A stretch of DNA of 64,000 nt from an uncultured Thiomicrospira sp. (GTDB lineage: Bacteria; Pseudomonadota; Gammaproteobacteria; CAKMZV01). The DNA lies in assembly GCA_965195345.1 (NCBI GenBank), contig OZ239628.1, forward strand, positions 1,792,001 to 1,856,000. The letters are read 5' to 3'. The notes under the pieces were generated by a model, which ran no database searches, was not told the origin of the DNA, and worked only from the letters and a program-made list of their open reading frames with translations. Below, in pieces: positions 1 through 64,000 of this stretch (the first letter of the stretch is position 1; every line of letters begins with the position of its first letter). The position numbers and the translations under genes were made by a program.

Positions 1-368
1 GCGTCGCTATACGTTGACTGAGTCAACTGTCCACCATAAAGAATGATTGCAAGCTCAGCAAAGACGATTAATGCAATCAGTACGCCAATAGGCAAATAAC
101 TCGCAAATCCTTCTCGTAGTACAGTAATGTTGATATCAAGCATCATCACTACAAACAAAAACAATACCATCACTGCACCGACATAAACAAGAATCAAGGC
201 AACGCCTAAAAATTCAGCATGCAACAATATCCATATACCAGAGCACGACACAAAGGCCATGACCAAGAAAAGAGCCGCACGGACAGGATTTTTCGAGGTA
301 ATCAGCATTAACGCTGCTATCACCGTCAGTCCTGCTAGAGCATAAAATATTATTTGTTCAAAACTCAT
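1..368 (-). CDS. nuoJ: NADH-quinone oxidoreductase subunit J (runs off the window start)
   Basis: Manual translation from ATG 368: MSFEQIIFYALAGLTVIAALMLITSKNPVRAALFLV...HAEFLGVALILVYVGAVMVLFLFVVMMLDIN; NuoJ motifs; directly downstream of nuoI. Confidence 0.95.
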   Translation of the reverse strand, partial: MSFEQIIFYALAGLTVIAALMLITSKNPVRAALFLVMAFVSCSGIWILLHAEFLGVALILVYVGAVMVLFLFVVMMLDINITVLREGFASYLPIGVLIALIVFAELAIILYGGQLTQSTYSD

Positions 369-385
369 TTAAATAAAACTCACAA

Positions 386-877
386 TTAACGGTATGGCGC
401 ATCGCTGGCTCGATCTGCTGCTATTTGCGCCTCATGCTTATCACCCTCTGCAAGCAACAACTCTTTTGTCATAACACGCGTACCCGCTTCTTCAAAATGA
501 TAATCAAGTATGCGCGTTTCCACAATGGCATCTACTGGGCAAGCTTCTTCACAAAAACCACAATAAATACATTTAAACATGTCAATATCGTATTGAATCG
601 TACGCCGCGTTCCATCTTTACTCTGTACGGATTCAATGGTAATCGCATTGGCGGGACAAACCGCTTCACATAATTTACATGCAATGCATCGCTCTTCTCC
701 GTTAGGATAGCGTCTTAAAGCGTGCTTTCCTCGAAATCGAGGAGATAACGGGGTGCGCTCTTCAGGAAATTGAATAGTTATTTTTCTCTTAAACAAATAG
801 CGGCCTGTAACCCCCATACCCTTAAGTAGTTCCCATAAGGTAAAACTTTTTATTTGATGCTTAACGTATTTCCACAT
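386..877 (-). CDS. nuoI: NADH-quinone oxidoreductase subunit I
   Basis: Two CxxCxxCxxxCP ferredoxin motifs ([24 protein letters not shown]); RFRG motif; operon position. Confidence 0.98.
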
Positions 878-886
878 AATATTGAT

Positions 887-1945
887 TTAAAACCACGGTT
901 TCAATTCCACATAATCCATCACACCAACAACGAACACCCAAAACAATGTGAGGGGAATAAACACTTTCCATCCAAGTCGCATAATTTGGTCATATCGGTA
1001 ACGTGGGAAAGTAGCGCGAAACCAGAGAAAGAAAAACAACATTGTTGCCGTCTTTAAAACCAACCAAACAGTACCCGGGATCCAAGAAAAAACACTTTCC
1101 AAACCGACAATTCCATCAAATGGTGAATGCCATCCTCCGAGAAATAAAATAGTAGTTAGCATCGCAATTAGGATCATCATTGCGTACTCTGCAAGAAAAA
1201 AGACTGCAAAAGTCATCCCAGAATATTCAACATGAAATCCCGCAACAATTTCTGATTCACCCTCTGCCACATCAAATGGCGCACGGTTTGTTTCTGCAAC
1301 TCCAGAAATAAAATACACAATAAACATTGGGAATAAGGGTATCCAATACCAATTCCAAAACCCGCCTGCTTGTCCGTTAACAATATCGCTCATATTCATA
1401 GATTTCGATACCATCAACACCGTAACCATAGCAAATCCCATAGCAATTTCGTAAGACACTATTTGTGCCGACGCACGCACTGCGCTCAAAAATGCATACT
1501 TAGAATTCGAAGCCCAGCCTGAAACTATAACACCGTATACGCCAATGGAGCCGACTGCTAATATATACATCAAACCGACATCAATATCCGAAACGTACAT
1601 TCCATCCCCAAAAGGGACAACCGCCCAAACCGCAATCGCAGGTGCTATCGAAAGCATTGGTGCAATAATGAACAGCCAAGCATTTGATTGCGACGGTACA
1701 ATAATTTCCTTAAACATCAATTTCACGGCATCAGCAATGGGTTGCAACCATCCTTTAGGACCCACCCTGTTCGGGCCAAGTCGCATTTGCATATAACCTA
1801 TAATCTTGCGCTCAGCATAGGTAAGATAGGCAACACCAAGCATTACTGGGATGATAATAATCAACGCTTGCGTCAAAAAAGTGGCCATGATTGCCACACC
1901 TGATGGCAAAAATATGCTCAAAAATTCTGTCAATTGATCAAACAT
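887..1945 (-). CDS. nuoH: NADH-quinone oxidoreductase subunit H
   Basis: [38 protein letters not shown] motifs. Confidence 0.98.
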
Positions 1946-1961
1946 TATATTTCCAATAATC

Positions 1962-4214
1962 TCAAATTATTCGGATACCATTTATACGTAAATTATGAAA
2001 AGAGGAGGCAGCATGCGCTGGAATCAAAAAAGATCCAGCCGCTACTCGTTCGTTCATGTCAGCACCAACATGTGTAGTAACACCGTCCTTCTCAAATTCA
2101 ATCTCGTTACCAAATCCCAAATTTTCTGCATCGCTTGGATTAATCTGACACTTCATGCCAACTCGAGCAGTTCTTGTTTCTTGCAAAGCAGAAGCATGCC
2201 TCAAAGTTGCATCTAAAGCATAGGCGTGCCAATAAATCACCCCATCAATCTGACCATTCGTGTTATTCTTTTCAAACTTTGATGGGTTTTTCGGTAAAAT
2301 TTCACTATGATCTAATTCATTCAATGCTTCATCACGAACTTGAGTACTATTAGTATAGTCACAATTTGGCACATCGAATAGATTCGCAAGCACTCGAAGC
2401 ACCTTCCATCCTTGTTTAGAATCCCCAATTGGCGGAACAATTGCGGAAAAAGACTGTGCTTTTCCGTTCATATTAATAAACGTTCCCGATGTTTCTGCAT
2501 AGGTGCTTATCGGCAAAATAACATCAGCGTATTTTTCAAGAGCTTCAGACCTAAAATTGGAAAATGCAATAACCTTCATCTTTGGCAAACAATCGTTTAA
2601 CATGCCTGAATACACCGTGTCATTGTTAGGATCAACATCGTATAAAACAATCGCTTTCGACTCCAACATCTGAGTAACATTCACTTTAAATGGAGCGCAC
2701 CCTAATTGTTTAGCTGCAATCGTATTCGTCGATTCAGGCAAAATCTGCAAGACTGTCCCCGTCAAACTTGCCAATAAATGTGCCCAAGACTCAACATCAC
2801 CAAAATCAGAAGATTGTTGTGCGCGGTTACCAAGCACAATGATGCCATCGTCTGATTCTTTCAATGCTTGTGCATAACTTTTGGCTTGTTCGCCGACCTT
2901 CATCTCCTCTAACCCTAACTCAGCAATTCTCTCATCATCTTTTTCCAATAAATATTTTGCCATTTCGGCAAAAAATGTAACCCATAAAGCAGGCCTTCGA
3001 ATCGCATTAGTGGTTTCTTTTATTCTAAAGTCGTGTTCAATGGCATCCAGAACCAACAACGAAGCTCGACCCTTACGCAAACGATGTGCCACCATGGGAT
3101 GTTCTTCCGTCAAAGCACAGCCGACAACAAGAGCAGCATCGCACTTTTCAAAAGCACTCATTGGCAATGACACACCTGCACCAACTGCTTCCAAGTCTCG
3201 TTGCCTTATTCGCGTATCCAAGCCACCTTCCTTGTGAAACGCTATTTTCTTTAGCAAAGTTAACTCTTCTAACGTGGCATTAGGGTTTACTAACGCATTA
3301 AATGGCAGATTCTTAAAAATCTTACATGTCAAATTCAGTGCCGACTCCCAGTCTGTTTTTTTCCAGTTAGAACCTTCTTTTACCATTGGGTTCAATATGC
3401 GTTCTGGGCTCTGTAATCCTTCGTAACCAAAGCGGTCGCGATCCGACAACCAAACCTCATTAATTTCCTCATTTTGCTTGGGCACTACACGTTTAATAAC
3501 AGACCCTTTGCAATGGTAAATGCAGTGAGATCCTGCACTATCGTGGGCAGCAATGCTTTCACGAGCTACCAGTTCCCAAGGACGAGCAGAATAACGGAAA
3601 GGTTTAGAAGTAAGTGCTCCAACAGGGCATAGATCGATCATGTTTCCAGAAAGCTCTGAATCCACAGAATGCTCTAAAAAGGTACCAATCTCACTGTACT
3701 CACCACGTCGCGTCATCCCTAACTCTTGAATACCACCAATCTCTTGCCCAAATCGGACACAACGCGTGCAATGAATGCATCGTGTCAAGTCCGTATGAAT
3801 CAAAGGACCGATATTCTTCTCAGGGACAACCCGTTTATTAGCACTGTAACGTGAGGCATCGCTTCCAAATTCCAGCGAAACATCCTGCAACTCGCACTCA
3901 CCACCTTGGTCACAAATAGGGCAATCAAGTGGATGATTAATTAGTAAAAACTCCATCACCGACTTCTGTGCGGTGCGTGCAGCTGGTGATTTTGTATTAA
4001 CAATCATCCCTTCCGACACAGGGGTTGCACAAGCAGGCATTGGCTTCTTCGCCCCCTTGACTTCAACTAAGCACATACGGCAATTTGCAGCAACACTCAA
4101 TTTAGAATGATAACAAAATCGAGGAATATCGACAGAATGAGTATCTGCCACATCAATAAGCATTTGTCCTTCTCTTGCGTCAACTTTTTTGCCGTCTATT
4201 AAGATACTTATCAT
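1962..4214 (-). CDS. nuoG: NADH-quinone oxidoreductase subunit G
   Basis: [37 protein letters not shown] Fe-S motifs. Confidence 0.97.
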
Positions 4215-4217
4215 AGT

Positions 4218-5513
4218 TTAACTGGCTTTTTGGTGTTTCGATTCGGCATTTCTTCCATTAATTTTTGCCACAAACTCATCACGAAAGTGTTCAATAAAAC
4301 TCAATACTGGTATAGCAGCCGCATCGCCCAAACCACAAATAACATGCCCATCAATATTGTTGGATAAACTGGTTAGCAATTCAAGATCTTCCGTACTCGC
4401 CTTACCTTCATTAATTCTCTTAACTGTGCGGTACATCCAACCTGTTCCTTCACGACACGGAGTACATTGCCCACAAGACTCATCAAAAAAGAAATGCGTC
4501 AAACGCTCTAATGCCTTCACCATATCTGTCGTTTCATCCATGATAATAACAGAACCTGCACCAAGGCTTGAACCCGCTTTTCCAATGCCATTAAAATCCA
4601 TGTTCATACCCATCGCACTTTCACCGGTAATAACTGGCGTTGATGGTCCACCCGGTATTACTGCTTTAAGCTTTTTCCCATCACGCATTCCACCAGCAAG
4701 TTCAAGTAAATCCGCAAAAGGCGTCCCCATACGCACTTCATAATTTCCCGGTTTATTAACATGACCCGATACTGAATAAATTTTAGCGCCACCTGAGTTA
4801 GGCAGTCCTATGTCTTGAAACCAACGCCCACCTTTTTCTAATATGACTGGTACTGAAGCATAGGTTTCAGTATTGTTAACATTAGTCGGTCTACCGTACA
4901 ATCCAAAACTTGCTGAATAAGGTGGTTTAAAGCGAGGCTGCCCTTTCTTACCTTCTATTGATTCAATCAAAGCTGTTTCTTCCCCACAAATGTAGGCACC
5001 TGCCCCAGCATGATAGTACAAATCAAAATCTTTCCCACTACCTAAAACATCCTTTCCTAAGAAACCCTTACTGTATGCTTGCTTAAGCGCATCATTAAAA
5101 CGATTAATTGGTTCGACAAATTCACCGCGCACGTAGTTATAACCAACACTTGCATTCAATACGACTCCAGCAATTGCCATACCCTCAATCAATTGATGAG
5201 GATTGAAACGCATAATATCGCGATCTTTAAAAGTTCCAGGTTCGCCCTCGTCTGAATTGCAAACAATATATTTTTGAATCTTAGCAAACCTTGGCATAAA
5301 CGTCCACTTCAAACCTGTTGGAAAACCAGCACCACCACGTCCACGCAAATTCGACACAGTGAGCTCATCTATGACTTTTTCAGCAGACAGCTTGTTCTTT
5401 AAAACCTTTTTATACATTGAATAGCCACCATTCTTAATATACGTGTCTATATCCCATGGTTTATCTAAATGGTTAAAGCGAAAACACACCTCGTTTTGAA
5501 TTACATTTGTCAT
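4218..5513 (-). CDS. nuoF: NADH-quinone oxidoreductase subunit F
   Basis: GRGGAGFPTG, DEGEPG, GAGAYICGEETAL, SCGQCTPCREG. Confidence 0.98.
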   Translation of the reverse strand: MTNVIQNEVCFRFNHLDKPWDIDTYIKNGGYSMYKKVLKNKLSAEKVIDELTVSNLRGRGGAGFPTGLKWTFMPRFAKIQKYIVCNSDEGEPGTFKDRDIMRFNPHQLIEGMAIAGVVLNASVGYNYVRGEFVEPINRFNDALKQAYSKGFLGKDVLGSGKDFDLYYHAGAGAYICGEETALIESIEGKKGQPRFKPPYSASFGLYGRPTNVNNTETYASVPVILEKGGRWFQDIGLPNSGGAKIYSVSGHVNKPGNYEVRMGTPFADLLELAGGMRDGKKLKAVIPGGPSTPVITGESAMGMNMDFNGIGKAGSSLGAGSVIIMDETTDMVKALERLTHFFFDESCGQCTPCREGTGWMYRTVKRINEGKASTEDLELLTSLSNNIDGHVICGLGDAAAIPVLSFIEHFRDEFVAKINGRNAESKHQKAS

Positions 5514-5524
5514 GGTTTAATAAT

Positions 5525-6076
5525 TTATTCGAGATTATCAAGTACTTGATCAACTTTTTGAGGCGTGAGATTTTCATAATACTCATCACCAATTTGCATC
5601 ATAGGAGCACCGGCACATGCGGCCAAACATTCAACTTTTTTTAAAGAAAATCGTCCATCCTTAGTCACTTCTCCGCCACACTTTATGCCCAATTTGCTCT
5701 CCATATAAGCAATCAAATCGTCCCCCCCACACAACATACAAGAGATATTGTGGCACACTGAAATCTTATATCTCCCTTGTGGCTTATGTTCGTACATTGA
5801 GTAGAAAGAAGCAACTTCTTGCGCGCTTATTGATGCTAATTCAAGATAAGAAGCAACGCTCTCAATTAATTCTTTGGTAAGCATTCCACCATTATGATTT
5901 TGGGCAATGGTGAGCGCAGGCATCAAAGCCGATCTTTTGTGCTCATGGGGATACTTAGAAACATGACTGTCGATGGCGAGTTTCACATCATCACTTAAAC
6001 TGTACGTGTTTTCTGACGGAATGGGATAATGCGTAATCTGTGCAACAGTATGCGCAATTAATGGGTCATTCTTCAT
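5525..6076 (-). CDS. nuoE: NADH-quinone oxidoreductase subunit E
   Basis: [20 protein letters not shown] 2Fe-2S ligands; position between nuoD and nuoF. Confidence 0.96.
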
Positions 6077-7326
6077 CGATCTATTTCTCCAAATACAACG
6101 TCTTGCGTGCCAATAATTGTAACAACATCCGCGAGCAGATGCCCTTTAGCCATGCTATTCATCGCTTGCAAATGCGCAAACCCTGGCGCACGAATTTTTA
6201 CGCGGTAGGGTTTATTAGCACCGTCAGATATCATATAAATGCCAAATTCTCCTTTCGGATGTTCAGTCCCTACATACACCTCACCTTTTGGCACACAGTA
6301 ACCTTCAGTGAATAATTTAAAATGGTGAATCAAATCCTCCATATCCTTCTTCATAGTTTCACGTTTGGGGGGTGTTACTTTGTGATCTGAAGAAACGACT
6401 GCTCCTGGATTATTGCGTAACCATTGGATGCATTGATTCATTATTTTTGTTGATTCGCGCATCTCTTGTATGCGCACCAAATAGCGATCATAGCTATCAC
6501 CTTCAGTCCCTACAGGAATAGAAAAATCCAATTGATCATACACTTCATATGGTTGTTTTTTGCGCAAATCCCAAGCAATACCCGATCCTCGCAACATCGG
6601 ACCTGTAAAGCCGAGTTGTAGAGCATGTTCGGGATCAACCACACCGACACCAACGAGGCGTTGCTTCCAGATACGATTGTCAGTCAATAGCGTTTCATAT
6701 TCATCAATTAGTTTTGGAAACCGCTGAGCAAAATCGTCAATAAAATCAAGCAAAGAACCTTCTCTATTTGCATTAAAACGCTTAACCTCGCTCTCCTTAG
6801 TCTTCTCACCTTTCTCAAACTTTGGCATCTTCTCAGGCAAATCCCTATAAACGCCACCGGGTCTAAAATACGTGGCGTGCATTCGAGCGCCACTTACTGC
6901 CTCGTAACAATCCATTAGATCTTCGCGCTCTCTAAATGCATACAAAAAAACCGTCATTGCGCCAACATCAAGTGCATGAGAACCCAACCACATTAGATGA
7001 TTGAGAATACGAGTTATTTCAGCAAAAAGAACACGAATATATTGCCCTCGCAAAGGAACTTCCACATCTAATAACTTTTCAATTGCCATAACGAATGCGT
7101 GTTCATTACACATCATAGATACGTAATCAAGACGATCCATATAACCAATGGATTGGTTGTAAGGTTTGTATTCAACCAGCTTTTCCGTACCCCTATGCAA
7201 CAAACCAATATGAGGATCTGCTCGCACAATAGTCTCACCATCCATTTCCAAAACCAAACGCAATACTCCGTGCGCCGCTGGATGTTGTGGACCAAAGTTG
7301 AGCGTATAATTTTTAATTTCTGCCAT
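6073..7326 (-). CDS. nuoD: NADH-quinone oxidoreductase subunit D
   Basis: [20 protein letters not shown]-terminal GEIDR; start moved to ATG 7326 (MAEIKNY, 417 aa). Confidence 0.97.
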
Positions 7327-7340
7327 AACTTTACTGCAAA

Positions 7341-8000
7341 TTAGCGAATAACCCTCGGTACGTTTACGCGATTTTCTAACGTCACTGGACGATACCGAAC
7401 ACAATGTTCTATAGCATCATAGTACATTTCAACTTTGCCGACTAAAGGAAAATCCTTACGCAAAGGATGTCCAACAAAACCATAATCAGTAAGGATGCGC
7501 CGCAAATCTGGATGCCCCTCAAAAACAATACCAAACAAATCAAATGCTTCGCGTTCAAACCAGTTGGCGCACTCCCATATTGGGACTGCGGAAGCTACCA
7601 TTGGAAAAGATGTATTTTCGGGGAAACACTTGACTCGCAAACGCAAATTATCACTGATATTAAGCAATTGATAAACAACACAAAATCGTCTATCCATATC
7701 CGCATCTACGGCAACCGATAAATCTTCCCCATCATCAAAATCAAAAACCCCTCGACTAAAGCCCTGCGCCGTAGCACCGTCGGTTTCCCAGTTTTGCTGT
7801 CCGAAAGCCGCGTAATCAACACCGCATAAATCGACAAGCAGTTTAAAACCGTACTCATCGTGCAAAGCCTGACACACAGTTGTCAAAGACAAAGGAGACA
7901 CCTCCATAACCAACGTGTCTACTTCAAGTTGTAAAGAAATATATTTATCAGACAACCCCGCTTGAAGTTTATCATTGAGCTGTTGCTGATAATCACGCAT
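7341..8000 (-). CDS. nuoC: NADH-quinone oxidoreductase subunit C
   Basis: [35 protein letters not shown]; not fused to NuoD. Confidence 0.97.
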
Positions 8001-8018
8001 CGAATAAATACCCGAAAC

Positions 8019-8495
8019 TTAGCGGGCGATAGTATTGGTTTGTTTAATTTTCCGCTGCAATTGCAAAATACCAAATAACAATGCCTCTGCAGTAGGGGGG
8101 CATCCTGGAACATAGATATCCACAGGCACAATGCGGTCACAACCGCGAACTACCGAGTAAGAATAATGATAATATCCTCCGCCATTTGCACAAGACCCCA
8201 TAGAAATCACCCAACGAGGCTCAGGCATTTGATCGTATACTTTGCGCAATGCAGGACCCATTTTGTTACATAAAGTGCCAGCGACAATCATGACATCAGA
8301 TTGCCTAGGACTAGGGCGGAATACAATACCGAATCGGTCAATATCGTAGCGCGAAGCTGCAGCGTGCATCATTTCAACGGCACAGCAAGCCAGTCCAAAA
8401 GTCATCGGCCACATTGATCCTGTACGCGCCCAATTTATTAGCTTATCAGCGGTTGTAGTAACGATTCCTTCTTTAAATACACCTTCTACTCCCAT
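8019..8495 (-). CDS. nuoB: NADH-quinone oxidoreductase subunit B
   Basis: [20 protein letters not shown]; start moved to ATG 8495 (MGVEG, 158 aa). Confidence 0.97.
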
Positions 8496-8842
8496 TCCAA
8501 CGCTCCCTTTTTCCACTCATAAATAAAGCCCACAGTCAAAATACCAAGAAAAATAGCCATCGCAACATACGCTGGCGTACCTACGGTATCCAATGCCACA
8601 GCCCATGGAAATAAAAAGGCAATTTCCAAATCAAAAATAATGAATAAAATAGCGACCAAGTAGAACCGCACATCAAATTTCATGCGCGCATCTTCAAACG
8701 CTTCAAATCCACATTCATATGGAGAACGTTTTTCTGCATCGGGTTTATTCGGTGCTAAAGCATAACCCAATACAATTGGACCTATGCCGAAAGCAATTCC
8801 GAGCGCGATAAAAACTAAAATGGGCAAATATTCGTAAAGCAT
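8486..8842 (-). CDS. nuoA: NADH-quinone oxidoreductase subunit A
   Basis: [18 protein letters not shown]; start moved to ATG 8842 (118 aa). Confidence 0.97.
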
Positions 8843-8922
8843 AATTAACTTAGCTATTGACAATTGTTACAGCGATAACTGCAAGAAATAATCCAACAGT
8901 TTTGTCTCAAATTGGTTTACAA

Positions 8923-8931
8923 ATTATAGCA
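8923..8931 (-). promoter_or_regulatory. Candidate extended -10 promoter of the nuo operon
   Basis: Minus strand reads TGCTATAAT (TGnTATAAT consensus), about 80 nt upstream of the nuoA ATG; no good -35. Confidence 0.55.
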
Positions 8932-9021
8932 CACCAAAGAAGGGTTTTACCTAAGCTCTATACAGTAAAATTTGCAGATAATTACTACCCACTCAATAAC
9001 TTTAACACAGGAATTCTTAAG

Positions 9022-9891
9022 ATGACCTCACCGCATAACATGCTCTGGCAAAAAGGAAACACATTCAAGGAGCTGCATGAACTTGACCATATTTTTTTAA
9101 TGCCGAACGCTTGGAGTGCTGGAAGTGCCTGCATACTACAAGAGGCTGGATTTCCAGCTATAGGAACAACCAGCGCTGGCATCGCTTACGATTTGGGAAT
9201 GCCTGATTATGTAAACGCTTTATCAAGAGATAAAGCGCTTGAAGCGACTAGCAAAATAACACAAGCTGTTCATCTACCTATAAGTGCTGATGCTGAAAAC
9301 GGATACGGAAACGAACCTGCTGATGTAGCACAAACGATTCAACTTTTTGCCGAATCTGGTGTTGTTGGTGCAAGTATTGAAGACTACAGCTCCAATTTTG
9401 GTCATAGCCTGTATGATAGAGATTTAGCGGTATCTCGTATAAAGGCAGCTAAAGAAGCCGCTCAAAAATTACCTTTCCCATTTGTACTAACGGCGCGTGC
9501 AGAATGTTACCTCATCAATCACCCTAACCCTCTTAACGAATCAATACAGCGTGCCAATTTATATCGTGAAGCGGGTGCCGATTGCTTATTTATCCCCGGA
9601 ATAAGCGATGCTCATACTATTGCGACACTGGTCAAAGAAATAGACGCTCCATTAAGCGTTGTAATGGGATTGACGAATAGTACACTGACACTCAATGAGT
9701 TGGAACAGCTTGGCATTAGACGTGTTAGCGTTGGAGGTTCTTTGGCGCGCGCAACGTATGGATTAATTCGCAAAGCAGCACACGAAATGCTTGAACAAGG
9801 AACATTTACCTTTGCCGATGCTCAAATTCCCGATAATGAAATGTGTCGTCTGTTTGAAAAGCAACTGAAAAGCAATAGCACTATGACTTGA
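9022..9891 (+). CDS. Isocitrate lyase/PEP mutase superfamily protein
   Basis: PNAW, GTTSAG, ADAENGYG, SIED, LTARAE, AGADCLF motifs; lacks the KKCG motif of true ICL/PrpB; start ATG 9022 preferred. Confidence 0.85.
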   Translation: MTSPHNMLWQKGNTFKELHELDHIFLMPNAWSAGSACILQEAGFPAIGTTSAGIAYDLGMPDYVNALSRDKALEATSKITQAVHLPISADAENGYGNEPADVAQTIQLFAESGVVGASIEDYSSNFGHSLYDRDLAVSRIKAAKEAAQKLPFPFVLTARAECYLINHPNPLNESIQRANLYREAGADCLFIPGISDAHTIATLVKEIDAPLSVVMGLTNSTLTLNELEQLGIRRVSVGGSLARATYGLIRKAAHEMLEQGTFTFADAQIPDNEMCRLFEKQLKSNSTMT

Positions 9892-9902
9892 AAATCAGTC
9901 AA

Positions 9903-11366
9903 TCATCGAATGATAAAAGGATCAAGGATAGGGTCTTCGCTCGTGCGAATCCACACCGCTTTGAGCTTCGTATAACGCAAAGCCGCATCAATTCCAGCTT
10001 CGCGTCCAAAACCAGAAAAACCATGACCGCCAAAAGGCGCCATTGGTGAAATAGCGCGATAAGTATTCACCCAAACAACACCAGCCTTTATCGCTTTTAC
10101 CATACGATGCCCTCGTGCTAAATCTTTAGTGAAGACGCCCGATGCCAATCCAAAACGAGTATTGTTAGCAATACTAATAGCCTCCTCTTCTGTATCAAAA
10201 CCAATTACCGACAAAACAGGACCAAACATTTCATCGACAGCTGTCTGCGCATCAGGAACATCGGTACAATCAATAATTGTTGGTTGAAAATAATATCCTT
10301 TGCGCTCTAATCGCTCTCCCCCTGTAATGATAGTTGCTCCCTTAGCAACAGATGATGCTAAGGCTTTTTCAATAAGGTCAATCTGTTCCTGAGTACACAA
10401 AGGCCCCATTTCAGTCGCGCTATCCATCGGCGAACCTATCACTATTTTTTCGGCTTTTTCTTTCAATCGTGCAACCAAAGCATCTTTGATGCCTTTTTGA
10501 ACAACCAATCTTGACCCTGCCACGCAACTTTGACCAGAAGCGGCAAAAATACCAGCGACTTGAGCGTTGGCTGCACTTTCAAGGTCGGCATCATTAAACA
10601 CAATAAACGGCGACTTCCCTCCAAGCTCGAGCGATAGACTGGCAAGGTTTTGCGCAGTATTACGCACAACATGACTTGCTGTTTGAGGACCTCCAGTAAA
10701 AGCCACATGCATAACTAACGGGTGAGAGGTTAATATTTTCCCAACATCCGCATGCCCCGTAATAAAGTGAATCACCCCTTTAGGGAAGCCCGCTTCTTCA
10801 AACAATTGAGCAAAGGCGAGATGAGGACCTGCCCCGTCCTCTGACGCTTTGACAACGACCGTGCAACCTGCAGCGAGAGCTGGTCCAATCTTTACCGCTG
10901 ACAAAAAGAGTTGCGAATTCCACGGCACTACCGCCGCAACAACCCCCAACGGTTCACGTTGTAAAGTAACATCCATGTCGGGCTTATCAATCGGCAAATG
11001 AGAGCCCTCCATTTTGTCTGCTAAACCTGCATAATAGCGATAATAATCTGCAACATAGCTAATTTGCGCCGACGTTTCTCGTATGATTTTCCCACTATCC
11101 ATCGTCTCAATTTCGGCTATCTTATCAGCATCACGCTCAATCAAATCAGCTAGTTTAGCAAGTTTTTTACCGCGTGCAGTAGCACTCAATCCCGCCCAAG
11201 CAGGATCGCTCAAAGCTCGATGCGCAGCTTTTACTGCTCTATCAACATCCTCAGCACTTGCCTCTGGCATCAGAGCCCAATGTTCTTCCGTTGCTGGATT
11301 AATACTGGGGAAATAGTCCTTCGCTTCTGTATATTCGCCATCTATGAATTGTTGGAATTTTTGCAT
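9903..11366 (-). CDS. Aldehyde dehydrogenase
   Basis: PWN, FTGG, LELGGKSP, catalytic GQSC, EMFGPV. Confidence 0.95.
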   Translation of the reverse strand: MQKFQQFIDGEYTEAKDYFPSINPATEEHWALMPEASAEDVDRAVKAAHRALSDPAWAGLSATARGKKLAKLADLIERDADKIAEIETMDSGKIIRETSAQISYVADYYRYYAGLADKMEGSHLPIDKPDMDVTLQREPLGVVAAVVPWNSQLFLSAVKIGPALAAGCTVVVKASEDGAGPHLAFAQLFEEAGFPKGVIHFITGHADVGKILTSHPLVMHVAFTGGPQTASHVVRNTAQNLASLSLELGGKSPFIVFNDADLESAANAQVAGIFAASGQSCVAGSRLVVQKGIKDALVARLKEKAEKIVIGSPMDSATEMGPLCTQEQIDLIEKALASSVAKGATIITGGERLERKGYYFQPTIIDCTDVPDAQTAVDEMFGPVLSVIGFDTEEEAISIANNTRFGLASGVFTKDLARGHRMVKAIKAGVVWVNTYRAISPMAPFGGHGFSGFGREAGIDAALRYTKLKAVWIRTSEDPILDPFIIR

Positions 11367-11419
11367 ATTGTGTGTTCTCTACGAAACGAGTCAATCATCT
11401 CGTTGTATTTAATTGATAT

Positions 11420-12334
11420 TTAAGTTGGAAAAACTTTCCCTTTTTTATGGTCCCCCACGTACAAGCCGAACTCCCCTACTTCAGATTCAGCGGCAAAACG
11501 CTTAAGCATAATAACCTCAGGAGGCGACTGAATGCTTTGATAAATCTCATCATTAAGAGGCATAAACGTCCCCTGTCGAGAAACCGCTTCGGTAACCGTG
11601 TGGTAAACTATAAATTGTTTATTTTCTTCAATGTTTTCATAAATTGAATAAACATAACTCGCTGAATCAGGAAAGTCGCATTGCTGAGTAAGGCTTTTTA
11701 GTTGCATCTGTAAACTTTCTCCTTTGACCACGGTAGTGCGTGGCAGCTCGAAGGTGTTATTTGCGCCTTCTTTAAAAAAGATTTCTCCTTGCTTTTCAAT
11801 AATCACTTGCACTTCCACTAATTGATCCGACTGGGAAATTTGCGCCGCTCTCTCCTCCATAGATAAAGTGAAGAATGAGCCTCTAACGTAACCCAGCCCT
11901 TTACCAGCGCCATTATGAAAGTCAGTAACCTCACCAATAATAATTGTATGATCGCCGCCATCAACGGCATTGACTCTGCGACAATCAAACCATGCAACAC
12001 CATCCGCAAGAAGTGGCATTCCAGCTGGCGTCTGTAACCAATCCACAGCAGCAAATCGTTTTGCATCACGTGATGCAAAGCGTTGCGCGATATCTTGTTG
12101 TGCCTCCGATAAAACATTAACAGCAAAACCAACACCTTGCGAAAAAGAGGTATGATAGTACGAAGACTTTGCTAAACAAACTAACAACATTGGGGGGTCA
12201 AGCGACACACTTGTGAAGGAATTAGCAGTAAAACCAATAGCACCCAATTGAGGGTCACAGGTCGTAACCACTGTTACGCCCGTCATAAAAGACCCAAATG
12301 CGTCACGCAAAGCACGTGCAGAAGGATTGTTCAT
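11420..12334 (-). CDS. Flavin reductase domain protein with C-terminal (Nudix-like) extension
   Basis: TGVTVVTT, FTANSFTSVSLDPP, GDH motifs in first ~155 aa; extra ~140-aa C-terminal domain (Nudix-like assignment tentative). Confidence 0.85.
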   Translation of the reverse strand: MNNPSARALRDAFGSFMTGVTVVTTCDPQLGAIGFTANSFTSVSLDPPMLLVCLAKSSYYHTSFSQGVGFAVNVLSEAQQDIAQRFASRDAKRFAAVDWLQTPAGMPLLADGVAWFDCRRVNAVDGGDHTIIIGEVTDFHNGAGKGLGYVRGSFFTLSMEERAAQISQSDQLVEVQVIIEKQGEIFFKEGANNTFELPRTTVVKGESLQMQLKSLTQQCDFPDSASYVYSIYENIEENKQFIVYHTVTEAVSRQGTFMPLNDEIYQSIQSPPEVIMLKRFAAESEVGEFGLYVGDHKKGKVFPT

Positions 12335-12372
12335 AGTCTTTTTCTATTCATCACTTTATGACAGAAAACAGT

Positions 12373-12975
12373 CTACACACCTGCAGGATTTTCTTCCATT
12401 AACCCCATTTCTTTTAAATCTTGATAACGATCTCCAATGCGATGATGTGGACGTCCACCCAATGATGCGCCAAGAGCAACCACCATTTCATCAGCATTCG
12501 GAGCATCCGCTATGGAAAAATGAATGGTCAAATAATGTGAACGACGTCCACCATCATTTTTATCCATTAAAGGAATCATAATAGGAGCGTTTGCTCCACC
12601 TCGAGTGTTGCAAAAAGACAAATAAGATTTTGCTCCAACTGCTTCACGATAATAGTTTCCAAAGCGGAGCGTATGAATAATCGCTGAAGCATGTTCTACT
12701 TCGCCATTGAGTCCAATAACCGAAGATTTCCCATAACCTTCTACTTTATCCCCTCCACCTGCTTCATCTGTAATCATTTTAGTTAACAAAACGCCTAATC
12801 CTGGTGCAGCATCAAGGATACCTGGGCGTAGGTCTTCTACAAATCCTTTTCCTGCCCAAGGATTTTTGATCACAGCGGCTGCGGCTATCAAAACTTGTGG
12901 CGTAGAGGCTTTTTTGCCACCTTCAATACGCGTCTCTTCAACATGGAGCAAGGTTTTTCTTATTTCTGCAGGCAT
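12373..12975 (-). CDS. 'Amino acid synthesis' family protein (DUF1185-like)
   Basis: AAAVIKNPWAG, EGYGK, GEVEHASA, RSHY, DAPNADE, GGRPHHRIG resemble DUF1185/AA_synth proteins. Confidence 0.85.
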   Translation of the reverse strand: MPAEIRKTLLHVEETRIEGGKKASTPQVLIAAAAVIKNPWAGKGFVEDLRPGILDAAPGLGVLLTKMITDEAGGGDKVEGYGKSSVIGLNGEVEHASAIIHTLRFGNYYREAVGAKSYLSFCNTRGGANAPIMIPLMDKNDGGRRSHYLTIHFSIADAPNADEMVVALGASLGGRPHHRIGDRYQDLKEMGLMEENPAGV

Positions 12976-13166
12976 AGCATTCCTTCTTGTTTGATATATT
13001 ATGTTAACTTAGGCAATGGCAAGCATCGACATGCGCGCCATTATATGTGAATTATAACAACAGAAAAACGGCTCTTGTATGCAACGGATAATAAATCGTT
13101 TCCACACATTGCCAACATTCTTTTAATATACAATGCTGCCCATTCGTCTATTCGCAAAATCTCAAA

Positions 13167-13802
13167 GTGTTTGATATCTTTTTAAAAGGACTTCTGTTCG
13201 CATTAGCAATCATAGCTGCTATTGGGGCGCAAAACGCATTTTTACTTAAACAAGGACTTATTCGTTCGCATGTTGGCCTCATCATTTGGATATGTTTTTT
13301 ATCAGACGCCATATTGATGGCAGCGGGGGTATTCGGTTTAGGTATTGCTGTAAGCAAAAATCCCATTGCCCTCATCGGCATAACTGGACTAGGTGCTGCA
13401 TTCATTGCAATATACGGTTTGAAGACTTTTATAAATGTATTTTCCTCAAATGCATCATTGACTGTTGACACTCAAGACAATTCGTCAAAAAATTGGAAGA
13501 AAATTGCATTAACCACCATCGCATTGACTTGGCTCAACCCACACGTTTACATTGATACTGTTTTTTTGGTCGGTTCTGTTTCCAGTGCATATACGCTTAT
13601 GGAAAAGCCCTTTTTCTTACTCGGCACCATTAGTGGATCATTAGTTTGGTTTGTACTGCTTGGCTATGGTTCTAGATTGTTGGCGCCTCTTTTCCGAAGC
13701 CCGACAGCATGGCGCATTTTGGATGGAATAATTACCGTAGTTATGTGGTGGATTGCTTTTGAACTAACAAAATATTGTTACGGACTTATTCACACTCTTT
13801 AA
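13167..13802 (+). CDS. LysE/ArgO family amino acid exporter
   Basis: AIGAQNAF, LTWLNPHVYIDT motifs; several hydrophobic helices; GTG start. Confidence 0.92.
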   Translation: MFDIFLKGLLFALAIIAAIGAQNAFLLKQGLIRSHVGLIIWICFLSDAILMAAGVFGLGIAVSKNPIALIGITGLGAAFIAIYGLKTFINVFSSNASLTVDTQDNSSKNWKKIALTTIALTWLNPHVYIDTVFLVGSVSSAYTLMEKPFFLLGTISGSLVWFVLLGYGSRLLAPLFRSPTAWRILDGIITVVMWWIAFELTKYCYGLIHTL

Positions 13803-13836
13803 ATAAACCGTACAAACAACCACATAGAAAAAATGG

Positions 13837-14676
13837 TTATTTCAGGCGTTTCGCATGCCAAGCAATATGATCACCTATAAATGTTGCAATAAAGTGATAG
13901 CCGTGATCGTATCCTGTTTGCATACGAACTTCAACCTCAACACCATGAGTGCTTGCAACCGCTTGGAGATTCTCAGTCAATAACTCTTGTGGATAAAATT
14001 CATCTGCCGTGCCTTGATCAATCAGTATTTTTTCAGGACGCGCCCCGTCTTCAATTAAACAACAAGCATCATACTGTCGCCAGTTAGATTGGTCGGTTCC
14101 AATATATCCAGTAAACGCATTGATACCCCACGCACTTTTAGCAGGATTGCAGATAGGCGAAAAAGCCGAAATGCTTTTGTACGCTTTTGGATTTTTCATT
14201 CCAATCATTAAAGCACCGTGCCCACCCATAGAATGACCGCTAATAGACTTGTTATCATTGATGGGCAGCATAAGCGAATGTATCACCTTGGGCAACTCGT
14301 AAACAATGTAATCGTACATATGATAGTTTTTTGAAAATGGCGCAACCGTTGAATTCAAATAAAATCCTGCACCTTGCCCAAAATCATAGTTTTCATCATC
14401 AGGCACTTCCGAACCTCTTGGGCTAGTGTCTGGTATAACCAATGCGACACCGTGCTCTGCTGCATATCGTTGTGCACCTGCTTTCACACGAAAATTTTCA
14501 TCCGTACATGTTAAGCCAGACAGCCAATAAATCGCTGGAACAGGTGCTATTTGTGATTGAGGTGGCAAGTACAATGAGAACTGCATGATGCAATTACAAG
14601 TACTTGAACGGTGTTTGACAACATGTAAAGTGCCTTCAAACTCCTTGATTGATTCAACAATATTGCATTCGCTCAT
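13837..14676 (-). CDS. fghA: S-formylglutathione hydrolase
   Basis: WLSGLTC, PDTSPRG, GHSMGG nucleophile, GYDHGY; adjacent to frmA. Confidence 0.95.
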   Translation of the reverse strand: MSECNIVESIKEFEGTLHVVKHRSSTCNCIMQFSLYLPPQSQIAPVPAIYWLSGLTCTDENFRVKAGAQRYAAEHGVALVIPDTSPRGSEVPDDENYDFGQGAGFYLNSTVAPFSKNYHMYDYIVYELPKVIHSLMLPINDNKSISGHSMGGHGALMIGMKNPKAYKSISAFSPICNPAKSAWGINAFTGYIGTDQSNWRQYDACCLIEDGARPEKILIDQGTADEFYPQELLTENLQAVASTHGVEVEVRMQTGYDHGYHFIATFIGDHIAWHAKRLK

Positions 14677-14694
14677 AGTATCTTTATACTCCTT

Positions 14695-15819
14695 TTAAAA
14701 AACAATAACCGAACGAATACTCTTGCCTTCGTGCATCAAGTCAAACGCTTTATTAATATCCTCAATGCCAAAAGTGTGGGTAACCATTGGATCAATCTTT
14801 ATCTCTCCGTCGAGATATCTATCTACATATCCTGGTAGCTGCGTACGCCCTTTTACTCCACCAAAAGCCGTGCCTTTCCAAGTACGACCAGTAACCAACT
14901 GAAAAGGACGCGTTGCAATTTCTTTACCGGATCCTGCCACTCCAATGATGGTAGAAACGCCCCAGCCCATATGCGTACATTCCAGCGCGTCGCGCATGAC
15001 ATTCACATTACCGATGCATTCAAAAGAATAATCCACACCGCCATTGGTCATGTCAACAATCGCCTTGCCAATCGGCACGCTTAAATCACTTGGATTGATG
15101 CAATCGGTTGCCCCCAGTGCTTTTGCCATTTCAAATTTGTCAGCATTTAAATCAATGGCAATAATACGCTCTGCTTTAGCCATTACTGCACCTTGAATAA
15201 CACTTAAACCAATGCCTCCCAAACCAAATACTGCCACTGTTGATCCCGCCTCAACTTTTGCTGTATTAAGCACCGCACCAATTCCTGTAGTGATGCCACA
15301 ACCCAACAAACAAATCTTATCCAAAGGCGCAGCTTTATTTACTTTCGCCAAAGCAATTTCTGGAACAATCGTATATTCCGAAAAAGTTGAAGTCCCCATG
15401 TAATGATATATCGACTTGCCTTTTTTAGAAAAGCGTGTTGTTCCATCAGGCATAAAACCGGTCCAAACTGTTTTAGAAATAGCCTGACAAAGATTTGTTT
15501 TTGTCGATTTACAAAATGCACACTCTCCGCATTCTGAAATATAGAGCGGAATAACGTGATCGTCTGGTTTTACAGAGGTAACGCCCTCACCGCATTCAAC
15601 AACAACGCACCCTCCCTCATGCCCTAATACTGCAGGGAAAACCGCTTCTGGATCCTCCCCCGACATAGTAAAGGCATCGGTGTGACAAACACCTGTTGCC
15701 ACCACTTTCAACAATACTTCCCCAGCCTTAGGCCCTTGAAGTTCCAGTTCTTCAATTTCAAGAGGTTGTTTAGCACCCCAAGCAACAGCGGCTCTTACTT
15801 TCATCGAATCATTCCTCAT
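14695..15819 (-). CDS. frmA: S-(hydroxymethyl)glutathione dehydrogenase / class III alcohol dehydrogenase
   Basis: GVCHTD, GHEG, structural Zn cysteines, [15 protein letters not shown]. Confidence 0.96.
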
Positions 15820-15971
15820 TTAGACGGTTTAAATTGCAAAAAACAGGTGACACTATAAACTAAAAGTCATTTTCAACGCAATGCAAAATGCACTCTGCAC
15901 AATACATTAATCGCACTTGCATGCAATTCCTCAATCACTCCCCATAGCGTAAAGATTGATTTTAAAACTAT

Positions 15972-18959
15972 TCAAATACCCACAGATATATAAAGCTCCG
16001 CCTCGCCCAATTGGTTATCCAATCCATAAGCAAATCCCACTGTAAAAGGTAAATTCAAGGAGTACGCAATAATATACTCCGTTATTATTTCAATACCAAT
16101 ATTGGAATAATAATCGTTATTGTCTGGACGACTCCAAGCGGATGCCGTTTCCGAGTATACTCGAGCATAAATGTTACTCACACCTATTGGCGGTTCGATG
16201 AATCCATCTCCAACATTAGTAATGGGGAAATACAACTCCGTACCCAACTTGATGAATTGGTTGCCGCTCAATGCTTGTGTGTTACGTTGATAGCCACTTA
16301 ATGAGTATCGACGCAACCCAATCGGATTAACTTGTGTAGTGGTAATGCCAGAAGACATAAAGTTACCCCCTAGTTCAAACGGTCTTATTGACCCACCACC
16401 AAAACCTGTATCAAGTAGCAGACTCAACGAATAATTTCTAGCGAGCTGAAAAAATTTTTGAAAATTAAAGACGGCCAAATCCCCAGAAAAATCTGTATTC
16501 TCAAACACACCATAACTTTCATACCGAATATTGTAACCGTACCCTCCGCTTATTTGGTTCGCCCTTGCATTACGGAAAAACGTTTGGTACTGAACGCTTG
16601 CACCCATGACATTTTCCACCGTATTTTGATCTTCAAAAGAAAGACTATCCCTAAATTTCGTATCACTTTGCACGTTGACACCGCCTACTGAAAAAATCCA
16701 AGAAGAATCCAATCGATTCAATGGGTAATGCCCTACAGCTTGAAGTATGGTTTGCTCCTCAGAAAAATCAACATCATTGCTGGTATTAAAAACTGATCCA
16801 ACATCAGTAAAGCGATTTGCAGTAAGGGAAAAGCGGTTGAAAAAATTGTACGAAGCAATGCCACCAAAATTCCCCTCTATCTCATTAGAAAAGTAGGTGG
16901 GTGCTAACAACCATTGGTGGAATCCGAGTGTATCTTGTCCACTGACAAAGATACCGAAAGTCTGAATATCGCCAAATCTTAAAATAGGCACCCATCCCTT
17001 CGTACCAATATTATCAAATGCTGAGTAATCTCTAATCGCATTGTAGTCACTGGGATTGAAATCGCTTTGCATAGGCAACAGGCGATTAAATGCGCTGAAA
17101 TCCCCATCCTGTAATCGGTATTGGCTGATGGCTTTGGGGTTTGTAATCACTTCAATCTGTTGCCCAGTGCCTGTATATTTCGTCACCCAAATCAATTGAT
17201 TACCTTCTTGTTCCGTCGATTTCTCAGTCGATTGTTGTTCCAACCGTCTACTCGATAACTCAAACTCAATCACATAGCCTTCTGTTTGCGTTATGACTTC
17301 AACCACTTTTGATTTTCTATCCAGCCGATGAATTTCAACTTGTTCATCATCGTGGGATAGATAGTAAATACTTTTACCATCCGCACTGTAGACGGGGTTG
17401 TTCTCGACACCCTCTGCGTATATAGTCGGCATCCAGTCTCTGCTCTCCAAGTCAAATGTTTCAATATTCCATCCCGTGTGATTGCGCCGAATACTAGCGA
17501 TAATATTCTTACCATCAACAGAAAGATCAAAATCACCCATAACCTCCCCCACTTCAAAAGTATGTAATACCTCTATGCTACCACTCAATTCGATACGCAC
17601 CAAGTAGCTAACCCCGCCATCAATTCGAACAGCGTACAGCGCGGTTGCATCACTCGACCAAACAACAGTGTGCACCCGCGCGTCCTCTGTTATCCGCCGC
17701 AAATCAGACCTAGATAGCACATCTTGTGCGAGCTGTTCAGGTGTTAACAAGTACACATCGTTACGCAAATTGGTATTAGCGATGAAATCTGACTTTACTA
17801 TCAATAGCCCGCCTTTATGATGCCAATCCATATCAACTACTGAACGCACTTCCATTATTTCTTTGCGCTCGCCTTTGCTGTCAACTTGCATAATTTTTGG
17901 ATATGTAAACAAGTCATTGTGATAGTAAAAAACGGTATCGTGCGTCGGGGCTAAACTGCTATTGAAAAATGGATCTTTCTCTACCACTTTCCCATGATTT
18001 TTTTTGCGTTCTTTTATGCCCTGCAGTTGCGGTTGGAAATGCTTGTTCAAATATACCAAATACTCGTCCCAAATTTGAGGGAGGTCCTTGCCGAACACTG
18101 TATCTAAGGTGTCATCCAGTGAATATGGGATAAACTCACCTCTGTACTTGATGAAAAATTCAAATGCTTTTTCTTCACCATAAACATCTTTCACAAACTT
18201 GAAAAAATACGAACCGTATAAGTATGAATGGTTAAATGGCCAACGACTGGGGGTGGGATAATTTATTTCAGTGACCGTTAAAAAACCTTTCTTTAGTTCT
18301 TCTCGCATTTGTCCAGCAAAAACACCAGTATTGACGCGTCCAAACCCCGACGCTGACTCAGCATGTACCGCAATGCCTTCAATAGACCATTCAGGAAGGA
18401 AAGACTCACCATATACCACTGGGAAAATTATAAAACCCTCCAACGTCGGTATAAAAGACGGTTTACCAAATACGCTTCTGAATGCTTCAGGTACTCCACC
18501 AACTTGGTCCAATTGCAACACATGCGCGTATTCATGAGTAAACACCAACTCTATCCAGCCGCTATTGGTCAATAACGTCCCTTCAGTGGGCGGTGTCATG
18601 AAAATAGAAAACTGATTAAAAGGTACTTGCGTTGCCGAACCGTTAGGAAAATCAACGGCATCATTGATTGTCACCTCTGTTTTTTCTGTCGCATCCCATT
18701 GAAATGAAACCGTTAATTTGGCATGCACTTTCTCAGCAATGGCAGCAACTCGTTGGGCAAAGAGTTCGTTTTTACTGGTAAAGTGTATATTGAAATTTTC
18801 AGTTTCTAATGTCTTCCACTCTTCAGAAAAGCTAGGTTGCAAAACACTCGCGTCCACAATGACCGCATTCGACATTGATGATAGCATCATCAGCAATGCA
18901 AAATGAGTGAACAAAAAAAATGTCCGTACAGTGAAAGGTTTCTTTTTTAAAAAACTCAT
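15972..18959 (-). CDS. Large exported protein: gluzincin-like domain + TolB/WD40-like propeller + putative C-terminal beta-barrel
   Basis: Signal-peptide-like N-terminus; THEYAH plus PEWSIEG; propeller-like repeats (WSSDA, LSVDGK, YSADGK); alternating aromatic strands in the C-terminal ~330 aa. Confidence 0.7.
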   Translation of the reverse strand: MSFLKKKPFTVRTFFLFTHFALLMMLSSMSNAVIVDASVLQPSFSEEWKTLETENFNIHFTSKNELFAQRVAAIAEKVHAKLTVSFQWDATEKTEVTINDAVDFPNGSATQVPFNQFSIFMTPPTEGTLLTNSGWIELVFTHEYAHVLQLDQVGGVPEAFRSVFGKPSFIPTLEGFIIFPVVYGESFLPEWSIEGIAVHAESASGFGRVNTGVFAGQMREELKKGFLTVTEINYPTPSRWPFNHSYLYGSYFFKFVKDVYGEEKAFEFFIKYRGEFIPYSLDDTLDTVFGKDLPQIWDEYLVYLNKHFQPQLQGIKERKKNHGKVVEKDPFFNSSLAPTHDTVFYYHNDLFTYPKIMQVDSKGERKEIMEVRSVVDMDWHHKGGLLIVKSDFIANTNLRNDVYLLTPEQLAQDVLSRSDLRRITEDARVHTVVWSSDATALYAVRIDGGVSYLVRIELSGSIEVLHTFEVGEVMGDFDLSVDGKNIIASIRRNHTGWNIETFDLESRDWMPTIYAEGVENNPVYSADGKSIYYLSHDDEQVEIHRLDRKSKVVEVITQTEGYVIEFELSSRRLEQQSTEKSTEQEGNQLIWVTKYTGTGQQIEVITNPKAISQYRLQDGDFSAFNRLLPMQSDFNPSDYNAIRDYSAFDNIGTKGWVPILRFGDIQTFGIFVSGQDTLGFHQWLLAPTYFSNEIEGNFGGIASYNFFNRFSLTANRFTDVGSVFNTSNDVDFSEEQTILQAVGHYPLNRLDSSWIFSVGGVNVQSDTKFRDSLSFEDQNTVENVMGASVQYQTFFRNARANQISGGYGYNIRYESYGVFENTDFSGDLAVFNFQKFFQLARNYSLSLLLDTGFGGGSIRPFELGGNFMSSGITTTQVNPIGLRRYSLSGYQRNTQALSGNQFIKLGTELYFPITNVGDGFIEPPIGVSNIYARVYSETASAWSRPDNNDYYSNIGIEIITEYIIAYSLNLPFTVGFAYGLDNQLGEAELYISVGI

Positions 18960-19412
18960 AATACTTAGTTAATATTTGGAATATGAGGTTTTTCATCTTT
19001 TGAAAGATGCCAAAACCATATAATCCAATAGACTTCAGCTTCAAATAGAAGTTAGCGTCAAATATATTGACTACTGAAAAATGCTTAATCGCTTCTTGAG
19101 TAAGCTACGCACTTCTTTTAATATCATTATATATTTAATAGTAGTATACTAAAGTAAGTAAAAGCTCTATCATTGAAATCCGCCAATTCTTATTTAAAAT
19201 TCTAAAACCGGCTCTAACTAAACGGCAGCACTTCATTAGATGAGAATAAAATAGACTAAAAGTTTCTTGCCAACACTGTTGTTATCTTTAAAATATTTTT
19301 GCGTACAGTTGCAATTTGTATTAAAGTAATACCTTACAAGGAATGTGCGATTAAGTACGCTTGACCATTTTTTGCTTTGCTGAGAAATTTAATTATCCTA
19401 CCGTAAACTTTT

Positions 19413-21854
19413 ATGTTTAACCTATTGATTACTATCGGACTTTGTCTAACCATTTTGCTCGTGATGTCAAAATCACGACGCTCTCCTTTCATCTATCTAC
19501 TTATTCTTGGATTGTTATTGATCCTCACCCTCGAGTCGAGTTACTTCGGAGCCATAATGTACATTATGGCTATCATGTGTATCCTGCCCGCTGTCATTAT
19601 GCTCACGCCAATACTGCGTCAAAAGTTATTATCTAATCATTTTTTTAAGATAATGCGAAAACGATTGCCACAGATGAGCGAAACGGAGAAAGTAGCCATT
19701 GATTCAGGCACTATTGGCTGGGAACAGCACATTTTTACTGGAGAGCCTTCATGGCAGCATCTTAACGCTGTTCCCGTGAAAACGTTAAGCGTTGAAGAAC
19801 AATGTTTCATTGATAATGAAGTACAACAACTGTGTGCTCTAGTGAGTGATTACGATATTCAAAAACGCATGGATTTACCGAAGAAAGCGTGGGATTTTAT
19901 TGCAAAAAATCGCTTTTACGGCATCATCATACCTAAAGAATACGGCGGACTTGGTTTTTCAGCAACGGCGCACGCACGTATTGTCTCGTGCTTAGCTTCG
20001 CGTAACAGCACACTGGGTGTAACCGTTATGGTTCCAAATTCGCTGGGTCCTGGTGAACTATTAATGCACTACGGAACGCAACAGCAAAAAAGTTTTTACT
20101 TACCCCGATTGGCAAAAGGGGAAGAGATTCCTTGCTTTGCCTTAACTTCACCAACAGCAGGTTCGGATGCTGGTTCTATTGAAGATATTGGCGAATTGGT
20201 GGAATACAAAAAAGGACGAAAAAAAACGCTTGGGCTGTGCTTAAACTGGAACAAACGCTATATTACGCTTGCGCCAATTGCAACATTGATAGGGATTGCT
20301 TTTAAAACAACAGACCCTAATGGTTTGTTGCAAAAATATTTCCCAAATCATCCGTTAGCTGGCAAAAAAGATTTAGGTATTAGCTGTGCGTTAATAGCGC
20401 GTGATGTTGAATGCATCACTATCGGCAATCGCCACAATCCGATGTGGCTGCCATTCATGAACGGGCCAACTCGCGGGGAGAATGTCATTATCTCCATTGA
20501 CGACATTATTGGTGGCGCTGATTATATTGGGCAAGGGTGGCGGATGCTTATTGAAAGTCTGGCTGCTGGCAGAGGCATTTCTTTGCCATCGTTATCCGTT
20601 GCAGGAACACAAGTTGCTTTATTTACCAGTGCTGCCTATGCAGGCGCTCGCGAACAGTTCAACACACCAATTGCAAATTTTGAAGGGATTCAAGAACCAT
20701 TGGGTGAGATCGCACAGTTAACTTATTCAAGTAAAGCACTATGCACATTTACAACAGATACCGTAGATGATGGACAAAAACCTGCTTTATTGGCAGCTAT
20801 GGCTAAATATTCGAATACCGATCAGTTTCGTCAAGCGATGATTCATGCAATGGATATTCATGGAGGGCGAGCGATTATGACTGGACCTGCAAACTATTTG
20901 GAGTCCCTTTACCGCAGTGCACCTGTTGGTATCACTGTTGAGGGTGCAAATATTCTCACGCGTTCCATGATGATATTCGGGCAAGGCGCTATGCGCTGCC
21001 ACCCTTTGCTTATACGAGAAATAAATGCGCTGTCAAATACCCATCCAGATCTTGGAAGAATAGCGTTTGATGAAGCACTCTTTGAACATGGAAACTACCA
21101 TCTACGTTGTTTTTCTCGCAGTTTTATCGGAGCCATATCGCGTGGCAAATGGTTATCCGCTGACTGCCCAACAGTGTTGAAATCTAAATGGCAATCACTG
21201 ACACATCTTAGTGCAAGTTTCGCTTGGATTTCGGATTTGTTACTGCTGCTGCTTGGAGGAACGCTTAAACGTAAAGAATCCTTATCTGGATTATTAGCAG
21301 ATGCTTGGACACATTTGGTTATTGTCAGCACAGTCTTGAGGCATTGGCATAATTTTGGTTATATGGATAGCCATCGTACACTCGTTGATGCGCTAACTCA
21401 AAAGCATCTGTGCCTCGCGGAGAACGCCATGATTAAAGTGTGCGATAGCATGCCAATATCTCAACCTGCTCGTTGGTTTATACGATTCTTAGCATTTCCA
21501 TTAGGCAAACGCCACCCTATGCACAAATTGGATCACGTACTTGCTATCGGTAAAGCCACGGTTGAAGGCAATGAAATAGGCTTGGAACTCAATACTGACA
21601 TCTATGTAGGCAAGAAAAAAGATGATCCTTTATTTTGTATTTCTCAAGCCTTCTATAGCCAGAAGATTATCAATGATTTCAAAAAAAGATCATCCGTCTT
21701 AGCGACTAAACGTGGCAACAACGAATCCTTTGAAGATTGGATAAAAACATTGGTGGACAATAAAATATTAACGGTGGGCGAACAAAAAACTTGGATAAAG
21801 GCGCGCACTAAGGTTCAGGCAGCCATGCAAGTTGATGATTTTCCTAAACTTTAA
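19413..21854 (+). CDS. fadE: Acyl-CoA dehydrogenase, FadE type
   Basis: N-terminal TM segments, VPNSLGPGELL, PCFALT..AGSDA, GRGISLP, ITVEGANILTR, C-terminal VDDF. Confidence 0.93.
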   Translation: MFNLLITIGLCLTILLVMSKSRRSPFIYLLILGLLLILTLESSYFGAIMYIMAIMCILPAVIMLTPILRQKLLSNHFFKIMRKRLPQMSETEKVAIDSGTIGWEQHIFTGEPSWQHLNAVPVKTLSVEEQCFIDNEVQQLCALVSDYDIQKRMDLPKKAWDFIAKNRFYGIIIPKEYGGLGFSATAHARIVSCLASRNSTLGVTVMVPNSLGPGELLMHYGTQQQKSFYLPRLAKGEEIPCFALTSPTAGSDAGSIEDIGELVEYKKGRKKTLGLCLNWNKRYITLAPIATLIGIAFKTTDPNGLLQKYFPNHPLAGKKDLGISCALIARDVECITIGNRHNPMWLPFMNGPTRGENVIISIDDIIGGADYIGQGWRMLIESLAAGRGISLPSLSVAGTQVALFTSAAYAGAREQFNTPIANFEGIQEPLGEIAQLTYSSKALCTFTTDTVDDGQKPALLAAMAKYSNTDQFRQAMIHAMDIHGGRAIMTGPANYLESLYRSAPVGITVEGANILTRSMMIFGQGAMRCHPLLIREINALSNTHPDLGRIAFDEALFEHGNYHLRCFSRSFIGAISRGKWLSADCPTVLKSKWQSLTHLSASFAWISDLLLLLLGGTLKRKESLSGLLADAWTHLVIVSTVLRHWHNFGYMDSHRTLVDALTQKHLCLAENAMIKVCDSMPISQPARWFIRFLAFPLGKRHPMHKLDHVLAIGKATVEGNEIGLELNTDIYVGKKKDDPLFCISQAFYSQKIINDFKKRSSVLATKRGNNESFEDWIKTLVDNKILTVGEQKTWIKARTKVQAAMQVDDFPKL

Positions 21855-21917
21855 ATCTTAACAGATAACCCTTAACAAACAATCCTCCAAATTAACTCTA
21901 ACGAAAACCATAGTCAA

Positions 21918-24365
21918 ATGTATTTTTATCGAAAAAAAATAGAAAAGGTTGCCATTTTAGGAACAGGTACGATGGGTTCTCAAATAGCTGCACATTTTGC
22001 CAATGCAGGCATTGATGTCTTGCTCTACGGTATCAAAGATGATCCCATTGGTTGCCCTAAAATTGCCATCAAAAAACTAAGCAAACTTAAGCCCGATCCT
22101 TTTTTCAGCAGTGCATCAAAAAAACTACTAACGCCTCTTACCTACGAAGAAAACCTTGCTAATTTAAGCAGTTGCGATTTAATTATAGAGGCTATTATTG
22201 AAGACGTAATTGCTAAGGTATCGTTATATGACCAAATCACTCCCCACCTTAAAAAAACGGCAATTTTAGCAAGTAATACCAGTGGGCTATCCTTCAAAGA
22301 ACTATCGAAGAACCTCCCTGATGAGCTAAGTAAGCAGTTCTGTGGCATCCACTTTTTCAATCCCCCTCGCTATCTTTCGCTCGTCGAACTCATCCCCACC
22401 AAATCAACCGCCCAATCAACATTAAACTTGCTTGAGGGGTTTTTAACCCAAATCATCGGAAAGCGCGTTGTCATTGCACGCGATACACCGGGGTTCATTG
22501 CTAACCGAATTGGAATATTTTCTATTATGTCCACGCTCTACCATGCAGAACGTTTGGGTATTCCACTCGATACAGTTGATGCTCTAACGGGTACTCGAAT
22601 TGGTCGCTCCAAAAGCGCCACTTGCCGAACCGCTGACATCGTTGGTTTGGACATCATGCAACATGTAGTAGAACACCTGCACAAGAGCACAACAAACGAC
22701 CCTTGGCAAGACTACTTTCGCCTCCCTACTTGGCTGAGTAAATTGATTGAAAGCGGCGAGCTTGGACAGAAAACAAAATCAGGCATTTATAAAAAAACAG
22801 TCGATGGCATTGAAGTGATCGATCCAACCACAGGTGAGCGCCGATTAAGTGATACGAAACGCATTAGCGGCACAGTGAACGGCATATTGAAAGAAAACGG
22901 TGGCATTGCAAAATCGCTGCTGTTACTCGAAAAAAATGACGACCCTCAAGCACAGTTTTTATGGTCCATTCATCGAGACGTTTTCCATTTTTGTGCCTAC
23001 CATTTAGGACATATCGCGAGCAATGCACGTGATGTTGATCTAGCTATATGCAATGGATTCGGTTGGGATAGTGGTCCTTTTGATATTTGGCAAAGCGCTA
23101 ATTGGAGTGCAATCATTAACGCTATAAAAGCCGACATCGCTAATAAAAAGACATTAGCAAACATACCTTTACCTGATTGGACTGAAAATATTACGGGCGC
23201 TTATTCTGCCAAGGGGGCTTACAACCCAATCAGTGATGCTTTTGAAGCGCACTCAACCCATCCTGTGTATAAGCGTCAAATTAGTACTGCCAGCGCACGC
23301 AATGAAACGGTTAAACGATTAGATGTTATTTTAGAAAACGATGATTTCATGCTCTCGGATGGTGGCGACAACATAAGCGTATTATCATTCAAAACAAAAA
23401 TGAACACGATCAATTCTGCTGTGATCGATGGCATCAACAAAGCCATTGACTACGCCGAAGAAAAAAATGGGGCTTTAATTATTTGGCAAAATAACAAGAC
23501 TTTTTGCGCTGGCGCTAACTTGTACGAAGTCCTTACTGCAGTTAAGCTTGGCATGATTGACTCGCCTGCAACGCTTACCAGCAAACTCAAGAAAAAAGCA
23601 TTTGAAACCCTCAATCCGAACCTACCAAAGATTCAAAACCTACAAGATGTCTCCTCAGTCATCAAAGCGTTGCAAGATGTGCATATGCGCCTAAAGCACT
23701 CAAAAATCCCAACCATTGCTGCCGTACAAGGTCTTGCTTTGGGTGGAGGTTGCGAGCTCATAGTGCATTGCAATCGCGTTGTTGCACATCATGAGAGCTA
23801 TATTGGTCTTGTGGAAATTGGCATCGGCATTCTCCCTGCTGGTGCAGGAACTAAAGAGATGGCATTGCGTGCCGCACAGCATGGAAAAACAAAGCACCTG
23901 TTTGATTATTTAGCACAATACTTTGAGCAGATAGCGATGGCAAAAGTCAGCACATCTGCTACTCAAGCGCGCGAATTTGGTTATTTGCATGAAACCGATG
24001 TCCTCATTGCCCATCCTGATGAATTATTCTACGTAGCAAAAATTCAAGCACTGAGTATGCTCGAGAGCGATTTTCAAGCGCCAAAAGATGAGCCTTTTCA
24101 GGTTGCTGGCATAGGCGGCTACGCCAATTTCATGGCAAAAATGGTTAATTTTCATAGCGGTGGATACATAAGCGACCATGATTTTTTATGCGCCAAGACC
24201 ACCGCAAACGTCCTATGTGGGGGACCAGTTGAAAGCAATGATTATGTTTGTGCTCAATGGATTCTTGATTTAGAGCGCCAAGCCATTTGCGAATTATTGC
24301 ATAATCCTCTTACTCAAAATCGCATCGAACATATTTTGAAAACAGGAAAACCCCTTAGGAATTAA
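21918..24365 (+). CDS. 3-hydroxyacyl-CoA dehydrogenase/enoyl-CoA hydratase (FadN-type domain order)
   Basis: GTGTMG Rossmann fold, SNTSG, HFFNPPRY, C-terminal crotonase domain GGGCE...GLVE, ending GKPLRN. Confidence 0.93.
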   Translation: MYFYRKKIEKVAILGTGTMGSQIAAHFANAGIDVLLYGIKDDPIGCPKIAIKKLSKLKPDPFFSSASKKLLTPLTYEENLANLSSCDLIIEAIIEDVIAKVSLYDQITPHLKKTAILASNTSGLSFKELSKNLPDELSKQFCGIHFFNPPRYLSLVELIPTKSTAQSTLNLLEGFLTQIIGKRVVIARDTPGFIANRIGIFSIMSTLYHAERLGIPLDTVDALTGTRIGRSKSATCRTADIVGLDIMQHVVEHLHKSTTNDPWQDYFRLPTWLSKLIESGELGQKTKSGIYKKTVDGIEVIDPTTGERRLSDTKRISGTVNGILKENGGIAKSLLLLEKNDDPQAQFLWSIHRDVFHFCAYHLGHIASNARDVDLAICNGFGWDSGPFDIWQSANWSAIINAIKADIANKKTLANIPLPDWTENITGAYSAKGAYNPISDAFEAHSTHPVYKRQISTASARNETVKRLDVILENDDFMLSDGGDNISVLSFKTKMNTINSAVIDGINKAIDYAEEKNGALIIWQNNKTFCAGANLYEVLTAVKLGMIDSPATLTSKLKKKAFETLNPNLPKIQNLQDVSSVIKALQDVHMRLKHSKIPTIAAVQGLALGGGCELIVHCNRVVAHHESYIGLVEIGIGILPAGAGTKEMALRAAQHGKTKHLFDYLAQYFEQIAMAKVSTSATQAREFGYLHETDVLIAHPDELFYVAKIQALSMLESDFQAPKDEPFQVAGIGGYANFMAKMVNFHSGGYISDHDFLCAKTTANVLCGGPVESNDYVCAQWILDLERQAICELLHNPLTQNRIEHILKTGKPLRN

Positions 24366-24367
24366 CT

Positions 24368-25546
24368 ATGCACACAGCTTACATTATTGACGCCATTCGC
24401 ACTCCTGTCGGCAAACGTAACGGTGTCCTTGCCTCAGTACGCCCAGACGATATGTTTGCCCATTGTTTGACCCAAATAATTCAGCGTAACCCTACCATCG
24501 ACATCAATCGTATTGAAGATGTCATCGTAGGTTGTGCCATGCCAGAAGGACCGCAAGGTCTTAATGTGGCACGTATTTCTGCCTTGCTTGCAGGTCTCCC
24601 CGAAACTGTTTCTGGTATGACCATCAATCGATTCTGCTCTTCTGGAATACAGTCTGTAGCACTCGCGGCTGATCGCATCCGCCTTGGTGAGGCTGATTTA
24701 ATGCTGGCAGGTGGTACCGAAAGCATGAGCCAAATACCGATGATGGGTAACAATATTTCCATCAACCTTCGAGCTAGTGAGGATGAACATGTAGGCATCG
24801 CCTACGGCATGGGACTTACCGCTGAAAAAGTAGCAAAAATGTACGATATTTCGCGCAGTGATCAAGATACTTTTGCTCTTCGCAGCAACCAAAGAGCATG
24901 TCAAGCGCATTCAGACGGTGCGTTTAATGAAGAGATAGCACCTGTTACCATTAAATATAACAAAGTAGAAGACGGTATTCTACAAGCTAAAGAGTATGTC
25001 GTAGAGCACGATCAAGGACCTCGCTGCGATACATCTCTCGCAGCACTGGCAAAGCTCAAACCTGTTTTTGCAAAAAATGGATCGGTTACTGCAGGCAACA
25101 GTTCACAAATGTCAGATGGCGCGGCTGCAATATTACTTGCCAGTGAACAAGCTGTGCGCGATTTCAATCTCAAACCTAAAGCCATTTTTCATGGCTATTC
25201 AGTTGCAGGAGTTCCTCCTGAAATAATGGGTATTGGTCCTGTAAAAGCCATACCAAAAGTACTTAAATTAACCGGTTACAGCATAAATGATTTCGATTGG
25301 ATCGAGCTCAATGAGGCTTTCGCTGCGCAAAGTCTCGCTGTTATTCGTGAATTAGGGTTAGATGAAGAAAAAGTTAATCCGCAAGGAGGAGCTATTGCAT
25401 TGGGGCATCCTTTAGGAGCAACTGGTGCCATCCGTTTAGCTACTCTGATTTCTGCCATGCAGCGACGTAATCAGTGCCGTCTTGGAATGGTCACTATGTG
25501 CATTGGCACTGGGATGGGTGCAGCGGGCGTCATTGAGAAGATTTAA
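24368..25546 (+). CDS. fadA: Acetyl-CoA C-acyltransferase (thiolase)
   Basis: [28 protein letters not shown]; coupled to the upstream fad genes. Confidence 0.93.
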
Positions 25547-25810
25547 ATACACACCGCTAAAGGCAAATCGCGCAACATCTTCCCCGCTCGCTGCGCGTCT
25601 TGTTAAAGGTCTATACGGAAAGTGTAACCTATTTTTCTGCATAAATAGGTCTGCTCAAACTCTAACAGCTTTGATTATTGCGTAGCAGAGAGAGTATCGG
25701 TTTTTTAGTACCGCCTGTTTCAGCGCTATTTCCGTGATGTAGGGTTTGCGTAATTAGATTCTCGTTCGCATGCAAATGTCTATTGCAGCCCATTGTTGTA
25801 CATCACTTCA

Positions 25811-26032
25811 CTATGCCCATCGAACTAAACCGATCACGGCCGATGTCGCATAAAAGAACTGCAGCAACAAAAATGCCCATCGACTATCAATAATTGCCCA
25901 TGCGGCGAAAAGCCCTGAGGATAATAGTAGTAGCGAAAAGCCCAGAATTTCGTTTCCCGTATTTGATGCAATAAGGAGTGCATATACGATTGCGAGCACC
26001 GAGCCAGCAATTTCAAATATCGTAGTACGCAT
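25811..26032 (-). CDS. Small hypothetical membrane protein (73 aa, ~3 TM helices)
   Basis: MRTTIFEIAGSVLAIVYALLIASN...GFSLLLLSSGLFAAWA...FLLLQFFYATSAVIGLVRWA; start ATG 26032 chosen, longer starts possible. Confidence 0.65.
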   Translation of the reverse strand: MRTTIFEIAGSVLAIVYALLIASNTGNEILGFSLLLLSSGLFAAWAIIDSRWAFLLLQFFYATSAVIGLVRWA

Positions 26033-26306
26033 GCGTTTTGTCACTGGTGAAATACCTTGGTTCTTCATTCCCGAATTATAACTGCGCATCCACAATCAGA
26101 TCGGATCAAAAAAGTGCTCATACTGATGAGCAAAAGTTTATCATGGTACTTAATTGTATACTATTGTGTTACTTTACATACAGCGTACGATTCAAATTCT
26201 GTTTAGCAACAGCCGATGATTTTATTGACTATCAATTACGCCTATGACAGAGAGGACGTATATTTTCTTTAAAATTTAATATCTGGTAGTTCATGATTAC
26301 CCACTT

Positions 26307-26360
26307 GTCTAACGCTTAAATTAGGTGTGCCGTAGGTTCATCTGAATTTACTTGCTATGT
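26307..26360 (-). mobile_element. Integron-type attC site (59-base element)
   Basis: Minus strand ACATAGC-AAG-TAAATTCAGATG-AACCTACGGCA-CACCTAATTTA-AGC-GTTAGAC. R'' overlaps the DMT stop codon (AAC core is AGC here), the arms pair with one unpaired base, and R' is a perfect GTTRRRY. Confidence 0.75.
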
Positions 26361-27218
26361 TTTTTTAGGAAAATTTTTCTCGTAATATGACTTCCCTAAA
26401 ATCACAGTCAGTATACCCCCAAATATGATCACCGATGCTAAGGTCAATCGCATAGTGATTGCTTCACCAACGAACAATGATCCTCCCACCGCAGCAAATA
26501 CAGGAACTAAAAGCTGCACTACAGCAGCTTGGACTGCTGTAAGTTTGCCCAATGCAATGTACCAAATAGTATATCCAATGCCAGAAGTTAGACCTCCCGC
26601 CAAAATGGCAAGGAAGATTCCTTTCAAAGACAAAGAAGAAGATTCGATTGTGAGCATTGTCAATAGAATAAGAAGCGGTAATGTACGCATAAAGTTGAAC
26701 ATAGTTTCACTTAAAGGGTTCGTGGATTTTTTACCTGCTAATGTGTAAAAGCCCCACGCGACACCAGACAATGACATAAGAATTAATCCACTGACTGAAG
26801 GCGTGGATACAGTTGGTAACACTAAATAGATAAAGCCCAAAAAAGCCACTACGACACCTATCCATTCAACAAGATGAATTTTCTTTCCTGAAAGAAAACT
26901 AACAAGCAGCATTGTTATTTGGACTGATGTAAAAAGAATTAATGCACCAGTTCCAGTTTCTAAAGTGATATATCCATACGAGAATGTAATGGCATAAATG
27001 AATAACATGAACGAAGCACTCCAGCTTCCTTTCGATATTTTTTTAGGGCTGGGGTTTATTAGTTTATATATGACAATTAGAGTAATAATCCCTGATAAAA
27101 GACGAATCGATGTGAAACTGGCAGCGTCAATTTCATTTCCATCTAAAGCTATTCTGCATAGAATAGAATTTCCAGCAAAAGCAATAAGAGAAACTGCTGT
27201 AAATAGAATTGCTTTCAT
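26355..27218 (-). CDS. DMT/EamA family transporter (probable gene cassette)
   Basis: About 10 TM helices in two EamA repeats (AFAGNSILCR, SGIGYTIWY, QLLVPV); flanked by attC-like sites. Confidence 0.9.
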   Translation of the reverse strand: MKAILFTAVSLIAFAGNSILCRIALDGNEIDAASFTSIRLLSGIITLIVIYKLINPSPKKISKGSWSASFMLFIYAITFSYGYITLETGTGALILFTSVQITMLLVSFLSGKKIHLVEWIGVVVAFLGFIYLVLPTVSTPSVSGLILMSLSGVAWGFYTLAGKKSTNPLSETMFNFMRTLPLLILLTMLTIESSSLSLKGIFLAILAGGLTSGIGYTIWYIALGKLTAVQAAVVQLLVPVFAAVGGSLFVGEAITMRLTLASVIIFGGILTVILGKSYYEKNFPKKT

Positions 27219-27248
27219 TATTATTAATTACTATGATACTGATCGAAA

Positions 27249-27299
27249 ACGTAACGACAAGGATAATCCACGCCGTTGAGTGCATCCATTTTTTTATAC
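27249..27299 (-). mobile_element. Degenerate attC-like site
   Basis: Minus strand GTATAAA-AAAATGGATGCACTCAACGGCGTGGATTATCCTTGTC-GTTACGT. Begins at the stop of the upstream ORF, GGAT/ATCC arms, GTT core just upstream of the DMT gene. Confidence 0.5.
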
Positions 27300-27770
27300 T
27301 GCAATGTGCATTTCATTAGAGTTCTGATCATAATCTGTAATCTTTAAGGTTCGTGTTTTAAACACCACCTTTACAATTTCAGTCAAACATATTTTCTCAA
27401 CAGGAAGATAGATAACTTCCTGCGTTTGAGATTCGAGTTCAAATTTGAATACTTTCCCTGCTTCCATAGACTTCTTATTTGTAGAAAAAATCATACTCTC
27501 TCTAAAATCGATTTTTGTTCACTGGATAGCTTTCCTAACTATACAACCCCACTGTACGTTTTCAGTAGCAAATTCTTCAGGTACTTCTATCCATTTTACT
27601 TTTCTTGCATGACCTAAATCATATTTTTGAAATTCCTCACCAAGTTCTTTGGATTGTCATTCAAATATGGTTTATGCAATTCCCTCCTATTAGTGAGCTC
27701 TCCATACATTTCTTAAATGTAGCATAGCCGCCCTAGAGTGCGTTTCCATTGAGACTTTCCAAGTAGGCAT
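27294..27770 (-). pseudogene. Decayed cassette-like ORF
   Basis: ATG 27770 is in frame with the 66-aa ORF 27294-27494 but five in-frame stops intervene; protein-like segment ELGEEFQKYDLGHARKVKWIEVPEEFA. Confidence 0.45.
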
Positions 27771-27894
27771 AATTGTTTTAATTTATATCAATTTCGCTTG
27801 TAATGCGAAATGATTAATCGTAGCACTTACTATGATCTACACATAGCGTATGATTTAGATTCTTTTTAATAACCCAATAGGTAACAATTTTGGT

Positions 27895-28905
27895 TTAAGT
27901 GAGCAGTTCTAATATATTCCTATCCAACGCCGCCTCGAAACCTTTATCATTACCGGGATTCGCCGCACAATGTCCCCATACGGAGTTATATGGTCGAAAC
28001 TTTACATTTGGTATGTGTATGGCTTCAAAAGCATTATCTTCTGGCGGGAAGTAGAGATCGTGTTGACAAGGCATCAATATTGTTTTGGCTTTTATAGACG
28101 CTAATGCTTTGACAAAATTATTATCGTATGACTTGCTTATATCTGCGTTTTGCCATGTTGCTAATTTAGTCAATAAATTGTTAGCGTCCCAATTTGCGAC
28201 ATGATCATCCTCCCAATCCACTAACAATTCTTCAATCGAGTTAAAGCCCAGTTGTTGAAATAGTTTTTCTCGATAGAAACTTTGCGAAAAAGCCCAACCC
28301 GCGTACACTCGAGCAAAAGCCTTTAAACCTGCAACTGGAGGTGTGTCGTATTCCCCTTGATTGAAGGTTTGATCCGCACACAATGCAGCTTTAACGCCCT
28401 CTAAAAATACGAAGTTATGACGTGAAGTTTTTGCTGAAGCACAAAATGGCAAGATTGCCTTCACCATGTGCGGGTATTGAACCGCCCATTGATAGGCTTG
28501 ACAGCCTGCCATCGACCAACCAGCAACTAATGCAATGCTTTCTACAGCTAATTTCTCAGTGAGCAATCTGTATTGACAGAAAACATTATCCCACAAGCTT
28601 ATTTTTGGGAAAAGTGAGTTCTGTTGGGATGGGATTGTGTTATTCGGTGATGTTGATAGACCGTTGCCAAATAAATTAACCGAAATAATAAAATGTTTTT
28701 TTGGATTAATTGCCCGATCCTCTCCAAAAAAGCCCTCATTTCTATAATGATTCCCCGTATAAAATGTTGGCAAAAGTATGACGTTGTCCTTCTTTGGTGA
28801 TAAATCCCCGTAGGTTTTGTACGCCAACTGTGCTTGATGTAACGTTTCACCCGAAGTTAGTTCAACATCGCCTAATAGGAATAATTCATAATCGTTTTTC
28901 TTCAT
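27895..28905 (-). CDS. Alpha/beta hydrolase, homoserine O-acetyltransferase (MetX)-like family
   Basis: LAYKTYG, GNGLSTSP, GWSMAG nucleophile elbow, DLYF, WGH catalytic triad positions. Confidence 0.85.
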   Translation of the reverse strand: MKKNDYELFLLGDVELTSGETLHQAQLAYKTYGDLSPKKDNVILLPTFYTGNHYRNEGFFGEDRAINPKKHFIISVNLFGNGLSTSPNNTIPSQQNSLFPKISLWDNVFCQYRLLTEKLAVESIALVAGWSMAGCQAYQWAVQYPHMVKAILPFCASAKTSRHNFVFLEGVKAALCADQTFNQGEYDTPPVAGLKAFARVYAGWAFSQSFYREKLFQQLGFNSIEELLVDWEDDHVANWDANNLLTKLATWQNADISKSYDNNFVKALASIKAKTILMPCQHDLYFPPEDNAFEAIHIPNVKFRPYNSVWGHCAANPGNDKGFEAALDRNILELLT

Positions 28906-29348
28906 GGTGCTTCTGCATTGTTTATCTTAACTGTATTTCTTTAATTAAGCATATTTTTTGTCATATGCTCAATGTGGATTAGTTCATGGAGAGCCTCTAA
29001 TCTCAACAAATATTTCAACGTTCTTTAACTCACATTACCCACACTCTTGAAGGAGGACGATAATAAGCGGAGAATATTCATTGTACTGATAATTTTATTT
29101 CTTAATATACGAAAAGAATACATCCTTAACACAGCATAATGCTTTCATTAAATAGACAAATTGAGATATTTAAGGGAATGGGAAAATAATTCAAAAAAAA
29201 TCAAGAAATGATTTTAAATCCGTGATAGCATTATTTACATGTTTCACATAGATAATTTATTAGATATGTTGAACAAGATTACAGCACTTTAAAAAGCAAG
29301 CGTTTTTCATGCTTACCTTATGAGTTTCTTTTTATAAATAGAGGGATA

Positions 29349-30461
29349 ATGATTATACAAGACATGCTCCAGTCATTAGAAACATGGGCAGATGATAAAA
29401 ACAATCTGAAAAAAGGGCTTCCTTCTTTTGTGTATACTAGCAAAGAATTCTGGGATCTTGAATGCAAAACTCTTTTCAGACAAAATTGGATATGCGTTGG
29501 CTTTGCTCACGAGTTAAAAGAAACGGGTGATGTTATTCCAGTTGTTGTTGGCAATCAATCCCTTATATTAGTCAAGAATACTCAAGGGAAAGTGGTCGCT
29601 TTTCACAATGTTTGCCGCCATAGGTGTTTACATTTAGTGGACCAACCAAAAAATGTAGGTAAGCTCATACGTTGCCCCTACCATGCTTGGGCGTATAACT
29701 TGGACGGAGCGTTGCGTAGTTCTCCTCATTTTGGTGGCACAGACAATCATAATCCAGAAGGATTTGATCCAGAAGAATTTGGCTTAATTCCAGTAAGAAC
29801 ACACGTGTGGCATGATTGGATATTCGTTAATTTAGATGGCAATGCCCCAGATTTTGAAGAGTATTCAACCCCTTTAGCCAATCGCCTTCAAGGAGTGAAC
29901 TGGGATAAAACCCAGCATATAGCAACGCTTGATTTTGGTGAAATAGCAACGAATTGGAAGTTCATTATGGAGAACTTCATTGAACCATATCATGTACAGT
30001 TTGTTCATCGCTCAACAACAAGTCAACCACTGGAAGATCACTATACTGTGGTGGATGGTGCGTGTTTGGGCAGTTCAATCGACATGCAAGAAGAAGCTGG
30101 TGTTAAGGGCAGTTTAGCCGTTAGTTCTCGGTATTTAACATTATTCCCTAATTTTATTATTGGAAGATACTTTCCAGATCAGCTAGGTGTATATCTAAAT
30201 ATCCCTTTAGGTCCAAATCGTATGGCGCAAAAAAGAGCGATTTATAGCACTGAAGGACAAACTTTGACCCATGAAGAGGTTGATAATTTAAAGACACTTT
30301 GGTGGGATGTGCACCGAGAAGATCATGTTATTTGCGAGCGGATGCAAATTGGTCGAAATTCATCCGTTTCTGACAGTGGTGGTGTTTTATCGCCACACTG
30401 GGAAGACAGCGTCAGGGCTTTTGAAGAACTAATAGTTCAAAGCGTCAACAATAATCCTTAA
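29349..30461 (+). CDS. Rieske non-heme iron oxygenase alpha subunit (choline monooxygenase/CntA-like group)
   Basis: CRH...CPYH Rieske motif; NWK..ENFIEPYHVQFVH iron motif with bridging Glu; late ED ligand; GAGG RBS. Confidence 0.9.
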   Translation: MIIQDMLQSLETWADDKNNLKKGLPSFVYTSKEFWDLECKTLFRQNWICVGFAHELKETGDVIPVVVGNQSLILVKNTQGKVVAFHNVCRHRCLHLVDQPKNVGKLIRCPYHAWAYNLDGALRSSPHFGGTDNHNPEGFDPEEFGLIPVRTHVWHDWIFVNLDGNAPDFEEYSTPLANRLQGVNWDKTQHIATLDFGEIATNWKFIMENFIEPYHVQFVHRSTTSQPLEDHYTVVDGACLGSSIDMQEEAGVKGSLAVSSRYLTLFPNFIIGRYFPDQLGVYLNIPLGPNRMAQKRAIYSTEGQTLTHEEVDNLKTLWWDVHREDHVICERMQIGRNSSVSDSGGVLSPHWEDSVRAFEELIVQSVNNNP

Positions 30462-30489
30462 AAACATACGAACAAGGAGTCGAACAAAT

Positions 30490-30921
30490 ATGAATCAAAA
30501 CAATAATAAATACAACTTCCGTCTTGCCCACACAATGATACGGGTTCTTGATTTAGAAAAATCTTTGCATTTTTATTGCGACCTGCTTGGTATGCAAGTG
30601 CAACGACGTACTGATTACCCAGCAGGACGCTTTACCAATACGTTTATCGGCTATGGAGCAGAAGCAGAGTTTCCTTGCTTAGAGTTAACTCATAATTGGG
30701 ATCAAGAAGCGCCTTACGAAAAAGGAAATGGTTGGGGGCATATTTGTATTGAAACACCCGATGTATATAAATCTTGCGAAGAACTCGTTAGAATTGGCGT
30801 TGAATTCATAAGCCCTCCCAAGCCTATGAATGCCGGCACAAGAATTCTTGCATTCTGTAAAGATCCCGACGGTTATATTATTGAATTAAATGAATCTATA
30901 AATAAGGAGAAACATGACTAA
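30490..30921 (+). CDS. Lactoylglutathione lyase (glyoxalase I)-like VOC protein
   Basis: HTMIRV, LELTHNW, GHI, DPDGYIIEL metal-ligand pattern; AAGGAG RBS. Confidence 0.88.
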   Translation: MNQNNNKYNFRLAHTMIRVLDLEKSLHFYCDLLGMQVQRRTDYPAGRFTNTFIGYGAEAEFPCLELTHNWDQEAPYEKGNGWGHICIETPDVYKSCEELVRIGVEFISPPKPMNAGTRILAFCKDPDGYIIELNESINKEKHD

Positions 30922-31315
30922 CACCCCTCAATTGTTTAAATTTACTGAAATTGAGCATCGCTTACAAACATTAGAACCTGGAAAGTCCTACATCAAACCC
31001 TTTGTCACTAGCAAAATAAGTAACACAATGTGTGGAGGCCTTAACTTCCTCAATAAAGTCTCTGTCCCTTGGCGCTTAACTTGCGATGAAATCATTTATT
31101 GCATGGAAGGAACATTCCGTTTAACTTGTAACGGTGAGTCGTATATTTGCAATCCTGGTGATGTTTTGTATATTCCAAAAGATAATGATATTGCTTACGA
31201 ATGCGACGAAAAATGTGTGATTTTTTACGCTGCCTATCCCCACGATTGGAAACAACAAGCTGGCATCACGTTTGTGCCCGGAATTGATCCAGAGGACATG
31301 CCACAACCAGAATAG
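30914..31315 (+). CDS. EutQ-like cupin protein
   Basis: MCGG...WRLTCDEIIYCMEG...PGDVLYIPKD...YAAYPHDW matches the EutQ/cupin_3 pattern; overlaps the upstream gene. Confidence 0.75.
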   Translation: MTNTPQLFKFTEIEHRLQTLEPGKSYIKPFVTSKISNTMCGGLNFLNKVSVPWRLTCDEIIYCMEGTFRLTCNGESYICNPGDVLYIPKDNDIAYECDEKCVIFYAAYPHDWKQQAGITFVPGIDPEDMPQPE

Positions 31316-31343
31316 TTCAACATTATTTTTACGGAGTATTGAT

Positions 31344-32771
31344 ATGACAACAAATAACCAACTGTATTTTCAAAACATCAACGATGCCATTGAGCATAAC
31401 CGTAAAAGAATCCCCGAGACAAAGTCATATCTTGAAAAGGAGGGGGTAAAGTATGTACTTTCAAGTTGGATTGATCTGCACGGTATCCCAAAAACCAAAC
31501 CAGTCCCAATGAGTGATTATGAAGCCCTTTGCTTAGGCAAAGGACCGCAATTTGCAGTGCACTCAATATCCTATGTCCCTGAGCTGAGCCCAGCGGATTC
31601 AGATCAAATAATGATTCCTGATCTAGATGCAATCTATATTTGCCCTTGGGATAAAAGCATGGCCATTATTTTTGCTGATTTATATTGGGAAGGTGCTCCG
31701 TATGATGTTTGTCCTCGTCAAGCGTTAAAACGTGCGATACATGAAGCAGGAGAACTGGGTTATGTTGGGTTTGCTGGCATAGAGCCTGAGTTCATAGCCA
31801 TGCGATATGATCAAGATGGTCAACCCGTTAAATTTTTCGATAATGATCCGGAAAAAGGGATAAGGCCGAGACGACAAGCATTTGGTTACGATGTTGAATA
31901 CTCTATAGATTCAATGCCGTTCTTAAAAGAGTTGATTGATATTCTTGAAGACATGGGTTGGAATTTACACGATGTTGTTGCCGAAGGTGCCTATTCTCAA
32001 TTTGAACTTGATTTTCACTATACCGATTTGTTACAAATGGCAGATCGATTCGTATTTCTACGCATATTATTAAAAGAAGTTGCTAAAAAAAGTGACATGT
32101 TCATTACTTTCATGCCTAAACCAACCATAGGAGACTGGCGTTCAGGTGCCCATATAAACTTTTCTATGCAGCATATTGATCGACTGGGTGAAAATATTTT
32201 TCAAAACGGCAAAGAGTGGTCTGAATTATCTCAATACGCAGTTGGTGGTCTTATGGCACATGCTGAAGCAATCACTGCTCTCACCTGCCCCACAGTTAAT
32301 TCTTACAATGGATTAGTACCTAGAGTTGGCGGGTTTGAAGGAGGAACAGTTACATGGGCTCCGACAAATATTACTTATGGTTACAATAACCGTTCTGCTC
32401 AATTTCGCTTGCCTCAAAGTAGACACTGTATTGAAAACAGAGCGGCTGATATGACGATGAATGTTTATTTATCGCTCGCTATGACATTATCCGCTTCACT
32501 TGAAGGCATGAAAGCACAAATGGATCCAGGTAGCCCTACCGACATCGATTTATACAGCTTAACAGAACAAGAATTTAAAGACATGGGAATTCGCCGCTTA
32601 CCGCGTAATTTATTAGTGGCAACTGAGGCATTAAGAACAGACTCTCTCGCCATCAAGACTTTAGGTTCTACTATGCATAACTCCTACATTGCGTATAAAA
32701 ATGATGAGTGGGAAAGATACCATCAAGCGGTAACTGATTGGGAAGTTAAAGAATATTTAAGGCTATACTAA
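31344..32771 (+). CDS. Glutamine synthetase-like (gamma-glutamyl amide ligase; GlnT/GmaS-related) protein
   Basis: DLHG, GIEPEF, QFE, FMPKP, SGAHIN, NRSA, ENRAAD, TDWE; start ATG 31344 after GGAG. Confidence 0.88.
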   Translation: MTTNNQLYFQNINDAIEHNRKRIPETKSYLEKEGVKYVLSSWIDLHGIPKTKPVPMSDYEALCLGKGPQFAVHSISYVPELSPADSDQIMIPDLDAIYICPWDKSMAIIFADLYWEGAPYDVCPRQALKRAIHEAGELGYVGFAGIEPEFIAMRYDQDGQPVKFFDNDPEKGIRPRRQAFGYDVEYSIDSMPFLKELIDILEDMGWNLHDVVAEGAYSQFELDFHYTDLLQMADRFVFLRILLKEVAKKSDMFITFMPKPTIGDWRSGAHINFSMQHIDRLGENIFQNGKEWSELSQYAVGGLMAHAEAITALTCPTVNSYNGLVPRVGGFEGGTVTWAPTNITYGYNNRSAQFRLPQSRHCIENRAADMTMNVYLSLAMTLSASLEGMKAQMDPGSPTDIDLYSLTEQEFKDMGIRRLPRNLLVATEALRTDSLAIKTLGSTMHNSYIAYKNDEWERYHQAVTDWEVKEYLRLY

Positions 32772-32979
32772 ACGCCGCTGGCGGTTTTGCACGTCCTTTG
32801 CCTTAATTTGTTGATTTTTCAACTTTATTCCATGCATCTTCCAAGAACAAGAGTCCATCTATATAGTTGACAATGGAATGGATGCATCGTCCGTTGTAAC
32901 TGAAATATGACAATATCGTATTGAAGGATTATCCAATTCAAAGCCCTAATGAATAAAAATAATTCAACCAATTATAACT

Positions 32980-33003
32980 TAGGTAGGTAGGTAGGTAGGT
33001 AGG
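32980..33003 (+). repeat. Tetranucleotide simple sequence repeat (TAGG)6
   Basis: Six perfect TAGG units, followed after one base by TACAAT (33005-33010). Confidence 0.95.
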
Positions 33004-33063
33004 ATACAATGCGCAGCGTGGTTATTTTCCAACATCCAAATTATTTATTTTAAGGAACATTCA

Positions 33064-36000
33064 ATGAACAATTTTTTCCCAGCTTTAATGCTTTCTCTAT
33101 TGGCCTTAACAACATCACTGCATGCGCAAGCAACTTCTACTGAGAGCGCAAATGCTGCGCTTTCTGTGGAAACATATGCAGGTAGCAGTGAGGGTTTTCT
33201 TAATGGACCTACCAATATAGCAAGGTTTAATTTTCCACATGGGCTAGCAATTGCGCCAGATGGGCGTGTCTTTGTCGGAGATACTTTTAACAATAGGATT
33301 CGTGTAATCAGTGCTGATGGTTCTAATGTATCTACTTTTGCAAGTGGAGTTAATGTACTAGTTCAATTAGCAATCGGATCAGATGGACGCATATTCGTTT
33401 CGGAATTTTTTAATGGACAACTTAAAGTGATAAGCGCCGACGGTTCAAATGTCACTACCCTAGCCTCTGGACTAAATAACCCCCAATCAGTCGCCGTGGC
33501 ACCAGATGGACGTGTCTTCTTTGGTGACGCAAGCGGAAGAATTTTTGTTCTTAACGCTGATGGTACGAATAGAAGCACGTTCGCTTCAGGATTTAGTTCG
33601 CCTGAAGGCATTGCAATCTCTTCAGATGGGCGTGTTTTTGTTGCAGAGACTCTTGCAAATAGAATTCGTGTTATTAGTGCAGATGGCTCCAATGTGTCAA
33701 CCTTGCCAGGGACATATAATAGACCAAGAGGAGTGACAGTTACACGTGATGGGCGTGTCTTTATATCGGACACCGGTAATCATCGCATTCAAGTTATTAG
33801 TGCAGATGGCTTAACAGTGAGCACTTATGCAGGAAGTGGGGTAGAAGGTTTTGCTGATGGATCAACCAGTACTGCTCAATTTAATGACCCCATTCAGCTT
33901 GCCCTTGATGCCAATGGACGGCTTCTTTTTGCAGACCGTGACAATCATCGCATACGTGTCATATCAGCTCCTGCAAACGAAGAGCCTTCTGATTTGGTCA
34001 ATAGCCGTATTAGTGTGAATAGTGGTTTGTTATCAGCGAACCAAGCTTTGGCTGTTGGAGATGTTATTGAATTGATTGTTAATGCAAAAGGCAGCTCAGA
34101 TGTCCTTGTGCAAACAACCTACACACTTAGCAACCCTATACAATTACGTGCCCATGTATGGCCAAGAGACCTTGCAAAGCATGTTAATCAATTGAATGCT
34201 TCGGTGACAATTGGAGAGTGCTCAAGTGGTGGAAATAAAGCAGCGTGTGACCCAAATGATGTGTCTCCAATTGCCAGTAGCTTTCGCAATCTCCTTTGGG
34301 CATCACCCAGTTTAGGAGAGATTGAAGTCCAACTCAATCATATGCCAACGCCCGATAGAACAACAGCCTCATTAACAAGAGATTTAGCAATAACAGATGG
34401 AGCATTAGGTGCCGAACAAGCTTTAGCAGTTGGAGATGTCATTGAACTGATTGTTAATGCGAAAGGCAGCTCAGATGTTCTTATGCAAACGGCTCTCACT
34501 TTGAGCCACCCTGTGCATTTACGTTCTCATGTATGGCCGAAACTCTTAGCCAATCAAGTGAATCAGCTAAATACTACAGTTGCGATCGGAGAGTGTACAA
34601 CTGGTCGATTTAAAGCATACTGTAATGTACAAGATGTCGCCTCAATCGGCAGCAGCTATCGCAATGTCCTTTGGTCATCACCCAGTTTAGGAGAAGTTGA
34701 AGTACAACTCAATCACACGCCAACCCCCGATAGAACAACAGCTTCATTAACAAGAGATTTAGCAATAACAGATGGAACATTAGGTGCCGAACAAGCTTTA
34801 GCCGTTGGAGATGTAATTCAATTGGTTGTTAGCGCGAAAGGCAGCTCTGATGTCCTTATGCAAACAGTTCTTACTTTGAACAATCCTGTGCATTTGCGTT
34901 CTCATGTATGGCCAAAGCTCTTAGCCAATCAAGTGAATCAGCTAAATACTACAGTCGCGATTGGCGAGTGTACAACTGGTCGATTTAAAGCATACTGTAA
35001 TGCACAAGATGTCGCTTCAATCGGCAGCAGCTATCGCAATGTCCTTTGGGTATCACCCAGTTTAGGAGAGGTTGAAATACAATTGAACGCTATTGTTAGA
35101 AATGTAGGTAATTCATCATTGAACATCACGGCTTCTGTTGGACAGTTGCTTTTTTCATGGCCAACTGACCCGATTGCTGATTTTTATCGTGTGCAGATTA
35201 ATCCTACTGGAGTGGATGGATTTATTCCATTATCAACGCCAAGTCAGTCACTGAAAACGACAAACTTTACCTTTGGTATTTCGTTGTCGGATCATATAAA
35301 CCTTGCCACTAGTAATGTTTCGTTTTTAGTAGAAAGCTGTATAGGCAATCCAGATGGCAATAATAATTGTATACAGTGGACTGCTCAAACAAGGATTAAT
35401 GATTTAAATCAATTAATTGGCTTTATCAAAGCGAATAATGCTGGATACAGAGATAGATTTGAAACTGTTAGTATCAGTAGAGATGGTAAAACGCTGGCAG
35501 TGAGTGCACTTAGTGAAGATAGCAGTGGTAGGGGCGTTAATGCTAGACAAGACCAATCAAGGTCTAATTCTGGTGCAGCCTATGTTTTCACACAAACCGC
35601 TACTGGTCTATGGACGCAGCAGGCTTTCCTAAAAGCGAGTAATGCAGATATTAATGATTATTTTGGTAATAGTCTTAGTTTAAGCAGTGATGGTAATACG
35701 CTCGCGGTGGGTGCAATCGGTGAACGAAGTCTCGCTACTGGTGTTAATGGTGATGAGAATAATAACAGCGCATCTCATAATGCAGGGGCTGCCTATGTTT
35801 TTGTGCGAAGCGCTAGTGGCACATGGAGTCAACAAGCCTATATAAAAGCGAGTAATACAGAAGTAGATGATCAATTCGCTGCAAGCATAGCTTTGAGCGG
35901 TGATGGTAATACGTTGGCAGTAGGTGCCCTATATGAAGACGGTAGAACTGGCGGGATTAACGGTGACCAGAGCAACGAAGCGAATAACTTCACATTTCAT

Positions 36001-36846
36001 GCAGGGGCTGCTTACGTATACACCCGTAATAGTAGTACTCAGTGGACCCAGCAAGCATATATTAAAGCACATAATCCAAGTCACGATAATCGATTTGGCG
36101 TAAGTGTAAGCTTGGATGACGATGGCAATACACTGGTGGTAGGTTCAATGTATGAGGGTAGTAACTCAACAGGCGTGGCGAACGGCATTGATGATATTGT
36201 AATAAATGGTCCACACTCAATAAATTTCGCAGGTGCAGCATACGTTTACACCCGCAGTATCACTGGTGTATGGAGTCAACAAGCCTTTATTAAACCAAAC
36301 AATACAGGTGTTGGTGACAGATTTGGCTTTGATGTCAGTTTAAGTGCCGATGGTAATACGCTCGCGGTAGCTTCAGAGAGTGAAGATAGCAGTGGTACCG
36401 GGGTTAATCCAATTGAAGAAGGCGATGGTTTAACAGATTCAGGTGCAGTATTTATTTACGCTCGTAATAAAGATAGTCTCTGGGGTTTTCAAGCCTACAT
36501 TAAAGCGAGCAACCCAACTTCTAATGATCGCTTTGGACATAGCGTAAGCCTCAGTGGTGATGGCAATATGCTGGCTGTAGGTGCTCCTTTTGAGGATAGC
36601 CGATCTATTGGGTTAAATGGCATTGAGAGTGATGAAAGTGGAAGTGATGTAGGTGCGGTTTACACATTTATCCGAAGTGGCAGTGTATGGAGTCAACAAG
36701 CCTACATTAAACCAACGAGAATAAGTGGTTTTGGTGATCATTTTGGATTTAGCTTAAGCTTCAGTGGTGATGGTAGCAGACTGGCTATAGGAGCACCTTT
36801 AGAGTCCAGTGGTGCTTTTTCTGAAGGTGCAGCGTACTTGTATTAA
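33064..36846 (+). CDS. Large secreted protein: NHL repeats + three ~125-aa repeats (GbpA domain-2-like) + FG-GAP/integrin-like propeller
   Basis: Sec signal ending SLHA; about 6 NHL repeats (PDGRVFV.D..NRIRVI); 3 copies of LAVGDVI...WP..LA..VN; about 7 FG-GAP-type blades (FG.S.SLS.DGNTLAVGA...GAAYVF); AAGGA RBS. Confidence 0.85.
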   Translation: MNNFFPALMLSLLALTTSLHAQATSTESANAALSVETYAGSSEGFLNGPTNIARFNFPHGLAIAPDGRVFVGDTFNNRIRVISADGSNVSTFASGVNVLVQLAIGSDGRIFVSEFFNGQLKVISADGSNVTTLASGLNNPQSVAVAPDGRVFFGDASGRIFVLNADGTNRSTFASGFSSPEGIAISSDGRVFVAETLANRIRVISADGSNVSTLPGTYNRPRGVTVTRDGRVFISDTGNHRIQVISADGLTVSTYAGSGVEGFADGSTSTAQFNDPIQLALDANGRLLFADRDNHRIRVISAPANEEPSDLVNSRISVNSGLLSANQALAVGDVIELIVNAKGSSDVLVQTTYTLSNPIQLRAHVWPRDLAKHVNQLNASVTIGECSSGGNKAACDPNDVSPIASSFRNLLWASPSLGEIEVQLNHMPTPDRTTASLTRDLAITDGALGAEQALAVGDVIELIVNAKGSSDVLMQTALTLSHPVHLRSHVWPKLLANQVNQLNTTVAIGECTTGRFKAYCNVQDVASIGSSYRNVLWSSPSLGEVEVQLNHTPTPDRTTASLTRDLAITDGTLGAEQALAVGDVIQLVVSAKGSSDVLMQTVLTLNNPVHLRSHVWPKLLANQVNQLNTTVAIGECTTGRFKAYCNAQDVASIGSSYRNVLWVSPSLGEVEIQLNAIVRNVGNSSLNITASVGQLLFSWPTDPIADFYRVQINPTGVDGFIPLSTPSQSLKTTNFTFGISLSDHINLATSNVSFLVESCIGNPDGNNNCIQWTAQTRINDLNQLIGFIKANNAGYRDRFETVSISRDGKTLAVSALSEDSSGRGVNARQDQSRSNSGAAYVFTQTATGLWTQQAFLKASNADINDYFGNSLSLSSDGNTLAVGAIGERSLATGVNGDENNNSASHNAGAAYVFVRSASGTWSQQAYIKASNTEVDDQFAASIALSGDGNTLAVGALYEDGRTGGINGDQSNEANNFTFHAGAAYVYTRNSSTQWTQQAYIKAHNPSHDNRFGVSVSLDDDGNTLVVGSMYEGSNSTGVANGIDDIVINGPHSINFAGAAYVYTRSITGVWSQQAFIKPNNTGVGDRFGFDVSLSADGNTLAVASESEDSSGTGVNPIEEGDGLTDSGAVFIYARNKDSLWGFQAYIKASNPTSNDRFGHSVSLSGDGNMLAVGAPFEDSRSIGLNGIESDESGSDVGAVYTFIRSGSVWSQQAYIKPTRISGFGDHFGFSLSFSGDGSRLAIGAPLESSGAFSEGAAYLY
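33976..35090 (+). repeat. Three tandem 375-bp intragenic repeats
   Basis: CCCGATAGAACAACAGC at 34351 and 34726 (period 375 nt); copies 2 and 3 nearly identical, copy 1 more diverged; outer boundaries approximate. Confidence 0.9.
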
Positions 36847-36907
36847 TATGATTAAAATGCATTTTTAACTTTAAATAATTAAAAGTGCTCAGATAGGAAA
36901 GTATATC

Positions 36908-36948
36908 TTAGAAGGTGTTGAAGCATGCTTTGTTTCAGCACCTTCTAA
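36908..36948 (+). terminator. 18-bp stem-loop downstream of the 1260-aa gene
   Basis: TTAGAAGGTGTTGAAGCA-tgctt-TGTTTCAGCACCTTCTAA (two G:U pairs), followed by ATTT. Confidence 0.6.
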
Positions 36949-37277
36949 ATTTGGGAATGGATACGTCGCATTAGATTTCATGTTGCCCATTAGTCCTCTT
37001 TGTGGGATAACTTAAAATAGCCTGACTTTAGAACCTGCCCTAATGTGAACAGGGATTTATTCATACGTTTTAAGAACGCCACCTTAATACTCTCGCATTT
37101 ACCAGTAATCAAACCTTCTTCAAAAAAACCACGAATAGGATAATATTTCCGATAATTGCTATCTACCGTAAATCGTGCCAGTAATAATTGAAAAATTGTG
37201 GCTTTTGCTACTTGCAATCTCCTCATTCAAAAACTGATACAATCCAGCCACTTTATAAATTTGTAATGGAGTTTGCT

Positions 37278-38918
37278 ATGCAGCGAGAATCGATGGAGTT
37301 TGATGTTGTTATTGTCGGAGCAGGTCCTGCTGGGTTGAGCGCTGCGATTGCATTAAAGAAAGCAAATAAAGATTTATCCGTGGTTGTTTTAGAAAAAGGG
37401 TCGGAAGTTGGTGCGCATATTTTATCGGGCGCAATATTTGAAACAACCGCACTTGATGAGTTAATCCCCGATTGGAAAAAACTGGGCGCACCGGTTAAGA
37501 CAGCCGTCAAAGGAGATGATTTCTACCTATACAAGAATGAAGAAAAAGCCACTAAGTTGCCACATTTTTTCATCCCAAAAAGCATGCATAATGATGGAAA
37601 TTATATTATTAGCCTTGGCAATCTGTGTCGTTGGATGGCGGAACAAGCCGAAGAAATGGGCGTTGAAATATTTCCTGGCTTTTCCGCCGCAGATATACTC
37701 TACAACGATGAGGGTGCTGTTAGAGGAGTCGTGACCAATGACATGGGAATTGACTACGATGGTAATAAAAAAGACAGTTTTGAGCCCGGTATGGAACTAC
37801 TTGCAAAGTACACATTATTCTCCGAAGGCTGTCGAGGTCATCTTGGCAAGCAATTGATTGAACGTTATCAACTTTCAGACAATTGCGATGCTCAACATTA
37901 CGCGCTTGGTGTCAAAGAAATTTGGGAAATCGATCCAAAAAAACATCAAGAAGGCTTAGTAGTACACGGTGCTGGTTGGCCATTGTCTGAAAACAGTGCT
38001 GCTGGTGGTTCTTTCTCGTACCACGCCGAAAATAACCAATTGGTTATTGGACTGATTACTGACTTGAATTACCGCAATCCGTACCTTTCACCATTTGAGG
38101 AATTCCAACGTTTCAAAATGCAAAAAATGAATAAGACGTTGCTTGAAGGAGGCAAACGCATAAGCTACGGTGCACGTGCGATCACTAAAGGTGGCATGAA
38201 TGCCTTACCACGCCAACATTTTCCTGGAGGATTGCTGATTGGGTGCGATGCAGGCACTTTGAATTTTTCCAAAATCAAGGGGTCGCATACTGCTATGAAA
38301 TCTGGTATGTTGGCTGCCCAAGTAGTTGCAGAAGCCATAACTTCTGGCAATAACGGAGGTAGTGATTTAATGGAATACACTACGGCATTCAAACAATCAT
38401 GGCTCTATGATGAACTGCAAAATTCGCGCAATTTTGGCGCGGCATTACACAATTACGGCATGTGGGTTGGCGGCGCCATCAACTTCATTCAATACAATTT
38501 ATTTGGTGGGAAATTCCCCATCACATTGCGCGACAATAAGCCCGATAACACACAGTTAGTCTCCTCTTCACATGCGCAGCCTATTGAATATCCCAAACCC
38601 GATGGAGTGATTACTTTTGATCGATTATCTTCGGTTTATTTATCGAATACCAATCACGAGGAAGCACAACCTTGTCATCTCACCTTGAAGAACAGTCTAA
38701 TTCCTATTGAAAAAAACCTTGCAATCTATGACGCTCCAGAACAACGTTATTGCCCTGCAGGAGTATACGAAATAATAACTAAGGATGATCAGCCACAATT
38801 ACAAATTAATGCCCAAAATTGCATACACTGCAAAACTTGCGACATTAAAGACCCCACCCAAAACATTCATTGGATAACGCCCGAAGGTGGTGGAGGTCCA
38901 AACTACACCTCAATGTAA
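37278..38918 (+). CDS. Electron transfer flavoprotein-ubiquinone oxidoreductase
   Basis: GAGPAGL, EKGSEVGAH, EGCRG, KIKGSH, CPAGVYE, NCIHCKTC, PEGGGGP; ATG 37278 with GGAG RBS. Confidence 0.96.
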   Translation: MQRESMEFDVVIVGAGPAGLSAAIALKKANKDLSVVVLEKGSEVGAHILSGAIFETTALDELIPDWKKLGAPVKTAVKGDDFYLYKNEEKATKLPHFFIPKSMHNDGNYIISLGNLCRWMAEQAEEMGVEIFPGFSAADILYNDEGAVRGVVTNDMGIDYDGNKKDSFEPGMELLAKYTLFSEGCRGHLGKQLIERYQLSDNCDAQHYALGVKEIWEIDPKKHQEGLVVHGAGWPLSENSAAGGSFSYHAENNQLVIGLITDLNYRNPYLSPFEEFQRFKMQKMNKTLLEGGKRISYGARAITKGGMNALPRQHFPGGLLIGCDAGTLNFSKIKGSHTAMKSGMLAAQVVAEAITSGNNGGSDLMEYTTAFKQSWLYDELQNSRNFGAALHNYGMWVGGAINFIQYNLFGGKFPITLRDNKPDNTQLVSSSHAQPIEYPKPDGVITFDRLSSVYLSNTNHEEAQPCHLTLKNSLIPIEKNLAIYDAPEQRYCPAGVYEIITKDDQPQLQINAQNCIHCKTCDIKDPTQNIHWITPEGGGGPNYTSM

Positions 38919-38928
38919 CCTCAGCATA

Positions 38929-39951
38929 ATGCCATTGGAATACCCTTTCAGAGATTTCCCTGAACCCGGATACACACTGGAAGTTGCTGCGGGTATTTTT
39001 TGGGTACGAATGCCCTTGCCTTTTTCGCTCGATCACGTTAATTTATGGATATTGAAGGATGGTTGCGGTTGGGTAGTCATCGATACTGGTCTTGCTAATA
39101 AGAAAACCAAAGAATTATGGCAAACCATCGAGAAAGAGCTACTAAAAGAGAAACCAGTAAACAAACTCATTGTTACCCACCTTCACCCTGATCATTTCGC
39201 CGCTGCTGGCTATTTATGCGAACGCTGGCAGTGCCCTTTGTATATAAGTCGAAGTGAGTATTTCATCGGTCGGGCGGTGTTTGAAAATGCTAAAAGCGCA
39301 GCACCACACGAAGCACTTAAATTTTATGAATCAGCCGGCTTTGATGATGATGCATTAGAAAAATACCGTAAAAATTACGGCAGTTTTGCCAACGATGCTT
39401 CTGCTATCCCCAACATTTACAAACGCCTTAATGACAATGATGAATTAATCATTGACGGTTGCCGTTGGCGCATCATTACTGGAAGCGGGCACAGCCCAGA
39501 ACATTGTTGTTTGCTTTGTGAAGAAAAAAACATATTCATTGCTGGCGATCAACTCATACCTAACATAACCTCCAATGTTAGCGTATGGTCTGTGGAACCC
39601 GACGCAAATCCATTAAAAGATTGGCTCGAGTCGTGCAACAAATTACTGAATCTCATTCCCAATAATGTCTTGGTACTACCCGGTCATGGTCTGCCTTTTA
39701 GCGGAACGCATCAACGGCTGAATGAACTCATCAAGAATCATGACCAATCCTTGGATAAACTTTATACCTTGTTGGTTGAACCTAAAAGAGTGATTGATGT
39801 TTTTGACGTTTTATTCAAACGCAAAGTATCCACAGAAACGCTACTATTTGCAACGGGTGAATCAATAGCACACCTCAATTATTTAATGGTTCAAAAAAAA
39901 ATAATCCGCATCAACAAAAATGGCGTCTACTACTACCAACAAAACAGTTAG
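38929..39951 (+). CDS. MBL-fold metallo-hydrolase
   Basis: THLHPDH, GHSPEH, GD, PGHG; start ATG 38929. Confidence 0.9.
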   Translation: MPLEYPFRDFPEPGYTLEVAAGIFWVRMPLPFSLDHVNLWILKDGCGWVVIDTGLANKKTKELWQTIEKELLKEKPVNKLIVTHLHPDHFAAAGYLCERWQCPLYISRSEYFIGRAVFENAKSAAPHEALKFYESAGFDDDALEKYRKNYGSFANDASAIPNIYKRLNDNDELIIDGCRWRIITGSGHSPEHCCLLCEEKNIFIAGDQLIPNITSNVSVWSVEPDANPLKDWLESCNKLLNLIPNNVLVLPGHGLPFSGTHQRLNELIKNHDQSLDKLYTLLVEPKRVIDVFDVLFKRKVSTETLLFATGESIAHLNYLMVQKKIIRINKNGVYYYQQNS

Positions 39952-40168
39952 AACATGCATCTCCTTTAAATTGAGTTATTAAGGGATAGCCTTTTCTGAG
40001 AAAGCATTTTAAAGAAATTAAAATTATAGAAGAATTTTTGACAGATTTTATTGCCCTTCAGTCCAATTAGTAGCAGTAAGATGAAGATCAAGGTTTGCAA
40101 TGAATCGGAGTAACGTTCAACTATTTTTTGTTGCCCTTGGTGAAAGATTTTTTACAGTCATGACTTCA

Positions 40169-40540
40169 CTATGTAATGTCCTCGTTAGAGGCTGCTTGTT
40201 TTATAAAGTAATTGCTGTTCTTTAACGCAACATCTTCTTGTGAATATATTTTTAAGTGCCGTCTTTTTTTACCACTGCCTTCTAAAATTGAATTTAAGTC
40301 TGTGAAATTAGCACCATCACTAAACTCAATTGAGATATGTTCTTTGTAAACATATATACCACCGACCAAGCCGTTAGATCCGCTGAAAACTATTCCTCCA
40401 TATTTAACATCTTCAATTAACGCTTTATTTGCTTTGAGGAATAGTATGCGTATTGCAATAACCATTTCAAATTGATTCTTTGACAAAGACTCTACATCTA
40501 AGAGAAACTCATTTACTCTTTTGTTGTCTGATATATTCAT
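40169..40540 (-). CDS. DUF1801-like protein
   Basis: E.VKYGG, HISIEFSDG, LEGSGKKRRHLK pattern; start ATG 40540 preferred. Confidence 0.8.
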   Translation of the reverse strand: MNISDNKRVNEFLLDVESLSKNQFEMVIAIRILFLKANKALIEDVKYGGIVFSGSNGLVGGIYVYKEHISIEFSDGANFTDLNSILEGSGKKRRHLKIYSQEDVALKNSNYFIKQAASNEDIT

Positions 40541-40574
40541 TCCAATTATGCGTGTATGGTTATGAAGATGCGAC

Positions 40575-41321
40575 TTAGTCACTCTTCAATGCGCAAAACC
40601 GTAGCCGACGATAATCTAATATCCATTGGTTTTGACTATTGCAAAGTTTTGGTTTCAAAAAATCGTAAATATGGGCAAGTAATGCTTCTCTTTGATCTTC
40701 TTCAACCGTAGCGACTATGTTAGAAGTGAAGGTAGATAACCAACCACGTACGTCCGTCGGTATATGTGTCGGGCGATCAAATAGCTGAATAGAGGCAATT
40801 TGAAATCCACTACGCTCTAAGCGCTCTTTCGTCTCATTGATGGTAGGAAATGTCCATGGGTTCTTAAAAAAACCGCCGTAGTGTGGCAAAGACTCTTCTA
40901 ATGTTTCCACTATGGACATAATATTTCCTGCGCCCCCCATTTCTACCACAAAGCGTCCTGAATTTTTCAATGCTTTATACGCCCCGTCATAAACCGCTTG
41001 TTGATCGGGCATCCAGTGCAAAGCCGCATTGGAAAATACCGCATCAAATGATTGATCAAAGCGCAGTTTTTGCCCATCCATTACTTTGGCATCCACGCCT
41101 TTTTCTTGCGTTGATCGCACCATATCTTCACTATAATCGACTCCTTGTACAATACACCCTAGCTGTTGCAATCGTAAAGCAATCGTTCCTTCTCCACAAC
41201 CCAAATCAAGAATGCACTCATCAACTTGGGGATTCAGCAATTCAATTACTTCATTACCGAGTTCAGAAACAAAGGAAGCATGTTTTTGATAGTCCTTTGA
41301 ATTCCAATTTTGCTCTGCCAT
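40575..41321 (-). CDS. Class I SAM-dependent methyltransferase
   Basis: ILDLGCGEG, FDAVFSNAALHW, DYRRL. Confidence 0.9.
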   Translation of the reverse strand: MAEQNWNSKDYQKHASFVSELGNEVIELLNPQVDECILDLGCGEGTIALRLQQLGCIVQGVDYSEDMVRSTQEKGVDAKVMDGQKLRFDQSFDAVFSNAALHWMPDQQAVYDGAYKALKNSGRFVVEMGGAGNIMSIVETLEESLPHYGGFFKNPWTFPTINETKERLERSGFQIASIQLFDRPTHIPTDVRGWLSTFTSNIVATVEEDQREALLAHIYDFLKPKLCNSQNQWILDYRRLRFCALKSD

Positions 41322-41355
41322 TTATTATTCCTGTGTAGTGAAATGGAAAATAAAA

Positions 41356-42633
41356 TTATAACTTTTTCTGCAATAGACAATAATAGAAACCATCAAGCGC
41401 TTGTTCATTAGGAAATACTTGCCAGCCAACTTCTTGTTCTATTCCAAAGGGGAGATTGATAACCATTTGTTGCGCATCGGGATGCCGTTTCAGCCACTGT
41501 TTCAATTGCCATTCATTTTCTTGTTTAAGAACAGAGCATGTCGAATAAACTAAGCGTCCCCCACTTTTCAAAAAAGACCAAGAAACATCAAGCAATTGCT
41601 TCTGCAGAGATGCAAAAGATTGTAAATCGCTTTCCCTGCGTAACCATTTTATATCTGGATTGTGTCGAATAGTCCCTGTCGCTGAACAAGGAGCGTCAAC
41701 AATTATAGCGTCGAATTTTACATCCGATGGCCAAACAATAGTATTTGTTGCATCACCTTCTATCACGTTAACATCTATTGAATAACGCTTGAATTGCTCT
41801 TGCATTGTGCGAGTACGCTCAGTATCTATTTCGATGCTATGCAGTTTGGCAAGTGGCGCTATCTGTTTAATATTAAGGGATTTATTCCCTGGTGCTGAGC
41901 AAACATCCATTATGACTTCGTCGTTCTTCGGTTGTAGTATTTCAACAACCGTTTGCGAGCACAACGACTGAACACTACACACTCCTTCATCCCAACGAGG
42001 TAGGTTCTTTTTCTTAATGGGTGTATTTAGCAACAAACTGTTTTCAAAATACAAAGATTGAACTTCATTTTTTGCAGCTTTTAGCTCTTCTATGTATTCC
42101 AACGCACTTTGTTGCAGTGGATTATTGCGCAAGACCATTGGCGCTTGCACTTGATATGCCTTTTGCATATCGATAGCTAAGTCATTCCATTGAGCGCGTA
42201 ACATATTTTCAAACCACTTCGGTAGTTCGGAAAACTGTTGCTCTTTACGCCGTTGCAACCATGTCTCTTTTTCTCTCAAATAACGTCGTAGTATTCCATT
42301 TACTACTTTTTCAGGCAACTTCATCGACTTTGCCGCCTCAACGGTGGCACTAACAGCAGAATAATCAGGAATACGTAAATAATCTATTTGGAATATGCCC
42401 ACTTCAAGCAATGACGTCAGTAAACCTTTTTTATCAGAACGCGTCATCATTTGGTCAACTTGCCACCCCAAACTTTGATGATAACGCAACACGCCTGAAC
42501 ACAAAGTGCGCAGTAATGCTTTATCACGATCATCTTGAAGCTGTTGTTGCGTAAGTTGTAACTGCTTTTCTAATGATTTCCCAAAATGAAGGACTTTATG
42601 TACAACGATTGCGGCTTCGCTACGTGCACTCAT
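41356..42633 (-). CDS. rsmB: 16S rRNA m5C967 methyltransferase
   Basis: NusB-like N-terminus, DVCSAPGNK, DAPCSATG, YSTCS, DGFY; downstream of fmt. Confidence 0.93.
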   Translation of the reverse strand: MSARSEAAIVVHKVLHFGKSLEKQLQLTQQQLQDDRDKALLRTLCSGVLRYHQSLGWQVDQMMTRSDKKGLLTSLLEVGIFQIDYLRIPDYSAVSATVEAAKSMKLPEKVVNGILRRYLREKETWLQRRKEQQFSELPKWFENMLRAQWNDLAIDMQKAYQVQAPMVLRNNPLQQSALEYIEELKAAKNEVQSLYFENSLLLNTPIKKKNLPRWDEGVCSVQSLCSQTVVEILQPKNDEVIMDVCSAPGNKSLNIKQIAPLAKLHSIEIDTERTRTMQEQFKRYSIDVNVIEGDATNTIVWPSDVKFDAIIVDAPCSATGTIRHNPDIKWLRRESDLQSFASLQKQLLDVSWSFLKSGGRLVYSTCSVLKQENEWQLKQWLKRHPDAQQMVINLPFGIEQEVGWQVFPNEQALDGFYYCLLQKKL

Positions 42634-42634
42634 A

Positions 42635-43549
42635 TCAAGAATCAACGCATGTGGGCAAATCAGGGTTGCCATTTAAAAATTCCGTCACTGTAATCAGTTT
42701 ACGATTAGCAGGTTGTAAGTGTTCTATGGAAAGGGCATCTTTACCGCATCCAATAATCAATTTTTTATTACTTTTTTGTATCTCTCCAATACTGAGTGCC
42801 GCTTGTACTACTTTTGCACCATAAATCTTGTACCGCACACCATTCATCATGCTCCAACAACCAGGCGCAGGGTTGAAAGCTCTAATTTTGCGCTCAAGCA
42901 CAGCAGCAGACTGATTGAAATCTAATTGTGCTTCGCTACTATTAACTTTTTCGGCATAAGTTGTCCCGTGTATTTGTTGTTTGACAGGCGGGTATTTATC
43001 AGGATTAGCAAGCACTTTTAGCAAGCAAGGCGCGCTCATGCAAGCTAATTTGTTATGCAAAGTCGCGGTTGTTTCATTGGCATCAATGGCTACTTTTTCA
43101 AGCAACCGAACCGCTCCTGTATCTAATTTTGAATCCATCTGCATGATTGATACTCCCGTTTGCGTATCGCCTGCTTCAATAGCACGATGTATCGGAGCAG
43201 CTCCTCGCCATCTCGGTAAAATGGAGACGTGAATATTCAAACAGCCTAATTCGAATAATTCCAGCACATTAAGAGGCAATATCTTACCGTAAGAAACAAC
43301 AATCATTGCATCGGCGTTGTAGCTGTCAAGTTGGGATATTAGCGGATCATCGCCCAAATACTGCGGTTGAAAAACAGGTAATCCGTGTTTCAAGGCAATC
43401 TCTTTAACAGGAGAAATTTTAATTTTTCGACCTCTGCCAGCCTGCTTATCTTTTTGCGTGAGTACGGCTACAATTTGATGTTCGCTGTTTAATAAGTCTG
43501 CTAACACAACTCGTGCAAATTCAGGCGATCCAGCAAAAATCAATCGCAT
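42635..43549 (-). CDS. fmt: Methionyl-tRNA formyltransferase
   Basis: FAGSPEFA, AGRG, NIHVSILPRWRGAAPI, LDTG. Confidence 0.96.
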   Translation of the reverse strand: MRLIFAGSPEFARVVLADLLNSEHQIVAVLTQKDKQAGRGRKIKISPVKEIALKHGLPVFQPQYLGDDPLISQLDSYNADAMIVVSYGKILPLNVLELFELGCLNIHVSILPRWRGAAPIHRAIEAGDTQTGVSIMQMDSKLDTGAVRLLEKVAIDANETTATLHNKLACMSAPCLLKVLANPDKYPPVKQQIHGTTYAEKVNSSEAQLDFNQSAAVLERKIRAFNPAPGCWSMMNGVRYKIYGAKVVQAALSIGEIQKSNKKLIIGCGKDALSIEHLQPANRKLITVTEFLNGNPDLPTCVDS

Positions 43550-45186
43550 TACGACGGCTGAATTGTGTCTTCTAAATCATGCGGCTGTAAAAATTGCTCA
43601 AACATGCTCAGTACCTCTTGTTTGGTCTCTTCATCAGCCTTATGCGTTAATCCCTCAAAAAGTAATCGATTAATCGTTTGCTTGTTTAGTGAAATTAAAT
43701 CACCGAGCACCCGAGTAAACTCAATACGGTTATCGGGATAAAGATAAAGCATTGCTCGAACAATCACTTTACACAACCGTGGTTTTAACATGACTAATGC
43801 TTCTAATATCTCTTCTGGTTGAAAATGTTCGAGCAACGGCAAACTTTGTTCAATTAACTTTTGTGTTTTTGCTGGAGAAATACCAATACCCCCCGCTAAT
43901 GTCTGTAAAGCACCATCACTAATTTTTGTGACAAGGTAATCATTACGAGGGTCAAGGTTTGCATTAATTGGGCTAATCATCCGTAATGTGATAGCGTAGG
44001 GAATGTTTTCAACGTCTTTGTCTGGTTTGCGCATCACAACAACCCGAAAGAGCATAAAAAGCCCTGCACTTGCCATAACGCACAAAAGAAAGAAAAACAA
44101 GCCCAACGCATTAGTAAATTGCATCACTTGCGAACCAATAATAGGTCCTGCAATCAGTCCACTACTGAATAAAAGCATTAAGGAACTCATAGCTGGGATA
44201 GCTTTATCAGAGTCCATTTGATTGTAAATGAACTTCACACAAACAGGATAAATCGTACTCAACAACCCTCCAAGAACGCCAATAGAAAGCACTATCAATA
44301 ACCAATGTGCCCCAGAGTACGTTAGAATAATCGTTGCTAGTATGCTGATTATTGCTATAATATTAATCAGCAATAGCACTCTGCGCTCATCTATTATGTC
44401 GCTCAAACGACCTATTGGTATTTGAAAGATAATGGAACTGCCCATTGCCAAAGAAACCATTATGGCAATCTGATTGCTTTCCAATTCCAACCATAATGCA
44501 AATAAAGACAATAGCGATGCCAGCGCCCCGAAAGCAATTCCGCCCAATACTGTCATAACTGCTCCACTTGGAGTATCACGAAGCATTTCAATGAGTGGTA
44601 AGTTTTTCTGATTATCGCCGATTTGAGGAGATGCAAAACGCGTCAATAAAACTGGGATCATTGATATGCTAAACATCATGGCAATGAGACCTATGGAACG
44701 TAAATCATAGGAATGAAACCAGGTTGCCACAAAAGGTGCCAACAAAATACCCGCACCAAAAAACAACTGATACATGGCATAAATCATACCTCTTGAATGA
44801 TGTTCACTGGTTGCACTTAACCAACTTTCCAATGTCAAGTACATCCCTGCCATGGATAGACCGATTATCAAACGCAATATGAAGAAAATAATTTCATTAT
44901 GGAAAAAAATATGCGCGGTAACGACAATAACAATAACCGATGTGGCAAATGCATAACTACGTATATGCCCAACTCGAGATATAACATAGTGTCCGTAATA
45001 ACTGCCAATTAAAATCCCCATCGAATAACCCGACATTACCCAACCAATAACTGAGGTAGATGTCCCCCCAGAATCCATGTATATCGGCATCAGAAGAAAC
45101 ATCGCGTTATTGCCAATGGAAGCAAATAGTATAGCAATCAAAATTGCATTGATACGATAGCTTATTTGAAATAGTTGAGTAAACAT
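43549..45186 (-). CDS. MFS transporter (YcaD-like) with soluble C-terminal extension
   Basis: About 12 TM helices, RVGHIR, ESWL, QIPIGRLSD; ~135-aa helical tail after LDPR. Confidence 0.85.
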   Translation of the reverse strand: MFTQLFQISYRINAILIAILFASIGNNAMFLLMPIYMDSGGTSTSVIGWVMSGYSMGILIGSYYGHYVISRVGHIRSYAFATSVIVIVVTAHIFFHNEIIFFILRLIIGLSMAGMYLTLESWLSATSEHHSRGMIYAMYQLFFGAGILLAPFVATWFHSYDLRSIGLIAMMFSISMIPVLLTRFASPQIGDNQKNLPLIEMLRDTPSGAVMTVLGGIAFGALASLLSLFALWLELESNQIAIMVSLAMGSSIIFQIPIGRLSDIIDERRVLLLINIIAIISILATIILTYSGAHWLLIVLSIGVLGGLLSTIYPVCVKFIYNQMDSDKAIPAMSSLMLLFSSGLIAGPIIGSQVMQFTNALGLFFFLLCVMASAGLFMLFRVVVMRKPDKDVENIPYAITLRMISPINANLDPRNDYLVTKISDGALQTLAGGIGISPAKTQKLIEQSLPLLEHFQPEEILEALVMLKPRLCKVIVRAMLYLYPDNRIEFTRVLGDLISLNKQTINRLLFEGLTHKADEETKQEVLSMFEQFLQPHDLEDTIQPS

Positions 45187-45296
45187 TTTCCTTAGTGTTG
45201 AATTTTATTAATCTAAATTGAAATCACTGGTTTTAGATTGATTTTCTCCGAAAACTGGATTGGCATTATGAGACGTAATTTGCGCCCAAAAATGGT

Positions 45297-45872
45297 TCAC
45301 ATTCTGTTGAAAGTATCTTTGATATGCTTAGCAACGTAGTGTGCAAATGATGGTCTTACTAGTAAATGAACACTACCATCTTCATTGGGCGGTCTAAAAA
45401 TAATTACTGGCGATTGCATCAACATAGTCGCAACGACTTTACCAGCAGGCAGTGCCGATCGAATATCATAGTTTATTAAATGCGACAACAATGTTTCACT
45501 CTTCAATCCACTCAATTGCAAGCATGTATATCCCCCTGAATTATCAACGACTACCATTGAGTCTTCGAACTTATCTGTTTGCTCAAGAATCGCTTGTTGA
45601 TCTCCGTTCTTTAAAACAAGTAAAAATTCATCTGGACTCATCCACAAACATAATTTTTCACCACCGGTGGTAATTTGCAACGGTTCTCCAAGATTGAACC
45701 CGAGATATTGGTGAACAATAATTTTGGCACGTTCTAAATCTTTTATACGCAAAACAAGGTAAGCATTATCAGCACATTCAATACAGTTGACTTCATCGCT
45801 CTTTATCAAAAAGCCATTTTCATCAACCATTGATTCTAATATTGAAGAAAACACTGGAGTAAAATTAATCAT
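45297..45872 (-). CDS. soxG: Heterotetrameric sarcosine oxidase family gamma subunit
   Basis: LWMSPDEFL, VVDNSGG, LLVRPSFAHY; last gene of the soxBDA operon; start ATG 45872. Confidence 0.85.
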   Translation of the reverse strand: MINFTPVFSSILESMVDENGFLIKSDEVNCIECADNAYLVLRIKDLERAKIIVHQYLGFNLGEPLQITTGGEKLCLWMSPDEFLLVLKNGDQQAILEQTDKFEDSMVVVDNSGGYTCLQLSGLKSETLLSHLINYDIRSALPAGKVVATMLMQSPVIIFRPPNEDGSVHLLVRPSFAHYVAKHIKDTFNRM

Positions 45873-48858
45873 TACCGTCACTCCTTTTCCCTTCGGGATC
45901 GTAGAAAACTGAATCACCTATCGTGCATGGGATTTTTTGCATCTCTTGACCTAATTTAACCAAACCCACTTGAACCTTCTCCCCCTTCCGACTTAACCCC
46001 TCACGAATAATAGCCATCGCAATAGAGCGATTTAAATTTGGGCTAAAGTAGCTTGAAGTAACGTGCCCATGCGATAACCCATCCTCTGCAACTACGTGCG
46101 AACCTTCGGGTAAAACGAATTGAGGATCCTCCGTGTACAAACCCACTAATTGCTTACGATTGCCATTCGCTAATGAGGGAAGCGTGAATGAACGCTTACC
46201 TATGTAGGAGAAAGTTTTATTTTTTGAAAGTAACCATTCAAGATTGGCATCGTGTGGCGTAACGGAACCATCAGTATCCTGACCAATAATAACGTAGCCT
46301 TTTTCAGCACGAAGCACATGTAAGGTTTCCGTGCCGTAGGGGGTAATATTCCACTGTTTCCCGTGTTCTTCTATTTGTTGCCAAAGATACGCGCCGTAGT
46401 TCGATCTAACGTTGATTTCATAAGCAAGCTCCCCAGAGAAACTAATACGCATTACACGCGCTTCAACGCCACAAACCGTCCCTTGACGCCAATCCATAAA
46501 TTTAAAGGCATCTTTATCAAAATTAATATCGGAATTGAGCAGCCGCATCAATTTTCTTGCATTAGGTCCAACAACAGCTATTGTAGAAAAATGATCGGTA
46601 ACGCTTGTTAATTTGACATCAAGATCGCTCCATTCAGTTTGCAACCACATCTCCAGTGTGGAATAGACGCTGGCTGCACCACCTGTGGTGGTGGTCATCA
46701 AAAAATGATCATCTGCCAAGCATGCGCTAACGCCATCATCAATAACCATGCCTTTTTCGTTGCACATAATTCCATAACGGCATTTGCCAACCGCCAACTT
46801 ACTCCAATTGTTGGTGTAAACGCGATCTAAAAACTCCCGTGAATCTTTGCCCTGTATGTCAATCTTCCCAAGCGTTGAGGCATCCATCATCGCTAATGAC
46901 TCTCTGGCTGCGGTGCATTCACGTTGTACTGCTTGGTACATATCTTCACCGGGTTCAGGAAAGTACCAAGGACGATACCATTGCCCTACCATTTCAAACA
47001 TTGCACCTTTTTTAACATGCTCGCCTTGTATGGTAGTAAAGCGTTGAGGCTGCAATAAATCACCTATTGAACGTCCTGCCAACGCTCCGAATTCAACAGC
47101 ATTATAGGCAGGACGATAAGTGGTTGTTCCTATGTCTTGCATAGGAATATTCAACAAAGAAGACGCAACTGCTATCCCATTTATATTACCGGTTTTTCCT
47201 TGATCTGTTCCAAATCCCATTGCAGTGTAACGTTTAATATGCTCAATGGATTCATACCCTTCGGTTATCGATACTTTGATATCTTTAGTGGTAACGTCAT
47301 TCTGCATATCGAGAAATACGCGCGCGCGCTTAATGATTTCCAACGGAGTGAAAAATGAACTGGTGTTAACGTGTTTGCCATTTTGCACTTCTGCACTCTG
47401 CACTGTCTCCCCTAATTCACTCATGATCTGGGATGATTTATGCTGCGCATCGACAATAATTTCCTGCCAGCAACTCAATCCACACATGCTGCCACTTACT
47501 GCTCTATTTAATCGTTCTTTTGTTGGCATAAATGAACGATATTTTTCATCATAAAATGGTTTATTACCCGTATGACAGTCTAAATGTACAATGGGATTAA
47601 AACCTCCCGAACTTGTTAACAAGTCGCAAGGCAACGTTTTCGTATCTGTTCCAATTTCCCAAGAACCATTCCGTTCAACACATGGGCTAACCAGTACCGA
47701 CTCAACACGCTCTTTGCCATTTGCTTTCAAAATACAATGCCCTTGAAGGATTTCTACGCCCAGATGTTTAACCCGTTCAGTAACATCGGAATCAATACGA
47801 CTTCGCACATCAATTAACTGTACTTTAATACCGCGTTTTGCTAAGTCATGAGCAACGGTATAAATGCTGTCGTTGTTTCCATAAACTACCGTATTCTTAC
47901 CTGCAATACAATTGTACTCATTCGCAAATCTTCGCGTTGATTGAGCCAATTGAATATTAATCAGATCGTTGTTTTCAAACAACATTCCCCGCTCATGAGC
48001 TCCACAGGCGAGAATAACTTTTTTCGCACGAATTTTATGTAATATTTGGCGTGCTTTGCTGTTTGTCCGCTGATTAGGTGCACAAAAGACATCGATTTTT
48101 TCCAAAGCTAAAAGATAGTTGTGATCATGCCAAGCAAAAACACAACTATTTTGTAATACATTAACGCGCCCTTGTGTATTAAGCAATCGCTTTTCACAGG
48201 CATTATGCCACTGCCGTGCTTGATCATCAAACAACGTATCACTGAGCATTTCACCGCCTAAACGAGAACGCTCATCAACTAACATCACACTAAGATTAGG
48301 TGCTTTTTCTAAAATATTATCAACGACAGTCATCCCCGCGCACCCCCCTCCAACAACCAATACATCGCAATGATGAAATTGGTGCTCGTACACTTCGGCA
48401 TCAGGACTATCTGGTGCTTCTGAGAAGCCTGACAATGCGCGTAATCCGTCCTCAACCTTTGCCCAAACTGATTGTTTTATAAAGGTTTTATAATAAAATC
48501 CAGCAGCCATAAAACGATGTAATGGCTTGATTAGCGCACGCAAGTCGATTTTTTGCACATCAGTAGCTGATTTCGCAACCAGTCCATCGTACAGCTTTAT
48601 TTCTGTGGCTTTTTGATTTGGCGAATAATACCCCCCACTTTCAAGCGAAACCAATGCATTCGGTTCTTCAACGCCCGCTGCCATAATGCCACGTTTTCTG
48701 CCGTACTTAAAACTTCTTGCAAGAAATTGTTTATCGTTAGCAATTAAAGCGGAAGCAAGCGAGTCTCCATCGTCACCTTGCAAAACCTCTCCGTTAAAGC
48801 AAAAGCTGACTTTCTTTTCTGCTTTTACTTGGCTATGGATGTGATGATTGATGCGCAT
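45865..48858 (-). CDS. soxA: Heterotetrameric sarcosine oxidase family alpha subunit
   Basis: RSFKY..RG, EEPNA, EHIKRYT.MG.GTDQGK, GcvT-like C-terminal half (DASTLGK, RISFSGE, LRAEKG). Confidence 0.93.
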   Translation of the reverse strand: MRINHHIHSQVKAEKKVSFCFNGEVLQGDDGDSLASALIANDKQFLARSFKYGRKRGIMAAGVEEPNALVSLESGGYYSPNQKATEIKLYDGLVAKSATDVQKIDLRALIKPLHRFMAAGFYYKTFIKQSVWAKVEDGLRALSGFSEAPDSPDAEVYEHQFHHCDVLVVGGGCAGMTVVDNILEKAPNLSVMLVDERSRLGGEMLSDTLFDDQARQWHNACEKRLLNTQGRVNVLQNSCVFAWHDHNYLLALEKIDVFCAPNQRTNSKARQILHKIRAKKVILACGAHERGMLFENNDLINIQLAQSTRRFANEYNCIAGKNTVVYGNNDSIYTVAHDLAKRGIKVQLIDVRSRIDSDVTERVKHLGVEILQGHCILKANGKERVESVLVSPCVERNGSWEIGTDTKTLPCDLLTSSGGFNPIVHLDCHTGNKPFYDEKYRSFMPTKERLNRAVSGSMCGLSCWQEIIVDAQHKSSQIMSELGETVQSAEVQNGKHVNTSSFFTPLEIIKRARVFLDMQNDVTTKDIKVSITEGYESIEHIKRYTAMGFGTDQGKTGNINGIAVASSLLNIPMQDIGTTTYRPAYNAVEFGALAGRSIGDLLQPQRFTTIQGEHVKKGAMFEMVGQWYRPWYFPEPGEDMYQAVQRECTAARESLAMMDASTLGKIDIQGKDSREFLDRVYTNNWSKLAVGKCRYGIMCNEKGMVIDDGVSACLADDHFLMTTTTGGAASVYSTLEMWLQTEWSDLDVKLTSVTDHFSTIAVVGPNARKLMRLLNSDINFDKDAFKFMDWRQGTVCGVEARVMRISFSGELAYEINVRSNYGAYLWQQIEEHGKQWNITPYGTETLHVLRAEKGYVIIGQDTDGSVTPHDANLEWLLSKNKTFSYIGKRSFTLPSLANGNRKQLVGLYTEDPQFVLPEGSHVVAEDGLSHGHVTSSYFSPNLNRSIAMAIIREGLSRKGEKVQVGLVKLGQEMQKIPCTIGDSVFYDPEGKRSDGND

Positions 48859-48861
48859 AAT

Positions 48862-49140
48862 TTAAATGCCTTTTTTCTCTTTTAGGATGGCGGAAACCTC
48901 CGAAATACTGTGGTCAATGGTTGAGCGCCTAACAAGAAAGTATTTCCGACATCCCGCTGTATGCACCCATTGTTCCCACTGCTCTCCTTTATGGTTAGAA
49001 CGATAAAAAACGTAATCTGCCCATTGCTCATCGCTCAATGATTCGGGATCGATTGGACGCCCAATAAAAGCTTCCCCAGCAGGAGTAAAATCCCCCTCTT
49101 CTCTGTGCTCTTTACAGTATGGACAATATATTTCAAACAT
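48862..49140 (-). CDS. soxD: Heterotetrameric sarcosine oxidase family delta subunit
   Basis: IYCPYC, W..Y.F.R.N, W.H..GC zinc ligands. Confidence 0.93.
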   Translation of the reverse strand: MFEIYCPYCKEHREEGDFTPAGEAFIGRPIDPESLSDEQWADYVFYRSNHKGEQWEQWVHTAGCRKYFLVRRSTIDHSISEVSAILKEKKGI

Positions 49141-49152
49141 AACTTCCCTCTC

Positions 49153-50400
49153 CTAATGAGCCACACCTGCGGCACCATGTTCGTCGATAAGTGCGCCTGT
49201 GGTAAAGCGACTGATATGGAATGGTTCAGCTAATGGATGGCATTTATCTTGAGCGATGGTGTGCGCAAATACATTGCCTGAACCTGGAGTTGCCTTAAAT
49301 CCACCCGTTCCCCAACCACAATTAAAGTAAAGACCACCTACTGGCATTGGGCTTACGATTGGACAGGCGTCTGGACATACATCAACGATTCCTCCCCATT
49401 GACGATTCATTCTTACTCGTGAAAAAATAGGAAATAGCTCAATAATTGCCGCAGCACAGTGTTCAATAACATGCGATCCACCGCGTTGCGCATAAGAGTT
49501 GTATCCGTCAACACCTGCTCCAATAACCAGATCGCCTTTATCGCTTTGACTGATATATCCATGTACTGCATTTGACATGACGACTGTATTTAATACTGGC
49601 TTCATTGCTTCGGATACATACGCTTGCAATGGATGACTTTCCACAGGCAAACGCAAGCCTGCCATTTTGGCAATTACCGATGAGTTACCAGCACTAACAG
49701 AACCAATGCGGTCAGCGAGTATTTCACCTTTTGTTGTTTGCACCCCGCGCACTCGCCCATTCTCAATTTCAATGCCCATGACTTCACAATTTTGAATAAT
49801 ATCCACACCAAGACGAGCCGCTGCACGCGCAAATCCCCAAGCAACACCATCGTGCCTAGCCACCCCTGCGCGCGGTTGCCAAGACGCACCTAATATTGGA
49901 AAGCGCACATCTTTGCCTATATTGATAATAGGAATGCGATCTTTCACTTCCTGTGCATTGAGAGCCACAGCATCAACACCATTGATTAAATTTGCATTGA
50001 CTCGACGTTCAATATCTCGCATATCTTGTAAGTTGTGCCCGAGGTTAAATACCCCGCGTTGTGAGAACATAACGTTGAAATTCAAATCCTCACTTAACCC
50101 TTCCCAGAGCTTTAATGCATGTTCATAGATGCCAGCTGATTCATCCCATAAATAATTTGAGCGGATAATGGTGGTATTACGGCCAGTATTTCCGCCGCCA
50201 ATGTAACCTTTTTCTAAAACAGCCACATTCGTGATTCCACATTCTTTAGCAAGATAATAAGCGGTTGCTAAACCGTGTCCTCCGCCACCGATGATAATAA
50301 CATCGTATTTAGACTTTGGTTTTGACGCAGGAATTGCTCTAGCCCAATCTTGACCATTAAATCCTGCCTTTAATAATGATAGCCATGAATAATTTGACAT
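49153..50400 (-). CDS. soxB: Heterotetrameric sarcosine oxidase family beta subunit
   Basis: [36 protein letters not shown]-terminal GVAH; start ATG 50400. Confidence 0.95.
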
Positions 50401-50815
50401 AAAACCGTTCAACTATAGCACCTTGATTTCAAAAGTAAATGCACATCTGTAAAAGTCCGCATTCTACCTTTTAAATAGGTACTTACGAACAATATTCTTT
50501 ACGTAAACTAAACAATATTTTTCTATACAACTGCCCTATTCCATCAAATTATCAAATACCTAACTGAACAATCCTTTATTTCTGCGTGTTCAGGGCAATA
50601 TTCAGCGCAATATTTGATTGAATCAAGTCTTTTCAAGTGAGCAAACTCTTCCCACCATCAAATAAAATAAGAGGCATACCTTATGCTATAAATGTCTAAT
50701 AAATACAAGAATAGAACCACCTATAATCATCCCTATTAAAATCCATTCATAAATCCACTCAATGCGGTTCAATCAACATCCAGTAACTAAAAACTATTAA
50801 AAAAGAGAATTTCAG

Positions 50816-52441
50816 ATGAATCACGAGACCAAAGAACAACATAACCCATTTAGTACTCCATTAGCTAGAGCGTTAGAAAAAGACGTTTCGCGCTTAAATG
50901 GAAAAACGCTGATTGATCTTGAAGATGATGCGCTTTCATTGCGTCTAGAAGTAGGTGATATCTATGCTGATTACAGCAATCACATAATTGACGATGCAAC
51001 TTTTAATCGACTGATAGGTTTGTGCAATCAGCAGGGTTTACGCTCTGCTATCGATAATTTATTTGCAGGTGACAACGTTAATTTCACTGAAGAACGAGCT
51101 GCTTTGCATGGTGCTTTGCGAGGAAGTGCAACGCATGCTGCACTCGAATCTGAAGTGCAAAATACATTAAAACGGTGTTATCGTTTGAGTAGCGACATCC
51201 GCAATAATATTTGGCGAGGCGCTGGAGGAGACGCTATTACCGACATAGTGCACATTGGCATTGGTGGTTCAGAATTGGGTCCAAAGTTCATTATTGAAGC
51301 GCTACAAGATTTTGCTGGAAGAACAAGTGAAGAATCAAAAAATACCCCTTTGCGGATACATTTTGTATCAAACGTTGATGGTTACGAATTGAATAATGTA
51401 CTGCAAAAAATTAATCCTCAATCCAGTCTTTTTATTATTGCGTCCAAATCTTTCAACACACAAGAAACACTGTTGAATGCTAAAGCTGCCAAAGCGTGGT
51501 TGTTATCTGCTTACGAGAATAATAATGCGGTCATTGCCAATCATTTCATTGCCATCAGTGCCAATATTGAAAAAGCCCACCTTTTTGGCATCCCTGAGGA
51601 TAATGTTTTCCCGATGTGGGATTGGGTTGGAGGGCGCTATTCAATATGGTCTGCTGTTGGACTTCCAGCAATCATTGCACTTGGTAAGAATCATTTCGAT
51701 AGCTTTTTACAAGGCGGGAAGCTCATGGACACGCATTTCCAATGCGCTGATTTTTCTAAAAACCTGCCGATTATTTTAGCGGTACTGGGTATTTGGTACA
51801 TCAATTTCAAAGGTTCTCAAACGCACGCATTTATTCCTTATAACCAGCCTCTGAACAAGCTCAGTTTCTATCTACAGCAATTAGAAATGGAATCCAACGG
51901 AAAATCAGTAAATAAATGGAACGAACCGATTGAGTATTCAACTGTTCCTGTTATTTGGGGCGGTACTGGCATTAACGGACAGCATGCTTATTACCAAATG
52001 TTATATCAAGGAACGAATTTAGTGCCTATTGACTTTATATTGGCGGGGCAAACCTCCTATACAGAAACATTACAACACAGTACTTTGATAGCAAATTACT
52101 TGGCGCATTCAGATGTATTGGCGCATGGATTCGATAAAGAAAATAACAATCCTCATAAGCGGGTTCTGGGCAATAGACCCTTTACAACCATTTTGCTTAA
52201 AAAACTAAATCCCGCCGCATTAGGTCAACTGATTGCCTTGTATGAACATAAGGTTTTTGTACAGAGCATTATATGGAACATCAATGCTTTTGACCAGTGG
52301 GGCGTTGAAGGTGGTAAGAAAGGCGCAAAGCATTGGGAAGAGTTCTTTTCAGAAAACAACTCTGAAAAACCAGCTATCAGTGAAAGCGCAAACTTATTGC
52401 TTGCACAAATCAGAAAGAATTCTGACCTGGGATCCAACTAG
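50816..52441 (+). CDS. pgi: Glucose-6-phosphate isomerase
   Basis: GIGGS, ASKSF.TQET, WVGGRYS, MESNGK, GQHA, FDQWGVE. Confidence 0.95.
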   Translation: MNHETKEQHNPFSTPLARALEKDVSRLNGKTLIDLEDDALSLRLEVGDIYADYSNHIIDDATFNRLIGLCNQQGLRSAIDNLFAGDNVNFTEERAALHGALRGSATHAALESEVQNTLKRCYRLSSDIRNNIWRGAGGDAITDIVHIGIGGSELGPKFIIEALQDFAGRTSEESKNTPLRIHFVSNVDGYELNNVLQKINPQSSLFIIASKSFNTQETLLNAKAAKAWLLSAYENNNAVIANHFIAISANIEKAHLFGIPEDNVFPMWDWVGGRYSIWSAVGLPAIIALGKNHFDSFLQGGKLMDTHFQCADFSKNLPIILAVLGIWYINFKGSQTHAFIPYNQPLNKLSFYLQQLEMESNGKSVNKWNEPIEYSTVPVIWGGTGINGQHAYYQMLYQGTNLVPIDFILAGQTSYTETLQHSTLIANYLAHSDVLAHGFDKENNNPHKRVLGNRPFTTILLKKLNPAALGQLIALYEHKVFVQSIIWNINAFDQWGVEGGKKGAKHWEEFFSENNSEKPAISESANLLLAQIRKNSDLGSN

Positions 52442-53732
52442 TACCAGCGAGTGGAATTTTTGCCATTGCTGCCGCCTCAACAGTAAGCGCTGCCATATCT
52501 TCAGGTTCTAAATTGTGAACATCACTTTTCCCACAGGCACGGGCCAATGTTTGCACTTCTAAAGATAAACTGCTCAAATAGTTCGCAATACGCCTGCCAC
52601 CCATAACGGGATCCAATGATTTTGCTAATTTCGGATCTTGCGTAGTAATTCCCGCAGGATCATTGCCCGCTTGATATTCATAATAATAACCAGCACTGGA
52701 ACCCAATTTATTATATTCAGCTTCCAAAGCTGGATTGTTATCACCCAAAGCAATCAATGCCGCTGTGCCAATCGAAACAGCATCCGCTCCCATGGCAAGT
52801 GCCTTGGCAACATCTGCGCCAGATCGAATGCCACCAGAAACAATAAGTTGTACTTTTCGATGCATTCCTAATTCTTGCAACGCTTCAACCGCTTGACGTA
52901 CAGCTGGCAATGTCGGAATGCCAACGTGCTCAATGAATACATCCTGCGTTGCAGCTGTACCACCCTGCATACCATCAACCACCACCACATCAGCACCTGC
53001 TTTCACTGCAAGCGCGGTATCGTAATATGTACGAGCAGCACCAACTTTAATATAGATGGGTTTTTCCCAATTAGTGATTTCGCGCAATTCGGTAATTTTA
53101 ATTTCTAAGTCGTCCGGTCCTGTCCAATCAGGATGCCTACAAGCACTCCGTTGATCAATATTTTCAGGTAACTGACGCATAGATGCCACACGTTCATTTA
53201 TTTTTTGCCCAAGCAACATACCTCCACCACCGGGTTTGGCACCTTGTCCAACGACCACTTCAATGGCATCTGCCTTGCGTAAGTCATCGGGATTCATCCC
53301 GTAACGTGAAGGTAGGTACTGATAAACCAACAATGACGAATGCTCTCTCTCTTCAGGAGTCATACCTCCATCGCCTGTTGTGGTTGAAGTGCCCGCCTCG
53401 CTTGCCCCTCTACCCAAAGATTCTTTTGCTTGAGCAGAAAGTGAACCAAAGCTCATTCCAGCTATGGTTATGGGAATTTTCAATTCCAGTGGTTTTTTTG
53501 CATAACGCGTGCCTAATGTAACACTGGTGTCACAACTCTCACGATATCCCTCCAACGGATAACGAGACATGCTTGCACCTAAAAAAATCAAATCGTCAAA
53601 ATTTGGCAACGTGCGTTTTGCACCACCTCCACGAATTGAATATATCCCTTCATTTGCAGCTCGTTGGATTTCTCGGATAACGTCTTTACTGAATGTATGC
53701 GATTCGCGCAACCATGATAGATCTTGTGTCAC
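52410..53732 (-). CDS. mgsC: FMN-binding glutamate synthase family protein (N-methylglutamate synthase subunit C)
   Basis: SRYPLEGYRE, GMSFG, GQGAKPGGGG, RHPDWTGPDDL, GGTAATQ; third gene of the split-GOGAT triad; GTG start. Confidence 0.88.
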   Translation of the reverse strand: MTQDLSWLRESHTFSKDVIREIQRAANEGIYSIRGGGAKRTLPNFDDLIFLGASMSRYPLEGYRESCDTSVTLGTRYAKKPLELKIPITIAGMSFGSLSAQAKESLGRGASEAGTSTTTGDGGMTPEEREHSSLLVYQYLPSRYGMNPDDLRKADAIEVVVGQGAKPGGGGMLLGQKINERVASMRQLPENIDQRSACRHPDWTGPDDLEIKITELREITNWEKPIYIKVGAARTYYDTALAVKAGADVVVVDGMQGGTAATQDVFIEHVGIPTLPAVRQAVEALQELGMHRKVQLIVSGGIRSGADVAKALAMGADAVSIGTAALIALGDNNPALEAEYNKLGSSAGYYYEYQAGNDPAGITTQDPKLAKSLDPVMGGRRIANYLSSLSLEVQTLARACGKSDVHNLEPEDMAALTVEAAAMAKIPLAGTSWIPGQNSF

Positions 53733-53744
53733 TGTAACTTCCTC

Positions 53745-54416
53745 TTAATACGCATTATCTGTTTTAAAATGATAAAGCTTTCTGGCGGAACCATAACGCT
53801 TAAAATCACTCGGTTTTTTGTCATCAATACCTGCTGAATTTAGCAAGGATTGTAGCTGTTTAATATGTTCTTCTCGCATTTCCTTTTCTATGCAATCGGC
53901 TCCCAAAGATTTTGGTGTACCTGCCAAATAAATACGTGTTTCATAAATGGAATCACCTAATGCGTTTCCTGCATCACCGCAAATAACCAAACATCCTTTT
54001 TGAGCCATGAACGCGGACATATGCCCTACTGACCCGCGCACTACAATGTCCACGCCTTTCATGGAAATGCCACAACGCGATGAGGCATCACCATCAATCA
54101 CTACTAATCCTCCATGGGCGGTTGCGCCACAATATTGTGAAGCATTGCCTGTCACATGCACTTTTCCCGACATCATATTCTCTGCAAGTCCGGGTCCTGC
54201 ATTACCATTAATGCGAATATTGCTATGTTGATTCATACCCGCGCAATAATAACCAACGTGACCGTGTATTGTAAGTTCAATCTTAGACGTTAATCCCACC
54301 GCTATGTTATGCTTTCCTTTGGAATTTTCAATAGATGCTGTTGTTGCCGATGACGCTTTTTGCAATGCCGCGTTAACTTCTCGCAATGTTTGTGTATTAA
54401 GATCAAACGTAGTCAT
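53745..54416 (-). CDS. mgsB: GXGXG-domain protein (N-methylglutamate synthase subunit B)
   Basis: GYYCAGMN, AENMMSG, RCGISMKG, GSARKLY; start ATG 54416. Confidence 0.87.
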   Translation of the reverse strand: MTTFDLNTQTLREVNAALQKASSATTASIENSKGKHNIAVGLTSKIELTIHGHVGYYCAGMNQHSNIRINGNAGPGLAENMMSGKVHVTGNASQYCGATAHGGLVVIDGDASSRCGISMKGVDIVVRGSVGHMSAFMAQKGCLVICGDAGNALGDSIYETRIYLAGTPKSLGADCIEKEMREEHIKQLQSLLNSAGIDDKKPSDFKRYGSARKLYHFKTDNAY

Positions 54417-55333
54417 TTCGAATTCTCCATACTCCATGAATAAATGAGTCCAGGTTCTGGCTCCCAAATGGTAGCGTTTTCATAGCCTGGTAACGTTGAA
54501 ATAGCCCTAAATTCTGACGACATCGCCACCCAATCATCATTTTCTGCCAGTATCGCTGGTTTACAGCCAATTGGATCGCGCATAACAGCAAAGCCATCAC
54601 GTGTACCAATAGCAAAGGTATAGAAACCATCCAAATCATCTTGAGCGCGCATCATTGCCTCATTCAAACTATCCCCTTTTTGCAACCGCCAGTTAAAGTA
54701 CGCTGAGGCTACTTCGCTATCGTTATCTGTGACAATGGGAATATCGTATTCAAGCAACTTACGTCGCCAAATATTGTGATTTGACAAAGAGCCGTTATGT
54801 ACCAAACAAATGTCATTACCCGTAGAGAATGGATGAGAATGCGCGGTGGTTACCGCACTTTCTGTCGCCATACGCGTGTGTCCTAATGCGTGTGTGCCGG
54901 TGTTTTGGCGCAATTGAAAGCGTTCAATCACATCGACAGGCAATCCTTTTTCTTTATAAATTTCAATCAAATTTCCACTGCTATTGATAATGCATTGAGG
55001 GTAGTTATTTTGAAACCAATCTTCAACGATGTCTCTATTGGCTTGCAATGATATCAATGCGTGTGAGTCTTTTATTTTGAATGAAACATTTGCACCAAAT
55101 GTCGATAAAAATTCTCGTTCAACATGTGTCCAATCAATAGCCTGATCGCCTCCACTGGCGCTATCAAGCACTGTGCACTTTATATAATCGGATGAAACTG
55201 GATCATGATACACAGCAAAACCAGCGCTATCGGGTCCTCTTTCAGTCATCTCTAACAGCATATCAGCAAGATAATGCCCAAGCTTTCCATGCAAAGCCTC
55301 ATTTTTTAAAAATAAACCAACAATGCCACACAT
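54413..55333 (-). CDS. mgsA: Class II glutamine amidotransferase (N-methylglutamate synthase subunit A)
   Basis: N-terminal MCGIVG (Ntn Cys), RGPDSAG, GHTRMATES, HNG, RDPIGCKP; GGAG RBS before ATG 55333. Confidence 0.87.
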   Translation of the reverse strand: MCGIVGLFLKNEALHGKLGHYLADMLLEMTERGPDSAGFAVYHDPVSSDYIKCTVLDSASGGDQAIDWTHVEREFLSTFGANVSFKIKDSHALISLQANRDIVEDWFQNNYPQCIINSSGNLIEIYKEKGLPVDVIERFQLRQNTGTHALGHTRMATESAVTTAHSHPFSTGNDICLVHNGSLSNHNIWRRKLLEYDIPIVTDNDSEVASAYFNWRLQKGDSLNEAMMRAQDDLDGFYTFAIGTRDGFAVMRDPIGCKPAILAENDDWVAMSSEFRAISTLPGYENATIWEPEPGLIYSWSMENSK

Positions 55334-55379
55334 TGCACTCTCCCTAATTAAAATTGCTAGTGAAGTTAATTGAGGGCAC

Positions 55380-55410
55380 ATTGTCAATGCCAATGTGTAT
55401 CCGTGTCAAT
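55380..55410 (-). promoter_or_regulatory. Candidate sigma70 promoter / ATTGACA direct repeat upstream of mgsA
   Basis: Minus strand TTGACA-N18-GACAAT; ATTGACA occurs twice, 22 bp apart. Confidence 0.4.
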
Positions 55411-55609
55411 ACGTATAGAGAAATAAAATATAGGCTATGTTTGCGTACTTTTAAATCTATCGATACCCAGATCGTTTCATGCTTCTTTATATATGGGCGT
55501 GCGCTGGTGTAAAAAAGTAACTTTCTTAACGATTAGGAGTAAAATTCACAACTCTAAATCGTAGTTTTAAATCAATGTGCCCATTGTGCATTCTGATACT
55601 GGAGGTATC

Positions 55610-57100
55610 GTGGAAAAAGTTAAATTATTATTGGAAGGTCAGTTTGTAGAAAGCAGTTCTAATGAATGGTTCCCTGTTTTAAATCCAGCAAACCAAGAAA
55701 TAATTGCCAAGTATCCTAATGCTACCAGCAATGAAGTTAATCGTGCAATTGCTTCTGCAAAGAAAGCATTTATAAAATGGCGTGAAAAACCAGCACCAAC
55801 GCGCGCACGCACGATGCTTGCATACCAACATTTACTCAAGCAAGAGCAAAAAAATATAGCCAAAATTCTATCTCGTGAAACGGGAAAAACACACGAAGAC
55901 GCTATGGGTGAAATCTGGCGTGGTATAGAAGTTGTTGAACACGCTGCGAACGTTTGCTCTCTCATGATGGGCGAGACGGTTGAAAATGTCGCGAATAGGG
56001 TCAATTCTTACAGTTACGTTCAACCACTTGGTGTCTGCGCGGGCATCACCCCTTTTAATTTCCCTGCAATGATTCCTTTATGGATGTTTCCAATGGCTAT
56101 TGTTACGGGGAATACCTTTATTCTCAAACCTTCAGAACAAGACCCTCTAACTCCGATGTTCTTGGCAGAGTTGCTTCTTGAAGCTGGTGTGGATGCTGAC
56201 GTAATGCAAATAGTCCATGGTGGAAAAGACCAAGTCAATCAAATCCTTGAACATCCTGATGTTAATGCTATTTCCTTCGTTGGTTCTACAGCGGTTGGCA
56301 AACACATCTATACGAGCGGTTGTGCGAATGGCAAACGTGTACAAGCGCTTTGTGGTGCAAAAAATCACTTAGTCGCCATGCCCGATGCGGATAAAAATCA
56401 AGTCATCAATAATTTAGTTGGCGCTTCAGTAGGCGCAGCGGGTCAGCGTTGTATGGCAATAAGTGTTGCCGTTTTTGTCGGTGACAGCAAAGAATGGATA
56501 CCTGATTTAGCCAAAGCCATGGCAAAGATAAAGCCAGGATTGAGCGATGACCCTGAAGCAGGATACGGTCCTCTTATAAACAAAACAGCTAAGGAACGTG
56601 TTCTCAATTTGATCGCTTCAGGCAAAGAACAAGGCGCTGAATGTATGCTCGATGGTTCCAATTTTATCCTTGACAAATCACCTGAAGGCAATTGGGTTGG
56701 ACCCACTCTATTTAACAATGTTTCAACCGATATGCGCATTTATCAAGAAGAAATTTTCGGTCCCGTTCTATGTTGTATGCAAGTGGACACCTTAGAAGAA
56801 GCTATTGCACTAATCAATAGTAATAGCAATGGTAACGGGACATCAATCTTTACAGCCAGTGGAGCAGCTGCCGCAAAGTTTGAACACGAAATTCTTGTGG
56901 GCAATGTTGGCATCAACATTCCCATTCCTGTCCCATTACCTTTTTTCCATTTTTCGGGTTGGCGTGGTTCTTTTTTTGGAGACTTACATGCTTATGGCAA
57001 GCAGGCTGTACGTTTCTATACCGAAACGAAAACGGTTACTGCACGATGGTTTGATGACAAATCAAGCAGTGCTGTCAACACTACTATCACTTTGAAATAA
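55610..57100 (+). CDS. mmsA: CoA-acylating methylmalonate-semialdehyde dehydrogenase
   Basis: [30 protein letters not shown]; GTG 55610 preceded by GGAGG. Confidence 0.93.
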
Positions 57101-57176
57101 TCATGGATGATTGATTACTACCAAAGTCTTTTGAGTCCGTTGTGCAAATCACCTTGAATAATCGCAGGAAACAGTA

Positions 57177-58355
57177 ATGGATTTTTCATACACAAACGAA
57201 CAATTATTAACTCAGAAAACGGCGCGTGATTTTGCCAATACTGAACTGGCGGCCAATGCCAAGCCGTTAGATAATGATAAAAACGCGCATATATACAATG
57301 AAAATATACAAAAACTCAGCAAATTAGGGTTTATGGGCATGCTGGTTGATGAGGAATATCATGGTTCACAGGCGGGCACCGTTGCTTATACGCTTGCAAT
57401 CACTGAAATTGCGCGCCACTGTGCTGCCACGGCTGTGGGTGTATCCATTAACAATCTGATTAGTAGCCTTCTGTTTACCTTTGGCACAGAACAGCAAAAA
57501 GAAAAATACCTTAAACCATTGTGTCTTGGGGAAAAATTGAACGCTGGTTTTTGCCTTACTGAATCCAGTGCAGGTTCAAATCCCGCGCAAATGAAAACAA
57601 GTGCCCAATTGATCAAAAAAAACAATAAGCAGCAATGGCAATTAAATGGATCAAAGCAATGGATTACTAACGGAAATATTTCTGATTTCTACATTGTGTG
57701 GGCGCGATCCGATTCAGAAGCTGAAGAAGGAAAAGGGATTACTTGTTTCATCGTCGATAGAGATACCGAGGGTCTTGAGGTAGGTCCTAATGAAGATAAG
57801 ATGGGACAGCGTGGCAACCCCACTAATACGATTTTTTTCAACAACTGTTTAATACCGCAGGAAAATATTATTGGTTCGGTACATGAGGGCTATAAATACG
57901 CTATAGGGGGGTTGGTTGGTGGTCGTTTAGGGATAGCGGCACTGGCTCTTGGCGTGGCTAGCGAAGCGCTTGATTTTTCAACTCGATATATGCTTGAGCG
58001 CGAACAAGGCGGGAAAAAAATTGCTTACCATCAGGGTTTGCAATGGATGTTGTCTGATGCATGGACTGATTTAGAAGCGGGGCGTTTACTATTGCATCAG
58101 GCTGCGTGGCTGAAAGATAATGATATGCCTTATACAAAGCAAGCAAGCATGGCGAAGCTATATTGCAGTGACAAAGGCAACAAAATCTGCTACAACGCCT
58201 TGCAACTAACAGGCGGTTACGGATTCACCAAAGATTTTCCTTTAGAAAGATATTGCCGTGATATACGGGTTACGTCAATCTATGAAGGGACAAGTGAAAT
58301 TCAAAAGCTGATAATCAGTCGCTGTATACTACAAGAGTTCAATGCAAATCTGTAA
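57177..58355 (+). CDS. Acyl-CoA dehydrogenase (short/branched-chain type)
   Basis: FCLTE..AGS, GSKQWITNG, REQ, IYEGTSEIQ. Confidence 0.92.
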   Translation: MDFSYTNEQLLTQKTARDFANTELAANAKPLDNDKNAHIYNENIQKLSKLGFMGMLVDEEYHGSQAGTVAYTLAITEIARHCAATAVGVSINNLISSLLFTFGTEQQKEKYLKPLCLGEKLNAGFCLTESSAGSNPAQMKTSAQLIKKNNKQQWQLNGSKQWITNGNISDFYIVWARSDSEAEEGKGITCFIVDRDTEGLEVGPNEDKMGQRGNPTNTIFFNNCLIPQENIIGSVHEGYKYAIGGLVGGRLGIAALALGVASEALDFSTRYMLEREQGGKKIAYHQGLQWMLSDAWTDLEAGRLLLHQAAWLKDNDMPYTKQASMAKLYCSDKGNKICYNALQLTGGYGFTKDFPLERYCRDIRVTSIYEGTSEIQKLIISRCILQEFNANL

Positions 58356-58469
58356 ATCTATGAGTAATGATGACAAAGTAAACATGGATAATATTGTCAA
58401 CCACTGTGTTGTTAAAAAGCAATCACATGACAATGGCAAATACCTTAAATTCTGAAGAGCTAACATAAA

Positions 58470-59645
58470 ATGAATACCGATATATTAGCAGCCAAACGTA
58501 CTCCAAGTGGCAATTTTCAAGGAGCATTATCGACTCTACAAGCGTATCAGTTAGGATCAATTGCAATAAAAGGAGCACTTGAACAATTAGCTATTAACCT
58601 CAATGCTATCGATGAAGCTATTATGGGATGTGTCCTACAAGCAGGTCAAGGTCAAGCGCCCACTCGTCAAGCAGCATTAGGTGCGCACTTACCCAACGCT
58701 CTTCCATGCACAACCGTCAATAAAATGTGTGGTTCTGGAATGCGGGCAATGATGATGATACACGATATGATTATTGCAGGCAGTATAAAAACTGGTATTG
58801 CTGGAGGCATGGAGAGCATGAGCAATGCCCCCTATTTACTACAAAAAGCACGAAGCGGAATGCGCTTGGGTCACGGTGAAATTATAGACCACATGTTTAA
58901 AGATGGACTGGAAGACGCCTTTGAAAACTTATTGATGGGGTGTTATGCTCAACAAACGGCTGATCAATTCAACATTTCTCGCAAAGAAATGGATGATTTT
59001 GCCATTTCCTCGCTAAAAAAAGCCCAACTTGCTCAACAAAATGGATACGATAAGGATGAAATATCTACGGTTAAAATAACTTCTTCAAAGGGTGAGAATA
59101 TCATCCAACATGACGAACAGCCTAACACTGCTAAAATCGATAAGATTCCTACGTTGCGCCCCGTTTTCACAAAGGATGGTAGCGTAACCGCTGCAAACTC
59201 CAGCTCCATATCCGATGGTGCATCGGCTTTGATTTTGGCGCATCCTGAGTTCACAGCAGAACAAGGCTTAACCCCAATCGCTCAAATCATAGCGCATACT
59301 TCACACGCCCAACTGCCTGCTGAATTTACCATTGCTCCAATTGGTGCGATTGAAAAACTTTTAGATAAAGTGCATTGGACGATAAGTGATGTTGACCTGT
59401 TTGAAATAAATGAAGCCTTTGCGGTCGTTACGTTGGCAACGGTTCAATCATTGAAGATTCCTATGGAAAAAGTAAATATTTCTGGTGGAGCCTGTGCTGT
59501 GGGTCATCCGATTGGTTCCAGTGCTTCACGTATCTGTGTCACTTTAATCTATAATCTGAAACGCCTTGGATTGCAAAAGGGCATTGCTGCCGTATGCATT
59601 GGAGGCGGTGAAGCAACAGCCATTGCTATTGAGATTGTCAATTAA
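58470..59645 (+). CDS. Acetyl-CoA C-acetyltransferase (thiolase)
   Basis: NKMCGSG, NEAFA, GHPIG, CIGGG. Confidence 0.93.
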   Translation: MNTDILAAKRTPSGNFQGALSTLQAYQLGSIAIKGALEQLAINLNAIDEAIMGCVLQAGQGQAPTRQAALGAHLPNALPCTTVNKMCGSGMRAMMMIHDMIIAGSIKTGIAGGMESMSNAPYLLQKARSGMRLGHGEIIDHMFKDGLEDAFENLLMGCYAQQTADQFNISRKEMDDFAISSLKKAQLAQQNGYDKDEISTVKITSSKGENIIQHDEQPNTAKIDKIPTLRPVFTKDGSVTAANSSSISDGASALILAHPEFTAEQGLTPIAQIIAHTSHAQLPAEFTIAPIGAIEKLLDKVHWTISDVDLFEINEAFAVVTLATVQSLKIPMEKVNISGGACAVGHPIGSSASRICVTLIYNLKRLGLQKGIAAVCIGGGEATAIAIEIVN

Positions 59646-59702
59646 CTGCTTTGTGATGGAAAATGACTATATCAATGGTGCGTACCTAGAATAGTAGGCG
59701 GA

Positions 59703-59731
59703 TTGCGTTTATAGACGCACCCTCCTATAAT
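59703..59731 (+). promoter_or_regulatory. Candidate sigma70 promoter of the SPFH-NfeD operon
   Basis: TTGCGT-N17-TATAAT about 60 nt upstream of ATG 59793. Confidence 0.55.
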
Positions 59732-59792
59732 AAACAAACCGAACAAAACCATTTAAACAAACGCACTTCACATATCTAACAACATTACCTTT

Positions 59793-60761
59793 ATGAACCT
59801 CTCTATCATGGAAAATTTCAGTTTTAGCACTTTTGTCTTTATTTTATTTATTGTCATTTTAATTCTTCTTCTTAGGGGTATTAAAATCGTCCCTCAAGCT
59901 GAAAAATGGGTCATTGAAAGGTTAGGAAGTTACAACCGCACGTTAGAAGGTGGATTAAATTATGTCGTTCCTATCCTTGATTCCATTCGAGCGCGCTTTA
60001 TGACGCAAGAACAAGTTATTGACATACCTACTCAGCAAGTAATCACGAGAGATAATGTGTCGATCACCATTGATGGTTTGGTATTTATCCGCGTCACAGA
60101 TGCACAAAAAACCGTGTATGGAATTCTTGATATGCGTCATGCTGTTGCTCAGTTGGCTCAAACAACGTTACGATCGGAAATTGGAAAAATGGATTTGGAT
60201 GATTCGCTATCGTCACGCGATTTACTTAATTCTGCACTGTTGAGTGCGTTGGATCTCGCGGCTGGGGGATGGGGTGTCAAAGTTACTCGGGTTGAGATTT
60301 CAGATATTGATGTCTCGTCAGAAGTTAAAAAGGCAATGGAATTACAATTGCGCGCCGAACGCGAAAGAAGAGCAACTGAAAGCCGTGCAGAAGGTGATAA
60401 AAATGCAGCCATCGCCCAAGCAGAAGGCGATCGTCAACGAGTTTATAAAGAAGCCGAAGCAATAGAACGAACAGCAGATGCAAAAAAATACGAACAAATA
60501 CAATTAGCAACTGGTCAAAAAGAAGCAATGGAAATGATCAGCTCCGTAATGCAGAACAACCCTCAAGCAGCTGAATTTTTACTCGCAAAGGATCGCATAA
60601 AAGCGTTTAATGATTTAGCAAATAACACCAACCAAGATAAAGTGATTGTCCCTTATGAAGCCAATGCTTTAGTTGGTGCTCTCAGCATTGTTACCGACTC
60701 AATCAAACAAATGACGCCGAAGAAAAAACCTACAATACCTACAGAGAATAACGATGAGTGA
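59793..60761 (+). CDS. SPFH/band 7 (stomatin-like, QmcA-type) protein
   Basis: N-terminal TM, ITRDNV, QTTLRS.IG, WGVKVTRVEI, AERERRA coiled coil. Confidence 0.92.
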   Translation: MNLSIMENFSFSTFVFILFIVILILLLRGIKIVPQAEKWVIERLGSYNRTLEGGLNYVVPILDSIRARFMTQEQVIDIPTQQVITRDNVSITIDGLVFIRVTDAQKTVYGILDMRHAVAQLAQTTLRSEIGKMDLDDSLSSRDLLNSALLSALDLAAGGWGVKVTRVEISDIDVSSEVKKAMELQLRAERERRATESRAEGDKNAAIAQAEGDRQRVYKEAEAIERTADAKKYEQIQLATGQKEAMEMISSVMQNNPQAAEFLLAKDRIKAFNDLANNTNQDKVIVPYEANALVGALSIVTDSIKQMTPKKKPTIPTENNDE

Positions 60762-61212
60762 GTTTTTCATTCCTGCCATTCCTGCTTGGTATCTTGTAGG
60801 CATTGGTTTAGTTATCATTGCTATAGAAGTGTTCTTTATTAACCTTTTTGTTATTTTTTGGTTTGGTCTTGCTACCATACTCATTGGGTTACTGGAACTT
60901 TTCATAAAGTTTGAGCGTGGAGAGTCCCAATTACTACTCATCGCACTCATTGGCAGTATCACGTTATTTCTGTATTTAAAACGGTACAAGCCTCAGCGAA
61001 AAACAAACCATAACATTGATAACTATTCAACTGGTGAGACCGGCGTAATCACCGAAACAGAAAATGGTTTAAAAGTTCAGTATAAAGGAACGCTTTGGGA
61101 TATTGCTCAACCGACCTCCTCATTCTTAAAATCTGGTGATTGCGTAACAATAACCGCACTAAAAGATAACAAGGCGACCATCCAAACATCTTCCATGAGT
61201 GATAGTAGTTAA
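60754..61212 (+). CDS. NfeD family protein
   Basis: Three TM helices followed by an OB-fold-like G..G.....V.YKGTLW segment; canonical partner of SPFH. Confidence 0.85.
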   Translation: MSEFFIPAIPAWYLVGIGLVIIAIEVFFINLFVIFWFGLATILIGLLELFIKFERGESQLLLIALIGSITLFLYLKRYKPQRKTNHNIDNYSTGETGVITETENGLKVQYKGTLWDIAQPTSSFLKSGDCVTITALKDNKATIQTSSMSDSS

Positions 61213-61324
61213 TTGAGAGTAATTGAGCAATTCTATCTAGCCTAATATTGCAATTCTTTCGTTTGCCATTGTAAGTAAATATAATTTTCATTGAACAATC
61301 AATCACCTCAAACAATATCATTGA

Positions 61325-62110
61325 ATGCACCCAATTCTTGAAATAAAAAACGCCACTGTTTATCAAGGGGATACCTTAGTATTTAAGGATTTAAATCTCA
61401 CCATAGATGACCAGTATAACACCGTTATTCTTGGGCCGAATGGCGCAGGGAAGAGCACGTTACTAAAACTGCTAACTCGTGAAACTTACCCCGTTAAGAA
61501 ACCCGATACCCAAATTAATATCCTAGGAGAAAAGCAATGGAACATTTGGGATCTACGCGCACATATGGGCATTCTTTCAAGTCATCTACAGAGCGAGTAC
61601 TTGTTAAATGCACCAGCAAGAAACGTTATACTTTCTGGCTTCTATTCAAGCAACGACGTAAAAACGCATCACCACTTTAGTAAAAAGCAACAACTGCGCG
61701 TTGATGAGCTGATTGCATTCTTAGATATTGCGCCTCTGCTGGATCGGGTGTTTGGTGAGCTGTCCACTGGCGAACAACGGAAATTGCTCTTTGCTCGTGC
61801 TTTAGTACATAAACCAAAATTAATGGTGTTGGATGAACCAACCAGTGGTCTCGATATTTCAGCATGTTTTGAATATATCAAGATAATTCAGCGGCTTATA
61901 AAGTCAGGGACGAAGATTCTTTTGATTACTCATCATCTCCATGAAATCCCACCAGAAATTGAGCGGGTAATTCTTCTCAAAAAAGGCGAAATCGTCCAAG
62001 ACGGATTAAAAGAGAGCATTCTAACGACAGATAATCTAGCTTATATATTTGGCACTTCGCTGAGACTAACTGAAATAGAAGGCTTCTATCACGTCTCACC
62101 TACTAAATGA
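61325..62110 (+). CDS. ABC-family ATP-binding protein (ModF-like, stand-alone)
   Basis: Walker A GPNGAGKS, LSTGE signature, LDEP, ITHH. Confidence 0.9.
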   Translation: MHPILEIKNATVYQGDTLVFKDLNLTIDDQYNTVILGPNGAGKSTLLKLLTRETYPVKKPDTQINILGEKQWNIWDLRAHMGILSSHLQSEYLLNAPARNVILSGFYSSNDVKTHHHFSKKQQLRVDELIAFLDIAPLLDRVFGELSTGEQRKLLFARALVHKPKLMVLDEPTSGLDISACFEYIKIIQRLIKSGTKILLITHHLHEIPPEIERVILLKKGEIVQDGLKESILTTDNLAYIFGTSLRLTEIEGFYHVSPTK

Positions 62111-62296
62111 CCGACATAAAAGATTTTGATGAGCAAACATGTTTGAATTTTGTCTATTAGTTCCCCTCAAATACGCCGCGTAACCACCAAATTACAGAGA
62201 TGGAAAAACACGCATTTACATTTATACGCCTGTGGAAACAAAATTTTCAACTATTAAGCCCCCAATCATTGATTTTTCAAATACAATATATGATCA

Positions 62297-63148
62297 ATGA
62301 ACATTGATCATATGCGTGCCTTTCTTGAAATTGCAGCAACAGGTAGTTTCCAACTTGCTGCTGAGAAGCTTTTTGTTACCCAATCAACTATCAGCGCACG
62401 TATCAAAGTGCTTGAAGAACAACTCAACCGTCCTTTATTCATTCGAAAACGCAACGGTTCTGAATTAACCGCTGGTGGGCATCATTTTTATCGACACGCT
62501 TTAACTGCTGTACGTGCATGGGAGCGCGCGCAAAATGAAATTGCACTGCCTGAAGATTTAAAAGCAGTGATTAACTTAGGGATACAAATCAACCACCTTG
62601 AAAAAATCTCTGATCCTTGGCTAAAATGGATGAATAAAAATCATCCTGGTGTCGCTGCTAATATCATTTCTGATTACACTGGTCCATTGATGACGCGTTT
62701 ACGCGATGGGTTGCTTGATCTTGCGATTGTATATGACCCACAGCAACGGCCTGATTTAGTCATTGAACCATACATTCGTGAAGACTTAATATTAGTTAGC
62801 TCAACTCCAAGGAATCTGCACCCGCGCTCGATTGATGATTACGTATTTATAGATTGGGGTGAGTCTTTTCGTACACAGTACAATTTAGCATTTCCAAAAG
62901 CACCGTACCCTCGCCTAACTATTAGTACGGGTAGTGTGGGATTGAATCATATATTGCTTAATGGCGGATCAGGCTACTTTCTTGAGAGCACTGTCAGACC
63001 TATGATAGACACAGGGCAACTATTTCTTGTGGGAGACGCCCCTATTTTTCAACGCCCGACTTACCTGTTATATCAAAAAACACCTTTCGATGAAAAAATG
63101 ATTTCAGCATCCGTGACAGGTTTACGTGAAGCAATCACTGGTGCATGA
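62297..63148 (+). CDS. LysR family transcriptional regulator
   Basis: GSFQLAAEKLFVTQSTISARIKVLEE HTH; LFIR; LDLAI. Confidence 0.95.
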   Translation: MNIDHMRAFLEIAATGSFQLAAEKLFVTQSTISARIKVLEEQLNRPLFIRKRNGSELTAGGHHFYRHALTAVRAWERAQNEIALPEDLKAVINLGIQINHLEKISDPWLKWMNKNHPGVAANIISDYTGPLMTRLRDGLLDLAIVYDPQQRPDLVIEPYIREDLILVSSTPRNLHPRSIDDYVFIDWGESFRTQYNLAFPKAPYPRLTISTGSVGLNHILLNGGSGYFLESTVRPMIDTGQLFLVGDAPIFQRPTYLLYQKTPFDEKMISASVTGLREAITGA

Positions 63149-63162
63149 CTGAAAAATCCACA

Positions 63163-63867
63163 TTAAGCATTTATTGCTTGAAAAGTTAATTCAGATAAAC
63201 GCTTTCGTTGCTCGCCTGATTCATGAAAATTACTCGGTTGCAACCAGATTTCAAAAGCCTGCCTTAACTCAGACCACTCTGAATCAATACATGCGAACCA
63301 AGCCGTATCTCTGTTCTTGCCTTTAACTATCATGTGTTGTCGAAAAACACCTTCGTAACTAAAACCCAAACGCTTTGCTGCACTACGCGATGCTAAATTG
63401 AGTGCATTACATTTCCATTCATAGCGTCGATAACCCGTTTCAAATGCAAACTTCATGAACAGATACATACTCTCAGTCGCCATTATTGTTCTGCTTAACA
63501 ATGGCGAATAACAAATATGACCAACTTCTATTGTTCCCATGACTGGATTGATGTTCAGATAACTAGCCACTCCAACAGCCTTACCAGACTGTAAATCAAT
63601 AATGGCATAGAATAACGGATCTTTACTTTCAACCATACACCCCAACCAATCAATGTATTCTTCTAATGTTGCAAACGGACCATACGGAAGATAGCGCCAA
63701 ATTACCCCCTCTTTATCGATGCTATTTGCCAAAAACAAATCCTTCCCGTGTTTTTCAACATCCAACTTTTCTACTGCGCAATAACTCCCCTCAATACGCT
63801 TTCCTTGCGGAAAGCTTGCCGATTGCCAATGCAGTAACTCTTGACCCAACGTATCCGTACTATTCAT
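63163..63867 (-). CDS. GNAT family N-acetyltransferase (RimJ/RimL-like)
   Basis: IEVGHI, GYRRYEWKC.ALN..S..AA.RLGF..EG.FRQ, KGKNRDTAWF; GGAG RBS. Confidence 0.9.
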   Translation of the reverse strand: MNSTDTLGQELLHWQSASFPQGKRIEGSYCAVEKLDVEKHGKDLFLANSIDKEGVIWRYLPYGPFATLEEYIDWLGCMVESKDPLFYAIIDLQSGKAVGVASYLNINPVMGTIEVGHICYSPLLSRTIMATESMYLFMKFAFETGYRRYEWKCNALNLASRSAAKRLGFSYEGVFRQHMIVKGKNRDTAWFACIDSEWSELRQAFEIWLQPSNFHESGEQRKRLSELTFQAINA

Positions 63868-64000
63868 CGTTAGCTCCTTTATATAATGTCATGTATACAA
63901 TGTGCATAAAACACATACTCCCGTATAAATATTCATTTAATACAACTTGCATACACTGTATTCTATCTGTTTTTTTTATAGCTCTACTTATAGGTTTACT

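What the first reader, a model, noticed from the sequence alone, without database searches (positions are those of the whole stretch)
29349..32771. Apparently uncharacterised amine-catabolic operon: Rieske oxygenase, glyoxalase, EutQ cupin and gamma-glutamyl ligase
Seen: four co-oriented genes with gaps under 30 nt or overlaps, and no reductase gene. Established: Rieske oxygenases with a bridging Glu (EPYH here) include the quaternary-amine C-N cleaving or oxidising group (CntA, choline monooxygenase, GbcA, Stc2). GS-like ligases glutamylate amines, and glyoxalase I removes 2-oxo-aldehydes. Inference: oxidative C-N cleavage of a methylated or quaternary amine, with the amine product captured as a gamma-glutamyl amide and the aldehyde product handled by the VOC enzyme and cupin. 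I do not recognise this gene set from any described pathway; it is the best candidate for a new metabolic system here.
Basis: partly seen in the sequence, partly recalled or inferred. Interest (0 to 1): 0.78.

Follow-up and report, generated by a model that had tools for sequence, protein, structure and literature searches.

The report
Uncharacterised marine Rieske–glyoxalase amine-breakdown gene module
These genes are one copy of a gene set shared by many ocean bacteria, including SAR11, that probably splits a small positively charged nitrogen compound into an amine and a reactive aldehyde, but its substrate is unknown and I found no paper describing it.

Summary
Four tightly packed, co-oriented genes (Rieske oxygenase, glyoxalase I, EutQ-like cupin, GS-like ligase) lie at 29349-32771 with no reductase gene.

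The set is conserved. Of 57 genome loci with a close Rieske relative, 48 keep the glyoxalase, 39 the ligase, 35 the cupin and 31 the esterase. Taxa include Ruegeria, SAR11, SUP05, Arenicellales and SAR324. Starting from the ligase, 40 of 44 informative metagenome loci carry all three upstream genes.

The oxygenase has the CntA/choline-monooxygenase (clade Va) signature with Phe at the pi-cation position. It is not a CntA or GbcA orthologue. The VOC protein is a true glyoxalase I.

The ligase is not GmaS: the catalytic Asp177 is Val, and a canonical GmaS lies elsewhere in the genome. The oxygenase-glyoxalase pair occurs without the ligase in 4 of 10 genomes tested. "Amine product captured as a gamma-glutamyl amide" is therefore not supported.

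Ten literature searches and NCBIfam (June 2026) gave no description. The 2026 homarine operon is a different gene set. This scan noted the same module six times before on other DNA. Function remains inferred.

The parts
27895..28905 (-). MetX-fold alpha/beta hydrolase, the fifth module gene; closest solved relatives are acetyl esterases, not homoserine acetyltransferases
   Evidence: NCBIfam PRK07581 433 bits (cut-off 332); MetX TIGR01392 146 bits (cut-off 500). PDB sequence hits 5d6o/5e4y at E 4e-64. Their entry titles are 'acetylester hydrolase from C. glutamicum' and 'acetyl esterase MekB', at 35-36% identity (the model itself is poor, pLDDT 60). S131, D283 and H312 are invariant in 8 sequences. 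Orthologues lie next to the GS-like gene in 31 of 57 genome loci and 60 of 80 metagenome loci.
28906..29348 (.). 443-bp AT-rich divergent intergenic region (presumed promoters for both transcription units)
   Evidence: Sequence read. The consensus promoter scan was not above shuffles (15 found against a mean of 20.1), so no promoter is shown.
29349..30461 (+). Rieske non-haem-iron oxygenase alpha subunit, group V / clade Va-like, of a distinct uncharacterised family
   Evidence: Pfam PF00355+PF00848. Best PDB hit is CntA 6y8j, E 8e-30. GbcA NF058607 scores 138.5 bits against a cut-off of 670. C89, H91, C109, H112, H215, H220 and D325 are invariant. F210 aligns to CntA Y203 and E212 to E205. 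The motif NWK..ENFIEPYHV(Q/P)(F/Y/I)VH occurs in 56 of the 57 close loci; L055, cut at its contig end, showed none.
30490..30921 (+). Glyoxalase I (lactoylglutathione lyase type), a second copy in this genome
   Evidence: TIGR00068 131.9 bits (cut-off 120). Best PDB hits are plant, Pseudomonas and E. coli glyoxalase I. H14, E65, H84 and E132 are invariant in 14 orthologues. A housekeeping GloA (51% identity) lies at genome 1216669-1217046 and GloB at 1460481-1461224.
30914..31315 (+). Small EutQ-like cupin without the His metal motif; three near-invariant cysteines
   Evidence: PF06249 62.3 bits. AF2 model pLDDT 91.8. Top Foldseek hits are EutQ 2pyt/4axo at 27-30% identity. C57 is kept in 35/36, C63 in 34/36 and C101 in 35/36 sequences. 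It is 84-91% identical to SAR11, SUP05 and other copies.
31344..32771 (+). Glutamine-synthetase-family ATP-dependent ligase of a distinct subfamily (neither GS nor GmaS)
   Evidence: PF00120 287 bits. TIGR03105 360.9 bits against a cut-off of 469.6. Best PDB hit is 9qur, glutamate--methylamine ligase, E 8e-74. The signature HDVVAEGAYSQFELDF replaces GmaS YQNDHEDANGQFEMNW. The GS Asp50' position is Ala, and the flap has a 4-residue insertion. 38 of the 42 locus-derived sequences aligned carry the module-type motifs.

Best explanation
This is one copy of a widespread, uncharacterised marine catabolic module made of two usually linked units.

Unit A is the Rieske oxygenase, glyoxalase I and usually the cupin. 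By analogy with CntA and choline monooxygenase, the oxygenase binds a small cationic, probably N-methylated or quaternary, amine through a pi-cation contact with Phe210. It hydroxylates a carbon next to the nitrogen. The carbinolamine then collapses to a free (methyl)amine plus an aldehyde. The dedicated glyoxalase I implies that this aldehyde is a 2-oxoaldehyde (glyoxal, methylglyoxal or hydroxypyruvaldehyde type). Candidate substrates are therefore amines with a carbonyl next to the N-bearing carbon: betaine aldehyde, 3-dehydrocarnitine, or (tri)methylaminoacetone-like compounds. With glutathione, GloI and the genome's GloB convert the oxoaldehyde to a D-2-hydroxy acid for central metabolism. 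The methylated amine enters the Tmm/Tdm/GmaS/N-methylglutamate genes present in the same genome. Electrons come from a non-dedicated ferredoxin and reductase encoded elsewhere.

Unit B is the GS-like ligase plus the MekB-type esterase. It acts on a different, primary or secondary, amine or ester of the same substrate family. The ligase has a more hydrophobic amine pocket than GmaS. Whether unit B acts before or after the oxygenase is not resolved.

Shown here: gene content, conservation, the family signatures, and the separability of the two units. Inferred: every chemical step.
For: Conservation. Among 57 genome loci whose Rieske protein is at least 48% identical, VOC is present in 48, GS-like in 39, cupin in 35, an AsnC regulator in 32 and MetX-like in 31. 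Hits were counted at >=35% identity and >=50% coverage, and many misses lie at contig ends. The 23 loci with a Rieske of 38% identity or less (L057, L058, L060-L080) carry none of VOC, GS-like or MetX-like. From the ligase side, 40 of 44 metagenome loci with at least 3.3 kb upstream carry Rieske+VOC+cupin, and 52 of 56 with room downstream carry the esterase.

Clade Va signature. Phe210 aligns to CntA Tyr203, which is essential for the pi-cation contact; the Y203F mutant is active (passages of PMC7948474; alignment). It is present in 56 of the 57 close loci; the truncated L055 showed no motif.

Glyoxalase I. TIGR00068 is above its cut-off and the four metal ligands are invariant. It is a second copy alongside a housekeeping GloA and GloB. 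The window also carries glutathione-dependent formaldehyde genes frmA and fghA.

Aliamphritea locus L052. It shows a BCCT (betaine/carnitine/choline) transporter, then Rieske, GloI, cupin, one ORF with no Pfam hit, then GloB. GloB scores TIGR03413 330.9 bits against a cut-off of 200.8.

Methylated-amine context. The window has mgsABC (52410-55393), whose MgsC is 76-80% identical to the MgsC next to the module in Ruegeria-type and SUP05 loci, and soxBAG/mgd-like genes (45297-50412). The genome has Tdm, GmaS and an FMO/Tmm-like ORF.

Separability. In 10 genomes whose Rieske locus lacked the ligase within 8 kb, 6 have a 58-72% identical orthologue elsewhere and 4 have none.
Against: No substrate, product or expression datum exists for any member. 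None of the proposed alpha-carbonyl quaternary amines is known to me as an abundant marine solute (recalled).

The aromatic residue at position 203 defines a sequence clade. It does not prove a quaternary substrate. The Cys-X-X-Cys pair that is important in CntA is absent (P213, V216). CntA Tyr225 falls in an 8-residue deletion.

The model leaves the conserved ligase, esterase and cupin without a defined step. Yet they are co-located with unit A in most loci.

SUP05-type loci place a canonical GmaS inside the module. That favours monomethylamine rather than trimethylamine as the product.

In L052 the Rieske reading frame is broken twice and the BCCT gene is split. That locus may be decaying or carry sequencing errors.

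Two loci (L109, L178) pair the ligase with a second, phthalate-family Rieske protein plus a D-2-hydroxyacid dehydrogenase instead of unit A.
Confidence: 0.45

Rival explanations
1. Gamma-glutamylation comes first, as in the aniline-dioxygenase, isopropylamine (Ipu) and ethanolamine (Eto) pathways. The GS-like ligase attaches a primary amine (for example aminoacetone, 1-aminopropan-2-ol or an ethanolamine derivative) to glutamate. The Rieske oxygenase hydroxylates the N-alkyl carbon of the gamma-glutamyl amide, releasing glutamine plus a 2-oxoaldehyde for GloI. The esterase hydrolyses an amide or thioester intermediate.
For: The ligase and oxygenase are co-located in most loci (39 of 57 and 40 of 44). 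The ligase has all ATP, metal and glutamate-side residues invariant (E147, E149, E214, E221, H270, R350, R355) but a changed amine pocket. A gamma-glutamyl ethanolamine pathway is documented in marine roseobacters (passages of PMC10132767). This reading accounts for four of the five genes.
Against: The Rieske+GloI(+cupin) unit exists in 4 of 10 tested genomes with no orthologue of the ligase. The oxygenase keeps the pi-cation aromatic residue expected for a cationic nitrogen, not an amide. No glutamine-amidotransferase-type or amidase-type gamma-glutamyl hydrolase is in the module. The hydrolase's nearest relatives are acetyl esterases.
Confidence: 0.2
2. Dimethylamine route. The GS-like ligase makes gamma-glutamyl-dimethylamide. 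A Rieske oxygenase demethylates it to gamma-glutamylmethylamide, which enters MgsABC/Mgd. This would fill the DMA gap in SAR11 and other taxa that lack dmmDABC.
For: dmmDABC is absent from all SAR11 and from abundant marine Gamma- and Deltaproteobacteria (abstract and passages of PMC5520151), and those taxa carry this module. The GmaS pocket residues Asn176-Asp177-His178 are Val-Val-Ala here, a more hydrophobic pocket. mgsABC or gmaS lie next to the module in L004, L006, L008, L010, L018 and L019.
Against: It gives no role to glyoxalase I, the best-conserved partner of the oxygenase (48 of 57 loci), or to the esterase and cupin. The clade Va signature points to C-N cleavage or oxidation beside a cationic nitrogen, whereas the characterised N-demethylases (GbcA, Stc2) have Asn at that position. 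Ruegeria species also carry the module, and R. pomeroyi in that genus is the organism in which dmmDABC was defined. Whether the carriers themselves, or this genome, have dmmDABC was not tested.
Confidence: 0.1
3. The oxygenase is simply a bacterial choline monooxygenase that makes betaine aldehyde or glycine betaine. The other genes are neighbours with no shared pathway.
For: Some sources name close homologues 'choline monooxygenase'. A choline dehydrogenase-family gene (L035, L151), glycerophosphodiester phosphodiesterases (L013, L016, L018, L019, L028, L185) and a BCCT transporter (L052) occur near some copies.
Against: The gene order is kept across Alpha-, Gamma- and Deltaproteobacteria-type lineages, which argues for a shared function. 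These source names are automatic. The choline-related neighbours are lineage-specific (1-4 loci each of 137). Betaine aldehyde oxidation needs no glyoxalase.
Confidence: 0.08
4. The cluster is biosynthetic (for example a modified amino acid or N-oxygenated metabolite) rather than catabolic.
For: GS-like ligases, cupins and Rieske oxygenases occur in some natural-product clusters (recalled, not tested).
Against: The module is present in streamlined oligotrophs (SAR11, SUP05). It lies beside catabolic methylamine genes and transporters and an AsnC/Lrp-type regulator (32 of 57 loci). No carrier proteins, exporter-specific genes or tailoring genes are conserved with it.
Confidence: 0.04

Closest known systems
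Carnitine monooxygenase CntA/CntB (E. coli YeaW/YeaX) and the other clade Va group V Rieske oxygenases (choline monooxygenase, OxyBAC)
   Same: CntA is the best solved-structure match (6y8j, E 8e-30). It shares the homotrimer-type alpha-only architecture family, the Rieske and 2-His-1-Asp ligands, the bridging Glu and an aromatic residue at the pi-cation position. hhalign to E. coli YeaW gives probability 99.8 with 27% identity over 317 columns.
   Different: No adjacent reductase. No Cys-X-X-Cys pair. CntA Tyr225 lies in a deletion, Phe319 is His322 and Tyr315 is Trp318. The partner genes are glyoxalase I, cupin, ligase and esterase, whereas E. coli K-12 has the transporter YeaV and D-malate dehydrogenase DmlA beside yeaWX.
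Gamma-glutamylmethylamide synthetase GmaS (PDB 7cql, 9qur) and the N-methylglutamate pathway
   Same: GmaS is the best solved-structure match of the ligase (9qur, E 8e-74). Like GmaS, the ligase lacks the GS Asp50' (Ala). Glu186 and Arg312 equivalents (E221, R350) are kept. The module often lies near mgsABC/gmaS.
   Different: The catalytic Asp177, reported as strictly conserved in GmaS (passage of PMC7948447), is Val. The surrounding motif differs, and there is a 4-residue flap insertion. TIGR03105 scores below its cut-off (360.9 against 469.6). A true GmaS (653 bits) is encoded elsewhere in this genome.
Gamma-glutamyl-assisted amine catabolism: ethanolamine (Eto) pathway of roseobacters/Chromohalobacter, isopropylamine Ipu, putrescine Puu, aniline dioxygenase
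   Same: A GS-family ligase is clustered with oxidative enzymes and a hydrolase, in marine Alpha- and Gammaproteobacteria (passages of PMC10132767; Ipu, Puu and aniline systems recalled).
   Different: Those pathways use dehydrogenases or a two-subunit dioxygenase plus a gamma-glutamyl amidohydrolase. Here the oxidant is a clade Va Rieske monooxygenase-type protein, the hydrolase is an acetyl-esterase relative, and a glyoxalase I is the most constant partner.
Homarine catabolic operon homABCDER (Nat Microbiol 2026, PMC13236597)
   Same: A recently defined, widely distributed marine N-methyl-compound catabolic operon in SAR11, Rhodobacterales and Gammaproteobacteria. It feeds N-methylglutamate and Mgd (abstract and section 6).
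   Different: Its gene content is different: HomA has an FAD-binding domain, HomB is TgnB-like, HomC is a peptidase and HomD is aldehyde-dehydrogenase-like. The paper's main text contains no occurrence of Rieske, glyoxalase, cupin or glutamine synthetase. Its supplementary tables were not read.
Acetyl esterases MekB (Pseudomonas veronii) and the C. glutamicum acetylester hydrolase (PDB 5e4y/5efz, 5d6o)
   Same: These are the nearest solved relatives of the fifth gene: E 4e-64 and 35-36% identity, with the MetX fold and a Ser-Asp-His triad.
   Different: The substrate is unknown. Here the gene is coupled to a GS-like ligase (adjacent in most loci), a pairing not described for MekB (recalled).

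Membership tests
Group V clade Va Rieske oxygenases (CntA, choline monooxygenase, OxyBAC) | Rieske CXH...CXXH cluster ligands and 2-His-1-carboxylate iron site | tested here: met
   C89, H91, C109, H112, H215, H220 and D325 are invariant in 17 sequences. D325 aligns to the YeaW Asp that corresponds to CntA D323.
Group V clade Va Rieske oxygenases (CntA, choline monooxygenase, OxyBAC) | Bridging glutamate (CntA E205) | tested here: met
   E212 aligns to E205 and is invariant.
Group V clade Va Rieske oxygenases (CntA, choline monooxygenase, OxyBAC) | Aromatic residue (Tyr/Phe) at CntA position 203 (pi-cation); Asn in clade Vb demethylases | tested here: met
   F210 aligns to Y203. The criterion comes from PMC7948474. 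Phe is present in 56 of the 57 close loci; L055, cut at its contig end, showed no motif.
Group V clade Va Rieske oxygenases (CntA, choline monooxygenase, OxyBAC) | Cys-X-X-Cys pair next to the iron site (present in some group V members; needed for CntA activity) | tested here: not met
   P213 and V216 occupy the C206 and C209 positions (PMC10952381 passages).
Group V clade Va Rieske oxygenases (CntA, choline monooxygenase, OxyBAC) | Oxidation of a quaternary ammonium substrate | not testable with these tools
   Needs an enzyme assay.
CntA/YeaW carnitine monooxygenase (orthologue) | Carnitine-binding residues (Tyr225, Asn270, Tyr295, Phe319) and an adjacent CntB reductase | tested here: not met
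   Tyr225 falls in an 8-residue deletion and Phe319 is His322. Asn270 and Tyr295 could not be aligned reliably. There is no reductase in the window, and the only PF00175 ORF in the genome is CysJ.
GbcA glycine betaine monooxygenase (NCBIfam NF058607) | Score at or above the curated cut-off (670 bits) | tested here: not met
   138.5 bits.
Glyoxalase I (lactoylglutathione lyase) | TIGR00068 at or above its cut-off, and the His/Glu/His/Glu metal ligands | tested here: met
   131.9 bits against 120. H14, E65, H84 and E132 are invariant in 14 sequences and align to conserved residues of solved GloI. That these four are the metal ligands is recalled from E. coli GlxI.
Glyoxalase I (lactoylglutathione lyase) | Glutathione-dependent isomerisation of a 2-oxoaldehyde hemithioacetal | not testable with these tools
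   Indirect only: GloB is in the genome, GloB is adjacent in L052, and frmA/fghA are in the window.
GmaS (gamma-glutamylmethylamide synthetase) | Catalytic Asp177 (deprotonates methylamine), reported as strictly conserved | tested here: not met
   Val at that position. The module-type motif is present in 38 of the 42 locus-derived sequences aligned.
GmaS (gamma-glutamylmethylamide synthetase) | Glu186 and Arg312 equivalents; absence of GS Asp50' | tested here: met
   E221 and R350 are invariant. Ala occupies the Asp50' position.
GmaS (gamma-glutamylmethylamide synthetase) | TIGR03105 at or above its cut-off (469.6 bits) | tested here: not met
   360.9 bits. The genome's canonical copy scores 653.4.
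MetX homoserine O-acetyltransferase | TIGR01392 at or above its cut-off (500 bits) | tested here: not met
   146 bits. It does pass PRK07581, 'hypothetical protein' subfamily, with 433.3 against 332.
EutQ (ethanolamine-utilisation cupin / acetate kinase) | Pfam PF06249 above the gathering score, and the EutQ fold | tested here: met
   62.3 bits against 21. The top Foldseek hits are EutQ 2pyt and 4axo.
EutQ (ethanolamine-utilisation cupin / acetate kinase) | NCBIfam equivalog PRK15457 at or above its cut-off (193 bits); eut operon context | tested here: not met
   54.9 bits. No eut genes are in the window.
Aniline-dioxygenase-type gamma-glutamyl-assisted oxygenase | GS-like ligase plus amidotransferase-like hydrolase plus alpha/beta Rieske dioxygenase plus reductase in one cluster | tested here: not met
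   Only the ligase and an alpha-only Rieske protein are present. No beta subunit, GATase or reductase is in the module.
homABCDER homarine operon | HomA (FAD-binding), HomB, HomC (peptidase) and HomD (aldehyde dehydrogenase-like) gene content | tested here: not met
   Gene content compared with section 6 of PMC13236597.

The most novel reading that the evidence does not exclude
The Rieske-glyoxalase unit is an unrecognised oxygen-dependent route by which SAR11, SUP05, roseobacters and sponge symbionts cleave a choline- or carnitine-derived alpha-carbonyl quaternary amine (betaine aldehyde, 3-dehydrocarnitine or trimethylaminoacetone). The products would be a volatile methylamine plus glyoxal or methylglyoxal, so this would be a new aerobic source of marine methylated amines. 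The linked ligase would be a new-specificity gamma-glutamyl ligase whose substrate could be dimethylamine or an amino-ketone or amino-alcohol. That would touch the known DMA bottleneck in taxa lacking dmmDABC.
Probability: 0.2. Interest if true: 0.85.

Novelty: new variant of a known kind. Interest (0 to 1): 0.62.

Why it matters
The module sits in some of the most abundant ocean bacteria: SAR11 single-cell genomes, SUP05/Thioglobus, Rhodobacterales, Arenicellales, SAR324 and sponge symbionts. For the ligase alone, at least 1487 90%-identity protein clusters score E <= 1e-100.

Methylated amines and quaternary ammonium osmolytes are major carriers of marine dissolved organic nitrogen and precursors of climate-active amines (PMC5520151). 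If the module releases methylamines aerobically, or removes dimethylamine, it changes the budget of these compounds.

It would also define a new reaction pairing, in which a Rieske C-N cleavage is coupled to a dedicated glyoxalase, and a new specificity class of GS-like ligases.

The hypothesis is directly testable, because cultivable carriers exist (Ruegeria lacuscaerulensis, R. meonggei).

Tried and rejected
1. Homarine operon. I suspected the module was homABCDER (five enzymes plus a regulator). I rejected this after reading the abstract, section 6 and term searches of PMC13236597, because the gene families differ.

2. Glyoxylate-carboligase route. Tartronate-semialdehyde reductase, glycerate kinase and hydroxypyruvate isomerase near some copies suggested glyoxal to glycolate to glyoxylate to glycerate. 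However, no Gcl above the cut-off was found in the 3 SUP05-type genomes searched (best 344 bits against 711). L109 and L185 were not held. These neighbours are confined to a few loci: TSR 2, GlyK 3, Hyi 1 of 137.

3. Complex prediction (Rieske + GloI + cupin, with the cupin as partner). The verdict was 'no answer' (score 0.00, controls not run). It is not evidence either way.

4. RNA evidence. The look-up of sequencing runs listed no RNA holder. Four holders came from one study, with kind not given.

5. Promoter and terminator scan. Neither was above shuffles.

6. Order-level phyletic profile. The order holds only 5 genomes, 3 of them with the Rieske gene, which is too few.

7. MetX-like AF2 model. 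It was poor (pLDDT 60.3, 8-row alignment). I used only the titles and identities of its Foldseek hits, together with the sequence search.

8. Protein Atlas for the cupin. It returned only EutQ/cupin clusters.

9. A DOI look-up for the MekB structure paper was not held.

10. Labelling the distant Rieske loci as GbcA failed. All 15 that scored at all were far below the cut-off, at 115-161 bits against 670.

11. Pocket mapping of CntA Asn270 and Tyr295 was not possible from the profile alignment.

Full report
OBSERVATION

- Rieske oxygenase, 29349-30461.
- VOC protein, 30490-30921, 28 nt after the Rieske stop.
- Cupin, 30914-31315, overlapping the VOC gene by 8 nt.
- GS-like ligase, from the ATG at 31344 to 32771, 28 nt after the cupin stop. 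An in-frame TTG at 31272 is the mechanical ORF start.

Pfam and NCBIfam confirm the families. There is no reductase gene in the cluster or window.

The window lies in a complete 1.92-Mb single-contig genome. Its only PF00175 ORF is CysJ. A putidaredoxin-reductase-type ORF and a small plant-type ferredoxin are encoded far away.

CONSERVATION

The Rieske protein has 2039 relatives at E <= 0.001 among 3106 candidates. Apart from the window's own protein, the 120 listed are 61-76% identical. Their names, where given, are only 'aromatic ring-hydroxylating dioxygenase subunit alpha' or 'choline monooxygenase'.

The best 80 became loci. I kept the 57 loci whose Rieske protein is at least 48% identical (L001-L056, L059). 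I set aside 23 (L057, L058, L060-L080; 38% or less), which carry none of the partner genes.

In the 57 loci, tblastn (>=35% identity, >=50% coverage) finds:
- VOC gene in 48.
- GS-like gene in 39.
- Cupin in 35.
- An AsnC/Lrp regulator in 32.
- A MetX-fold hydrolase in 31.
- A second, phthalate-family Rieske protein in 19.
- A D-2-hydroxyacid dehydrogenase in 16.

Many misses are at contig ends. In this window the hydrolase is present too, at 27895-28905 on the minus strand, divergent from the Rieske gene. The module therefore has five genes here.

Carriers include Ruegeria, Hyphomicrobiales and Paracoccaceae MAGs, Pelagibacteraceae single-cell genomes, SUP05/Thioglobus, Arenicellales, SAR324, Poriferihabitaceae, a Haliangium MAG, Aliamphritea and a Pseudomonas.

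I repeated the test from the other side. A metagenome scan with a GS-like alignment gave 80 loci. Of 44 with at least 3.3 kb upstream, 40 carry Rieske+VOC+cupin. Of 56 with room downstream, 52 carry the hydrolase.

The genes are conserved together.

TWO UNITS

The set is not indivisible. For 10 genomes whose Rieske locus had no GS-like gene within 8 kb, a whole-genome search found a 58-72% identical orthologue elsewhere in 6 and none in 4. The 4 without are a same-genus relative of this genome (L009), an Arenicellales MAG, Aliamphritea spongicola and Pseudomonas sp. NY15435.

Conversely, four metagenome loci have the ligase without the Rieske-VOC pair nearby. Two of them (L109, L178) instead have the second Rieske protein, the 2-hydroxyacid dehydrogenase and AsnC. 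In L110 and L115 a NitT/TauT-type ABC transporter lies between the ligase and hydrolase genes.

I therefore treat the set as two units:
- Unit A: the oxygenase, glyoxalase and usually the cupin.
- Unit B: the ligase and esterase.

THE PROTEINS

Oxygenase. The best solved relative is carnitine monooxygenase CntA (E 8e-30). The alignment puts Phe210 at CntA Tyr203, Glu212 at the bridging Glu205, and His215/His220 at the iron histidines. The CntA structure paper makes an aromatic residue at 203 the mark of clade Va (C-N cleaving or oxidising; carnitine, choline, benzalkonium). Asn marks the clade Vb demethylases. The paper also shows that Y203F is active (passages of PMC7948474). The motif NWK..ENFIEPYHV(Q/P)(F/Y/I)VH occurs in 56 of the 57 close loci; L055, cut at its contig end, showed none.

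It is not a CntA orthologue:
- The Cys pair is absent.
- A profile alignment to E. coli YeaW puts CntA Tyr225 in an 8-residue deletion.
- The same alignment changes Phe319 to an invariant His322.

It is not GbcA either (138.5 bits against 670).

VOC protein. It passes the glyoxalase I equivalog cut-off and aligns best to plant, Pseudomonas and E. coli GloI. It keeps His14, Glu65, His84 and Glu132 in all 14 orthologues aligned. The genome has a separate GloA (51% identical) and GloB.

Cupin. It folds confidently (pLDDT 91.8) and resembles EutQ. It lacks the cupin His motif and has three near-invariant cysteines.

Ligase. The best solved relative is a glutamate--methylamine ligase. However, the motif that holds the GmaS methylamine pocket (YQNDHEDANGQFEMNW) reads HDVVAEGAYSQFELDF here. 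The catalytic Asp177, reported as strictly conserved in GmaS (passage of PMC7948447), is Val. The GS Asp50' is Ala, and the flap carries a 4-residue insertion. Of the 42 locus-derived sequences aligned, 38 have the module-type motifs. The other 4 are canonical GmaS genes that happen to be neighbours. The ATP, metal and glutamate residues are invariant, so it is probably an active ligase with a different amine.

Hydrolase. It fails the MetX equivalog. Its nearest solved relatives are the acetyl esterase MekB and a C. glutamicum acetylester hydrolase (E 4e-64, 35-36% identity).

CONTEXT

This genome has a methylated-amine island at 82-119 kb: an FMO/Tmm-like ORF, Tdm, a TMAO-type ABC transporter, formate-THF ligase, a canonical GmaS, and mgs- and mgd-like genes.

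The window itself carries:
- mgsABC at 52410-55393.
- soxBAG/mgd-like genes at 45297-50412.
- frmA and fghA at 13837-15819.
- ETF-QO at 37188-38918.

The window's MgsC is 76-80% identical to the MgsC that lies directly beside the module in four Ruegeria-type loci and one SUP05 locus. The island copy is only 51-53% identical.

In SUP05-type loci L018 and L019 a canonical GmaS lies between the GS-like and esterase genes.

In Aliamphritea the order is BCCT transporter, Rieske, GloI, cupin, one ORF with no Pfam hit, GloB. In that record the Rieske frame is broken twice and the BCCT gene is split.

Other neighbours are confined to a few loci each. They include glycerophosphodiesterases, glycerate kinase, tartronate-semialdehyde reductase, hydroxypyruvate isomerase, choline dehydrogenase, a DMGDH-like enzyme with ETF, and MttB.

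MECHANISM

The best-supported reading (confidence about 0.45) is as follows.
- Unit A oxidatively cleaves a C-N bond of a small cationic amine.
- The carbon product is a 2-oxoaldehyde, taken by the dedicated glyoxalase I with glutathione to a D-2-hydroxy acid.
- The amine product passes to the methylamine genes.

The requirement for a 2-oxoaldehyde points to substrates with a carbonyl beside the N-bearing carbon. That step is inference.

The role of unit B is open. It may work on a related primary or secondary amine or an ester precursor. The rival 'glutamylate first, then oxidise' model (0.2) would explain more genes. It conflicts with unit A occurring alone and with the pi-cation residue. 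The dimethylamine idea (0.1) explains the ligase and the taxa that lack dmmDABC (PMC5520151), but not the glyoxalase.

KNOWN OR NEW

- Rieske / GmaS / marine.
- Homarine / Rieske.
- Rieske / GS / glyoxalase / cupin / Ruegeria.
- Dimethylamine / SAR11 / Rieske.
- Rieske / methylglyoxal / aminoacetone.
- CntA structure.
- GmaS structure.
- Glutamylethanolamide.
- Homarine catabolism.
- Rieske / glyoxalase / trimethylamine / marine, 0 papers.

The library lacks most subscription journals, and I did not read supplementary tables.

NCBIfam release 20 (June 2026) has no equivalog for the oxygenase, ligase, cupin or esterase. Source names for relatives are generic. The 2026 homarine operon, which I checked because it also has five genes plus a regulator, is a different gene set.

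This scan had already noted the same module six times on other DNA, with similar readings. I tested their main claims again here.

- The GmaS active-site comparison.
- The acetyl-esterase affinity of the fifth gene.
- The GloB/BCCT locus.
- The two-sided co-occurrence counts.
- The second-Rieske alternative pairing.
- The whole-genome reductase and methylamine-gene inventory.

VERDICT

This is a real, conserved and apparently uncharacterised module built from known enzyme families, with its chemistry inferred. It is a new variant of the group V Rieske amine-oxygenase systems. Interest is moderately high, because of its abundance in key ocean bacteria and its possible bearing on marine methylamine cycling.

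Noticed in passing
window 45297-55393 (minus strand); genome 105975-118951: The genome holds two paralogous N-methylglutamate-pathway sets. The window's mgsABC is the orthologue of the set found beside gmaS in Ruegeria and SUP05 (MgsC 76-80% identical). The set in the 95-119 kb methylated-amine island is divergent (51-53%) and is accompanied by an extra 488-aa GS-like ORF.
   Followed up: partly
genome 121381-122541 (locus L107:1381-2541): A second uncharacterised clade Va-like Rieske oxygenase (386 aa, motif ENYCEAYHLPFVH, GbcA score 128 against 670) lies at the edge of the methylated-amine island. The same family makes up loci L057-L080 in Halomonas, Zobellella, Colwellia, Pseudoalteromonas and others.
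   Followed up: partly
window 32980-33003: A short (TAGG)n tetranucleotide tandem repeat lies in the spacer upstream of a 1260-aa secreted-type repeat protein (NHL, GbpA_2 and FG-GAP repeats; 33064-36846).
   Followed up: no
window 15972-18959 (minus): A 995-aa ORF has no NCBIfam match at E <= 1e-10. It lies between frmA and an acyl-CoA dehydrogenase gene.
   Followed up: no
window 8857-12334: Three genes lie just after the nuo operon: a PEP-mutase/isocitrate-lyase-family ORF, a betaine-aldehyde-dehydrogenase-like ALDH (476 bits against a cut-off of 668), and a 304-aa flavin-reductase-domain protein with an extra C-terminal half. This could be another small catabolic unit.
   Followed up: no
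L018 and L019 (SUP05-type loci), about 12000-13300: A canonical GmaS gene is inserted between the GS-like ligase and the esterase. The two ligases therefore coexist in one operon-like block.
   Followed up: partly
L052 (Aliamphritea spongicola) 5806-9117: The Rieske gene is read in three frames (two frame breaks near 8672-8854), and the BCCT transporter gene is split into two ORFs. This is either a decaying locus or indel errors in the assembly.
   Followed up: partly
window 29349-32771 compared with loci: The operon looks mosaic. Its Rieske and GloI are closest to Hyphomicrobiales- and Rhodobacterales-type copies (66-74%). Its cupin (88-91%) and ligase (73-79%) are closest to SAR11-type copies, whose Rieske is only 54-59% identical.
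   Followed up: no
L192 (E. coli K-12 1881912-1886810): In E. coli the carnitine monooxygenase genes yeaW and yeaX lie next to the transporter gene yeaV and the D-malate dehydrogenase gene dmlA. This is a parallel to a D-2-hydroxy-acid fate for the carbon product.
   Followed up: no
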